Part shown: piece after piece, positions 1 to 40,508 of the stretch
Layout of the letters: each line of letters opens with the position of its first letter
How positions within the stretch are numbered: position 1 is the first letter of the stretch
Virus record (IMG/VR): IMGVR_UViG_3300035494_000155
Location: 1-40,508 of that record
Length of the DNA: 40,508 nucleotides
Origin: a virus
Lineage: Duplodnaviria > Caudoviricetes
Reading direction: 5' to 3' (one strand)
Notes under the pieces: model-generated
The model's database searches: none
What the model was told of the DNA's origin: nothing
What the model saw: the letters and a program-made list of their open reading frames with translations, nothing else
Translations under genes and position numbers: made by a program

Positions 1-912
1 GGAGGTGGAGCCTCCGCCACCTCCACCTCCTCCGCAGCCTTCTACCCAGATCCTAGTAACACCGGCAGGTACAGTGAAGGTACCTGATGCAGTAAATGTC
101 TTGGAGCTAGCAAATATATCGGATAGAGTTCCTCCGCCAATATCTCCGGCAGTAGTAGCTAATGATATATTTCCACTTCCGTCAATAGAAACTGACCCAG
201 TAATGTCCCCGGTTAAAGTCAGAGTTCTAGCAGTTCCCCACTTAGCCGTAGTAATGTTAGCACTACCATCAAAAGCAGTACCATTGATAGTTCTTGCGGT
301 TGTTAGCTTGGCAGCACTACCAGTAGTATTCTGATTACCTGTAGTGTTAACTCCTGGCAAGTTAATGTTAGCACTTCCATCAAAGCTTACTCCCCCGATA
401 GTTCTTGCTGTTGTTAGCTTGGCAGCACTACCAGTAGTATCCTGATTACCTGTAGTGTTAACTCCTGGCAAGTTAATGTTAGCACTACCATCAAAAGCTA
501 CCCCACCGATGGTTCTTGCTGTTGTTAGCTTGGCAGCACTACCAGTAGTATTCTGATTACCTGTAGTGTTAACTCCTGGCAAGTTAATGTTAGCACTTCC
601 ATCAAAGCTTACTCCCCCGATAGTTCTTGCTGTTGTTAATTTAGCCGCTGAAGCTACAACTTTATTTACGTCAGCCGTATTATCTACGTTACTTAGTCCA
701 ACTTGGTCCTTAGTAACACCGTGCGGGTTATCACTATCACTTACGTGAGTGTTAAACTCTGTAATATTGGGCATCGGGTGCCCTCCTGTTGTTACACCAT
801 CATGCACCACCAAGGCCTTCTTAGTAGTATCCATAGTAACTTCACCTAAATCTCCAGTAAAAGTACTATGTTCTAGAGTAGTACCTCTTCTTAAAAGTAA
901 CTTTTTAGCCAT
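1..912 (-). CDS. Tail fibre / receptor-binding protein, 5' part (Mtd_N-like N-terminus, 37-aa shaft repeats, start of Gly-rich domain); runs off the window start
   Basis: Not in ORF track. ATG at 912-910 overlaps the TAA of 912..2807 (TAATG). Open to base 1: MAKKLLLRRGTTLEHSTFTGDLGEVTMDTTKKALVVHDGVTTGG...TARTIGGVSFDGSANINLPGV repeats...TFTASGTFTVPAGVTRIWVEGCGGGGGGGG. Confidence 0.9.
   Translation of the reverse strand, partial: MAKKLLLRRGTTLEHSTFTGDLGEVTMDTTKKALVVHDGVTTGGHPMPNITEFNTHVSDSDNPHGVTKDQVGLSNVDNTADVNKVVASAAKLTTARTIGGVSFDGSANINLPGVNTTGNQNTTGSAAKLTTARTIGGVAFDGSANINLPGVNTTGNQDTTGSAAKLTTARTIGGVSFDGSANINLPGVNTTGNQNTTGSAAKLTTARTINGTAFDGSANITTAKWGTARTLTLTGDITGSVSIDGSGNISLATTAGDIGGGTLSDIFASSKTFTASGTFTVPAGVTRIWVEGCGGGGGGGGSTS
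253..644. repeat. 111-bp (37-aa) coding tandem repeat, ~3.5 copies
   Basis: GTTCTTGC recurs at 290, 401, 512 and 623; unit AAKLTTARTIGGVSFDGSANINLPGVNTTGNQNTTGS on the minus strand. Confidence 0.95.
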
Positions 913-2807
913 TATATTCCTCCGAAATCAAATGTATTAGTTGCTACCCAACTATTGGAAGTATACACAAGCATATCTCCTTCAGCTGGCGTATTAGTAG
1001 TTATTACTGTATTAGGGTTAACGGTAACACTAATAGGTAACGGCAATAACGTTCTAACAGGAGAGTCTCCACCTATTTGAAACTCATATGTAGAGTCTGC
1101 TCCTCCTCCGTAATCAGTCCCATAATATTTTATAACCACTCTATCAGTAGCTATAAAATCTGTGATTTGTATTAACACATTAGAGCTAAACTGGGTATAA
1201 TCACTAGTTTCTACTAATAAAGTATCACTACCCGTGCCTATTAAAGTCTCAGTTCCCGCAGCATCTCTTTTATAGATATTAAAGTAAAATAATCCTTGGG
1301 AGTTACCTGAAACTCTTCTGATATTCCCTATGGTACTAACATTAATAACCCCGGTATTTCCATTAATTAAAGACTCATCAGCTATTAGACTAGCCAATAG
1401 TACATCGCTTCCTGATAATACCCCGGTACTGAGGTTAACCGCAGTGTCATTAAAATCAGGGTCAGTAACTTCACTAACAAGTTTGTAGTACCCAAAGTCT
1501 CCAACTACAGTAGTTGGGTATAAGACTACCGAAGAAGATAAAAGGCTAATATCAGCTTTAGTATCTAACCTAGACTCTATCTGAACAGAAGAATAGGTCT
1601 TAACTAAGGAAGGAGAAGAGTCGTCTATAACCCCATCAGTAACTATTTGAGCGGCTTTTATTGCCCAATGTTTTGCTGAGTATTGCCCAGGAACTACCTC
1701 AAAGTCTTCTGCAGCAGATGCCCATCTATATGCCATAGTTTCACTATTAGCAGCATTAGCCTCAGATTGAGTTGCTGAGTTAGCCATTAAAGTAGCTGTA
1801 GCTGCATTATCATCAGCCTGTAAAATCTCCGTAAGGTTTGGTACAACTTGAGTAGCCACATTAACTACATGACTAAGGTTATTAGAAACTGATACCACAT
1901 CTCCTATACTAGAGGATACTGTACCTATATCTGCAGCATATGGCGATAATACAGCAATATCTGCAGCATAAGGAGCCAAGGTATTAACCCCGGAAATAGC
2001 ACTAGCCACAGAAATAATAGAGGATATATTGTCTCCACATATAATAACTTGAGCTATTGCTCCGCTTATATTAGATATCTCAGGCAGGCTATTAGCTACA
2101 TTAACTATATGACTAGTTCCACACTCCCCTACAGTAATCGGGTCAGCCACGCTTCCCAGGTCCTCTATAGCAATTAAGCAAGAATTAGCTAGGTCATATC
2201 CTATTAATTCAATAGCTCCTATAGAGGCCCCAACGTTTTCTACCTCATCCATATTATCTAGTACTGATTGAATGGTATTTATATTATCTGACAGGTTTAC
2301 TAAGTCAGCGGCCTTGGGTGCTAATACTTGGATATCCTCAGAAATATTGCTAACTTCTGCAACTTGCCCGGCAATACTGGCTACTTGAGGGATTTCCGTG
2401 CTAATTCCTGCAATAGTATTCATAACCCCTTCTAGTACTACAACCGAAGTAATAGCACTTAGGTTTCCAGATACTGCTAAAATATCCGGTAGGTTACTCA
2501 TTAGGTCATTAATCTTACCATCAGCAAGCGCAACTATAACTACACTTTCCATATTATTAACTATAGTACCTAGGCTGCCCATATTATCATAGATAGTGTT
2601 TAGCCCTACCAGGTTATCAGCAATAGCATTAATATTATCTTGAGACTCTAGTACATCTCGGAGGGAGTTAAGCTCATCAAAAGGAAGATTAGCAGCATTA
2701 ATCCTAGTAACGGATACTTCTTGGCCTCCACGAGTCTGTATAACTTCTCCCGTACCGAACAGTAGGTCTTCTAACCCAAGTAGTTGGCGGTTAAGATTTA
2801 CTTTCAT
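912..2807 (-). CDS. Tail fibre / fibre-adapter structural protein (631 aa)
   Basis: Long low-complexity helical repeats (I/V-x-x-VA-x-N/S-I), YSAKHWA motif seen in podovirus fibres, beta-rich C-terminus; lies in tail module. Confidence 0.7.
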   Translation of the reverse strand: MKVNLNRQLLGLEDLLFGTGEVIQTRGGQEVSVTRINAANLPFDELNSLRDVLESQDNINAIADNLVGLNTIYDNMGSLGTIVNNMESVVIVALADGKINDLMSNLPDILAVSGNLSAITSVVVLEGVMNTIAGISTEIPQVASIAGQVAEVSNISEDIQVLAPKAADLVNLSDNINTIQSVLDNMDEVENVGASIGAIELIGYDLANSCLIAIEDLGSVADPITVGECGTSHIVNVANSLPEISNISGAIAQVIICGDNISSIISVASAISGVNTLAPYAADIAVLSPYAADIGTVSSSIGDVVSVSNNLSHVVNVATQVVPNLTEILQADDNAATATLMANSATQSEANAANSETMAYRWASAAEDFEVVPGQYSAKHWAIKAAQIVTDGVIDDSSPSLVKTYSSVQIESRLDTKADISLLSSSVVLYPTTVVGDFGYYKLVSEVTDPDFNDTAVNLSTGVLSGSDVLLASLIADESLINGNTGVINVSTIGNIRRVSGNSQGLFYFNIYKRDAAGTETLIGTGSDTLLVETSDYTQFSSNVLIQITDFIATDRVVIKYYGTDYGGGADSTYEFQIGGDSPVRTLLPLPISVTVNPNTVITTNTPAEGDMLVYTSNSWVATNTFDFGGI

Positions 2808-3565
2808 TATTGAAATCCTCTATATGGGATGGTATGGCGGCTGAAGGTATTATTAGCCGACATCTCATTATTTTTTGAAGCCTCTACATAGCTATAAAAT
2901 AACTGTAGTTGCTCAGCACTAAATTGTCTATTCAAAGTATCAGCGTCATATCTTAAGGCTTGCCCAGAGATATAGAATGCTAATGCTTTATCATGGACCG
3001 TATCTATCTCTATGTCTTCATCCGGAGAATCTATAGCAATAGTTTTTGGCTTAGCTGTATAAAATATAGCTAAATACTTATACAAGTCAGTTTCTATTTC
3101 CTCAGACATAGGTAGATTAAATAGGCCATCGGTAACCTCAATATCAATTATTCCACCATATAGCTGGTTCTGAGTAATAATGTTAGCTGTACCTTCTTTA
3201 ATCTTAGGGTACATTCTAAAAACGCCAGCTTTGTTATTGCTAAAGATGATATACTTAGGGTCTACTCCCACAGCATCTTCCCAATATTTATCAATTCTAT
3301 CCATCTCTTCTTCTGTCTTAGCAGTAAGAACCTGAGATTTATACTGGACTCTATCTATGTTAAATACGCTATCGCTAAGGTCATAAAGCCCTATGTTAGT
3401 CTCAATCTTAATATAAGTACGTTTCTTTAGTACTCCCGTTTTAGAGATGAACTCTTCTAGCCCGTCATTTAATAAAGCTATTAAAGTATCATCATCCCAT
3501 CTACTCGCTGAGGTATCAGATAGAGCTCTACGAGAGCGTAATAATATGTCAGAAACTCTACCCAT
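2807..3565 (-). CDS. Head-tail adaptor protein
   Basis: N-terminus ILLRSRRALSD..RWDDDTLIALLNDG typical of podovirus adaptors; downstream of capsid genes. Confidence 0.7.
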   Translation of the reverse strand: MGRVSDILLRSRRALSDTSASRWDDDTLIALLNDGLEEFISKTGVLKKRTYIKIETNIGLYDLSDSVFNIDRVQYKSQVLTAKTEEEMDRIDKYWEDAVGVDPKYIIFSNNKAGVFRMYPKIKEGTANIITQNQLYGGIIDIEVTDGLFNLPMSEEIETDLYKYLAIFYTAKPKTIAIDSPDEDIEIDTVHDKALAFYISGQALRYDADTLNRQFSAEQLQLFYSYVEASKNNEMSANNTFSRHTIPYRGFQ

Positions 3566-3592
3566 TTTTAATTTCCTGCTATTGGATTAGTT

Positions 3593-3620
3593 ATATAGAG
3601 CCTCCTAAGAGGCTCCTATA
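3593..3620 (-). terminator. Hairpin after capsid/decoration genes (terminator or stabiliser)
   Basis: GAGCCTC-CTAA-GAGGCTC, extendable by TATAG/CTATA; weak U-tract. Confidence 0.5.
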
Positions 3621-3621
3621 A

Positions 3622-4011
3622 TCAATCTGTAAATTGCCCACACCCGAGTTCAGTCTCGATGTACTCCATTACGATTTTAATTCTACCGTTCTCGTCAGGA
3701 GCATCAGCACCAGCCACGACAGTTACTTGCCCGCCAGTAGGAAAGTAAAATGCGTCTGCAGCCCCTGTAATTACCGTTTCGCCTACAACAAGCCCATTAG
3801 CAACTACCACATCTCCAACTTTTACATCAATGGTACCAGTAGCTGTACCAGAAGCTGATAATACTACCGCCAATACATAAGTAACGATAGAAGCCTTTGG
3901 AAGCGTGAATAGCACATCATCCATAGTGGCTGACGTAGAAATTACGCCAGATGCGAAAACACTTTTTGTTTTCTTTTGGTTATTTTTATCTACAAAAGTT
4001 AAGTTTGCCAT
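3622..4011 (-). CDS. Putative capsid decoration / cement protein
   Basis: 129 aa, beta-rich, directly after the major capsid gene. Confidence 0.55.
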   Translation of the reverse strand: MANLTFVDKNNQKKTKSVFASGVISTSATMDDVLFTLPKASIVTYVLAVVLSASGTATGTIDVKVGDVVVANGLVVGETVITGAADAFYFPTGGQVTVVAGADAPDENGRIKIVMEYIETELGCGQFTD

Positions 4012-4021
4012 CTAGTCCCCC

Positions 4022-5146
4022 TTAAATTTCTACATCAAAGAATACAGAACCGTAGTTATAACCAGCTACTTTAGCTTTCTTGTAATCTTCGTTTTCTGCA
4101 ATCAACTTAGTGTTTTTAGCACCACACCATACTTCCATAGCTGACTCAGAGAATTTTTCGAAGTCAGTTGCTTCGTATTTATAGTCTGGCATTTTACCCA
4201 TACCAAGTTGGAATGCACCAGCACCTAAGATAAGTCCTCTAGACTTAATAGTAGAAGCTAAGTCAAAGCCTTCTTCACCTGTCCATACCTTGTTTACTGA
4301 GTCATACTGTCTCAGACCCTGGATCTCAACTCCCGTGTTGTCGTAGTTATAATAACCTTCAGCATCAAGGATAGAGCCTTCAGTACTTCCAAAGAAGCGG
4401 CTAGCTTCTACGAATACGAATGAACCAATTTTACCTAGTACACCGCTAAGAATTCTGTTTTCGTTTCCTCTTAAGTCTGCATCTTTAAGCAAGCTTTGAG
4501 CCCCACCCGATTTGAGGAATTTGGCTTTCAAAGAAGAGTCAATTACCACTAACCAAATCGGGTTACCGTTTTGAAGCATAAATGGTCTCAAAGGTAAGCG
4601 AGTAGTAATACCAGTTGGAGTGATATCAAATCCTGTACCGTTTTTAACCACGTCTTCCACATCAAGCAATTGGTCTAAACCAAAGGAAGTACCAAGATCA
4701 AACCCGAATTCTGCACCTTGTTGCCCTAAGTCAAAATAAGCTTGGTCTGATGAGCGTACCCATAAGTCAGCAAGTTTTGTACGAGAGTCCATATGCTCGT
4801 TGATGGATAAATCTCCGATATTTTTACCGTCAAATTTTGTCCCGTTGTCTACAACGTATCTGTAGTCAGTAACTACCAGCTTGTCGCTGAATTTTTTCTT
4901 TTGTTCCCCAGTACCTTTAGCAGTAGTATTACCTTTTACAGGTCTTCCACTTAAATTACCGTCAAAGTCAAAAACTACAGTATGACCACTGTCCGCTTGG
5001 TCGTTGTTGCTTTGCATAATAATGCTGTCTCTAGTACGGCCTTTATACGCATCCCAGAAAGAAAGGCTTCTACGCTGAATTAGCCCTTCACGCATCCACG
5101 CTTTGCGTTCTAAGTCAGAACCGTAAGCTACTTTACCTGTTCCCAT
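4022..5146 (-). CDS. Major capsid protein (DUF4043 / N4-gp56-like)
   Basis: 374 aa, follows scaffold; GHTVVFDFDGNLSGRPVKGNTTAKGTGE resembles the family pattern; AGGAG RBS. Confidence 0.85.
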   Translation of the reverse strand: MGTGKVAYGSDLERKAWMREGLIQRRSLSFWDAYKGRTRDSIIMQSNNDQADSGHTVVFDFDGNLSGRPVKGNTTAKGTGEQKKKFSDKLVVTDYRYVVDNGTKFDGKNIGDLSINEHMDSRTKLADLWVRSSDQAYFDLGQQGAEFGFDLGTSFGLDQLLDVEDVVKNGTGFDITPTGITTRLPLRPFMLQNGNPIWLVVIDSSLKAKFLKSGGAQSLLKDADLRGNENRILSGVLGKIGSFVFVEASRFFGSTEGSILDAEGYYNYDNTGVEIQGLRQYDSVNKVWTGEEGFDLASTIKSRGLILGAGAFQLGMGKMPDYKYEATDFEKFSESAMEVWCGAKNTKLIAENEDYKKAKVAGYNYGSVFFDVEI

Positions 5147-5154
5147 GTCATCTC

Positions 5155-5784
5155 CTAATAGATTTCATTTTTATAGCTTTGTGCGCTATCTTTACTAGCA
5201 GAAGCCTCACTAGGAGTTCTTCCACCTCCAGCATCCTTGAGATTAGGTTGACCCATAGTCTCATTCCCTGTTCCGATAATCTTTGGAGCTTTTAAGTAAG
5301 CATAAGCTTCTTCCAAAAACTCAGTAAAAGTAACAGAACCTTCTTCTAGCTTTTTGGTAATTCGAGGAGGAACATCATACTTAATAACTTCATCCGTTAA
5401 AGTTATATCAGGATGGCTCGCTTGAAATTCCGCAAATTCAAGTTGTCTTCTTTCATAGTCAGAAAGTTGTTTAGTCTTATCAGCTAACTTACTTTCAAAC
5501 TCCTTACGAGCCGCGGCCTCGTATTCATCTAACTTAGCCTTCCACTGGTCAGGGTCAGAATATTTAAGATCCTCAAGCTCAGCCTTAACGTCGTCAGATA
5601 GATTAACTGTAGCTTTAGGCTCTACTAGAGATAGCTTAGCCTTTAGCTCAATATTTTCTTGTCTAGATCTAGTATATGCAGCCTGAGTGTCTTTATATCT
5701 CTTTTCCCAATCAGTGGTGCTTCCATTAGACTCAGAAGAAACTCCAACTGAGGTATCAGAAGTTTTAGTATCTGGAGTACCCAT
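5155..5784 (-). CDS. Capsid scaffolding protein
   Basis: DWEKRYKDTQAAYTR coiled-coil motif, charged and helical, directly upstream of capsid gene. Confidence 0.8.
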   Translation of the reverse strand: MGTPDTKTSDTSVGVSSESNGSTTDWEKRYKDTQAAYTRSRQENIELKAKLSLVEPKATVNLSDDVKAELEDLKYSDPDQWKAKLDEYEAAARKEFESKLADKTKQLSDYERRQLEFAEFQASHPDITLTDEVIKYDVPPRITKKLEEGSVTFTEFLEEAYAYLKAPKIIGTGNETMGQPNLKDAGGGRTPSEASASKDSAQSYKNEIY

Positions 5785-5810
5785 TGTTTTCCTTTATAAT
5801 GTTTAGCTAT

Positions 5811-5843
5811 ATTATAAGCTATTTTAGTTTAAAGTTTTATTAA
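5811..5843 (-). promoter_or_regulatory. Promoter for scaffold/capsid operon
   Basis: Minus strand TTAATAAAAC...TATAAT, same 27-nt offset as promoters at 13087, 16563 and 23337. Confidence 0.65.
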
Positions 5844-5871
5844 TCCTGGAGATATCCTAATAATAAAATTC

Positions 5872-7488
5872 CTATACGTCATACCCTTTTAATATTCTTG
5901 TAGACTTATTAAAAGCCTTTCTTAATTTAGAGACAAATATCTCAGCAGGATAGCTATTTTTTATACCAACTGCCATATATCTTATAGCATCTGCAGGGTG
6001 GGACCACTCATCATGCACAGGGCTATCTAAAAAGACTTGAAATTTTGTATCATATTTCTTTCTATAATTTTGAATAGTGCCTACAAATAGCTCACAACTA
6101 CTGTCTACCTCTATATTTTTGAGCATTTGACGTGTGGCCTCTATACCATCAGCTATTCTATGTTTAGTGACCAAGACTGGATTAAACCCAAGCTCCTTCA
6201 TGGCCTTCCACCTAGTCTTATCAGCTATCAGCTCCCTAACTTTGGAGTCATGAGGTACATAATCAACTCCGTATTCCCATCCATATTTCTTTGATAGCGC
6301 CTCATATACCTCCCTATAATGCTGTAATCCATGTCCGCTATTAGCATATTCTCCTATTACCTTTGGTTTTTTATCAGGATGCAGCTGAAAGAAGAAAATA
6401 CTGAAGGTGTCGTTCATACCTAAGTCCATAGCTGAATGAACTAATAGGTTGGGGTCATATAGATTAGGACGTATTTTCAGCTTTTCATACTCATGTTTAT
6501 AGTATGCCCCTTCTATGCTCTGTTCAAAAGCCTCTTCTGGAGTAGTGGGATACTCTCTTTTCATATCAGTACCCAGCTCACTTTCCTTAGAAACATACCA
6601 CCATTTCTGAGTATCAGTAAGAACTATATTAAGGGATTTTTCTATATCTGAGAAGTAGCTGGCTAAATAATTTGGTATCTCTACCTCATGGTCTATATTA
6701 CAGTCAGGGTCAATTACCCAACTAAGAAAGATTGGCTGAAAGTCAAAAGGACCAAGCGGAAGCCCTCTTTTAACCAGCGAAGTAGCCTTTTCCCAAATCT
6801 CCCAAAATAGTCCAGACTTACCTTCTGACGTAGACTCTACTGTAATCTTGTTATCTTTACCTACAGCCTGAAAAGCCCCCGTTTTAAGCTCTTTAGCTTT
6901 ATCAGGAAACTTAGCAGCAATCTTCGCAAGCTCCGATACGTGCAAAGCCTGGAGTGTATCCCCACGGAAGTTACCTATTTTAAGTACCGAACCATTATTA
7001 AAACTCATCCCTTTAGAGTTATTAGTAACTATTTCAAGCCCAAACAAGGCCTTAATATCCGGATCTAGTTCATTCCACATTAGCTCAGCCCTAGCACTAA
7101 GTTTCTCAGACTCATCCAAACCGTAAGACTGGATACCCGCCTGATATCCAGGCTTAAACAAACAGTCATCTAGGTTATAAGCTAGAAATAGAGTAGATAT
7201 ACCCTGCTGGCGCGTCTTCAGAATAATCTTCTTAGCGTGATTATACTCTGTAATAACCTTTAGCTGTGCAAAGTTAAGCTTAAGTTTCCGCTTCTTACCG
7301 TTCTTATCGAGAATGGTATAGAGATTATTCATCCTCCATAGCTTGGAAGATAGCTTATCGTTAATAAAGGCCTCTTGTTCAGGAGTTAGTACCAGCTCCC
7401 GAGACTCGTAAGACTCCCGTAGCTTCTTTAGTGCCCTTTCCTCCGAAGCGGTATACTCCGCGTTTACTTCCCAATCGCTAGCAGTCAT
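5872..7488 (-). CDS. terL: Terminase large subunit
   Basis: Walker A variant ILKTRQQGIST, Walker B LHVSE, VESTSEG, nuclease motifs AMDLGMND and HDEWSHPADAIRY. Confidence 0.95.
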   Translation of the reverse strand: MTASDWEVNAEYTASEERALKKLRESYESRELVLTPEQEAFINDKLSSKLWRMNNLYTILDKNGKKRKLKLNFAQLKVITEYNHAKKIILKTRQQGISTLFLAYNLDDCLFKPGYQAGIQSYGLDESEKLSARAELMWNELDPDIKALFGLEIVTNNSKGMSFNNGSVLKIGNFRGDTLQALHVSELAKIAAKFPDKAKELKTGAFQAVGKDNKITVESTSEGKSGLFWEIWEKATSLVKRGLPLGPFDFQPIFLSWVIDPDCNIDHEVEIPNYLASYFSDIEKSLNIVLTDTQKWWYVSKESELGTDMKREYPTTPEEAFEQSIEGAYYKHEYEKLKIRPNLYDPNLLVHSAMDLGMNDTFSIFFFQLHPDKKPKVIGEYANSGHGLQHYREVYEALSKKYGWEYGVDYVPHDSKVRELIADKTRWKAMKELGFNPVLVTKHRIADGIEATRQMLKNIEVDSSCELFVGTIQNYRKKYDTKFQVFLDSPVHDEWSHPADAIRYMAVGIKNSYPAEIFVSKLRKAFNKSTRILKGYDV

Positions 7489-7933
7489 CTTTAAACCTTT
7501 GCACCAAGTTCTGGATTATAAGATTAACAGTTGGAGCGTCATTGCCTTTCTTCTTAACCAGCTCCCCCGCCTCAATATCCTTGAGAATACTCATCATGTC
7601 TTTAACATCTTTCACGGGAACATTCTCCAGGTCAAGATCCTCAAAAAACCCCTTAACAGCATTCAAGGCATTTCTCTTAGCTATTAGAATATCCACCATA
7701 AGATCATCTTCGTCTTTATCTATATTGTCTAGCGGTATGGATGGCGCGACTTTGACTGGTTCAACTACTGGTATAATGGCCGGCTGTGTGGTAGTGGCCG
7801 AGGTCTTATTCCATTTAGATATATCCCCTAGTTCATACTGCTCTATGTTATATTTGTCGCATAGTTCTTGTATACTTAAGGGAGAGGCTTCAAATTCTGC
7901 CTTTATGGCTTTTCTTCTTATAGGATTTAGCAT
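7478..7933 (-). CDS. terS: Terminase small subunit
   Basis: N-terminal HTH-like segment (SIQELCDKYNI..), overlaps terL start, 151 aa. Confidence 0.7.
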   Translation of the reverse strand: MLNPIRRKAIKAEFEASPLSIQELCDKYNIEQYELGDISKWNKTSATTTQPAIIPVVEPVKVAPSIPLDNIDKDEDDLMVDILIAKRNALNAVKGFFEDLDLENVPVKDVKDMMSILKDIEAGELVKKKGNDAPTVNLIIQNLVQRFKDDC

Positions 7934-7957
7934 TAAGAGTCCTTTTTATTTAGGAGG

Positions 7958-7987
7958 AATACTACCATAAAAATTTTAAATTGTCAA
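7958..7987 (-). promoter_or_regulatory. Sigma70-type promoter for terminase operon
   Basis: Minus strand TTGACA-17 nt-TAGTAT upstream of terS. Confidence 0.6.
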
Positions 7988-8029
7988 TGATATCTTTCGA
8001 TTGCGGTATAGCAATTTATAGAAGTTTAT

Positions 8030-8092
8030 GGATTTTTGTAGATTATCTGGATTTTGGTAGATTATTTGGATTTTGGTAGATTATTTGGATTT
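8030..8092. repeat. 19-bp tandem repeat x3 (GGATTTTGGTAGATTATTT), flanked by TTTCGATTGCG x3
   Basis: Read directly; the 11-mer lies at 7995, 8090 and 8141. Confidence 0.9.
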
Positions 8093-8251
8093 CGATTGCG
8101 TAGCTTATGTGAGGGAATTTGTGATATTTGGTGAGGTCTATTTCGATTGCGTTGGTTTTAAAAATCTAGCAGAGTCTTGTTCCGGTTCGATGTACAAATT
8201 TACAAAGCAAGATTGTCGGTACCCCGTCAGCTATATTCTAGTATACACTAT

Positions 8252-8500
8252 CTAACAAACTCCAACAACTAACACTCCATAACAACTAACCCTCCATAAC
8301 AACTAACACTCCATAACAACTAACACTCCATAACAACTAACAGATAGCAACAGCCTAGCAGCTAACAACTAACAAACTCCAACAACTAACAAACTCCAAC
8401 AACTAACACTCCATAACAACTAACACTCCATAACAACTAACACTCCATAACAACTAACAGATAGCAACAACTAACAAACTCCAACAGAAGCTAACAATCC
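8252..8500. repeat. 17-bp tandem array: AACAACTAAC core x12 plus a 7-nt variable tail
   Basis: Core starts at 8264, 8281, 8298, 8315, 8332, 8364, 8381, 8398, 8415, 8432, 8449, 8466; tails ACTCCAT, CCTCCAT, AAACTCC, AGATAGC. Confidence 0.97.
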
Positions 8501-8711
8501 TCCTCGACTCCATAAGCAGAAATTGCCTACATTTTACTCACGGCTCAAAATAATCATTTTAAGCTGCCTAAAAGCCACAAACCTCCTCGAATGAGCATTA
8601 CTATTCACTGGACCTCCTTTGCAATTTTGTAGATTTTGGTAACACTCCAAGAATTTTAGTATTAATTTTATTGACATTTGAAACAAATTTAGATATTTAC
8701 GCGTGTACATT

Positions 8712-8793
8712 ATATAAGGCAGCAAATTTTGATTACATGCAATTATTTGCATTATTTGCATAATTATATTAGCCATTTTTTATTTTGCTAAAA
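8712..8793 (-). repeat. 82-bp dispersed element, copy A (inverted relative to 23196-23277); contains TATAAT
   Basis: Ungapped manual alignment with copy B, 64/82 identical. Confidence 0.85.
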
Positions 8794-8841
8794 AACCTTA
8801 AGAGATTTAATGAAATTTATTAAAATTTTTCCTAAAAACTA

Positions 8842-8870
8842 TTGACATTAGTTTTAAAATCTTATATAAT
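8842..8870 (+). promoter_or_regulatory. Consensus sigma70 early promoter
   Basis: TTGACA(8842)-17 nt-TATAAT(8865), AT-rich upstream element. Confidence 0.9.
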
Positions 8871-8933
8871 AGTACTGTTCATTTAATAAATGACAAAAAC
8901 TTAAAACAAGCCAAAGGCTTAAGGAGACATATT

Positions 8934-9455
8934 ATGAAGAAGTTAACAAAAACAAAAGTTTGGGGAGAAATCCTTTCAATCATCACAGACACAGTTGAAG
9001 CAAACACAGAAGCTTTTAAAAAAGGTAAAGATGAAGCCTTCCTTGAGGCTTTAACCGATGCACTTGGAGCCAGCTTTAAACCGGCAGGAGGAGGCAAAAC
9101 TTCTACAAAGGTTTTAAGTGATGGTAGAGTATATTGTAACTATTTCGAAGAATACTTGGAGCCAAGTGAGTTTAAAATGAAGTCCTCCAAAAAACTTGAC
9201 GAAAATGGAAACCGTATCAAAACTTACAAGGCAAACTCAATCAGGGCCGAGGAAATCCTCAAAAAGCTTGCAACCCTCAAAGGTACAACTGAGAGCTTAG
9301 CTATGGAGTACTTGAGGGCTGGTAAGATTAATGAGGAGCAATTCAATGGCCTCCTTGACAGCCTTGATGAAGCTATGGAGACAACTTATGAAAGCCTCTC
9401 AGATGTCCCTGCAGTACCTACAATTTTCAAACAAGCAGGAGTTGAGCTTTCTTAA
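8934..9455 (+). CDS. Early hypothetical protein, paralogue of 16672..17106
   Basis: RBS GCTTAAGGAG; shares STKV..G.V.CNYF..Y and RAG.I..E motifs with 16672 product. Confidence 0.85.
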   Translation: MKKLTKTKVWGEILSIITDTVEANTEAFKKGKDEAFLEALTDALGASFKPAGGGKTSTKVLSDGRVYCNYFEEYLEPSEFKMKSSKKLDENGNRIKTYKANSIRAEEILKKLATLKGTTESLAMEYLRAGKINEEQFNGLLDSLDEAMETTYESLSDVPAVPTIFKQAGVELS

Positions 9456-9480
9456 AGCTCGGCTTCTCAGGAGGACTACC

Positions 9481-9573
9481 ATGGTTATGCTTAGAACTAT
9501 TATATCATCGGTTTACTTAGTTGGTATGCTGGCAGCAGCTGCCTTCGCTCACACACTATTAGGAGGATTATAA
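9481..9573 (+). CDS. 30-aa membrane peptide
   Basis: AGGAGG RBS; MVMLRTIISSVYLVGMLAAAAFAHTLLGGL; TAATG coupling to next gene. Confidence 0.65.
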   Translation: MVMLRTIISSVYLVGMLAAAAFAHTLLGGL

Positions 9574-9776
9574 TGAAAACTACATCAGAACTAAAAGACT
9601 ATATTAAAAAGCTTAAAGCAGCTTATGTTAACACAAATAAAGACCTAATGGAAGCTAACCTTATAATCGAAGGCCTTGTCGATGATATTGATGGACTCCA
9701 GCAGAGAATAGCTGCTCTTGAGGAAGAACTTGAAGCCTCCCGCATAAACCTTACAATACTTATTCAGCTCTACTGA
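9573..9776 (+). CDS. Small coiled-coil hypothetical protein
   Basis: AGGAGG RBS, heptad pattern. Confidence 0.75.
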   Translation: MKTTSELKDYIKKLKAAYVNTNKDLMEANLIIEGLVDDIDGLQQRIAALEEELEASRINLTILIQLY

Positions 9777-9949
9777 AAGTGGGCAGTAATCTGCTGCCTG
9801 CTGTAACTCATTTTAAGCCATATATTAGCCTCTTTTAATGTCTACCATTGTAATCCCTTAAACTACTGTAAATTTGCCCTAAAACTACGCTTAAATCTGC
9901 TTAAATCGACACGTTTTTGAACTATCTACTTGGAATTTTAGTATTTATA

Positions 9950-10140
9950 ATATTTTAGTAAAAATAATCTACAAAATCTATCAAAATCTATAAATCTAAT
10001 AATCCAGATAAAAAAAAAAATGAAAGTAAAAATTTGATGAAATACAAAAAAGTGGATTTGGCCGATTTTGCCTGATTTTTAGAGTTTTTTTGGATTTTGG
10101 TGGATTTTGTTCAAACATAAATTTCAAAATTTCACCATAA
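9950..10140. other. Putative replication origin: opposed AATCTA / GATTT repeat arrays around an A-rich core
   Basis: AATC(T/C)A x5 at 9966-10006, A11 at 10010-10020, GATTT x5 at 10055-10107; just upstream of the primase operon. Confidence 0.45.
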
Positions 10141-10201
10141 TTTTATTGACTTTTAAACAAAAACTAAAAGCCAAAACCACAAAACAAAAGAATTTTTCAA
10201 A

Positions 10202-10234
10202 TTAATATAAAATTTATAATTAATTGGATACAAT
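10202..10234 (+). promoter_or_regulatory. Promoter for primase operon
   Basis: TTAATATAAA...TACAAT with the same 27-nt offset. Confidence 0.5.
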
Positions 10235-10258
10235 ACAAAAGCAATAAAAGGAGACCAA

Positions 10259-10690
10259 ATGAAATTAACAAAATACGAACAGCAGGCCCTAAAACCCCTA
10301 CTCAGGACCCTTTACAACGGCCCACTAAACAAAACCCAACTATCAAAAAAATTTTTTCATGCCACGCACCTAGTCCAGCTGAACGACACCGGCCAGCCCG
10401 AGGACCTCCATTATACCGACCCAGAACTATTAGCTAGCTTAGCCATAGCTCAGACCACGCTGGAGTCGATGGACGAAGAAGAACTCATTAGCTATATATC
10501 ATCAGCCAGAAACAAACTGGAAAACAGCCCCCGAACTACCCATATGGCAAACTATCTACCTGAAATAGCTATTTTAGCCTTAGTTAAGTCGGGGATACGC
10601 ATGGGAAGACATCCTAAGGCTGCCTTATATTACCAAGACATTTCGCTCATAGGTGAGCCTACTCAAGCCATCATGGCAGCACTAGCTTAA
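10259..10690 (+). CDS. Hypothetical protein
   Basis: AAGGAG RBS, 143 aa. Confidence 0.8.
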   Translation: MKLTKYEQQALKPLLRTLYNGPLNKTQLSKKFFHATHLVQLNDTGQPEDLHYTDPELLASLAIAQTTLESMDEEELISYISSARNKLENSPRTTHMANYLPEIAILALVKSGIRMGRHPKAALYYQDISLIGEPTQAIMAALA

Positions 10691-10698
10691 GGATTATC

Positions 10699-13074
10699 AT
10701 GGCAAAATATACCAAAATATTTAAAACTATTCCCCTTAAAGGCAAAAGGCTTATAAGGGATGCACAGACACTAAAGAAGCTGGTGGTTATGGCAGACGGT
10801 TCACTCGTATCCGTGGGAGATGTAGTTAAGCAGGCTGGGTGGGATACATCAGAGGTCGAGGCAGATATTCTACTAGCCGATACAGGCAAGAGTGGTATCA
10901 TAGCAATAGATTTTGACGGGCCTGACGGAGAGCACTACTTTCACCATGCCTTATCACTAGATCCCGACTGTAAGTATGTGGCTAGGGGAATAGGTAAGGG
11001 AGGGGGACATCTCATATATAAAGCGGGAAATACAGAGATGCTCGATAAAATTATATCCTCTGACAACGGGTGTAATATTACCTCTATGGACTTGCAACGC
11101 GGTAGAAAGCTGATATTTCTTGCTACTCCTGCTAATGAGACCAAGGAGCTTCTTACGGAGCCGCTACAGAGCTATGATGAGCTTACATATATGCCCGAGA
11201 TTATTCAGCTGTATATTTCAACTATCTACTTACAGCAGGCAGTGGCTACTTCAGAGCCTCACTCGGCAGCTAATGACAGCACACACCGTGACTCTAAGCT
11301 ATATTACATAGTTAAGGACGCCATCGACAATCCCGATAGATATAACCATAGGTTCTTTAATATCGTCACTACGAAGGAATATAAGGATATTCTGAGCAAG
11401 AACCAGAAGCACCTGGATTATCCACTGATACCCGACAATCTTCCTATGGAGGCTTCTGCCCAGATGTATCTTACTAGTATTGCTACTATCTTGGGAAGAG
11501 ACCCTTCTATAGATGCTGATAGCTTCTCTCGGGCGTTGCACTACGTCAATAGCCTCTTCTCGAGCCCGAAGCCAGACTCAGAGGTTAATAGCATAATTAA
11601 GTATATCACTTCGGGAAATAGCAAGATAAACGGGGAGCCTGTATGGCAGTATAACCCTGAGTGGTCGAAGACAGGGCTGGTGTATATAGACCATGATGGA
11701 AGCTCCCACGAGGTGTTTATGTATACTGACAGAGGACAGAACTTTTATCTAGACCATAACCATATAACTAATGATATAGAGACTTATAACTCTGCAGGGG
11801 CTTTGGTAGATAACATAAAAGCTGTATCTAAGGCTGCTATAAATAAGGAGAAGGTGCTCAATAGGGTGCTTAAGGTAAAGATAGTTAATGACCCTATAAG
11901 AAGCTTTGGGATACACCGAAACGAGTACGGCAGTGAGTTCAATATTTACCGCTGGTCGGAAGAACAGGAAATACTTCGTAACCCTGAGCTTCACAAAAAT
12001 AATTATAACTACCCAGAAACTACTCTCAGGTTTCTAGAAAATAGCATGGGCAGGGATAAGCTATACGACTTCTTTCTTCCGTTTATTAAGAGAAAGTTTA
12101 CAACTTATGACTTTAGTCCACTGGTACTGGTATTATACGGGCCTCCCCACTCTGGGAAATCTGCAATACCTGAGGGAATACTCGCACCTCTGACAAACGG
12201 AAGGTATATTAACCTCGGGGCTGAGGTGGCTACTGAGAAGTACAATGACTGGATGCTTAATAAGGACATAGTGTTTATGGATGAGATACATCATAACCGA
12301 CACGACGTGCTGGAAAAGCTCATAAATGTCATAAACCGTTCTCCTAAAAAGCTTACAGGTATACGTGCTATGAACGTATCGGCAAGCTCAGTGGCTTATG
12401 ATAACCGCATAACATATATAGCAGCTTGTAACTCAGTTACACCCCTAGCCACTGAGTCTGGAGATAGACGCCTCGTGATATTAAGAAGTAGGTTACCTGT
12501 GTCGAAGGCATTGGGACTGCCTAATAATGTTATAGAGAAGAACATAGTTAGGGAGGCAAAAGACTTTGCATACTTTCTGGCTACTGAGGTAAAGCCACTT
12601 GAGCACGCATTATATATCCATAATGGTTGGCTAAAAGATGCAGACTATAAGGAATATATGCAAGGTTCCCTTGACTTTAACAAGGCTTTAACAACTGCAA
12701 TAGTTAATGAAGACTGGGTTAACTTTGAGAATACTCTATTAGATAAGCATATTAGTCTAGATGATATTAATAGGTCTACTCATTGGAATAAAGACAAGGG
12801 AGAGATACAAGTGAGGCTGATAAATTCTTCTGAGTCTGAGGCTCACTACCCTGCTCTACTTAACGTTGGTAATGTGGACATGAAGAAGCTAATGAAAGAG
12901 CTAAGGGAGTGCCATAGCCCCAATATAATGATACGTAGGGATGATAGAAAGGATGGTGTTAAAGCTTCTAATAAAAAGACAGTGGCTGTTTTTAGATGGG
13001 ATGACTTGACTGAAGAGTTTAAGGCCCTCTTAGAAAGTGATACAGCTTCTATAGCGCCTATAATGGAGGATTAG
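10699..13074 (+). CDS. Bifunctional primase-polymerase fused to SF3-type helicase
   Basis: IAIDFDG (DxD) and GGGHLIY PrimPol motifs; Walker A GPPHSGKS, Walker B VFMDE, GDRR arginine finger. Confidence 0.9.
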   Translation: MAKYTKIFKTIPLKGKRLIRDAQTLKKLVVMADGSLVSVGDVVKQAGWDTSEVEADILLADTGKSGIIAIDFDGPDGEHYFHHALSLDPDCKYVARGIGKGGGHLIYKAGNTEMLDKIISSDNGCNITSMDLQRGRKLIFLATPANETKELLTEPLQSYDELTYMPEIIQLYISTIYLQQAVATSEPHSAANDSTHRDSKLYYIVKDAIDNPDRYNHRFFNIVTTKEYKDILSKNQKHLDYPLIPDNLPMEASAQMYLTSIATILGRDPSIDADSFSRALHYVNSLFSSPKPDSEVNSIIKYITSGNSKINGEPVWQYNPEWSKTGLVYIDHDGSSHEVFMYTDRGQNFYLDHNHITNDIETYNSAGALVDNIKAVSKAAINKEKVLNRVLKVKIVNDPIRSFGIHRNEYGSEFNIYRWSEEQEILRNPELHKNNYNYPETTLRFLENSMGRDKLYDFFLPFIKRKFTTYDFSPLVLVLYGPPHSGKSAIPEGILAPLTNGRYINLGAEVATEKYNDWMLNKDIVFMDEIHHNRHDVLEKLINVINRSPKKLTGIRAMNVSASSVAYDNRITYIAACNSVTPLATESGDRRLVILRSRLPVSKALGLPNNVIEKNIVREAKDFAYFLATEVKPLEHALYIHNGWLKDADYKEYMQGSLDFNKALTTAIVNEDWVNFENTLLDKHISLDDINRSTHWNKDKGEIQVRLINSSESEAHYPALLNVGNVDMKKLMKELRECHSPNIMIRRDDRKDGVKASNKKTVAVFRWDDLTEEFKALLESDTASIAPIMED

Positions 13075-13086
13075 GCTTTTTAAATT

Positions 13087-13119
13087 TTAATAAAATTTTT
13101 ATTTAACTTCTGATATAAT
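13087..13119 (+). promoter_or_regulatory. Extended -10 promoter
   Basis: TTAATAAAATTTTTATTT...TGaTATAAT. Confidence 0.75.
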
Positions 13120-13153
13120 ATTACTATAACAAATAAATGCTTAAGGAGCAAAA

Positions 13154-13651
13154 ATGAATATTTTCGTACTAGACAAAGACCCTTTTATGGCGGCACAAGC
13201 CCACTATGATAAACACGTAGTGAAGATGCTACTTGAGTCTGCACAGATGCTATGCACAGTTGCTAACAGCCTCGGCTTTAAGACACCTTATAAGCCTACT
13301 CACAGAAACCATCCATGCACCAAGTGGGTGGGAGAAAGCAAACAAAACTTTGATTGGTTACTTGACCTAGCTATATTTTTAAATGCAGAATGGAAATTGA
13401 GATATAATCACCCTAAAGACAAAAACCATAAGTCTATGCAGGTTTTATTCTATGGGTTTGGCTGGGATAAGGTTAGGAAAAAGCTACCTGATATTGGGCT
13501 TACTCCTTTTGCACAGGCCATGCCAGAGGAGTTTCAAGGACCTGATGCAGTTGAAGCCTATCGTAAGTATTACATGAAAGACAAAGCTCACTTAAAAGCT
13601 TACACTAACAGAGAAGAACCTGAATGGATGAAGGAGCAAACAAATGTTTAA
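13154..13651 (+). CDS. Pyrimidine-dimer DNA glycosylase / DenV-family-like protein
   Basis: MNIFVLD..DKHVVKMLLESAQML, HPCTKW, PFAQAMP, AVEAYRKYY motifs. Confidence 0.8.
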   Translation: MNIFVLDKDPFMAAQAHYDKHVVKMLLESAQMLCTVANSLGFKTPYKPTHRNHPCTKWVGESKQNFDWLLDLAIFLNAEWKLRYNHPKDKNHKSMQVLFYGFGWDKVRKKLPDIGLTPFAQAMPEEFQGPDAVEAYRKYYMKDKAHLKAYTNREEPEWMKEQTNV

Positions 13652-13835
13652 AGTACCTGATACTCTTGTAGAGAAAGAGTTTGAAGCTATGGTAGCTAAA
13701 ATTGAAGGGCTTGGATTTAAAGTTACTTATAATGAAGATGACTTATGGGAAGAGGCTCTTATCAAAGCCACTGACAGATACGTAGATATGTGCGAGATGA
13801 AAATTGAAGAAGCCAAAATGGAGAAGGTGAAATGA
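13644..13835 (+). CDS. Hypothetical protein
   Basis: AAGGAG RBS, overlaps both neighbours. Confidence 0.75.
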   Translation: MFKVPDTLVEKEFEAMVAKIEGLGFKVTYNEDDLWEEALIKATDRYVDMCEMKIEEAKMEKVK

Positions 13836-14050
13836 ATAAGTTAGATACGCTATTAAAGGCCATTAACCTAGCCCACTATGACAATCTCAAAACAGTTGAG
13901 GTAAGCCTCGAAGATTTAGTCCTGCTTAGAAGTACTATACTTGAGCTTCAAGACCAAGCCAAGAGATTAAAAGAAGTTGAGCAAACTACTAGAATTAAAC
14001 TTGCTCTAGAACAACTAGATAAGCCAGTGAAGCTATCTATTTATGCTTAA
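13832..14050 (+). CDS. Hypothetical protein
   Basis: ATGA coupling to upstream gene. Confidence 0.75.
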   Translation: MNKLDTLLKAINLAHYDNLKTVEVSLEDLVLLRSTILELQDQAKRLKEVEQTTRIKLALEQLDKPVKLSIYA

Positions 14051-14061
14051 GGAGATATAAG

Positions 14062-14385
14062 ATGAAAGAATTACCAAAAGAACTAACTACTGAATTGATG
14101 AATTTAGTAATAGGCGAAACGACAAAAGGTGATTTTGAAATATCAAACAATAAACTATACAGCAGGGGTAGTTATGTTGAAAATCTAGACACTCTAACTA
14201 GATTAATGAAGGAATGGTGTTTCAATGAGGGGCTTATGTTTGATATTAGATGGCATACAAATCGTAACCCTAAGCGGATTTCCGCTATGACTTACGGAAA
14301 AGGTAGTACCTTTTTTACTGGTAATACTGAGTTTGAAACTGTATTAAGTATGACCTCATGGCTAGCTAAAGATAAAGGAGAATAA
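14062..14385 (+). CDS. Hypothetical protein
   Basis: TGCTTAAGGAG RBS, 107 aa. Confidence 0.8.
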   Translation: MKELPKELTTELMNLVIGETTKGDFEISNNKLYSRGSYVENLDTLTRLMKEWCFNEGLMFDIRWHTNRNPKRISAMTYGKGSTFFTGNTEFETVLSMTSWLAKDKGE

Positions 14386-14548
14386 GATGAGTCAAGAATT
14401 TAAAGTATGGGATGAGTAAATGAAGCATGAGCTAAACAACTTAAGAGAGTTGAAGAGAAAGATAAAGAGATGGTGGAGATTTTAGATGCGTGTCAATGGA
14501 TTTTAGAAATGACTAACGTATGCTATACGAACAATTAAAGGAGAGAAA
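14386..14548 (+). pseudogene. Remnants of deleted small genes
   Basis: RBS + MSQEFKVWDE* (YopX-like start), then out-of-frame fragments (..EILDACQWILEM..; ..YEQLKERK*). Confidence 0.35.
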
Positions 14549-15103
14549 ATGAAAGTTAAGTTACTACATACAAACGGATTAGAGTTTAGCGATAGTGCTA
14601 TTGGATTATGCTACGACAAAGGTTGTTATACTGATGAAGAGAAGCGTGATAATAGAATTAAGAAAGTTGCTTTAAAGCATAAACACAGCTCAACTATTGA
14701 GTTTACCAACTTCATCTTTGAGATTGAAGCAAGCACAAAAGTTCTATTAGAGATGACCAGACACAGAATTGCTAACTATGCCTGCAAGTCCAGTAGATAT
14801 ACTCTAAATAAAGGTGAGATAGTATTTGAGGAAACGGGAAATAGCGTTATAGATGGTTTATTAGAAGACTGGAGAAGGAATATTGAAGCTTGTGTAAAAG
14901 CAGGATACTCTAATGAGCATACAAGCTTAATGCTACCACAAGCCTATCAGTATAGATGGCAAGTACAATTCAACGCTAGGAGTCTTATGAACTTCCTAGA
15001 ACTAAGAAGAGCTCCATCTGCCCATTATCATATTAGAGAGGTTGCAGAAGCTATGTATAGCTGTGTCCCAGATGATATGAAATATTTATTTAACGAAGAG
15101 TAA
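14549..15103 (+). CDS. thyX: FAD-dependent thymidylate synthase
   Basis: HSSTIEF, RHR-x7-S motif (RHRIANYACKSSRY), NARSLMNFLELR..AHYHIR. Confidence 0.95.
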   Translation: MKVKLLHTNGLEFSDSAIGLCYDKGCYTDEEKRDNRIKKVALKHKHSSTIEFTNFIFEIEASTKVLLEMTRHRIANYACKSSRYTLNKGEIVFEETGNSVIDGLLEDWRRNIEACVKAGYSNEHTSLMLPQAYQYRWQVQFNARSLMNFLELRRAPSAHYHIREVAEAMYSCVPDDMKYLFNEE

Positions 15104-15106
15104 GTT

Positions 15107-15190
15107 ATGGGATGCTTATTTCCATTCTTAATTGCTTTATTAGCGGTATTCATAAGCCCTTGGTTCTTACTAGGATTTATATTTTGCTAA
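15107..15190 (+). CDS. 27-aa hydrophobic peptide
   Basis: MGCLFPFLIALLAVFISPWFLLGFIFC fills the gap between thyX and the helicase. Confidence 0.5.
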   Translation: MGCLFPFLIALLAVFISPWFLLGFIFC

Positions 15191-15199
15191 GGAGAGAAA

Positions 15200-16537
15200 A
15201 TGATAAAAGATTTTCTTGCTCAAAACGATGAGCTAGAGGCTTTCTTAACAGGGCCTGCAGGCTCTGGAAAAACTACCCAGCTAATCGAATATGTTGAAGA
15301 ACTAAACAAACTTAACGTGATTTATAAGGTAGTTGCTTATACCCATAAGGCAAAGGGCGTACTTCAAGAAAAGCTTCCAGAAGGTACTGACATTGCCACT
15401 TTACATAGCTGGCTTAAGAAAAGACCAGGTATAAATGAGAAAGCCAAGCACTTAAAAGCATTACTGACTACCGCCCAGAGAGGTAAGCCAGAAATGATTG
15501 AGCTACTAATAGTTGATGAGTTTTCTTTCATAGGAGAGAAAGACTATTTTAGCATAGGGGAGCTACAAGACCTTCTAAATCTAACCCATAGCTTTTGTAC
15601 AGTCTGTAATAGTTCTGATATTACTGATGATGGGCTGACTTGTATTAGCTGCATGGAAGCTGATGGTACTTCAGGCAATATAGAAGAATTTACACTAAAT
15701 CCATTGAAGGTACTATATGTAGGAGATTTAAATCAGCTTCCTCCTATTGATGGTCCTTCTGCGGTAGAACCTCACGGACCTTTCTGGACAAAGCTTACAA
15801 AGATACATAGGACTGCTTCTCCAGGGCTAATGAGACCATTACAAAAACTAGTAGACATTATAGAAGGAGGCATTCCCATGTCTTATCTAGAACCTACTAA
15901 TGATTTTATTAGAGGAGTAGATATAGATAAAGCCTATGCAAATGACAGTAAGTCTAAGATAATGTTAGCTTTTACAAATAAGGCAGTGGAGGACCATAAC
16001 TCGGCTATACAAGGAAGAAAAGAACCTGAGGTAGGAGATTGGGTTTATATACCTACCTTTGCCAAATCTGGGTTTGATAAAATGCAAATAAAAGCCGTTT
16101 ATAGCCAGTATAATGGCAGTATAAACACAGTCAATGGTATTATAAATGAAGCTACAAAATTTAATCCCGTGGGCTTTTTAAATGGCTTAAATTATATAAA
16201 ATTTTATCATTTTACTAATGGAATGACAGTGGCTGGAATTTTTGGGAGCTATCAAAATAAACTAATTAGAGATAGATTGGGAAGACAGTTGGTAGAAGCT
16301 AATAAGCAAGGGAAAAACTCCAAGGCATATTATAGAGAGTATAAGACTATTTCTGATTTCGTAGTTACTATGGATTTTACCCACTGTATGACTATTCATA
16401 AATCACAGGGCTCAGAATACGAAAACGTATACGTGGATAGTAAAGATTTAGGAAAGTGCCTTAGTTCTAGTGATAGAGTAAAGCTACTTTATGTTGCGAT
16501 ATCTCGTGCTAGGTCCCAAGTGTTTTTAAATAATTGA
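15200..16537 (+). CDS. Dda/RecD-like SF1B DNA helicase
   Basis: GPAGSGKT, VDEFS, GDLNQLPP, TIHKSQGSEY, YVAISRAR. Confidence 0.92.
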   Translation: MIKDFLAQNDELEAFLTGPAGSGKTTQLIEYVEELNKLNVIYKVVAYTHKAKGVLQEKLPEGTDIATLHSWLKKRPGINEKAKHLKALLTTAQRGKPEMIELLIVDEFSFIGEKDYFSIGELQDLLNLTHSFCTVCNSSDITDDGLTCISCMEADGTSGNIEEFTLNPLKVLYVGDLNQLPPIDGPSAVEPHGPFWTKLTKIHRTASPGLMRPLQKLVDIIEGGIPMSYLEPTNDFIRGVDIDKAYANDSKSKIMLAFTNKAVEDHNSAIQGRKEPEVGDWVYIPTFAKSGFDKMQIKAVYSQYNGSINTVNGIINEATKFNPVGFLNGLNYIKFYHFTNGMTVAGIFGSYQNKLIRDRLGRQLVEANKQGKNSKAYYREYKTISDFVVTMDFTHCMTIHKSQGSEYENVYVDSKDLGKCLSSSDRVKLLYVAISRARSQVFLNN

Positions 16538-16562
16538 AGTGATATTAAGTAGATATTAAAAT

Positions 16563-16595
16563 TTAATAAACTTTTAATATTGCTTCTTGTATAAT
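16563..16595 (+). promoter_or_regulatory. Promoter
   Basis: TTAATAAACTTTT...TATAAT, 27-nt offset. Confidence 0.7.
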
Positions 16596-16671
16596 TGTAC
16601 TATCAAATTTAAAACATTGTTTTAAATTTATAAATTCAACTCGGGTACGGATTACCCAAAAAGGATATAAA

Positions 16672-17106
16672 ATGGCAAAGGTTTCTTTAAAAGAAAGAAA
16701 AGAAAAATTAGGTTTGATTTTGGCAGGTTTTGTTGAAGCAGGAGTACTTACTGAGGCTCAATCAGCAGAAATCTCTGGCGTTTTCGGTTCTCAAGCCGTT
16801 TCTACAAAAGTAAATGAGGAAGGTCTTGTTTTTTGTAACTACTTCGGTAAGTATATGCCGGCAGAAGCTTTCCACACTTCTACAAAAGGTAAAATTGACT
16901 CTATGTCTATCGAAGGTAAGAAGTTGCACCGTACTCAAAAATCTATGGTAAACAAAGCAAACAACGAAGTGCTCAAACAATACCGTGCTGGAGAAATTAC
17001 TGCAGAAGAGATGGATACTTTACTTAAAGCTATCGAGAAAAATGCAGGCCATAAGTTCCCAGAAGGTACTGCTGCGATCAATGCCGATTATCCTTTCGAG
17101 GTATAA
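16672..17106 (+). CDS. Hypothetical protein, paralogue of 8934..9455
   Basis: AAGGA RBS; STKVNEEGLVFCNYFGKY, YRAGEITAEEM. Confidence 0.85.
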   Translation: MAKVSLKERKEKLGLILAGFVEAGVLTEAQSAEISGVFGSQAVSTKVNEEGLVFCNYFGKYMPAEAFHTSTKGKIDSMSIEGKKLHRTQKSMVNKANNEVLKQYRAGEITAEEMDTLLKAIEKNAGHKFPEGTAAINADYPFEV

Positions 17107-17112
17107 TCTAAT

Positions 17113-17139
17113 CTAGGCTTCGGCCTAGTAGATTTATTT
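17113..17139 (+). terminator. UUCG-capped hairpin, putative intrinsic terminator
   Basis: CTAGGC-TTCG-GCCTAG followed by TAGATTTATTT. Confidence 0.55.
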
Positions 17140-17212
17140 GAGGTCCTTGGTTAGTTCGCCTCCTTAAGCAACCAACTTCATTCCTGACCAAGGACCTCTA
17201 ATAAGTCTACTA
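17126..17212 (+). ncRNA. Long RNA hairpin (29-bp stem) with anti-Shine-Dalgarno loop; putative sRNA or RNase III site
   Basis: 17126-17154 pairs with 17184-17212 (26 Watson-Crick, 2 G-U, 1 mismatch); loop contains CTCCTTAAGCA. Confidence 0.6.
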
Positions 17213-17263
17213 AATATTCTTTATTAGACTGACCAAAACATTTCTAACACATGGAGAACACAG

Positions 17264-17920
17264 ATGGCAAAAGGTACTAAAGTTAAAACGAAAAAAGGAA
17301 ACCTAAAATGGGTTTTCATTAAAGGTGAGGGACGTAACCAAGCTCGCCCTAATCAACCTGAAAAGATGATGTTCGTAGCATCTCTTGTTGTACCCAAAGA
17401 TGGTGCGGTTCACAAAGACATTAAACGTCAGATTGACGAAGAGTGGGCTGCTTACAAAGCTCAGCATGGTGTAAAGGGTTTACCAGCTTCTAATGGTATT
17501 AAAGATGAGATGATACAAGACCCTAAAGGTGAGATTGACCCAACTACAGAGGAAGTTAAAAAAGTTCCAACTGGTAACGTAATTATCACGTTTAAAACTA
17601 AAACAACTTGGCCTGACGGGAAGCCTCACGAAATTAAGGTATTTGATGGAACTGGTAAAGATATTACCAAAGCCGTTCATGCAGCTCCTTGGTCTATTGG
17701 TGAAGGCTCAACCGGTGTTTTACACGGTGTAGCTGCTGGTAATGATACTGGGGGAAACCACAAGGTGACTTTATACCTTTCTGCTGTTCAGCTTGCAAAA
17801 TTAGTTAAGTATGAAGGTACTGCTATTGATGCTGATGTTCTTGATGACGCAGAAGATATAGATTTAGGTGATGCTGTTGCTGCTATCGATGAGGCAGAGT
17901 CTGCTACACCCGATCTGTAA
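17264..17920 (+). CDS. ssb: Single-stranded DNA-binding protein (T7 gp2.5-like)
   Basis: IGEGSTG..VTLYLSAVQLAKLVKYEG, acidic C-terminal tail, upstream of polymerase. Confidence 0.85.
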   Translation: MAKGTKVKTKKGNLKWVFIKGEGRNQARPNQPEKMMFVASLVVPKDGAVHKDIKRQIDEEWAAYKAQHGVKGLPASNGIKDEMIQDPKGEIDPTTEEVKKVPTGNVIITFKTKTTWPDGKPHEIKVFDGTGKDITKAVHAAPWSIGEGSTGVLHGVAAGNDTGGNHKVTLYLSAVQLAKLVKYEGTAIDADVLDDAEDIDLGDAVAAIDEAESATPDL

Positions 17921-17922
17921 TT

Positions 17923-17950
17923 AGGGAGGCTTTGGCCTCTCTTTTTATTT
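17923..17950 (+). terminator. Intrinsic terminator
   Basis: GGGAGGC-TTTG-GCCTCTC followed by TTTTTATTT. Confidence 0.8.
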
Positions 17951-17982
17951 ATCTACTAAATCTATTGCGTAGGAGCAAACAA

Positions 17983-19863
17983 ATGTTACCATTTCAATAT
18001 AAATACGTCTCTTCTATAGACCAACTTCCTAACTTCTCCCCAGATTATCCGGTATTTGCAGATATTGAGTCTGATGGGCTTTATATTAATACTAGAGTTA
18101 TTCAGTACTATCAGCCAGAAACTGACCCTTATGTTTACATTCTGGATGTAGGGTACTTCGGAGAACACACTAAGAATGCTTCCACCACTAATGCACTCTT
18201 CAAAGCATTGGGAAAATCGCATGTAGCTAAGGTAACCAGAAAACAGATAGAAGAGCTGCATAAACCCCTATGGTTAGTTTGGTGGAATGGGTCTTATGAC
18301 CAAGGAACTTTAAGAGTAGGCTCTAAGAAAGTAGATGACTTATGGTATATGGCTAAGATAGCATTACCAAAATTATCAGAATTTAACCTTGACGTAGTCA
18401 CTAATCACCTATTCCCTAAACAAAACTTCTATGGGGATATAAACAAAAAACAAATGCACAAGGCTAACTGGGCAGCCGCAGTACTTGATGAGCTACAGCT
18501 AAAGTATGCTGCTACTGATGTATACGTTATGAAGCTTATCTGGGACAAAATATACCCTAAGGTTAAGGATAACAGGGCATACCAAGTAGATAGCTTAAAC
18601 CTTGGGTATGCAGTCAGATGGCAGCAAAATGGTCTTAAGGTTAAAGAGTCTGTAAGAAAAGCCACAGAATTAGAGTACCAAACAAAACTAGCTGAGGTAA
18701 AAACCAAGTTTCCCGTTGAGCTAAATGTAAATAGCTTTCAACAGGTACGGGCTTTATTGGCAGCTTATGATTTAGGATGGGATGTTTCTACTCCTGAAAA
18801 GTGGAAGTTAGCCTTAGAAAAACACAAAGAGAATCCGGTTGTAAAAGAATCAGATGAAACAGCCTTATTAACCAGAGCTGCTAAAGGATGTCCATACTCA
18901 GAGCTTATCCTAGAAGAAAGAGGAATTATAAAAACCTTAGGTTTCTTGGAAGGTTACAACAGAGACAGAGTATATTCTCATTATAATCCTTACGGAGCTA
19001 GAACAGGCAGATGGGTCTCTAAAGGAGGAGATAGGGAAGAAGCTGCAAACCTACAACAGCTACCTCGTAAACTTAAAAAAGTATTTGGTTTTGAGGAAGA
19101 AGATGATAGAGTATTCGTTGGAGCTGACTTACCAACGGCTGAGCTAAGGCTTATTGCTGCTGTGTATGGAGAGCATACAATGGCGGAGTGCTTTAGAAAT
19201 GATATAGATATTCACTATCGTACTGCATCTAATACCTTAGGTAAGCCTATAGACCAAGTTACTTCTGATGAACGTAAAAAGGCCAAAGCTGAAAACTTTG
19301 GATTATGTTATGGCATGGGGGCTGATAAATTCCAGGCTTATGCCTTTACTAACTATGACATCATTATGACCATAGAGGAAGCAGAAGCAAGGAGAAACTC
19401 ATGGATGGCCGCTTACCCTGACCAAGCCCGATTCTTAGATAAAATTAAAAAGGACTTCTTTAAAGGGGACCTTGTAGTTAAGACTTTGCTAAATAGATGG
19501 GTAAAGCCTGATATGTATACCGATGCAAGTAATATACCTATTCAAGGAGGGATTGCAGAAGTTGCTAAAATATGGATACACTATCTTCATGTATTAGCTA
19601 AGGAGGAATATGGAATACGTAAGTTACCAATCATAGTGGATAATAACAACATAGTATACAACATGCCAGTAGCTAACTTTGTGCATGATAGCTTAACACT
19701 TGAAGCTCAAAATAAAGCAGAAGCTGATGATTGGAAAGACCTGTTATACCGAAGTTGTGATAAGGCCTGGGATTACTATATGAGTTTACCAGGGATCCTT
19801 ATTAGAGATATACCAATGCCTTTAGAAGTAGGAATTGGAAAAAGCTATGGCGATGCCAGCTAA
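17983..19863 (+). CDS. polA: Family A DNA polymerase with 3'-5' exonuclease
   Basis: ADIES ExoI, YAATD ExoIII, RTGR, NLQQLP, motif A DLPTAELR, motif B RKKAKAENFGLCYG, motif C VHDS; start moved to ATG 17983 behind AGGAG. Confidence 0.95.
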   Translation: MLPFQYKYVSSIDQLPNFSPDYPVFADIESDGLYINTRVIQYYQPETDPYVYILDVGYFGEHTKNASTTNALFKALGKSHVAKVTRKQIEELHKPLWLVWWNGSYDQGTLRVGSKKVDDLWYMAKIALPKLSEFNLDVVTNHLFPKQNFYGDINKKQMHKANWAAAVLDELQLKYAATDVYVMKLIWDKIYPKVKDNRAYQVDSLNLGYAVRWQQNGLKVKESVRKATELEYQTKLAEVKTKFPVELNVNSFQQVRALLAAYDLGWDVSTPEKWKLALEKHKENPVVKESDETALLTRAAKGCPYSELILEERGIIKTLGFLEGYNRDRVYSHYNPYGARTGRWVSKGGDREEAANLQQLPRKLKKVFGFEEEDDRVFVGADLPTAELRLIAAVYGEHTMAECFRNDIDIHYRTASNTLGKPIDQVTSDERKKAKAENFGLCYGMGADKFQAYAFTNYDIIMTIEEAEARRNSWMAAYPDQARFLDKIKKDFFKGDLVVKTLLNRWVKPDMYTDASNIPIQGGIAEVAKIWIHYLHVLAKEEYGIRKLPIIVDNNNIVYNMPVANFVHDSLTLEAQNKAEADDWKDLLYRSCDKAWDYYMSLPGILIRDIPMPLEVGIGKSYGDAS

Positions 19864-20809
19864 AGGAAAATACATGGAAAGTTTAGACCTAGTAATAGAA
19901 GAAGATGAGATATTTATAGAGATAGATGCGGCTGGTAACTATACTCCTGAAAAGCATGATAAAGCTATTATCATAGATGCAGATACCATAGCTTTTGCTG
20001 CTTGTTCTGTATGTCAGTACGAAGCCGTTGATATCTCACCTGATAGAGAACATGCCGTATATGATGAGTCACTTGGGTGCTTTAGGGACATTAACATCGA
20101 TGAGGCTGTACTTCATGCCAAAGGTAAGGTTGAGCTCATCCTAGAAAGGATAGGAGGTAAAAAGAAAAATACTGAGCTACATTTTACTATGAGTAGAGAT
20201 AACTTTCGTAATCAGCTACTTAAGGAAGCTTTTCCTAATAATCCCGAGCTATGGTACAAAGCCCATAGAAGTGACAGAGAAAAGAAACCACCGGTTGGGT
20301 TAAGTGCTTGTAAAGAACAATTAGCTATCCACTTTAAAAGCTTTTACTGGCTAAATATAGAGGCCGATGATGCAGTGGTAGAAAGAAAGTATGCGCTTAA
20401 AGACAATGCTATTCTGGTATGTGTAGATAAGGACATCTATAAAAATACACCTGACTTCGGACAGCCCCACTGGAATTATTATGAAGCCCCTTGGCTGGCT
20501 AATCCAATAGCTATGAAGTGGATACCCATGGATGAAGAGGAAGCCTTGTATAACCTATATATGCAGGCTATTATCGGAGACCGGTCTGATAATGTTCCAG
20601 GACTTCCTGGTATAGGGCCTAAAAAAGCTGCAGCATTCCTAGAGCTTGGAATGAGTGAAGAAGAACTATGGGAAGGCGTAAAGGCGGCTTATAATAAACA
20701 CTGCAAGTATGGAGACCCAGAACAGATGGCTATTCTAAACATGAGACTAGTTAACATGAACCAAACTACTGATGGGGAGGTATCTTTATGGCAACCAATG
20801 GAAAGCTAG
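19835..20809 (+). CDS. 5'-3' exonuclease (T7 gp6 / FEN-like); start uncertain
   Basis: IIDAD, WYKA.R, EADD, DKD, GDRSDNVPGLPGIGPKKA. Confidence 0.92.
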   Translation: MEKAMAMPAKGKYMESLDLVIEEDEIFIEIDAAGNYTPEKHDKAIIIDADTIAFAACSVCQYEAVDISPDREHAVYDESLGCFRDINIDEAVLHAKGKVELILERIGGKKKNTELHFTMSRDNFRNQLLKEAFPNNPELWYKAHRSDREKKPPVGLSACKEQLAIHFKSFYWLNIEADDAVVERKYALKDNAILVCVDKDIYKNTPDFGQPHWNYYEAPWLANPIAMKWIPMDEEEALYNLYMQAIIGDRSDNVPGLPGIGPKKAAAFLELGMSEEELWEGVKAAYNKHCKYGDPEQMAILNMRLVNMNQTTDGEVSLWQPMES

Positions 20810-21123
20810 AATGGCCTACTAAGGAGCAGGTAGAAGAACAGATACTAGTACATGGAGTATCTTATACATCTAGTTTCTGGAAAACACTGCAGATACAAGA
20901 AAAGCTTGTTTTAACTGTAGAACAGGCTGAGATATACCACATAGTTCAAAAGGCTCATGTAGAGCTAACAGGACATAGTTTACCAGATACTATCAAAGGT
21001 TCTATGAAAACTCGGGCTCAAATTAGAAATGAGATCGGGGAAGTGGACGAAACTAAAATAGAAAATGCAGTACAGTCTGGAATGATGGCTAAGCTAGCAA
21101 AATTAAGAGGAGAAAACAAATGA
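20788..21123 (+). CDS. Hypothetical protein
   Basis: GGAGG RBS, overlap-coupled. Confidence 0.75.
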   Translation: MATNGKLEWPTKEQVEEQILVHGVSYTSSFWKTLQIQEKLVLTVEQAEIYHIVQKAHVELTGHSLPDTIKGSMKTRAQIRNEIGEVDETKIENAVQSGMMAKLAKLRGENK

Positions 21124-21470
21124 GTATGGGAAATAATGAAGGAACAGTAGCTGATACTTTAAAACAAAGAGGGTTAGTATACGGTAGCTATAAAGAGGTA
21201 TGTGAAGTTAGGGCTAAAATCTTAGATTTACTTAGCAAACATCACGTAGCTGTTACCGGTAAGCCAATGGATGATAGAACTCTTTTAGGTTTTAGTGACG
21301 TGGTGCTAAAGCTTGTAAGAGCTGCAGGGAAGCCTGAGTATGAAGACAGTTGGCATGATTTGGCGGGGTATGCTACTTTAATGGAAGATATAGCTAAATC
21401 TGGCAAGACTCTTAAAGATGCCTTGGCTATTAGTGACTTAAGCAAAGCATTTGAGGGAGGTACTAAATGA
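21120..21470 (+). CDS. DUF6378-like small helical protein (possibly nucleotide-related)
   Basis: L.QRG..YG.Y, KLVR, DSWHDLAGYATL motifs. Confidence 0.7.
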   Translation: MSMGNNEGTVADTLKQRGLVYGSYKEVCEVRAKILDLLSKHHVAVTGKPMDDRTLLGFSDVVLKLVRAAGKPEYEDSWHDLAGYATLMEDIAKSGKTLKDALAISDLSKAFEGGTK

Positions 21471-22186
21471 AAAATATAGTTAAGAAACTAAGAGATAGAC
21501 TGGTAGATACTGGGTATGTAATTAGTACTTCTAGCTGGCAAGGAACTAAAACTCCTCCAGCTATGGTAGAAATACCTCATGTATCTGAAGTGGTAAAAAT
21601 GCTTGAAGACCCTAAAGAGTTATCTGATGCTGTTAATGCTAAGCAGCCGTGGGCTAATATACACTTCAAAGAAAGAACTCAAGGGTATGCAACTAACCCT
21701 GACCCCTCACATGAGATGTGGGCTAGTAGTACCCATGACTATAAATTGGATGATACTAAATTTAGCCATACTTACTCTGAGAGAATGTGGCCTTCAGCTC
21801 TTTTACCAAAAGGTATTAGATTTAAAACTGGGGACCTATATACCCTGGTACAGCTATTGCAAAAAGAGCCGGATACAAGACAAGCATACATGCCTATGTA
21901 TTTACACGAAGACTTAACTGCTGCTTTAGAAGGTGAGAGGGTTCCTTGTTCTTTGGGATGGCACTTTATTATACGTAACGGTACTTTAGATGTTATGTAT
22001 ACGATGAGAAGCTGTGATGCTATGAGACACCTACAAAATGATATCTATTTTGCTAACAAGTTAGCCCTATGGGTAAGAGAACAAGCAGGGCTAGAAGTAA
22101 AGATGGGTGTCCTACACTTGGTTATTACAAGCTTACACTGCTTTCAGCAAGACATTGCAATTTATAAAAAAGGATTAATCAAATGA
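21467..22186 (+). CDS. ThyA-fold dCMP hydroxymethylase/methylase-like enzyme
   Basis: TRQA, catalytic PC (C161), MRSCD-x7-D (D192, dCMP-type), SLH. Confidence 0.8.
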   Translation: MKNIVKKLRDRLVDTGYVISTSSWQGTKTPPAMVEIPHVSEVVKMLEDPKELSDAVNAKQPWANIHFKERTQGYATNPDPSHEMWASSTHDYKLDDTKFSHTYSERMWPSALLPKGIRFKTGDLYTLVQLLQKEPDTRQAYMPMYLHEDLTAALEGERVPCSLGWHFIIRNGTLDVMYTMRSCDAMRHLQNDIYFANKLALWVREQAGLEVKMGVLHLVITSLHCFQQDIAIYKKGLIK

Positions 22187-23187
22187 GAGTATTAGGAATA
22201 GAAGGAAACATAGGTAGTATGCTTTATCCTTTTCAAGAAGCAGGGCATGAGGTGGTAGGAAACTATGACTCAAGAGGTATAGTCAATGAGAAAAATTTTA
22301 AATTAAATTTCCCCTCTTCTGTATTATTCAAATCTCTAAAAGAAGTGGAGGAGTTAACTGATATCGATGTTGTCGTTGCTCAGCCTAGCTGTAGCAAATT
22401 TTCCCAGCTATCTAGAAGAGACAAAGACGACTACTCATTTGACGTATGCGTGGACCTTGCTTATTATCTTGAGAAGCTAAAGCCCAAATTCTTTTTTATA
22501 GAGTCTAAGCTAGACTATATCTATGAGGTACCTAAAGTGCCAGGCTATAGCTATCAGCTGGAATGGGTTAGTAACTATTATTACGGGAATACTCAGAAAG
22601 GTAGAAATAGGCTGTGGGTTATGGGGATAAGAGAAGATATGGACTGGGTCTTTGTCCCTAGAGAAGAAGAACACAAAAATACGGTGGAGAGTGTAATAGC
22701 TGACCTACCAGCTAAGGATGATAAAGACTTAGACCACTTACACGTATATAAGCCTTTCTTAAAGAATAGCATTACACAAGAGTACTTAACCCTAGATGAG
22801 GCCTTTGAAATGCTGCAAAAAGAAGGAAGACTAAGTTACATAGCTTCTGACGGAAAGATTAAGCATCGTATTAATCGTAAGCTAGCTAAGCGAACCTCAT
22901 CTACTACTATAACAGGCGGAGGAACATGGTTTCACTGGAGTAAGAAATATCCGCTAACCGTTAGGGAAAAGGCCAGAATACAAGGGTTCCCAGATAGCTT
23001 TAGTTTTAAGGGCCTCTCCGCTTCCAAAAAAGATAAAGCCGTGGGTAAAAGCATGCCTATGGAGTTCACAAGATATCTGGTTGGGCTATTGGATGGGTCA
23101 ATTAAGCCTAAACAACCAAGAAAAATAGTGGCGGACCCACTAAAGCTGGTAATTTTTAAGCAAAAATCACAATTTAAAATAAAATAG
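22183..23187 (+). CDS. Divergent C5-cytosine DNA methyltransferase-like enzyme
   Basis: Motif IV QPSCSKFS, VI FIES, VIII QKGRNR, IX LTVREKARIQGFPD, X AVGKSMP; degenerate motif I GIEGNIGS. Confidence 0.88.
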   Translation: MRVLGIEGNIGSMLYPFQEAGHEVVGNYDSRGIVNEKNFKLNFPSSVLFKSLKEVEELTDIDVVVAQPSCSKFSQLSRRDKDDYSFDVCVDLAYYLEKLKPKFFFIESKLDYIYEVPKVPGYSYQLEWVSNYYYGNTQKGRNRLWVMGIREDMDWVFVPREEEHKNTVESVIADLPAKDDKDLDHLHVYKPFLKNSITQEYLTLDEAFEMLQKEGRLSYIASDGKIKHRINRKLAKRTSSTTITGGGTWFHWSKKYPLTVREKARIQGFPDSFSFKGLSASKKDKAVGKSMPMEFTRYLVGLLDGSIKPKQPRKIVADPLKLVIFKQKSQFKIK

Positions 23188-23195
23188 GAGGCTAA

Positions 23196-23277
23196 TTTTA
23201 GCAAAATAAAAATTAGCTAATATAATTATATGATAAAGCATAAAAACTCCATATAATGTAAATTTACTGCCTTATAT
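23196..23277 (+). repeat. 82-bp dispersed element, copy B; TATAAT at 23221, overlaps hairpin 23256-23307
   Basis: Matches the reverse complement of 8712-8793. Confidence 0.85.
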
Positions 23278-23336
23278 GCAATTTCTCATATAATGGCAAA
23301 TTTACATGACCAAAGGTACTAAAATTTTGTTTTATT

Positions 23337-23369
23337 TTAATAAAATTTTTATTTTTATTTTGTTATAAT
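23337..23369 (+). promoter_or_regulatory. Extended -10 promoter
   Basis: TTAATAAAATTTTTATTT...TGtTATAAT; first 18 nt identical to 13087. Confidence 0.75.
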
Positions 23370-23396
23370 GCTTCTAAATAAATACAAAGGAAACAG

Positions 23397-23672
23397 ATGA
23401 ACCAAATTATCGAGGTAGAAGATGTTAGGGAAGCTGCTATGGAGGCCCTAAAGAATGATAGCAGCCTAACTAAATACAAACTGGCTAAAACCTTAAATTT
23501 ATCAACGGCCTCCCACATAAACAACTTCCTTACAGGGAATACTAAGAAGACTAGATTAGCAGTTAAGAAGCTATTCTTTACTCGACTTAATATCCTAATT
23601 AAGGATTTCAAAGATACGCCAGAATATAAAAGACTTACAGAAAAACCAACATCAGAGGATATAAAAGTATGA
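23397..23672 (+). CDS. XRE-like HTH DNA-binding protein
   Basis: LTKYKLAKTLNLSTASHINNFLTG helix-turn-helix pattern. Confidence 0.7.
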   Translation: MNQIIEVEDVREAAMEALKNDSSLTKYKLAKTLNLSTASHINNFLTGNTKKTRLAVKKLFFTRLNILIKDFKDTPEYKRLTEKPTSEDIKV

Positions 23673-24232
23673 CAGAATTAACAAGATTAAGAGACCTAAC
23701 ATTGAAATGGTCTAGCGACCGAGGTATTATCACTAATGGTAAGACTATTACTCAAGCCCTAAAGCTTAGTAGTGAAATGGGAGAATTAGCAGGTAATGTA
23801 TTAAGGCATAAAGATTTTAGAGATGACATAGGAGACTGCTTAGTTGTACTAACTAATATGTATGCATTAGAAGGTTCTGATATCTTAAATAGTTGGGAAG
23901 ACCTAGTTGTTCCTTTCTTTAATTACCCATTAGAGTTTATAGCGGCTTTAGCTGAAGCTAAGGGCAACCTAGATGATAACCTAGCTAAGCAAAAGCCTAT
24001 ACTAGAAAACATGGGTACCATTATAGGAATACTTAAAGGGATAAGCTACTACCATGAGCTTACTATCATTGAGTGCTGGGAAAAAGCCTATAATGATATT
24101 AAAGACCGTAAAGGGTTCTTGAATGAGCACGGAAACTTTATTAAAGAGTCTGACCCTTCATATGAGCTACTATATAAGAAGTTTTTATCTTCTAAGGCTA
24201 GCCTATTTGATACAGAGGCTGACAATGCTTAA
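23669..24232 (+). CDS. MazG-like nucleotide pyrophosphohydrolase
   Basis: QALKLSSEMGELA..DDIGDCLVVL, degenerate second repeat, ECWEKAYNDIKDRKG..GNFIKE. Confidence 0.85.
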   Translation: MTELTRLRDLTLKWSSDRGIITNGKTITQALKLSSEMGELAGNVLRHKDFRDDIGDCLVVLTNMYALEGSDILNSWEDLVVPFFNYPLEFIAALAEAKGNLDDNLAKQKPILENMGTIIGILKGISYYHELTIIECWEKAYNDIKDRKGFLNEHGNFIKESDPSYELLYKKFLSSKASLFDTEADNA

Positions 24233-24764
24233 GCACGTTATGATGGATATAGAAACTTTATCTACTTCCAGTAATGCCATAGTTACTACCATTAGCGCTG
24301 TGGAATTCGACTTAATAACGGGTGAGATGGGTAAAGAGTTTGAGGTTGCACTAGACACTAAGGAACAGCTGGACAGAGGAGGGGTTCTGGATGCCTCTAC
24401 AGTAGTTTGGTGGCTTAATCAGGAAGAAGAGGCTATTTTATCTATGTTAAAGGTGCCAAAGAAAAGCCTTAACAGTGCCTTGTTATCGTTCAATGATTGG
24501 TTAAATGGCTTGGAGTGTCCTAACAAAGATTTGAAGCTATGGGGTAACGGTGTAGGGTTTGATAACGTTATAGTTAGAAACCTATACAGAAATTCAGGAA
24601 TAGAGTTTGTGCTTCCTTACTGGTGTGATAATGACGTTAGAACTCTGGTAACACTAGGAAACATAGATACTAGGAACTTCAAATTTGAAGGGATTAAGCA
24701 CTATGGAATAGATGACTGCAAACACCAGATTAAATACTGCCATGCTGCTTATAAAGGTATGTAA
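24225..24764 (+). CDS. DEDD 3'-5' exonuclease (Rv2179c / ExoVIII-N-like)
   Basis: HVMMDIETL, TVVWW, WGNGVGFDN, DVRT, H..IDDC; start at ATG 24225 behind GAGG. Confidence 0.88.
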   Translation: MLKHVMMDIETLSTSSNAIVTTISAVEFDLITGEMGKEFEVALDTKEQLDRGGVLDASTVVWWLNQEEEAILSMLKVPKKSLNSALLSFNDWLNGLECPNKDLKLWGNGVGFDNVIVRNLYRNSGIEFVLPYWCDNDVRTLVTLGNIDTRNFKFEGIKHYGIDDCKHQIKYCHAAYKGM

Positions 24765-25633
24765 TGATAGAGCAATGTAAAGGTAAGGACCTAATTAAAG
24801 TTCCAAGTTCTAAGCTTAACCGAGGGCTATGGTTTGGTGCAACTAAATATGACGGACACTACGGACAAATACATAAGCTTGTAGACTCCGTAGTATTTTA
24901 TACCTCTGGGGGAAAGCCATTTAAGCTTCCCAAGTTAGAACAGGAGCTAATTACTGCTTTTGGCTCTATGCAATTTGTACTTGAGTATGAGTATAACATG
25001 GAAAATACTGGTATGCTTGGAGACCGTACTAAATGTGGTAAGTTAACTACCTATAGAACTAATACAGAGAAAGGCATCTGTAATAGTTCTTTAGAAGGTA
25101 AAGAGGTGTTTAGGGTATTTGACATTATTAGTTATGACGGTGAGCTAATAACTACTCCGTTTAGTAATAGGCTTAAAACTCTTACTCAGTTTTCCAAACA
25201 GTTCCCTACCAGGATACAACTGGTGGAGTTTGATTGCCTACCGCTTGAAGACCAAATAGCCGATGCTAAGAGATTAGTTAAGCTAGGATGGGAAGGGAAA
25301 TATATTAAACATCCTAACCATACTTACCAACTGGGTAAGAGGGTCAACGAGGCCATTAAACTAAAGTATAGGCCTACCGCTGATTTACTATGTATAGGAG
25401 TAGAACCAGGAGAAGGCAAATACCTTGGTATGATAGGCTCTTTGGTATTAAAAGATAGTGCCAGTAGGATAGTAAAAGTAGGTAGTGGACTATCTGATAG
25501 CGATAGGGTAAAGCTACCTAGCCAATTTATAGGACAAGTCATAGAAGTAGAATATGAGCAAATCTTAGATACTTATATTCAACCCACGTACATTCAAGTA
25601 CGTGAAGAAAAATCTGAAAAGGAAATAGACTAA
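24764..25633 (+). CDS. lig: ATP-dependent DNA ligase
   Basis: KYDG adenylation motif, FDII, GWEG, KLK, OB-fold GKY.GMIGSL..VGSGLSD. Confidence 0.92.
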   Translation: MIEQCKGKDLIKVPSSKLNRGLWFGATKYDGHYGQIHKLVDSVVFYTSGGKPFKLPKLEQELITAFGSMQFVLEYEYNMENTGMLGDRTKCGKLTTYRTNTEKGICNSSLEGKEVFRVFDIISYDGELITTPFSNRLKTLTQFSKQFPTRIQLVEFDCLPLEDQIADAKRLVKLGWEGKYIKHPNHTYQLGKRVNEAIKLKYRPTADLLCIGVEPGEGKYLGMIGSLVLKDSASRIVKVGSGLSDSDRVKLPSQFIGQVIEVEYEQILDTYIQPTYIQVREEKSEKEID

Positions 25634-25842
25634 TGAGTAAAATTAAACTAGAATTGCATACAAACGATAATGGCGAAGTTGAAGTTAGCCTCAAAGGGGC
25701 ATGTACCGTACAGGAGCTAGAAATAGCGACAGGGTTTATGATGATACAACTAGCAACTAGCTCTACTACTGGATGGGAAGTTTTAAGCTCTATAATGAGT
25801 GAAATTGAAACTAATATGGCACAAGTAGATGGAAGTAACTAG
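25633..25842 (+). CDS. Hypothetical protein
   Basis: TAATG coupling. Confidence 0.7.
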   Translation: MSKIKLELHTNDNGEVEVSLKGACTVQELEIATGFMMIQLATSSTTGWEVLSSIMSEIETNMAQVDGSN

Positions 25843-26341
25843 TAAGCATAGTGCATTTAGAGGTAGTAAGGTACTAAAAGTACTTACTGCCAAAGATGCT
25901 GTATTACTTAAAAAGTATATTATAGTTTTAATTGCTATTAGGCTATTAGAGGCTTCTGACAGTAAACTAGTAAACATTAACCAGCTCCACTCTGCTTTAC
26001 ATTTCTGGTTAAAGCTCCAAGGTAAGCGTAACCCTAAGCTAGTGGCAGAGGCTGATGGCATAGAGCATATTATCTGGATGTATACTAAAGATACAGCTAT
26101 ATATAGTATAGGATACCACATAATAGACCCACTAATTTTAAGTAGTGATTTATTATCAGAAGTACAACTAGGCAATGTAATAACTGCGTTATATTCTAGT
26201 ATTACAGAAGACAGGTTAAAAGAGTCATTTGTTAGTAGACGAATACTAAGACAAACTGCACAGCTAGGTTATGTTATCCTAGAAACTATAGAAAAGTATT
26301 TATACGGTAGGAAAAAAGATGGAAGGTTCATAATATGCTAA
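25829..26341 (+). CDS. Hypothetical protein
   Basis: 170-aa ORF in operon. Confidence 0.7.
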   Translation: MEVTSKHSAFRGSKVLKVLTAKDAVLLKKYIIVLIAIRLLEASDSKLVNINQLHSALHFWLKLQGKRNPKLVAEADGIEHIIWMYTKDTAIYSIGYHIIDPLILSSDLLSEVQLGNVITALYSSITEDRLKESFVSRRILRQTAQLGYVILETIEKYLYGRKKDGRFIIC

Positions 26342-26514
26342 CGGTAAAAATTGAGAGTATTTCTGATTATGAGATACATATAGAAAAAACTATCAAAGAT
26401 TTAGGATTTTCTCCAAAAAAGGGAGTACTATTCAAAGCCCTAGTTATGCAAGCTTTTAACGATGGAATTAAGCTAACCATGAATAAGCTAGAAGTAGAAA
26501 TAAAGGAGAGATGA
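26335..26514 (+). CDS. 59-aa hypothetical protein (not in ORF track)
   Basis: MLTVKIESISDYEIHIEKTIKDLGFSPKKGVLFKALVMQAFNDG...KER*, ATGA-coupled to 26511. Confidence 0.65.
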   Translation: MLTVKIESISDYEIHIEKTIKDLGFSPKKGVLFKALVMQAFNDGIKLTMNKLEVEIKER

Positions 26515-26879
26515 TGACTGAAGCCGATTACCAAGCTAAGATTATCAAAGAGCTGGAAAAATTTGGTGGTATTGCAGTAAATGGTATATACACCAAGAAA
26601 GGAGAAGCTGATTTACAGTGTGGAATAAGCTGGGGAGGGCAACTTCTACACTTAGCTATAGAAGTAAAGTCAAAAAAAGCCTATGAAAAACTTATGAGCG
26701 GCATAGCCGTAAATGACGAAGGGTTATATGAGATAGTTGATAAGTCTAAGCTTGACACTAGAGAGGTGTTACAGTTACATAAGATTAACCGTAACAGGGA
26801 GCTGGGAGGCCATGCCTTATTTGCCTATGAGTTTAGTCAAGTATTAGAATATATGGAGGAGAATTATCATGATAACTAG
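26511..26879 (+). CDS. VRR-NUC / PD-(D/E)XK nuclease (possible resolvase)
   Basis: TEADYQ.KI, GEADL, AIEVKS, Q..KI..GG.A. Confidence 0.8.
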   Translation: MMTEADYQAKIIKELEKFGGIAVNGIYTKKGEADLQCGISWGGQLLHLAIEVKSKKAYEKLMSGIAVNDEGLYEIVDKSKLDTREVLQLHKINRNRELGGHALFAYEFSQVLEYMEENYHDN

Positions 26880-26903
26880 CATTAACTATAGAGGAGTCCA
26901 TAA

Positions 26904-28097
26904 ATGACTCCTTTCCCCCATCAAATAGAAAAAGCGGAAGAGTGCTGGGCTCACCTAAAAGAAAAAGGTTATGTTTATTTAGCCGGTAAGCCAAGATCAG
27001 GTAAAACCTACACTAGTATCCTGGTAGCTGAAAAGTCTACTAGGATTAATAGCGTCTTGGTCCTAACCAAAAAAGCTGCAATATCTGGATGGCATAAGTT
27101 CATAGATGGAAATACTCTGCTAAAACATAGGTACTATGTTACTAACTATGAACAAGCCAAAAAGCTAAAAGCCAAAGACTATCAATTAGTTATAATAGAT
27201 GAGTCTCATAATCTAGGGACACTAGGTAAGCCTTCCAATCGTATCATAGATATTAGAAAGCTATGTGCAGATTTACCTCACATTAACCTTAGTGGAACAG
27301 CTTTAGTAGAGTCTCCAAATAGCATCTTTCATCAAATGTGGATATCTAAGTATACCCCATTTAAGTTTAAGAACTTCTATGAGTATTTTAGATTTTATGG
27401 CATACCGTATTATATTAAAGCGGCAGGTAGAGATATTCAGCAGTATGACAGGGCTAACTTAGAGCTATTAATGCCTGTTATAAATAGCTTTACTGTATAT
27501 ATGACACAGGAAGATGCGGGAATATCTAAAGACTTACAAGCAATAGATAAAGTCCATTATGTAGAACTAAACCCTACTACTAAAGAGCTATATAATACTT
27601 TGCAAAGGGAGCAAGTTGTACAGCATGAGGGCTTAACTATAGTATGTGATACTACTATGAAACTAAGAACTACATTACATATGATGGAGTCTGGGGTTGT
27701 TAAGATTGAAGACAAGTACCACTTTCTTGGGAATTTAGAGAAGATTATCTATATAAAAGAGAATTTTGGTGATAGTGAAGATACAGGGATTATGTGCCAC
27801 TTTATAGGAGAACGTATGTTACTTGAGCAGTTCTTTAAAAAGGCTAAAATCTATTCCTCTTCAGCTCATGCAGAGGGAGTAGACCTTAGTCATCTTAAGA
27901 ACTTTGTTATCTTAAGTAGTGACTATAGTGGCTCTAAATTCATCCAACGTAGGGATAGAATTATAAATATAAATGGAAGTAATACCCTTATTGTTCATCA
28001 TATATTAGTTAAGAAAGCTATCAGTGAGCAAGTATATAAGAGAGTCTCCAAAAAGGAAGACTTTAATAACTTTACTTATGAGCCTTACTCACTATAA
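26904..28097 (+). CDS. SF2 (SNF2-like) helicase
   Basis: GKPRSGKT, TNYE, DESH, SGT, EGVDL, QRRDRI. Confidence 0.9.
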   Translation: MTPFPHQIEKAEECWAHLKEKGYVYLAGKPRSGKTYTSILVAEKSTRINSVLVLTKKAAISGWHKFIDGNTLLKHRYYVTNYEQAKKLKAKDYQLVIIDESHNLGTLGKPSNRIIDIRKLCADLPHINLSGTALVESPNSIFHQMWISKYTPFKFKNFYEYFRFYGIPYYIKAAGRDIQQYDRANLELLMPVINSFTVYMTQEDAGISKDLQAIDKVHYVELNPTTKELYNTLQREQVVQHEGLTIVCDTTMKLRTTLHMMESGVVKIEDKYHFLGNLEKIIYIKENFGDSEDTGIMCHFIGERMLLEQFFKKAKIYSSSAHAEGVDLSHLKNFVILSSDYSGSKFIQRRDRIININGSNTLIVHHILVKKAISEQVYKRVSKKEDFNNFTYEPYSL

Positions 28098-28714
28098 GGA
28101 CCTAATCCTCCAGACCTAGCAAAATTTCTTAATTCTTTTAAGGACCTAGTTCCTAGCCTAAAGCTAGGATCTTTGCCCATTACTTCCCCAAGCTTAGCCA
28201 GCTCCTCATCAGTCATTTCTGTAATCGGTTTAGCCTTACTCTTCTCGAAGGTATACCTAAAAGAAGTTTCTACCTCTTTTACCACACTATTAAGGCTATC
28301 AGATAGCCCTCTTATGAGCTCTGGGTCAAATACCATAGAGTTTGGATTTTTCCTTAAGTATCTAGCAATGTTTAAAGGGAGCTTTAAGCTATTAGCTGCA
28401 GATAAGCTTTCAGGGTCTGCCGTATATTTATAAGGCGTTCCCTCTAGCTGTTTCCATACGCTATTATATATTTCTTCACCTACTCCATCTCCTCCGCTTA
28501 ATCTACTAGTATCCAGTTTTATAAGATTGGAAGAAGGTACATTATAAACTTGAATATCGCCAAGTTTACTGGTTGATTTCTTAATAGAGTCTACCGTACC
28601 CTGTTTATCTTTATATGCCTGAGTACCTACCGCGTATTCTTGGATAATATTGGGGTTAAATCGCTCATTTAAGGAAGCTTGTAAAGCTTCTCCAAATAAT
28701 CTATTACAGCTCAT
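28085..28714 (-). CDS. Hypothetical late protein
   Basis: ATGA-coupled to 28711..31398, AGGAG RBS. Confidence 0.75.
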   Translation of the reverse strand: MSCNRLFGEALQASLNERFNPNIIQEYAVGTQAYKDKQGTVDSIKKSTSKLGDIQVYNVPSSNLIKLDTSRLSGGDGVGEEIYNSVWKQLEGTPYKYTADPESLSAANSLKLPLNIARYLRKNPNSMVFDPELIRGLSDSLNSVVKEVETSFRYTFEKSKAKPITEMTDEELAKLGEVMGKDPSFRLGTRSLKELRNFARSGGLGPYSE

Positions 28715-31398
28715 TTACAATCTCCTGATATTTGTTTTAGCTTATATAAAACCAACTTATCAGCTTCCTCAGCTGGTAGCTTTATTCCCAAATCCTTTTC
28801 AATTCTACTGATTAATACTTTGGCCTCTCTTTCAACTATGTCATTTATAATAGCCGATCTTCTAGCAGCTTCAGAGTGAACTAGTTGCCCCTCTGCCTGC
28901 TTAACTATATTTTCGTACCTATTATTATTGAAGTACTCCATAGCTCTATCAGTAATCTCATTAGGGTTTCTACCTGATGTATCTTTTCTCCATAAATGCT
29001 CAATTAGAATATCTTCAGCATTGTCATGTAGCATAGCTGTACTAGGGTCCTTTGCCACCGTTCCTCTTGTAGTAGCATAAAGAACTTCATCTACAGAGTC
29101 AAGTACATTTACTTCAGGTTCCCTTGGTTGTTTCCATACAAGCCTTGCTGGTGCTTCCTTCCCAAATACTTCTTTAAATATGGCTTGTCTTTCCATAAAC
29201 TGATTTTGGAGCTCTTTAACCTGAGCTTTAACGGATGGGTCTTCCATATCAAAAGCTTTAGCCATATTAGCAGAGGTTGCAGAGAAGTCTAGAGGCTCTC
29301 TAATGATTCTTCTATCCTTAGGAAGGCTTCTTCCCATCTCTGCAATATTAGCAGCATTAATGGGATTTTCCAGTAGCTTACCCGTATTCTTAATCAAGGC
29401 AACAGCGTTGCTATTAGGGCCTGGCTTTAATTGGCTAACATAGTTAAATACCTTGGAAGCAAACCAATATCTAACCCTAACTACAGGGTCATCAGTAAGG
29501 TAGGTTTGAAAAGCTGGTATCTCAATTCTACCTGAAACCTTATTCAATACTGCGTCATTTCTAAATAAGTCTCCCATCGCTTTTAGGTTTCTAACCTGCT
29601 TTTGTACTTCAGGGGCAGAATTTTTCCAGCTAACCTTTCCAAGCTCTTCAGCTAATAAAGGAAAATGAATAGCCTGGCTTTCCCCTACAGAGCCCACGGA
29701 AAATCTGCTAACCATTTGCTTTAATATCGACCCATCTACCTTATTTCTAACACCTTTAGGTAGCTTCTCCACTACCTCATAAAAAGTGTTATCTCCTGCT
29801 GAGATATACTTGGATAAGGCCTTAACTACTTGCTGTTCATCGATTCCAGGTTTTGTTAAAGCCTTATATAGTACATTTTTCTCTAGCTGCTTCATCTGAG
29901 AGTATTCTGATTTAGCTGTAGCCCAAGATGTAGCCCATTGGTCATATTCTGGTATTCTCTGTTTACCCACAGTAGATATTTCAGTATCTATTGATTTTAT
30001 AATAGCATCTAAGGCTTGTCTATCACTATGAGAAATAGATTTAGAAGCAAACTTAATCTCATTGACAGTTTGTCTTAGGTCTATTAAATCAGTAAAGCTA
30101 CGGTTTAAAGAGGTATCCCCTATTTTGGTTAATAAAGCTTCATATCGTTGCTTAGCCATTGGGTTCTCTATCCTAGCTCCTATTCTCTCAGCTAGGGGCA
30201 TAACTCCTAGAGAGTCATAATCAAACTGATACCCCTCCATATATTTTGCAGGAGCCTCTTTCACATCACGATAGAAATTTTTAACATTAGTTGTATATCT
30301 ATTAAGCCCTTGATTAACTATCTGCTGAACGTTATCAGTAGCTAAGTTGTCCACCGCCACTCTAACATTTTCTGCCGTATCTCTGATGGATTTTGATAAG
30401 TTTGCAGAAGCTGAAGGGTTATATAGGTTAGCTTTATAAGCAATATCTTGCCCTCCAGCTTGGGTCCTAGCTAGTGCAACTAGGGCTTTTTCTTTTTCAT
30501 TACCCGGAATTTCTCCTACCACTTTTTCCAATCTAGATACTATCTCTCGGGCTTGGTCCTCAGTAACGTTATAATGCTCAAGGGCAGCCTTATAAGCCCC
30601 GTTCATATTACCTTTAACCACATAGTCATATACTTTAGCCATGTACTTCGCTGAAGTAACTCCGACTTGTCCAATAGTTAAGAAGAAAGCATCAGCTATC
30701 CCTGCATCTATCATCTTATCATAGATAACTTTGTCCTCTAGGTCATTCACTAGGCCGACTTGATTGATTAAGCCATCAGCTCCAGCCCCCAGTGAGGCCC
30801 CTAACATTCCTCCTGCCCCTGCATATATCCGTTTAGCCCAAGGTGGTCCCGGGATTAGGGTTGCTAAGGCGGCAGCCGTAAGACCCGTAGTTATCTCACC
30901 TTTGGAAGCTAACATAGTTTTTAGCAGCCCTGGTTCAGCTACTACTCTATCCCCATCTACAGATATCATTAGCTCCCCATTAGGTCCGTCGTACCGAGGC
31001 TCCATAAAGCCTTGAGCCTCCATCTCTTTAAGCACATGAGACTTTAAGTAGAACATATCAGCTTCGGCACTCTCCCTGTCTTCCGGAGACCAAATGCCAG
31101 AGACTTGTTTTAACATAGTAGAATAGCGAGACCTGATGTTTTCTACTTTAGCCTTGGCATCTTCCGCTTCTGAAATCGTTGAAGTTCTACGCTCATAGGC
31201 ATCCTGAGCCGCAGGGTCTATGGTTGATGTCGTATCCGTATTATAAGCAAAGTTATCAGGAGATACGGTAGGCTTAGTAACCTCGAACTCAGGCATAATT
31301 ATTTCGGAGTTAGTAGGGTCCTCCGTACTAGATTCTTCTGTAGATCCCAGCTCCCAAGGCTTTTTACTAGGGGTAGTGGCAACTTCCCAAGGTTTCAT
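28711..31398 (-). CDS. Large internal virion / DNA ejection protein
   Basis: 895 aa, helical, N-terminal KPWE x2, Gly/Ala hydrophobic hairpin. Confidence 0.65.
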   Translation of the reverse strand: MKPWEVATTPSKKPWELGSTEESSTEDPTNSEIIMPEFEVTKPTVSPDNFAYNTDTTSTIDPAAQDAYERRTSTISEAEDAKAKVENIRSRYSTMLKQVSGIWSPEDRESAEADMFYLKSHVLKEMEAQGFMEPRYDGPNGELMISVDGDRVVAEPGLLKTMLASKGEITTGLTAAALATLIPGPPWAKRIYAGAGGMLGASLGAGADGLINQVGLVNDLEDKVIYDKMIDAGIADAFFLTIGQVGVTSAKYMAKVYDYVVKGNMNGAYKAALEHYNVTEDQAREIVSRLEKVVGEIPGNEKEKALVALARTQAGGQDIAYKANLYNPSASANLSKSIRDTAENVRVAVDNLATDNVQQIVNQGLNRYTTNVKNFYRDVKEAPAKYMEGYQFDYDSLGVMPLAERIGARIENPMAKQRYEALLTKIGDTSLNRSFTDLIDLRQTVNEIKFASKSISHSDRQALDAIIKSIDTEISTVGKQRIPEYDQWATSWATAKSEYSQMKQLEKNVLYKALTKPGIDEQQVVKALSKYISAGDNTFYEVVEKLPKGVRNKVDGSILKQMVSRFSVGSVGESQAIHFPLLAEELGKVSWKNSAPEVQKQVRNLKAMGDLFRNDAVLNKVSGRIEIPAFQTYLTDDPVVRVRYWFASKVFNYVSQLKPGPNSNAVALIKNTGKLLENPINAANIAEMGRSLPKDRRIIREPLDFSATSANMAKAFDMEDPSVKAQVKELQNQFMERQAIFKEVFGKEAPARLVWKQPREPEVNVLDSVDEVLYATTRGTVAKDPSTAMLHDNAEDILIEHLWRKDTSGRNPNEITDRAMEYFNNNRYENIVKQAEGQLVHSEAARRSAIINDIVEREAKVLISRIEKDLGIKLPAEEADKLVLYKLKQISGDCK

Positions 31399-33206
31399 TA
31401 ATATCCTCCTGCTTTATTCATAGCTTGTTTAGGCCCTGTTTGCCCATCTAATTGCCCGTTTTGCATAGCTTGAGCCTGCTGTGGACTTAACATCTGAGCT
31501 GTCTCATCAATAACAGAAGCCATCTCTAAGCTATATTTATTTTTGAGGTTTTTAACAGCTAAGCTACCTAATTTAAAATACCCAGCAGGATTAACCTGGC
31601 TTAACAAATTTCCCATAGGGCCATTTAATACACTGTCAAGTACTGCCTGGTTTTTCTCATCTTCATCGTCATACGCTACACTATCGACAGAAATATCAGC
31701 CTTTGTAAAGGCAATCTCAGTTTCCATAGTAGGTATAGGAGCTAGGATATAATTTCCTTCTTTATCTATCAGTGGCTTATTGGTAGCTGGGTCAATAACC
31801 TCTTCAAATTCATATCTCATCTCAGGCTGACCGTACTCATCCACTCTACCAGTAGGTAGCATTAGTGGTTTATTAATCTCTACCCATCTTTGCCCTTCAA
31901 AGGTATCAGCTATTCTAACCACATCATGTGCAGTAAAATACTGTTGGATTAGATTTAATATATCCCATCCTAATAGCCTATAGAACTGTTCCATCTTAGA
32001 AGTAGCATACCTTAAAGCTACTACTGAGGCATTTTGCTGCAGCTTAACCTTAGCACCACTATCAGAGGCATAAGCCATACCTAAGAAGCTATCATTAATA
32101 GATAGCAATCTTTGTACTCTATCTAATGCCTTATCTATGATAGTATATTGGTCTAATACTTCACGAGTTAGGTTTTCTATTTTAATCCCGGATAGGTCCT
32201 TTACTTTAATAACGGCATTTACACGATTAAACTGGTCTGTAAAGTTTTCTATATTATCTATAGCATTCTCTTCTACAAAAGCCTTTTGAGTATTAACCAT
32301 CAACTGAATTTTTAGGATAGCCTGATTAATAGCATGTTGAGTGGCCCTTACTTCTCTAAAGATACCATAGTACTCCGCCTTATGTGATACGTTTAGCTTA
32401 TGTAATCGGTAAGGGTTTTTAACTTTACGATAAGTAATTTCTTTCTTATCAAGTATAGTTTCTCCACTCCAGTAAACAGACCAAGACTTTCCTTCTTCAT
32501 CTGTAAGTATACTGTGAACTATAAGGTAGTTATCATAAACCTTATACTCTCCCACAAATTCGGCATGGTATTTTCCTACAAACTCAGTATCTTCCTCCCT
32601 AAGATGATTATCATAACTGTTTAGCATCTTTAGCTTGGATTTACCGAACATCTCTACGACTTTTTCTCGGCTAACCCATCTATATCTATGGATAAACCTA
32701 GCATCTGAATAGTCTTCTAATGCACTCATAGGGTCTGGGATAATCTCCATAGAAGGAACGTGGCTAATATTTATTTTATATTTCGGTCTTTTAAACTCAT
32801 CATACTCTCCAGTTTCTTTAACTTCAATATAGCAGCACATTAACCCAGTAAGGATTAAGTCCAGCTTAATCTTATCCCCTTCTGCATTGAAGTTATTAGT
32901 TCTAAATATATAATCTACTAAGTCGTTTAGAATAGCAGCCGTATCTATATCATCTATTTGTTCTGGGGATACTTGAATATTGTTAACTACGGTTGAATAG
33001 TATCCCAGTAGCATACGACCAAACATCTTAATAATATTAAACGTCTCTTCTGGTTGTCCCCTATTGGCTAGGACATTTAACTGAGTATCAGTATATTGTC
33101 TGTTATGGTATAACTCTAATATTTCTAGAGCTTCTTCTCTAGAATCCCTAAAGGCTTCATAGCTAAATTTAAAGGAGTCCCTTAATGTTTCAATATCGCA
33201 AGTCAT
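31398..33206 (-). CDS. Portal protein (P22/N4-like)
   Basis: YHNRQY..L..RGQP..FNII, DPMS..DYSDARFI, YGIFR..QHAIN, Q-rich C-terminus; 602 aa. Confidence 0.9.
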   Translation of the reverse strand: MTCDIETLRDSFKFSYEAFRDSREEALEILELYHNRQYTDTQLNVLANRGQPEETFNIIKMFGRMLLGYYSTVVNNIQVSPEQIDDIDTAAILNDLVDYIFRTNNFNAEGDKIKLDLILTGLMCCYIEVKETGEYDEFKRPKYKINISHVPSMEIIPDPMSALEDYSDARFIHRYRWVSREKVVEMFGKSKLKMLNSYDNHLREEDTEFVGKYHAEFVGEYKVYDNYLIVHSILTDEEGKSWSVYWSGETILDKKEITYRKVKNPYRLHKLNVSHKAEYYGIFREVRATQHAINQAILKIQLMVNTQKAFVEENAIDNIENFTDQFNRVNAVIKVKDLSGIKIENLTREVLDQYTIIDKALDRVQRLLSINDSFLGMAYASDSGAKVKLQQNASVVALRYATSKMEQFYRLLGWDILNLIQQYFTAHDVVRIADTFEGQRWVEINKPLMLPTGRVDEYGQPEMRYEFEEVIDPATNKPLIDKEGNYILAPIPTMETEIAFTKADISVDSVAYDDEDEKNQAVLDSVLNGPMGNLLSQVNPAGYFKLGSLAVKNLKNKYSLEMASVIDETAQMLSPQQAQAMQNGQLDGQTGPKQAMNKAGGY

Positions 33207-34768
33207 TTAATTAGCTCCCAGTTCTCTTTAACTTTAAAGTCTCCGCCTTTAAATTTGTATATTTCACCGTCGTCAGTCTTATAATGTTTACCTGGCTTAT
33301 ATATTGTATCAGCAGTAACTTCATAAGGCATCTCTACACTTCCAAGACCTTCAGCACCAACCCTACTAGGTTTCTTCTTCTCATTAGGTTTTTCTAGGAA
33401 TTTCCCTAAACTATTAGATACTCCTTTTAAAGCTTCAATACCTCTTCTATATTTAGCGTTATATAGGGTAGGCTCTAAGGTTTTGTTTTCTTCATAAGTA
33501 CCTATAACTTCGTCAATCTTACCTTTTAGCCCTGACATTTGGACCTTTTGATTTTTGCTCAAAGTACCCATAGAGGCATCAAAACGTTTAACCTCAGCTT
33601 CATTTACAGTTAATCCAGATTGTAATTTTAAGAAAGTAGCAACGACACTAGCATAAGCCTGAGCATATTGGGTATCTTTAAGGTCTTCCTCTGTAACATT
33701 TCTAAGGCTTTCTGGGACATACTGACTTATTGCCTCCATTTGAGCTAATACAATCCCGGTATTTATGTTAGCATCATTGGCAAGAGCAGCCAGAGTATTT
33801 GCCGTAGCTCTAACAGCACCTACACCATCCCCTACCATCTTGCCAATATTAGCAACCAGTTTACGGCCAGAAGTAGTATTCTCTAGTTGCCTGATAACAG
33901 TTTCAGCTTCCATTATGTCTTTTTCGTCAAGTGACTCAATATTAAAAGAAGGAGAAGCTAAGTCAATACCCTTAGATTTTAAGTTAGCCTGGGCAGCACC
34001 AATATTTTCGATCTGAGCACTACTAGTTCCACCTCTACTTATTAAATAAGCCTTATATTCATTTAGCTCTTCGTCGGTAGCTTCCCCTTCCTCTATTTTA
34101 GTCTTAAGGGCACCAAAGTACTGGGCTTCTTGAATACTAAATGGAGTGGTACTTTTATTCTGTTCACCAAGGAATTGTCTTATATCAGTAGGAGTAGCAT
34201 CAGGGTTATTCTGTAAGTACTCGTCAAGCTTTTGGATATAAGCGGTATTAGCATTTCCTGCTAGTTGGGCTTCGGCCGTTTGTTTTTTCTGTACACCTAG
34301 GAAATGTTCTGCTCCCGAACTAATACTTAGAATATCTATGGCTTGCATATTCATTGGCTCTTCTTGTGCCATTCCGTTTATGGTCTTAAGGACTGATAGC
34401 TCACCCGCCTCATTACGTTTAATAGTACTAGTATTACCTAGCATTTCTCTTACTTGAGGATATTTCTGTAGGTAGAAATTAGCCTTATCAATATCACCTA
34501 ACTTAACAGAGGCTATTACTTGTCTAACTCTATCTTGGTTAAGCTCATCTTGTATCTGATTAAACTGGGCTTTAAGCATATCTTCACGAGTTTGCTGTGT
34601 ATTCTCTGTGAAGTCGTTGTTTAGGCTCATTTGCCTAGCCAGCTGTTGTTTATATTTACGGTCAGCCCCTGCGGTTTGGCCTGCAATAAACCCTTGAATA
34701 CCTTGACTAAGGCTATTACCTATTGCCGCATATCCCATTGACTGAGACATACTATTAACGTATCCCAT
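33203..34768 (-). CDS. Internal virion / ejection protein
   Basis: Gly-rich amphipathic N-terminus, QSGLTVNEAE, C-terminal YKFKGGD..NW. Confidence 0.65.
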   Translation of the reverse strand: MGYVNSMSQSMGYAAIGNSLSQGIQGFIAGQTAGADRKYKQQLARQMSLNNDFTENTQQTREDMLKAQFNQIQDELNQDRVRQVIASVKLGDIDKANFYLQKYPQVREMLGNTSTIKRNEAGELSVLKTINGMAQEEPMNMQAIDILSISSGAEHFLGVQKKQTAEAQLAGNANTAYIQKLDEYLQNNPDATPTDIRQFLGEQNKSTTPFSIQEAQYFGALKTKIEEGEATDEELNEYKAYLISRGGTSSAQIENIGAAQANLKSKGIDLASPSFNIESLDEKDIMEAETVIRQLENTTSGRKLVANIGKMVGDGVGAVRATANTLAALANDANINTGIVLAQMEAISQYVPESLRNVTEEDLKDTQYAQAYASVVATFLKLQSGLTVNEAEVKRFDASMGTLSKNQKVQMSGLKGKIDEVIGTYEENKTLEPTLYNAKYRRGIEALKGVSNSLGKFLEKPNEKKKPSRVGAEGLGSVEMPYEVTADTIYKPGKHYKTDDGEIYKFKGGDFKVKENWELIK

Positions 34769-34781
34769 AGTGTCCTCCTTA

Positions 34782-35435
34782 CTATTTCATATAGCCATAT
34801 AACATAGCAGCACTACCTATAGAACTTCCAATAGATCCTAAGGCACTAGCTTGTTGCCCTTGAGCAGCCAATAACTGCTGATTAGCTGCAGCCTGTTGAT
34901 TAGCATAGACATTACCTATGGTATTATAAGCAGAATTAGTTTGCTGTTGGTTTGCCTGTTGCTGGCCTAATCCAAGCCCTAAGAAGCTCATTTGCTGATT
35001 AGCTACAGTAACGGGAGCTTGCATAATAGCTTGAGTTTCTGCCTTAGCTTTATCAAATGCTAGCTCTTTGGTCATAGTAGCACTTAGTCCACTATCTGAA
35101 AGCCCTCTCTGAGCTAATTGCTTATTGATAGTATCCTTGGCAGATGAGTAGGTTTGCTGCAAGGCATTTAGGTTTCTGGCTGCCTCGCTATCTGCAGATA
35201 AGCCTTGGTAGTAGCTACTTAAGCTGTCTTGAATAGGACCAAAGGTAGCCTCCCACTTCTCCTGTAGTTCTTTAGCGTAAGCTAATTGCTCCCTACCTAA
35301 AGTTAACTGAGCATGTGCTGCATAATCAGAAGCAGCAGCCGCCGAAGAAGCGGCATCCTTAGCTGCCTTAGATCCCATAATCCCTGATGCTATTCCGGTA
35401 ACTGCTACTGCTCCGGCTACCCATCCTCCGCTCAT
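34782..35435 (-). CDS. DNA ejection (pilot) protein, P22 gp7-like
   Basis: Ala/Gly hydrophobic N-terminus, LAQRGLSDSG, Gln-rich. Confidence 0.7.
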   Translation of the reverse strand: MSGGWVAGAVAVTGIASGIMGSKAAKDAASSAAAASDYAAHAQLTLGREQLAYAKELQEKWEATFGPIQDSLSSYYQGLSADSEAARNLNALQQTYSSAKDTINKQLAQRGLSDSGLSATMTKELAFDKAKAETQAIMQAPVTVANQQMSFLGLGLGQQQANQQQTNSAYNTIGNVYANQQAAANQQLLAAQGQQASALGSIGSSIGSAAMLYGYMK

Positions 35436-35837
35436 CTATTGCTCCTTATATAATCTATTTTCAATGTTTTCTAAGGTATCTGTCTCATCTACCTTTACTA
35501 TGTTTACCCATACTAAGTCAGTAATAGCCAGCCCAATTTTTCTGGTGTCTTTCTCAGAAAAGAATTCGAAAGGGGCAGCCACATGGAACGAGTTATCTCC
35601 TATGTTAATGAAAGCCTCTCCTTGCATTACTATGTTCATAACAGACTCTTTATGAGCTTTTCCTATAATCATGGTACCAGCCGGGGCTTCCATCTTTCTA
35701 ACGTACAGTCCGTTTTTTATGTAGTGAGTATACCTAACCCCAGCAGAAGGAAGATTAGCTACCACTGACGCTAAAGAATGGATATCTTCTTCAGTAGATA
35801 TTAGCTTATGAGTTCCTACAAAGTTAACTAACTCCAT
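35436..35837 (-). CDS. Cupin-like protein of podovirus tail modules
   Basis: HYIKNGLYVR..PAGTMIIGKAHK..GEA. Confidence 0.65.
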   Translation of the reverse strand: MELVNFVGTHKLISTEEDIHSLASVVANLPSAGVRYTHYIKNGLYVRKMEAPAGTMIIGKAHKESVMNIVMQGEAFINIGDNSFHVAAPFEFFSEKDTRKIGLAITDLVWVNIVKVDETDTLENIENRLYKEQ

Positions 35838-35879
35838 TTATCTGCCTTTATATTAATATCTATTATACATTATAAAGTT

Positions 35880-36068
35880 TTAATTTTTGTTTAAACTTTC
35901 AATAATGGCATTAATTTTATTAATAATATCGACATTACTAGCATTAGCTGGAAGCTTAGATATTCTGGTTTTCTTTACGTTAGTTATAGAGTCAAACCTC
36001 AAGGAAGATAAGAAGGACCTAACAGCCATCTCATCCTTAAGGTTACGAGGTACTTCTTCAACGGCCAT
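35880..36068 (-). CDS. Small tail-associated protein
   Basis: 62 aa, GGAG RBS, DIINKINAII tail. Confidence 0.65.
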   Translation of the reverse strand: MAVEEVPRNLKDEMAVRSFLSSLRFDSITNVKKTRISKLPANASNVDIINKINAIIESLNKN

Positions 36069-38229
36069 TTTGTCTCCCTTCTACTTTATACTCTATTTCA
36101 TATATCTCTGCAGTTCCTGATACCTCAAGCTCTAAGTAATAGCCCTTGGAGCCCTGTCTGAGTTTAATCTCAGTAGTGGTTACTGAGGTGGAGTTTAAAT
36201 CAACATCTGCAAATACTTCTCCATCAATATAAGCTATTACCTTACAGCTACCTAAATATGAGATATATAGGTTCTTATATGTTTTTAACTGAGTAATAGA
36301 CCCTTCGGTTAATCTTCCAGACTTCCAGATATATTCCTCAGGACTTTGTCCAGATAGCAACTGATATATGTACCCATCTTTATACCCATATAAAGCGTTA
36401 TCTAGAGATTTAGCATAGCTGTATGCTTTACTCATAGTATATACTTTAGGATTTATCTGGAAGTCAAATACTACGACACCTTCAACATAAAATAGGTAAT
36501 AGTTATGGTTTAGTACAGAAGCAGTAATAGCTTCAGTTAATCCGTTTAACTTTTTAAATTTTGCAAAATCTCCACACTTCGGAAAAGACAGTAATTCAAC
36601 ATTTACTCCATCTACTGTAGAACATACTCCTGAGTTAGATAACCACACTACCATATTATTAACTTCTCTAATGGTAGCTCCATTTGAGCACCCAAACTCT
36701 TGACTAACCATCAGCTTAGTAAAAGATAAGTGGTCATCTCCTACTATTAGATAGATTAAGTTGGTAGTGAATACTAATAGCCCCGCTCTAATGGGATATA
36801 GCCCAACTATGGCCTCTTCAAAAGATATATAGTGGTCAGTAGGCCAGTTATCAAACTCTATAATTTCACTGTAATATAGGGTATCTCCTTTAGACCCCAT
36901 CAACATCCCTTTATAATATATAAGGTTTATTAATCCTCCTGTAGGAGCTTCCAGTGAAGACCTAGTAAGAATGGGATTAGTGGCTATATCCATATCAGCT
37001 AAATCATCACTAATAACTTGGGTTTCATTGCTATAAGTACCCACTAAAGTAAAGTTACTTATGTCTCCTCCCATTCTATATAGATATATCTTATTAACCT
37101 TGGGGTCGTCGCTTGCTACCAATGCAACCACGGGGTCCCAGTACACCTGTGACTTATAGCTAAGTAAAAAGTCTTGGGTATATGGCAAATTGCTACCAGA
37201 AGAATATTCTGCTATTCCGTCTACTTCTCTGACATAGGTAGCTACGTAATATCTATTTGATAGTACCTCTCCGCCTAACGGTACAGTGTACTCTGCTATC
37301 TTATCATCATAATCTAGTACTCCTTTAGAAGGTAGTAATACTGATACTAGCATATATCCGAATTCCTCTGGAATATACCTATAGGCCTCTATATTATGAG
37401 TACTACTCGTATTGGTGATAAGGATAGTCCCAAACCACCCTTCACCAGAATAGCTAAGTTCTACTGAGTCATAAGATACATACACGCTATCATAATTTCT
37501 CTTATTAACTAAAATAAACTTATTCTTTAGCAGTGTAGTATAATTATACCTAGTGGGGATTTGTGGTCCCGCTAATACCGTATCATAATCTAGTAAGTAC
37601 ATGGTATCTAAGTCAACAGTATCTATGGTAGTAGGGTCATCGCTTCTTGATACCTTAAAAGATATGTTACTGGTATTACTTCCAATAGTCATTTCGATGG
37701 AGGTAATAGACATCACATCAGATAAAGTTATGTAGCCAGCTTCCCCTGCTACTCCATGGAAAGAAACGTTAAAGCTTCCAGTAGTAGTTAAACCTTTAAC
37801 GGTAAAGGATAAAGTCCCTGAGCCTATAGGGAGTACTCCATAATGAAGATATACAATATCTAAAGACTCGATGGTATCAACCAGCTCCCAGGTAGATAGG
37901 CCTGACGTGGGAGTTATAAAATCTTCAGGCTGAGCTATTCCTATGGATAATGTGCTATCTCCGTCATTTACCATAAGGTTAGTTGGAGTAGTATAGTACA
38001 GCTTATCTCTGTACTCTACAAAATTAGTTTGGTTCTCAACTGATACCCACTTGCCTTTAAATTTGGTAAAGAAAGGATATGAAGTAATGGATACGGGGCT
38101 ATCGGAATTAACCGGAACTATGCTTCCGCTTACTGAGTCGATATTAGAACAGATTATTGCCTCATTAGCCGCTAATAGATGCTTACTTACCCTATTACTA
38201 ATTCCTCCGCTAAAATCTAATAATTGCAT
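36058..38229 (-). CDS. Tail nozzle / stabilisation protein (P22 gp10-like)
   Basis: DFSGGI start, LYYSE..NWP, GC..TI, beta-propeller character; likely start ATG 38229. Confidence 0.8.
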   Translation of the reverse strand: MQLLDFSGGISNRVSKHLLAANEAIICSNIDSVSGSIVPVNSDSPVSITSYPFFTKFKGKWVSVENQTNFVEYRDKLYYTTPTNLMVNDGDSTLSIGIAQPEDFITPTSGLSTWELVDTIESLDIVYLHYGVLPIGSGTLSFTVKGLTTTGSFNVSFHGVAGEAGYITLSDVMSITSIEMTIGSNTSNISFKVSRSDDPTTIDTVDLDTMYLLDYDTVLAGPQIPTRYNYTTLLKNKFILVNKRNYDSVYVSYDSVELSYSGEGWFGTILITNTSSTHNIEAYRYIPEEFGYMLVSVLLPSKGVLDYDDKIAEYTVPLGGEVLSNRYYVATYVREVDGIAEYSSGSNLPYTQDFLLSYKSQVYWDPVVALVASDDPKVNKIYLYRMGGDISNFTLVGTYSNETQVISDDLADMDIATNPILTRSSLEAPTGGLINLIYYKGMLMGSKGDTLYYSEIIEFDNWPTDHYISFEEAIVGLYPIRAGLLVFTTNLIYLIVGDDHLSFTKLMVSQEFGCSNGATIREVNNMVVWLSNSGVCSTVDGVNVELLSFPKCGDFAKFKKLNGLTEAITASVLNHNYYLFYVEGVVVFDFQINPKVYTMSKAYSYAKSLDNALYGYKDGYIYQLLSGQSPEEYIWKSGRLTEGSITQLKTYKNLYISYLGSCKVIAYIDGEVFADVDLNSTSVTTTEIKLRQGSKGYYLELEVSGTAEIYEIEYKVEGRQNGR

Positions 38230-38230
38230 G

Positions 38231-38680
38231 TTATACCTTAAAGTAATTAATACCATCTATAGTGGTATATAGCATTAGCTCTTCGCTAGCTAGTAGCTTA
38301 GCCTCCACGTGAAACCATTGCTTTCCTGATACATTCTCATATATAATTTTTCTAATACCTTTTAGGCTTTCTTTATTACCTAGTATTAGCTCCCAAGCTT
38401 TTTCTGGTGTAGTATCTAAGGTAACAAAATCACCTGTATTTCCTAGTTTATGGGAAGATGTGCTACTACCACCAACTAACCTATTTAATTCCTCTCCTCT
38501 AAATCCTGAGGTACATAGTAGACGGCCAAGAAAAGCTCTGAGCTCTTCTCCTGCATACCCTAGGTATTTTAACCTTTTCATAATAAGAGGATCTGCCATA
38601 GCTTCTTTCCTATTAGTCTCTACAACTTCTTTGAATTGTCTTGAGTCGGTTAACTCATTAAACGAAAAATGTTCAGTCAT
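38231..38680 (-). CDS. Endolysin, peptidase M15 family
   Basis: HFSFNEL, SGFR..LN..VGG..SSH..G..D, WFHV zinc ligands. Confidence 0.88.
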   Translation of the reverse strand: MTEHFSFNELTDSRQFKEVVETNRKEAMADPLIMKRLKYLGYAGEELRAFLGRLLCTSGFRGEELNRLVGGSSTSSHKLGNTGDFVTLDTTPEKAWELILGNKESLKGIRKIIYENVSGKQWFHVEAKLLASEELMLYTTIDGINYFKV

Positions 38681-38889
38681 TCCTCTCCCCTACACGCTTT
38701 TATTTTTAAGTTATGTTTATAAACCTCAGTCATCCAGCTATTTACTGCACTGCTATTAGTATCCTTTATTTTTCCTAATACCTCTTGTGAGGGATTAGGA
38801 AAAGGAGGACAAACGCTATTTGTCTTTGTGCACCCAGTTACTAGACAAGTAAATATCGTCAATAATGGGATCGTTATTGATGTCTTCAT
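38677..38889 (-). CDS. o-spanin-like lipoprotein
   Basis: Signal peptide with lipobox LVTGC, Pro-rich; overlaps i-spanin. Confidence 0.75.
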   Translation of the reverse strand: MKTSITIPLLTIFTCLVTGCTKTNSVCPPFPNPSQEVLGKIKDTNSSAVNSWMTEVYKHNLKIKACRGEE

Positions 38890-39016
38890 ATTTTTTCCTT
38901 AGCTCTTCAGCCTCTTCCAGCTTTTTTAGCTTTTCTGAGTCTTTTCCAGACTTGTAAAAGAAAAAAAGGACAATAGCTAATATTGCCCCTTTAATATATT
39001 TAAGATACCTTTCCAT
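38816..39016 (-). CDS. i-spanin-like membrane protein
   Basis: N-terminal TM segment plus coiled coil, overlapping the lipoprotein gene. Confidence 0.65.
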   Translation of the reverse strand: MERYLKYIKGAILAIVLFFFYKSGKDSEKLKKLEEAEELRKKYEDINNDPIIDDIYLSSNWVHKDK

Positions 39017-39197
39017 CGTCTCGCCTTGGGCTAATTCCTGCCTTAGTTTTAACTAATGCGCCTAAGACTTTTCCTACCCAGTTCCATTTTTCCGCCTTCT
39101 CAGGAGGCATGATATACACAATAATAGCTTGAACTGCGACTAGTACTGCAATTAGTACACCTATTAACTCTTCTATATTCCCGAGTAAATTTTCCAT
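39000..39197 (-). CDS. Putative holin
   Basis: 65 aa, TM helix plus amphipathic helix, charged C-terminus, in lysis cassette. Confidence 0.55.
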   Translation of the reverse strand: MENLLGNIEELIGVLIAVLVAVQAIIVYIMPPEKAEKWNWVGKVLGALVKTKAGISPRRDDGKVS

Positions 39198-39200
39198 TAC

Positions 39201-39641
39201 CTATCCTTTAACTGAGATAACTAAGCCAATTAAGGCTGTTATTACTAAACCAAACACTAACCTAACTACCCAAGTAATTGAGCTATCTATTTTATCTATA
39301 CGTTTATGAGCAGATTTTACTGCTTCATTCTGCTTAAGTAGCGAAGGACACCCTATAACATTCATAATATGGTCGTATTGCTCCTTATTGATCTCAAGCT
39401 TCTCTACCCTGCTATAAACCCTCCCAAAGGACTCCTTTAAGTCCTTATCCATATTAGTAAATCGCTCCATAAGAATATTCTGGGTGTTTATGACAGAAGT
39501 CATATCCTCTATCTTACGGTTAGAAGTACCAACAGAGGCTGCTAGGGTTTGTATGCTATTAACTAAGTGCTCAATAGACAGTTCCAGCTTATCTATCTTT
39601 TTGTCATGGGTAAGTAATAGCTGCTTATCCTCCATTTCCAC
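39201..39641 (-). CDS. Coiled-coil protein with C-terminal TM (XhlA/holin-associated)
   Basis: KSAHKRID..ITWVVRLVFGLVITALIGLVI. Confidence 0.6.
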   Translation of the reverse strand: MEMEDKQLLLTHDKKIDKLELSIEHLVNSIQTLAASVGTSNRKIEDMTSVINTQNILMERFTNMDKDLKESFGRVYSRVEKLEINKEQYDHIMNVIGCPSLLKQNEAVKSAHKRIDKIDSSITWVVRLVFGLVITALIGLVISVKG

Positions 39642-39642
39642 T

Positions 39643-39966
39643 TTAGCCCTTTCTAATATATTTTGTGTATAGCTTTACAGCCGCTATCATAGCTTTGGTT
39701 TCATAGGTAAGCCCTATCTCAGTAAGCATTTTCTCAAAATACTTATCAGCCATTTGGTAGTCTTTCTTACTACATAAGTAATCATGTACTATAACAGCTG
39801 GTAAGTACTTCGGCTTAAATGGAGGTACAAAAGACCAGAAAGGCCTAGGTACATCAGCCCCATTGGTTTCATATCCTTTAGGCACGGTAACATTACCGTA
39901 CTTATAAGGGGATAAAACCCTATAAGTATTATTAGGGGTGGGTTGTACCTGGGGATAAGTAATCAT
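39643..39966 (-). CDS. DUF1353 family protein
   Basis: VPKGYETNGADVPR.FW, AVIVHDYL, ADKYF. Confidence 0.85.
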   Translation of the reverse strand: MITYPQVQPTPNNTYRVLSPYKYGNVTVPKGYETNGADVPRPFWSFVPPFKPKYLPAVIVHDYLCSKKDYQMADKYFEKMLTEIGLTYETKAMIAAVKLYTKYIRKG

Positions 39967-40451
39967 AATAAGCTGGCCTCTTGAAACATAATATCCAAGT
40001 TTTCTTCTGATAGCCCTAGGTTAGTTGCCATAGCGGTAACTAAATGGTCCTTTCTGTTTACTACATTTGAATATTCCCATGCAATCTCGGCTTCTTTATC
40101 TGTAGCTATTAAAGCCTCGGCTGCAGCTAAAAGTCCCGCTCTATATAGATAAAGTCTAGCTTGTTTCATGGAAACTTCTTCAATTTTAGTAGGAGCTGTA
40201 TATTCTTGTCCAGAGTGGAACCCGAAGTTGATGGCCTCTTCAACAGTTAGCAAACCTAGCTCTACCGCTTGGCTCCCATTGACGAACTTCCCTTTGATAT
40301 AACCTTCACCTATTTTGGCTACCTTAGTATCATCCTCTGAGTCATAAACATATGAGGCGTACACTTTGTCAGAAAAGTACTCCTCCATAAAAGCCGGGTC
40401 GGCAACTATAATATCACTTACTATATTGTTTTCTATAATAGCATAATACAT
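39963..40451 (-). CDS. Tail fibre-associated / assembly protein
   Basis: YAIIENNIV N-terminus; VSMKQARL..L..WEYS..R..L..LD.MF C-terminus; follows fibre. Confidence 0.65.
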   Translation of the reverse strand: MYYAIIENNIVSDIIVADPAFMEEYFSDKVYASYVYDSEDDTKVAKIGEGYIKGKFVNGSQAVELGLLTVEEAINFGFHSGQEYTAPTKIEEVSMKQARLYLYRAGLLAAAEALIATDKEAEIAWEYSNVVNRKDHLVTAMATNLGLSEENLDIMFQEASLL

Positions 40452-40464
40452 ATTTACTCCTTAA

Positions 40465-40508
40465 TTACCATCTTATAACCACTTTTCCGGAGCCGCCAGC
40501 TCCTCCGA
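40465..40508 (-). CDS. 3' end of the Gly-rich tail fibre gene (continuation of 1..912)
   Basis: ..GGAGGSGKVVIRW* is the typical end of Gly-rich fibre domains. Confidence 0.85.
   Translation of the reverse strand, partial: GGAGGSGKVVIRW

Follow-up and report, generated by a model that had tools for sequence, protein, structure and literature searches.

The window, meaning the whole stretch of DNA analysed here, is a 40.5-kb virus record (40,508 nt; 97% complete) with two divergent arms (Table 1). Among its 51 ORFs no integrase, repressor or phage RNA polymerase was found, and the phage is probably lytic. The closest named phages by SSB (single-stranded DNA-binding protein) and polymerase are Edwardsiella KF-1, Vibrio VPMS1, Pseudoalteromonas PH1 and Nitratiruptor NrS-1, with identities of at most about 35%. 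We infer a Campylobacterota host, since Campylobacter phages make up most of the ThyX matches (54 of 76 records; identity about 34%), NrS-1 gives the best SSB bit score, and the promoters of the window combine TATAAT with an AT-rich tract upstream. SSB relatives were absent from the 185,579 prokaryote genomes searched, and the single short ThyX contig, found in a MAG belonging to an unrelated phylum, was discarded as host evidence. The window encodes both ThyX (14549-15103) and a ThyA-like thymidylate synthase (21467-22186), as well as a C-5 cytosine methyltransferase (22183-23187) and MazG. Tandem repeats of 19 nt and 17 nt (8031-8101 and 8212-8496) are found in the non-coding stretch from which the late and early arms diverge, a possible origin or genome-end region, and repeats of 111 nt (252-648) lie inside a minus-strand tail or appendage gene. 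"Early" is used here by position, for genes between the strand switch and the gene of a 144-aa phage protein.

This 144-aa gene ends just before a long hairpin, which is followed by a Gp2.5-like SSB gene. The predicted model of the 144-aa protein is confident (pLDDT 89.7); a Foldseek search with it returned no match at E 0.001, and its Atlas matches are unnamed viral clusters. It may be a degenerate zinc-ribbon nucleic-acid-binding protein. The first gene of the early region (8934-9455) encodes its paralogue (27% identity, E 2e-10), and this two-copy arrangement was seen in 11 genomes, including the window. The leader of the 144-165-aa gene is conserved (window 16640-16671; L002, L009, L011, L013, L015-L020, L022) and consists of AAA(T/C)TCG, a 4-5-bp hairpin that changes on both sides, and ACTTAAAGGA. 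The small hairpin is present in 12 of 15 leaders, and the whole element is a candidate autoregulatory translational operator. In relatives, an H-type pseudoknot-like element also lies 27-51 nt 5' of the SSB start, with changes that preserve pairing; these elements are individually weak (p<0.05 in 5 of 27 leaders), and none was found before the SSB gene in the window. They recall the T4 gene 32 operator.

Table 1. Features of the locus, the predicted loop targets and related elements (window coordinates unless a locus is named).
Feature	Position	Strand	Remarks
Plus arm	8934-28097	+	primase/polymerase, ThyX, Dda-like helicase, Gp2.5-like SSB, DNA polymerase, exonucleases, ligase
Minus arm		-	terminase, capsid, portal, ejection, lysis genes
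RBS GCTTAAGGAG of first early-region gene (8934-9455)	8917..8926	+	net pairing -11.2 kcal/mol
RBS GCTTAAGGA of primase/polymerase-helicase gene (10699-13074)	10685..10693	+	net pairing -9.3 kcal/mol
RBS TGCTTAAGGAG of gene 13154-13651	13138..13148	+	net pairing -11.9 kcal/mol
RBS TGCTTAAGGAG of gene 14062-14385	14044..14054	+	net pairing -12.9 kcal/mol
Candidate promoter of 144-aa gene-hairpin-SSB transcript	16556..16613	+	TATAAT at 16590, AT-rich upstream tract
144-aa phage protein gene, 3' end just before hairpin	16672..17106	+	41 homologues
TATAAT	17102..17107	+	last codon and stop of 144-aa gene
Small CUUCGG hairpin	17113..17128	+	overlaps base of long stem by 3 nt
5' arm of long stem	17126..17154	+	AGAUUUA box at 17130-17136; base 11 pairs covary
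Open loop, 29 nt	17155..17183	+	unpaired probability about 0.9 across CUCCUUAA
Anti-SD seed CUCCUUAAGCA	17160..17170	+	only reverse copy of the motif in the window; opening cost 0.5 kcal/mol
3' arm of long stem	17184..17212	+	UAAGUCU box at 17202-17208
Gp2.5-like SSB gene, downstream of hairpin	17264..17920	+	PHROG 112, E 6e-16
Pseudoknot-like element before SSB, relatives	L003:488-508, L013:1510-1530, L014:9927-9949, L015:7167-7187, L016:8218-8239, L021:9073-9094, L011:5982-6004, L012:299-322		

The hairpin stem is the sole long local inverted repeat of the window. The initial annotation had described it as a 29-bp stem; it is indeed long, with 28 pairs of which two are G-U, and measures 28 rather than 29 bp because of a U-U mismatch at 17139/17199. 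The plus strand folds with an MFE of -46.3 kcal/mol (z -7.5), which was matched by 0 of 200 shuffles, and the minus strand folds too (z -6.1). The 29-nt loop is open and carries CUCCUUAAGCA, as originally noted. The Rfam search that had been suggested gave no family at gathering score, either in window 16500-17500, where only sub-threshold miRNA-like matches and a weak DUF2815 match (E 3.7) appeared, or at six relatives' loci. The DUF2815 match sits inside the SSB coding start, and a literature search on this RNA found no paper. A minus-strand gene using the loop motif as its RBS was rejected, with no consistent reading frame among 12 loops. RNase III sites need about two helical turns of duplex, and the cut leaves a 2-nt 3' overhang; the stem, at 28 bp, is long enough for this.

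Two signals around the 5' arm had been pointed out before. The UUCG terminator-like hairpin is present and passes a terminator scan, its tail being the 5' arm of the long stem, but such sites are no commoner in the genome than in shuffles (10 vs 10.7). A small hairpin recurs at the same place in relatives, often with CUUCGG, and may act as a weak terminator or as a 5' protective hairpin. The TATAAT at 17102 is also there, and was rejected as the hairpin's promoter: it forms the last codon and the stop of the upstream gene, lacks an AT-rich upstream tract, is kept only in the two closest relatives (G001 and G002), and is likely a codon by-product. The candidate promoter at 16590 belongs to a repeat family, D4, together with the sites at 13114 and 23364 (16556-16613, 13080-13137 and 23330-23387).

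In order to follow the hairpin across the clade, 31 related loci (32 with the window) were gathered via the 144-aa protein, its 152-165-aa homologues and the SSB; they include some close kin (G010-G012, G028/G029, L078/G024). Excluded were L001/G020 (32% SSB, no 144-aa gene), L010 (a paralogue without SSB), L008 and L009 (which repeat the element of L002 and L003), and L110-L116 (ThyX matches, two of them with only a distant SSB). Nearly all loci show a stop codon, the hairpin region and then the SSB gene, while three have another gene in place of the SSB. A helix of at least 15 bp is present at 24 of 32 loci, compared with 63 of 171 control intergenic regions, and a paired YUUA/UAAG box at 19 of 32 compared with 15 of 171. 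An open UCCU is found at 10 of 32 loci and in 1 of 171 control regions, by slightly different measures. Many loci have loops of 3-8 nt, and about two thirds are without an open anti-SD. Several hairpins occur at this locus in G015, G016, G025 and G028, and at L016:8144-8186 the loop holds a small hairpin like a tRNA T-arm (GGGUUCAACUCCC) and no anti-SD.

For the loop tests, 17 loops were defined by hand with two stem bases kept on each side; G006, G008 and G014, which have no long loop, were left outside these tests and count only among the 32 loci. TCCT occurs in 11 of the 17 loops and in 2 of their 17 reverse complements, with 0.64 expected, and the loop flanks are unrelated (P 1e-12; 2e-10 without the window and with three kin merged). 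Across the 17 hairpins, G-U outnumbers A-C on the plus strand by 45 to 3, which agrees with the earlier remark that the G-U pairs favour a plus-strand structure and is compatible with either RNA or single-stranded DNA of the plus strand. Between relatives, the stems have largely unrelated sequences. Covariation was nevertheless found at the foot of the stem, where 11 bp are 87% paired in ten aligned hairpins and 5 of the 11 pairs have changed on both sides; this exceeds all slid controls, with the structure drawn from the window's sequence, which favours the result.

From these counts of helices, box, open UCCU and TCCT, the clade-wide stem kept in position is the core of the family, and the recurrence of the anti-SD loop is real, in about a third of its members. 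The hairpin is a real, undescribed family of phage RNA structures, in some members of which the anti-SD loop probably has a function, and for the window a plus-strand nucleic-acid structure conserved in position is supported.

The motif GCTTAAGGA has 5 copies on both strands of the window, compared with 0.92 expected (order-4 Markov). All four sense copies are the RBSs of genes 8934, 10699, 13154 and 14062, and the sole reverse copy is the loop. This genome-wide count, which had been proposed as a check, bears out the matches listed by the initial annotation: 11 nt at genes 13154 and 14062 (TGCTTAAGGAG), 10 nt at 8934 (GCTTAAGGAG) and 9 nt at the primase (GCTTAAGGA). The four copies lie 5-7 nt before ATG, and none is at a structural gene. 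Gene 13154-13651 belongs to PHROG 624, and its pyrimidine-dimer glycosylase match is weak and below the cut-off. Loop matches of at least 9 nt occur at 4 of 10 early-region genes and at 0 of 38 others (hypergeometric p 0.001), and the best match at any late gene is 8 nt, in line with the by-eye impression that downstream and late genes lack the extended RBS. GCT precedes TAAGGA in 4 of 10 such RBSs of the window and in 3 of 105 in 19 relatives (binomial p 1e-4). The predicted loop-RBS duplexes are only 9-11 bp long, a point against selective pairing, with energies of -17 to -18 kcal/mol. By duplex energy alone the four genes rank 1-4 of 46, and by net pairing including opening costs they rank 1-4 of 48 (-12.9 to -9.3; next -8.2 kcal/mol). 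It also weighs against a dedicated match that AAGGAG is in any case richer in the early genes of the clade (33% vs 18% and 12%), and that CTTAA ahead of the SD is common in leaders of the 144-aa gene family.

Similar matches were found in two relatives. In G001, both sense copies of AGTTAAGGAG are RBSs (12-nt match each), belonging to a ribonucleotide-reductase-like middle gene and to a late gene, and the sole reverse copy is the loop; three early genes match this loop over 9 nt, and its flanks differ from those of the window. G019 has three sense copies of AGGAGGTGC, each called as an RBS (matches of 13, 11 and 10 nt), and the sole reverse copy is again the loop, with the caveat that ORF calls are uncertain there and the upstream gene is outside the 144-aa family. 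About 17 short hairpins are packed over the three ORFs that bear these RBSs (G019:C1:10900-13400). The null was drawn from real RBS contexts with the same core in other genomes; against it, p is 0.016 for the window, 0.008 for G001, 0.008 for G019 and 0.058 for G015, and seven other phages are not significant (Fisher 0.013 over 11; 0.055 without the window). A loop-by-genome permutation gave p 0.067 (0.21 without the window), and six further genomes have no loop-RBS match above 6 nt. No conserved orthologous target was found in 18 tests (lowest p 0.063). The suggested co-evolution of loop and RBS is therefore seen in part, as an own-RBS excess with different barcodes in the window, G001 and G019; the other 8 of 11 anti-SD loops have no such excess and no orthologue is shared. 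From the own-RBS, permutation and orthologue tests, a barcode is supported in three lineages, each with a different one, and is clearly early-specific only in the window.

A natural variant comes from run X1 (wastewater), whose strain is about 90-95% identical to the window; X1 and a second run, X2, consist of contigs, probably of DNA. Six changes are listed in the loop of the X1 hairpin and none in its stem; two further differences, close to the ends of the contig, are not in this list. The loop keeps the CCUCCUU core, and three changes within the 11-mer convert A-U pairs with the RBS to G-U, so the bare duplex energies barely move. However, four of the loop changes create an inner stem, and CCUU alone stays open; the predicted opening cost is then 10.6 kcal/mol and the net pairing only -1.8. 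X2 shares variants with X1 elsewhere and keeps GCTTAAGGAG before gene 8934; it does not span the hairpin. Of the points against an essential barcode switch, the closed loop predicted for X1 is the strongest. The objection is softened because the hairpin contig closes on itself at 2x the flanking depth and may exist in addition to a copy that was not seen. This contig is 127 nt long with a 97-nt unit (window 17118-17213; about 2x flanking depth), and may represent a tandem hairpin copy, or a circular or concatemeric molecule.

We tentatively propose, as a possibility not far short of probable, that in the phage of the window a small RNA with an open anti-SD loop pairs with four early-region RBSs and damps their translation. 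The RNA would arise by read-through from the 16590 promoter past the weak UUCG hairpin, and an RNase III-like double-strand nuclease or an exonuclease would trim it to the stem, giving a stable hairpin of about 90 nt. The CUCCUU core would nucleate at any AAGGAG, and the next 3-5 bases, here GCUUAAGGA(G), would select among them. Pairing would act in trans on target mRNAs, and the accumulating RNA would brake the paralogue gene 8934, the primase and two more genes. Since 16590 and 13114 belong to one repeat family, the hairpin and two of these targets probably share one promoter class, and the proposed action would be that of a delayed feedback brake with a lineage-specific target set, rather than of a programmed early-to-late switch.

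The initial annotation had read the hairpin as a candidate translational switch, a stable small RNA, perhaps excised by RNase III, that silences a barcoded set of early mRNAs and possibly host mRNAs. What is supported is the conserved place of the structure, the recurrence of the anti-SD loop and the loop matches to own RBSs in G001 and G019. A conserved early set was not supported: the two 12-nt matches in G001 are at a middle and a late gene, and the orthologue tests gave no shared target. Nor was a temporal switch supported, given the common repeat family of the likely promoter 16590 and of 13114 and the lack of a phage RNA polymerase in the 51 ORFs. The early-gene switch is plausible for the phage of the window, and its conservation is not borne out.

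A wider proposal, which we consider doubtful, is that the clade carries a re-programmable antisense module, with a fixed processed stem and a loop made of an anti-SD core plus a short lineage barcode copied into chosen RBSs. The module would address four early genes in the window and use other barcodes in G001 and G019, and strains would tune it by closing the loop or multiplying the unit.

It is rather unlikely, in our judgement, that the stem is a mere processing or stabilising site of RNase III type in the SSB-polymerase leader, with a free loop whose four-RBS match arose incidentally from the decay of an inner stem and the local copying of an RBS motif. T7-type RNase III sites are long intergenic stems with an irregularity in a phage replication operon, as is the window hairpin; to our knowledge none has a functional anti-SD loop. 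The clade keeps the stem (24 of 32) and the YUUA/UAAG box (19 of 32) even in short-loop forms, and several relatives have a bulge or internal loop beside the box. Moreover, the perfect inner stem of X1 uses the same bases, so that the GC of the seed would be fixed with no RBS involved; gene 8934 has a leader similar to the family leader of its paralogues; and other leader elements, such as the pseudoknot-like fold before the SSB gene, indicate a regulatory leader. A processing site leaves unexplained why TCCT recurs between unrelated flanks (11 of 17 loops; P 1e-12), the strand bias, and the independent matches in G001 and G019. The processing step itself is common to this explanation and to the proposed translational brake.

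We consider it improbable that the loop imitates the 3' tail of 16S rRNA in a generic way, damping any strong AAGGAG mRNA including those of the host, or serves as a decoy that captures an anti-SD-recognising protein or nuclease of the host, with an extended match that is incidental. Such a role would agree with the recurrence of the UCCU core alone, with the lack of a conserved phage target, with the X1 variant that leaves just CCUU open, and with the loops of G003 (CCUCCUUUCU) and G019 (CACCUCCU), which we take to resemble the 16S tail. However, the lineage-specific extensions occur at own RBSs only, in three lineages, and a generic blocker would also strike the phage's own middle and late AAGGAG genes.

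That the loop pairs in cis, with the SD of the SSB or DNA polymerase gene further down its own transcript, is very improbable: G003 has a 9-nt match between its loop and own SSB RBS, G015 an 11-nt match to its polymerase RBS, and the whole-loop test for the polymerase RBS gave p 0.019, but the SSB RBS test gave p 0.52, the seed-only tests p 0.56 (SSB) and 0.59 (polymerase), and the SSB site of the window pairs with the loop at just -6 to -8 kcal/mol. Equally hard to credit is an action as DNA, either as a single-stranded DNA hairpin or as a protein site with the palindromic core CTTAAG that is also present at the four RBSs; the wobble bias (G-T in DNA) is compatible with single-stranded DNA, the element adjoins the SSB gene and the stem box resembles half of CTTAAG, yet CTTAAG is not enriched (25 vs 22.3 expected), the reverse copy takes in the non-palindromic GGAG part, and UCCU is kept without the palindrome in most relatives' loops.

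Returning to the proposed antisense brake, the phage anatomy that comes closest is found in cluster K mycobacteriophages, in their start-associated sequences (SAS; Pope et al. 2011, PMC3203893). SAS is an extended SD repeat 3-7 bp before the starts of non-structural genes, with a single opposite-orientation copy away from gene starts and 17-bp inverted repeats upstream (ESAS; PMC3203893). As in SAS, the motif copies of the window lie 5-7 nt before non-structural starts, and there is one reverse copy in the window, G001 and G019. The sequences differ, with a 13-bp consensus GGGATAGGAGCCC in SAS and (T)GCTTAAGGA(G) in the window, and SAS has many more sites and belongs to temperate actinophages. 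The parts of PMC3203893 covered give the reverse SAS copy neither a position in a hairpin loop nor a role as regulator.

For the chemistry, the CJnc190 sRNA of Campylobacter jejuni would be a precedent by analogy, in an Hfq-less relative of the likely host. According to the parts of PMC8687705 covered, its C/U-rich loop represses translation by pairing with a G-rich RBS, it is matured by RNase III from an extended stem, compensatory mutations demonstrate the repression, and its host lacks Hfq and ProQ. The window likewise has a C/U-rich open loop computed to be complementary to G-rich RBSs, with similar predicted energies (-16.9 for CJnc190 vs -17 to -18 kcal/mol), and its 28-bp stem would be a plausible RNase III substrate. 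As described there, CJnc190 differs in being chromosomal, in having an antisense antagonist and in acting on a host target. The Alpha-r14 or cuckoo sRNAs of Alphaproteobacteria, e.g. NfeR1, are described in the sections consulted as three hairpins, each with an invariant CCUCCUCCC in its loop (PMC10746234). They share with the window an anti-SD in an unpaired loop on a stem of variable sequence, and are given there as Hfq-independent with multiple mRNA targets. In contrast, the window has one long phage-encoded hairpin with CCUCCUUAA and variable flanks; it does not belong to this group on the features described in that source, and alpha-r14 gave no gathering-score match in window 16500-17500 or at the six relatives' loci.

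Among phage systems, P1/P7 c4 RNA blocks the ant RBS according to a 2025 review of phage sRNAs, the covered part of which describes no RNA of a lytic phage that targets a shared RBS motif (PMC12197685). In the open-access literature searched, we found no trans-acting anti-SD RNA against a phage's own barcoded RBSs. The T4 RegB endoribonuclease, as presented in the excerpts of PMC3014915, inactivates early phage mRNAs via the SD by cutting GGAG within a longer consensus; it shares the proposed outcome, but RegB is a protein nuclease whereas an antisense RNA is proposed for the window.

Among the ways in which lytic phages without their own RNA polymerase shut down early genes, the RegB nuclease is the well-studied post-transcriptional case. 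The weight of the present proposal is lowered because the barcode is patchy in the clade. The locus is nevertheless a clean test case, in which four exact targets stand against 44 non-targets and a closed-loop variant exists in nature. If the proposed brake is true, it would give SAS-like repeats a testable function and provide a compact, chaperone-free repressor design. If true, the re-programmable module would do with RNA what T4 RegB does as a protein, and would account for SAS-type repeats in other phages.

Follow-up and report, generated by a model that had tools for sequence, protein, structure and literature searches.

What does an enzyme with the fold of a cytosine C5-methyltransferase transfer once its cofactor pocket has been rebuilt? 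The question arises from a phage gene in a window of 40,508 nucleotides, the whole stretch of DNA analysed here:

22183..23187, + strand: C5-methyltransferase-fold enzyme with a rebuilt cofactor pocket, 334 aa (Pfam, AlphaFold2 model, family alignments).

The original prediction presented the product as a candidate DNA carboxymethyltransferase using carboxy-SAM (Cx-SAM). We retain from it a non-plain enzyme, space opened at C5 and a basic residue placed as in the phage enzyme CmoX; Cx-SAM as donor is not retained. With a probability of about 45% we see here a post-replicative enzyme whose target is a pre-modified cytosine: it would attack C6 and then exchange or extend the group on C5, Lys289 and Arg31 holding an anion. 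The group added is likely neither methyl nor carboxymethyl, on cytosines which the phage has probably already modified.

The architecture is that of the DNA C5-methyltransferases. The protein matches Pfam DNA_methylase (E 1e-21), its AlphaFold2 model has a pLDDT of 89.8, and Foldseek returns C5-methyltransferases as top matches of the model, which superimposes on M.HhaI, M.HaeIII, CmoX (8yf3) and M.MpeI with Z of 19-23. A Rossmann catalytic domain and a target-recognition domain are present, with the motifs in order. The likeness to M.HhaI and M.HaeIII (PF00145, TIGR00675) and to M.MpeI N374K extends to fold, motif order, the Cys, the motif VI acid, RxR and motif IX, and the target-recognition region has the T-hydrophobic-T of canonical enzymes. 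In the ESM Atlas the matches are DNA_methylase clusters only, all of them viral. A promoter scan gave a signal at chance level. The catalytic trio, i.e., Cys70 (motif IV), Glu107 (VI) and Arg141/Arg143 (VIII), is in place; the ORF and its base-activation residues are as originally described:

22390..22395, + strand: catalytic Cys70 and Ser71 (M.HhaI C81, Q82; CmoX C98, S99); family Cys 176/176, post-Cys residue Gly in 136 and Ser in 30 of 176.
22501..22509, + strand: motif VI E107-S-K (canonical ENV); family Asp 107/179, Glu 72/179.
22594..22611, + strand: motif VIII Q138-x-x-R141-x-R143, cytosine O2 recognition kept; family Arg143 179/179, Arg141 178/179.

In several relatives an intein is inserted at the catalytic Cys (split as P, then NCG).

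Across the 179 sequences of the family, found here only in phages, the catalytic residues are invariant while residues of the SAM pocket are replaced. The positions compared are those which we take to be the SAM contacts in the M.HhaI structure:

22195..22218, + strand: motif I GIEGNIGS, from residue 5 (M.HhaI D16-L-F18-A-G20-L-G22-G23); Gly at Asp16, Phe18 lost, Ser at Gly23.
22267..22275, + strand: motif II D29-S30-R31, with the ribose-binding acid retained and a new, invariant Arg where M.HhaI has Asp42.
23047..23049, + strand: Lys289 (AAA) in motif X, at M.HhaI Asn304 / CmoX Arg350; family Lys 145, Arg 14, other 18 of 177.

The FxGxGG of SAM-dependent 5mC methyltransferases is absent, the protein having E-G-N-I-G-S. 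At Asp16 the family has Gly in 153/169 members. Phe18 is Phe in 3/169 family members versus 170/183 non-family sequences, and Gly23 is replaced by Ser (130) or Val (20 of 169), whereas 177/183 non-family sequences keep the Gly. The motif III Asp which contacts adenine N6 (Asp60) is found in 28/179 versus 138/186 others, in a loop that aligns poorly. The Asn of motif X survives in 5/177 members compared with 169/180 sequences outside. Arg31 is present in 174/174 members and still in 103/103 after thinning to <50% identity; outside the family this position is Asp (121), Asn (21) or Glu (15 of 185). Thus, in contrast to canonical C5-methyltransferases, the family keeps neither FxGxGG nor Asp60, Gln82 and Asn304, and adds the invariant Arg at Asp42. 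M.MpeI N374K, unlike the family, has one substitution only and a SAM pocket that is otherwise intact.

The remodelling first proposed is real: GIEGNIGS, Ser71 in place of Gln and Lys289 in motif X all read as claimed, but the invariant Arg31 had been missed and the overlapping upstream gene left unnamed. The equivalence of Lys289 with M.HhaI N304, set at the time as a test, is borne out by the family profile, which when aligned to M.HhaI (10mh) by sequence pairs the Lys with Asn304 and the residue after the Cys with Gln82. Direct sequence alignment with CmoX equates Lys289 with Arg350 and Ser71 with Ser99. Both the space that Ser or Gly in place of Gln82 would open at C5 and the basic residue at the Asn304 position have counterparts in CmoX. 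Since Lys prevails across the family and pN (about 0.19-0.20) is far below pS (about 0.77-0.78; the gene against two relatives), the pocket changes reflect neither chance nor decay.

As judged from the alignments, four SAM-contact positions appear to be altered jointly and two basic residues added beside the site of a cationic cofactor, which makes a plain SAM methyltransferase a poor fit and very unlikely. GenBank and protein clusters label such proteins cytosine methyltransferase, no catalytic motif is lost, the ribose-binding acid and Gly22 persist, and motif I changes are compatible with activity in some methyltransferases. A diverged, ordinary SAM-dependent 5mC methyltransferase marking cytosines left unmodified is nevertheless decidedly unlikely. 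The joint pocket changes speak against it, as does the dcm model score of 56.5, under the cut-off of 100.65, and it gives no reason for the partner gene described below. Further, in cellular genomes the family is absent among the best 80 of 105 loci, which are of the ordinary Asn type where scored, in a scan of limited sensitivity because its patterns were drawn from the close clade.

The ribose-binding acid is kept in 173/174 members (Asp29 here), Gly22 in 168/169 and Trp41 in 66/174; an adenosine-type cofactor is thus still allowed for the family. One may therefore consider a C5 transferase acting on plain cytosine with another adenosine-linked or phosphate-bearing donor (acyl-adenylate, NAD-type or nucleotide-linked). 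From fold reasoning, the Ser with which the helix following motif I begins, together with Arg31 and Lys289, would suit a phosphate. We regard this as quite improbable: the family neighbourhoods share no donor-making gene beyond the set around the partner gene, and the partner stays unexplained.

The partner is a thymidylate synthase (TS) homologue. Its stop TGA overlaps the start ATG of the methyltransferase-fold gene (ATGA, 22183-22186), and it is accompanied by further nucleotide genes:

21467..22186, + strand: cytosine-type thymidylate-synthase-fold enzyme (Pfam).
21120..21470, + strand: DUF6378 protein (Pfam), overlapping the start of the TS-like gene; in 15/35 loci examined; a candidate nucleotide pyrophosphohydrolase, which we take to be its function.
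23669..24232, + strand: MazG-like pyrophosphatase (PHROG), candidate dCTPase.
14549..15103, + strand: ThyX (Pfam Thy1, E 3e-33).
17932..19863, + strand: family A DNA polymerase, PolA (Pfam); PolA in 21/35 loci.

ThyX would provide a separate route to dTMP, so that the TS-like gene may be free for another job; PolA is likely the incorporator of a modified dCTP.

The best PDB matches of the TS-like protein are the CMP hydroxymethylase MilA (TM 0.78) and the dCMP hydroxylase HY126. With these and with T4 dCMP hydroxymethylase it has in common the TS fold, the catalytic Cys (Cys161) and the cytosine-selecting Asp (Asp192, ThyA N177 to Asp), i.e., features of dCMP hydroxymethylases (PMC8670742). 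The Asp/Glu of the latter three residues before the Cys is missing. At this position (ThyA L143 / T4 D145; codon 21938-21940) the partner has an invariant Arg158 instead of the Asp/Glu of hydroxymethylases or the Leu of thymidylate synthases. The missing Asp is the one required by T4 dCMP hydroxymethylase (PMC6400193). Because this water-activating Asp is lacking, a 5hmC product, or any leaving group on the product, is only putative. The dCMP hydroxylases have Asn at ThyA 169 (PMC13326640); the partner, unlike them, keeps Asp (Asp184), and it has His188 at Gly173. The R/D/D signature is found in 84/84 and 28/28 parsed relatives, and a T4-like gene set of pyrophosphatase, kinase and deaminase is found nearby in relatives. 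Known 5hmC carbamoyltransferase clusters likewise unite a TS homologue, PRA-PH pyrophosphatase and dCMP deaminase with one tailoring enzyme, which there is a carbamoyltransferase; the main text of that paper mentions no methyltransferase-like partners (PMC8670742).

The TS partner is in the locus in 24/30 viral family loci versus 0/44 ordinary C5-methyltransferase loci of like length. Among the six family loci without it, L020 has the TS at another place in the genome, three are fragmentary (6-48% complete), and two fell outside the whole-record search. In a distant subclade the TS lies within 6 kb in only 1/80 loci, yet it is found in 28/28 whole records, all R/D/D; these genomes are related and do not represent 28 independent events. 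In the loci of this subclade which were displayed, the enzyme is directly upstream of terminase-like or lysis-like genes, a place which fits late action. Conversely, only 2/85 TS loci carry the enzyme, and a family alignment search of TS-only records, with positive controls detected, found it in 0/19 T4-like and 0/6 cultured phages. As TS without enzyme is common, the dependence is one-way, as expected for an optional downstream step. Tree distances of the enzyme in 16 loci correlate with those of PolA (r 0.68) more than with those of TS (r 0.34, partial 0.20), so shared descent may explain part of the pairing.

How does carboxymethylation fare against this background? Natural DNA carboxymethyltransferases were published in December 2025 (PMC12783734), so that another one here would no longer be the first. 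CmoX from Synechococcus phage S-B43 (PDB 8YF3, PMC12783734) has a C5-methyltransferase fold which matches our model with Z 21.6 and rmsd 3.5 over 267 aligned residues. It is phage-encoded, has a basic residue at Asn304 and Ser at Gln82, and shares an asparagine-synthetase-like neighbour with part of the present family. The identity, however, is 24% over 184 residues, and CmoX falls outside the family clade. The clade node itself is weakly supported (0.52; 0.91 one step above). CmoX keeps Phe25, Gly30, Phe48 and Asp69, and the SPPC motif, and has no Arg at its position 49. Of these Cx-SAM adenine contacts (Phe25/Phe48/Asp69), our protein has Glu7, Ser30 and no Asp; its motif is QPSC, with HPxC in most of the family, and the family has lost Phe18, Gly23 and Asp60, the counterparts of Phe25, Gly30 and Asp69. 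The Arg at the Asn304 position is Lys in our protein; K/R occurs in 159/177 family members, and Lys works at this position in M.MpeI N374K, which uses Cx-SAM (PMC13288465).

Thus, a CmoX- or M.MpeI N374K-type enzyme using host Cx-SAM on plain cytosine has its merits. Gammaproteobacteria carry cmoA, and the cultured phages nearest by portal infect Gammaproteobacteria, although these may not be the host of the present phage. In E. coli, CmoX can draw on the CmoA of the host (PMC12783734). The donor gene itself is missing. The phage was said to have no visible cmoA, and this holds (0/1, record 97% complete; positive control S-B43 at E 2.5e-34); cmoA occurs in 0/59 family records (completeness at least 90% in 28), with the positive control detected. 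By comparison, the CmoX survey reports 4,257 CmoA for 5,615 CmoX sequences, and the main text mentions neither thymidylate synthase nor Lys variants (PMC12783734). CmoX travels with cmoA, the present family with a TS homologue. One subclade (Lys in 72/80) sits in phages resembling the Bacteroides-infecting Flandersviridae, whose presumed host order is mostly without CmoA (0/151 genomes over the cut-off, one at 164 bits). The AMP-forming ligase CmoY is absent from this genome and from the complete relative G001, while the S-B43 control was detected. An asparagine-synthetase-like, glutamine-dependent gene, as in some CmoX clusters, lies beside 19/30 more distant family relatives. We have rejected it as support for CmoY: it is found in 73/85 TS loci, i.e., it follows TS and not the enzyme, cmoA accompanies it in 0/19 cases, and this genome lacks it. 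With the TS link and Arg31 unexplained as well, a Cx-SAM enzyme is rather unlikely. What the gene context favours is the secondary guess of the original prediction, in which the enzyme acts on a cytosine modified beforehand.

How might an enzyme acting on pre-modified cytosine proceed? The pyrophosphatases would supply dCMP, to which the TS-like enzyme would add a folate-derived carbon at C5, yielding 5-hydroxymethyl-dCMP or another 5-CH2-X dCMP; X is left general because the water-activating Asp is Arg. PolA would insert the modified nucleotide into DNA. The base would then be flipped, Glu107 and Arg143 holding it while Cys70 adds to C6; the residues are those seen in the protein. Departure of X could generate an exocyclic methylene, in line with in vitro precedent: M.SssI couples cysteamine to 5hmC (PMC7176277). 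In the weakest step, a small nucleophile at the former SAM site might add to the methylene, with Lys289 and Arg31 holding an anion (carboxylate or phosphate) of the incoming or leaving group and Gln82 to Ser making room. The hypermodified base may finally shield virion DNA from host nucleases. Against this scheme count the agreement of Lys289 and Ser71 with CmoX, the retained ribose-binding acid, and the window itself, which contains no kinase or donor-making gene. Phage aGPT-Pplase2 enzymes add amino acids via Cys attack on C6 and an exocyclic methylene (PMC8989533), i.e., the chemistry proposed here, and also operate downstream of a TS-family hydroxymethylase. They differ in a helix-hairpin-helix glycosylase-like fold, which our modelled C5-methyltransferase fold does not resemble, a uracil base and the need for a DNA kinase; without homology, the resemblance would be one of functional analogy only.

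A site-specific eraser, which at selected sequences takes the C5 substituent off the TS-made base, e.g., for reading by host polymerase or terminase, would need no donor, fitting the lack of donor genes. C5-methyltransferases do strip hydroxymethyl from 5hmC without SAM (PMC11347137), and in one subclade the enzyme is near terminase-like genes. As many phages run the TS system in the absence of this enzyme, and the literature searched holds no precedent for such a phage function, we consider an eraser a long shot. Hardly probable at all is a protein that binds modified DNA non-catalytically or traps it covalently, or that serves to decoy host nucleases: the cofactor site is degenerate, but Cys in 176/176, new invariant pocket residues and the inteins inserted at this Cys point to an enzyme that turns over.

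The post-replicative tailoring reaction may be part of a larger picture, which we put forward tentatively. A latent side reaction of the C5-methyltransferase fold on 5-substituted cytosine would have become the main, SAM-free activity, making a new hypermodified cytosine; the base would come from a new class of dCMP-modifying TS (Arg143 type), and the carriers of the pathway would range from marine T4-like phages and mycobacteriophage Muddy to common gut Flandersviridae-like phages. If true, a C5-methyltransferase fold was recruited for SAM-free chemistry. That would mean a new modified base, a means to tag modified cytosines in a sequence-specific manner, and, for abundant gut phages, a new anti-restriction layer. 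A Lys-type, cmoA-less carboxymethyltransferase would instead extend a recently described system. The literature searched, mostly exclusive of subscription papers, describes neither the enzyme family nor an Arg143-type TS.

GATC occurs 23 times in the window (106 expected), and CTAG, CATG and CCGG are likewise avoided; protection is thus at most partial or recent. The CpG ratio is 0.46 in the window, 0.26-0.81 in the family loci checked and 0.09 in a TS-only phage, and as CpG is scarce there too, no target site is deduced from it.

The IMG/VR relatives came from alignment-based scans; single-protein scans of IMG/VR gave no matches, and in the broad alignment A5 no segment was well enough conserved to scan with. 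In GenBank no cultured phage has a close relative (two weak matches; 15 weak ones with a broad-clade member as query), hence no virion chemistry can be borrowed. Three loci (L048, L051, L077) with a Gly-Lys motif X but Phe18 kept do not belong to the clade, and the family counts exclude them; they have glycosyltransferase-like neighbours and no TS of the Arg type. Two L133 enzymes, also outside the clade, were left out likewise, whereas the control L047 was reassigned to the family because it is a family fragment. The clusters also contain a second 'methyltransferase' of 290 aa, an amino-methyltransferase of the NPPY kind that is not related to the present enzyme. The window has a podovirus-like backbone, and the pairing of enzyme and TS occurs on other backbones also. 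With the partner gene comes a large, uncharacterised subtype of thymidylate synthase, estimated at about 820 stored stretches in IMG/VR. Cultured phages have it too, with Muddy, PMBT14 and Zuko as TS-only examples, so that LC-MS of their virion DNA offers a direct readout of its product.

The following two genes are central here:
22183-23187, plus strand, 334 aa: the enzyme, a C5-methyltransferase-fold protein
21467-22186, plus strand: a thymidylate-synthase-fold gene (TS), its stop overlapping the enzyme gene

The enzyme belongs to the C5-methyltransferase fold, as assigned by Pfam and by an AlphaFold2 model with Foldseek; in an independent structural search (48,161 chains) C5-methyltransferases fill all top 19 rows. 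Purifying selection acts on the gene. The motif positions of the original prediction were all correct on re-reading. The family profile, aligned to M.HhaI (numbering used below), places family residues on F18, G23, E40-W41-D42, C81-Q82, E119, R163/R165 and N304, and this puts Lys289 at the Asn304 position, as had been claimed. Gln82 and Asn304 are the positions engineered in M.HhaI to admit bulky SAM analogues. The precedent invoked for Lys289, an M.MpeI N374K variant which uses carboxy-SAM (Cx-SAM), is confirmed by PMC13288465.

Thirty-three close relatives were found, and a profile search over 1.84 billion representatives yielded 103 sequences with E <=1e-30, the best 150 matches being listed. 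In a FastTree tree of 365 distinct sequences (290-540 aa) collected from these searches, 179 group with the window protein, 103 of them at <50% identity; CmoX, the published Cx-SAM DNA carboxymethyltransferase of phage S-B43, lies outside. Node support for this clade is 0.52 and one step above 0.91. Residues were counted in this family against the remaining 186 sequences. The Asp16 position is Gly in 153/169 members vs 4/182 outside; Phe18 is kept in 3/169 vs 170/183; the Gly23 position is Ser (130/169) or Val (20/169), outside Gly (177/183). An acid stands at Glu40 in 173/174 members, and the Asp42 position is Arg in 174/174, outside Asp, Asn or Glu (121, 21 and 15 of 185). Asp60, in a poorly aligned loop, is present in 28/179 vs 138/186. 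The catalytic Cys (176/176) and Arg143 of the enzyme (179/179) are invariant and the motif VI acid is Asp in 107 and Glu in 72 of 179. At Gln82 the family has Gly (136) or Ser (30 of 176), outside Gln (173/185); at Asn304 it has Lys (145), Arg (14) or other residues (18 of 177), outside Asn (169/180). The remodelled cofactor pocket noted earlier is family-wide. The invariant Arg at Asp42, Arg31 of the enzyme, had been overlooked; it marks the family more strictly than Lys289 does (174/174 vs 145/177). Remodelling goes furthest in the window protein's own subclade (Glu7, Asn9, Ser30, ESK).

No family member occurs among the 80 cellular loci listed, and the closest Atlas clusters are 97-100% viral. 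Searches of the open-access literature turned up no description of this family or of the Arg-type TS. The family also lacks a model in NCBIfam, where the window protein scores below the dcm cut-off. On sequence grounds the enzyme qualifies neither as an ordinary methyltransferase nor as CmoX. Its chemistry could turn out new in kind. Nine longer members (P0035, P0038, P0042, P0086, P0087, P0093, P0102, P0108, P0118) have an alignment interrupted just N-terminal of the catalytic Cys, consistent with inteins at an Asn-Cys-Gly junction. In one locus (L010, 9968-12274) the enzyme is fused to an N6/N4 amino-methyltransferase domain, which is a separate adjoining gene in at least 8 loci. On one contig (L133, 4997-10394) a normal ThyA is accompanied by a pair of TS-like genes and a pair of methyltransferase-like ones; both of the latter proteins have acid-x-Arg, with motif X GKA in one and GCG in the other, and are sister to the family.

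The solved structures closest to TS are the CMP hydroxymethylase MilA and the dCMP hydroxylase HY126. TS has Asp at ThyA 177, the cytosine mark (PMC8670742). It retains Asp169, which sets it apart from dCMP hydroxylases (PMC13326640); it also differs from hydroxymethylases, which need Asp/Glu where TS has an invariant Arg (PMC6400193), and from thymidylate synthases, which have Leu there. This Arg143-type cytosine TS forms a large uncharacterised family (window 21467-22186; L171-L248). Among 85 loci picked by TS (78 of the best 80 of 582, plus 7 from GenBank), 73 have a glutamine-dependent asparagine-synthetase-like gene, 76 dCMP deaminase and 25 an NPPY amino-methyltransferase. In marine T4-like phages the first two and TS, often joined by the third, form a tight module, which likely represents a separate and so far undescribed pathway to a modified nucleotide. 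In cultured phages with TS and no methyltransferase-like gene, a hypothetical-protein family occupies the slot before TS:
L080, 6099-6992: Muddy gp47
L081, 6171-6980: Serbin gp51
L082, L083, L167, L168 and L254 (8274-10041): further members
Cys, Arg and Asp are invariant in it, spaced as in TS, and its profile matches TS weakly (probability 12%, E 0.0025); it may be a further TS-fold protein that has diverged, either an enzyme or a subunit.

TS is present in 24/30 IMG/VR family loci, dCMP deaminase in 22/30 and the asparagine-synthetase-like gene in 19/30; P-loop kinase, pyrophosphatase, DUF6378 and the NPPY amino-methyltransferase also recur. Control loci have TS in 0/44, one of the original 45 with TS being a family fragment. 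Among the six TS-less family loci, one has TS elsewhere in its complete genome and three are fragments. A distant subclade (alignment A4) gives a stronger test of the link. In the best 80 of its 292 loci Lys stands at the motif X position in 72, and TS lies within 6 kb in 1; all 28 long records searched whole contain TS, each with the Arg/Asp/Asp signature (Arg158, Asp184 and Asp192 in the window's TS). These 28 genomes are related to each other, which weakens the case, as do tree distances of the enzyme, which track PolA (r 0.68) more than TS (r 0.34; 16 loci). No complete genome examined had the enzyme without TS; TS without the enzyme is common, and six cultured phages with TS lack it. Such one-way dependence would suit an enzyme that acts optionally on a base already made by TS.

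We tentatively propose, at roughly 45%, that the enzyme acts after TS: its Cys would attack C6 of an already substituted cytosine and the C5 group would be exchanged or extended. A simple second alkylation of a C5-substituted cytosine is not possible; attack on a 5-CH2-X cytosine can, however, expel X, after which a nucleophile can be added. M.SssI couples cysteamine to 5hmC by this route (PMC7176277), methyltransferases also remove the hydroxymethyl group SAM-independently (PMC11347137), and phage aGPT-Pplase2 enzymes follow the route with a different fold (PMC8989533, PMC13458397). Against this proposal, the ribose-binding acid is retained in the family, and GATC (23 vs 106 expected), CTAG, CATG and CCGG are still strongly avoided in the window; avoidance of CpG (0.46) is likewise strong.

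The original prediction had been carboxymethyl transfer from Cx-SAM. CmoX is a natural precedent with Arg350 at the Asn304 position, and direct alignment with its sequence, taken from the S-B43 record, matches Lys289 with Arg350 and Ser71 with Ser99, exactly the CmoX pattern. The SAM contacts of CmoX are intact (Phe25, Glu47, Phe48, Asp69), and 5,615 CmoX sequences have 4,257 CmoA in their contexts (PMC12783734); its Phe25, Gly30, Phe48 and Asp69 have no counterpart in the enzyme (identity 24% over 184 residues). A TIGR00740 search, which recovered the S-B43 phage CmoA (E 2.5e-34), found cmoA in 0/59 family records (28 remaining from 31 after 3 outside the clade were dropped, the window, 2, and 28 more), 28 of the 59 being at least 90% complete; the window had been rightly said to lack it. 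In a set of 151 genomes, drawn from the taxonomic order of a Bacteroides record, none passed the cut-off, one reaching 164 bits. This particular phage could still draw on host-made Cx-SAM, a less likely reading that, with the exact CmoX pattern at Lys289 and Ser71, counts against the proposal above. As a basic residue at Asn304 would adjoin the C5 substituent, an anion on the existing or incoming group would fit it as well as Cx-SAM does.

The asparagine-synthetase-like gene was rejected as a counterpart of CmoY, the AMP-forming ligase of CmoX clusters: the family enzyme occurs in 2/85 TS-picked loci, 19 records with TS and this gene have neither cmoA nor the enzyme, and the gene is absent from the window genome and its complete relative. 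A separate C5-methyltransferase-like group (L048 9110-10363, L051, L077 8978-10330) has motif X Gly-Lys with Phe18 retained, beside glycosyltransferase-like, epimerase and nucleotidyltransferase genes and without cmoA or the Arg-type TS; these proteins are stronger candidates for a Lys-type enzyme that keeps its SAM pocket intact and transfers a group other than methyl.

In MT121964 (L254), a member of the distant subclade, IspD and LicD adjoin (11428-13048) directly after the TS cluster, in the replication module. Adjacent IspD/LicD mark some Bacteroides-infecting Flandersviridae, with a proposed cell-wall role (PMC8008677). MT121964 would accordingly be Flandersviridae-like, and its pair may decorate DNA bases, not the cell wall, with phospho-polyol or phosphocholine.

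The window (40,508 bases, 97% complete by CheckV) is a podovirus-like phage with a P22-type portal, about 51% identical to those of Edwardsiella phage KF-1, Vibrio VPMS1 and Pseudoalteromonas PH1. It also encodes primase, Dda helicase, SSB, PolA, exonuclease, ligase and ThyX. The sequence occurs in metagenomes from tar pits, hydrocarbon sites and water; apart from two possible sources, three studies share 0.35-0.59 of its words. The closest complete relative (L002) has a Tad2-like anti-Thoeris protein (13266-13751), ribonucleotide reductase and dCMP deaminase, all absent from the window. In its early region the window encodes a pyrimidine-dimer-glycosylase-like protein (13154-13651; weak Pfam Pyr_excise match).
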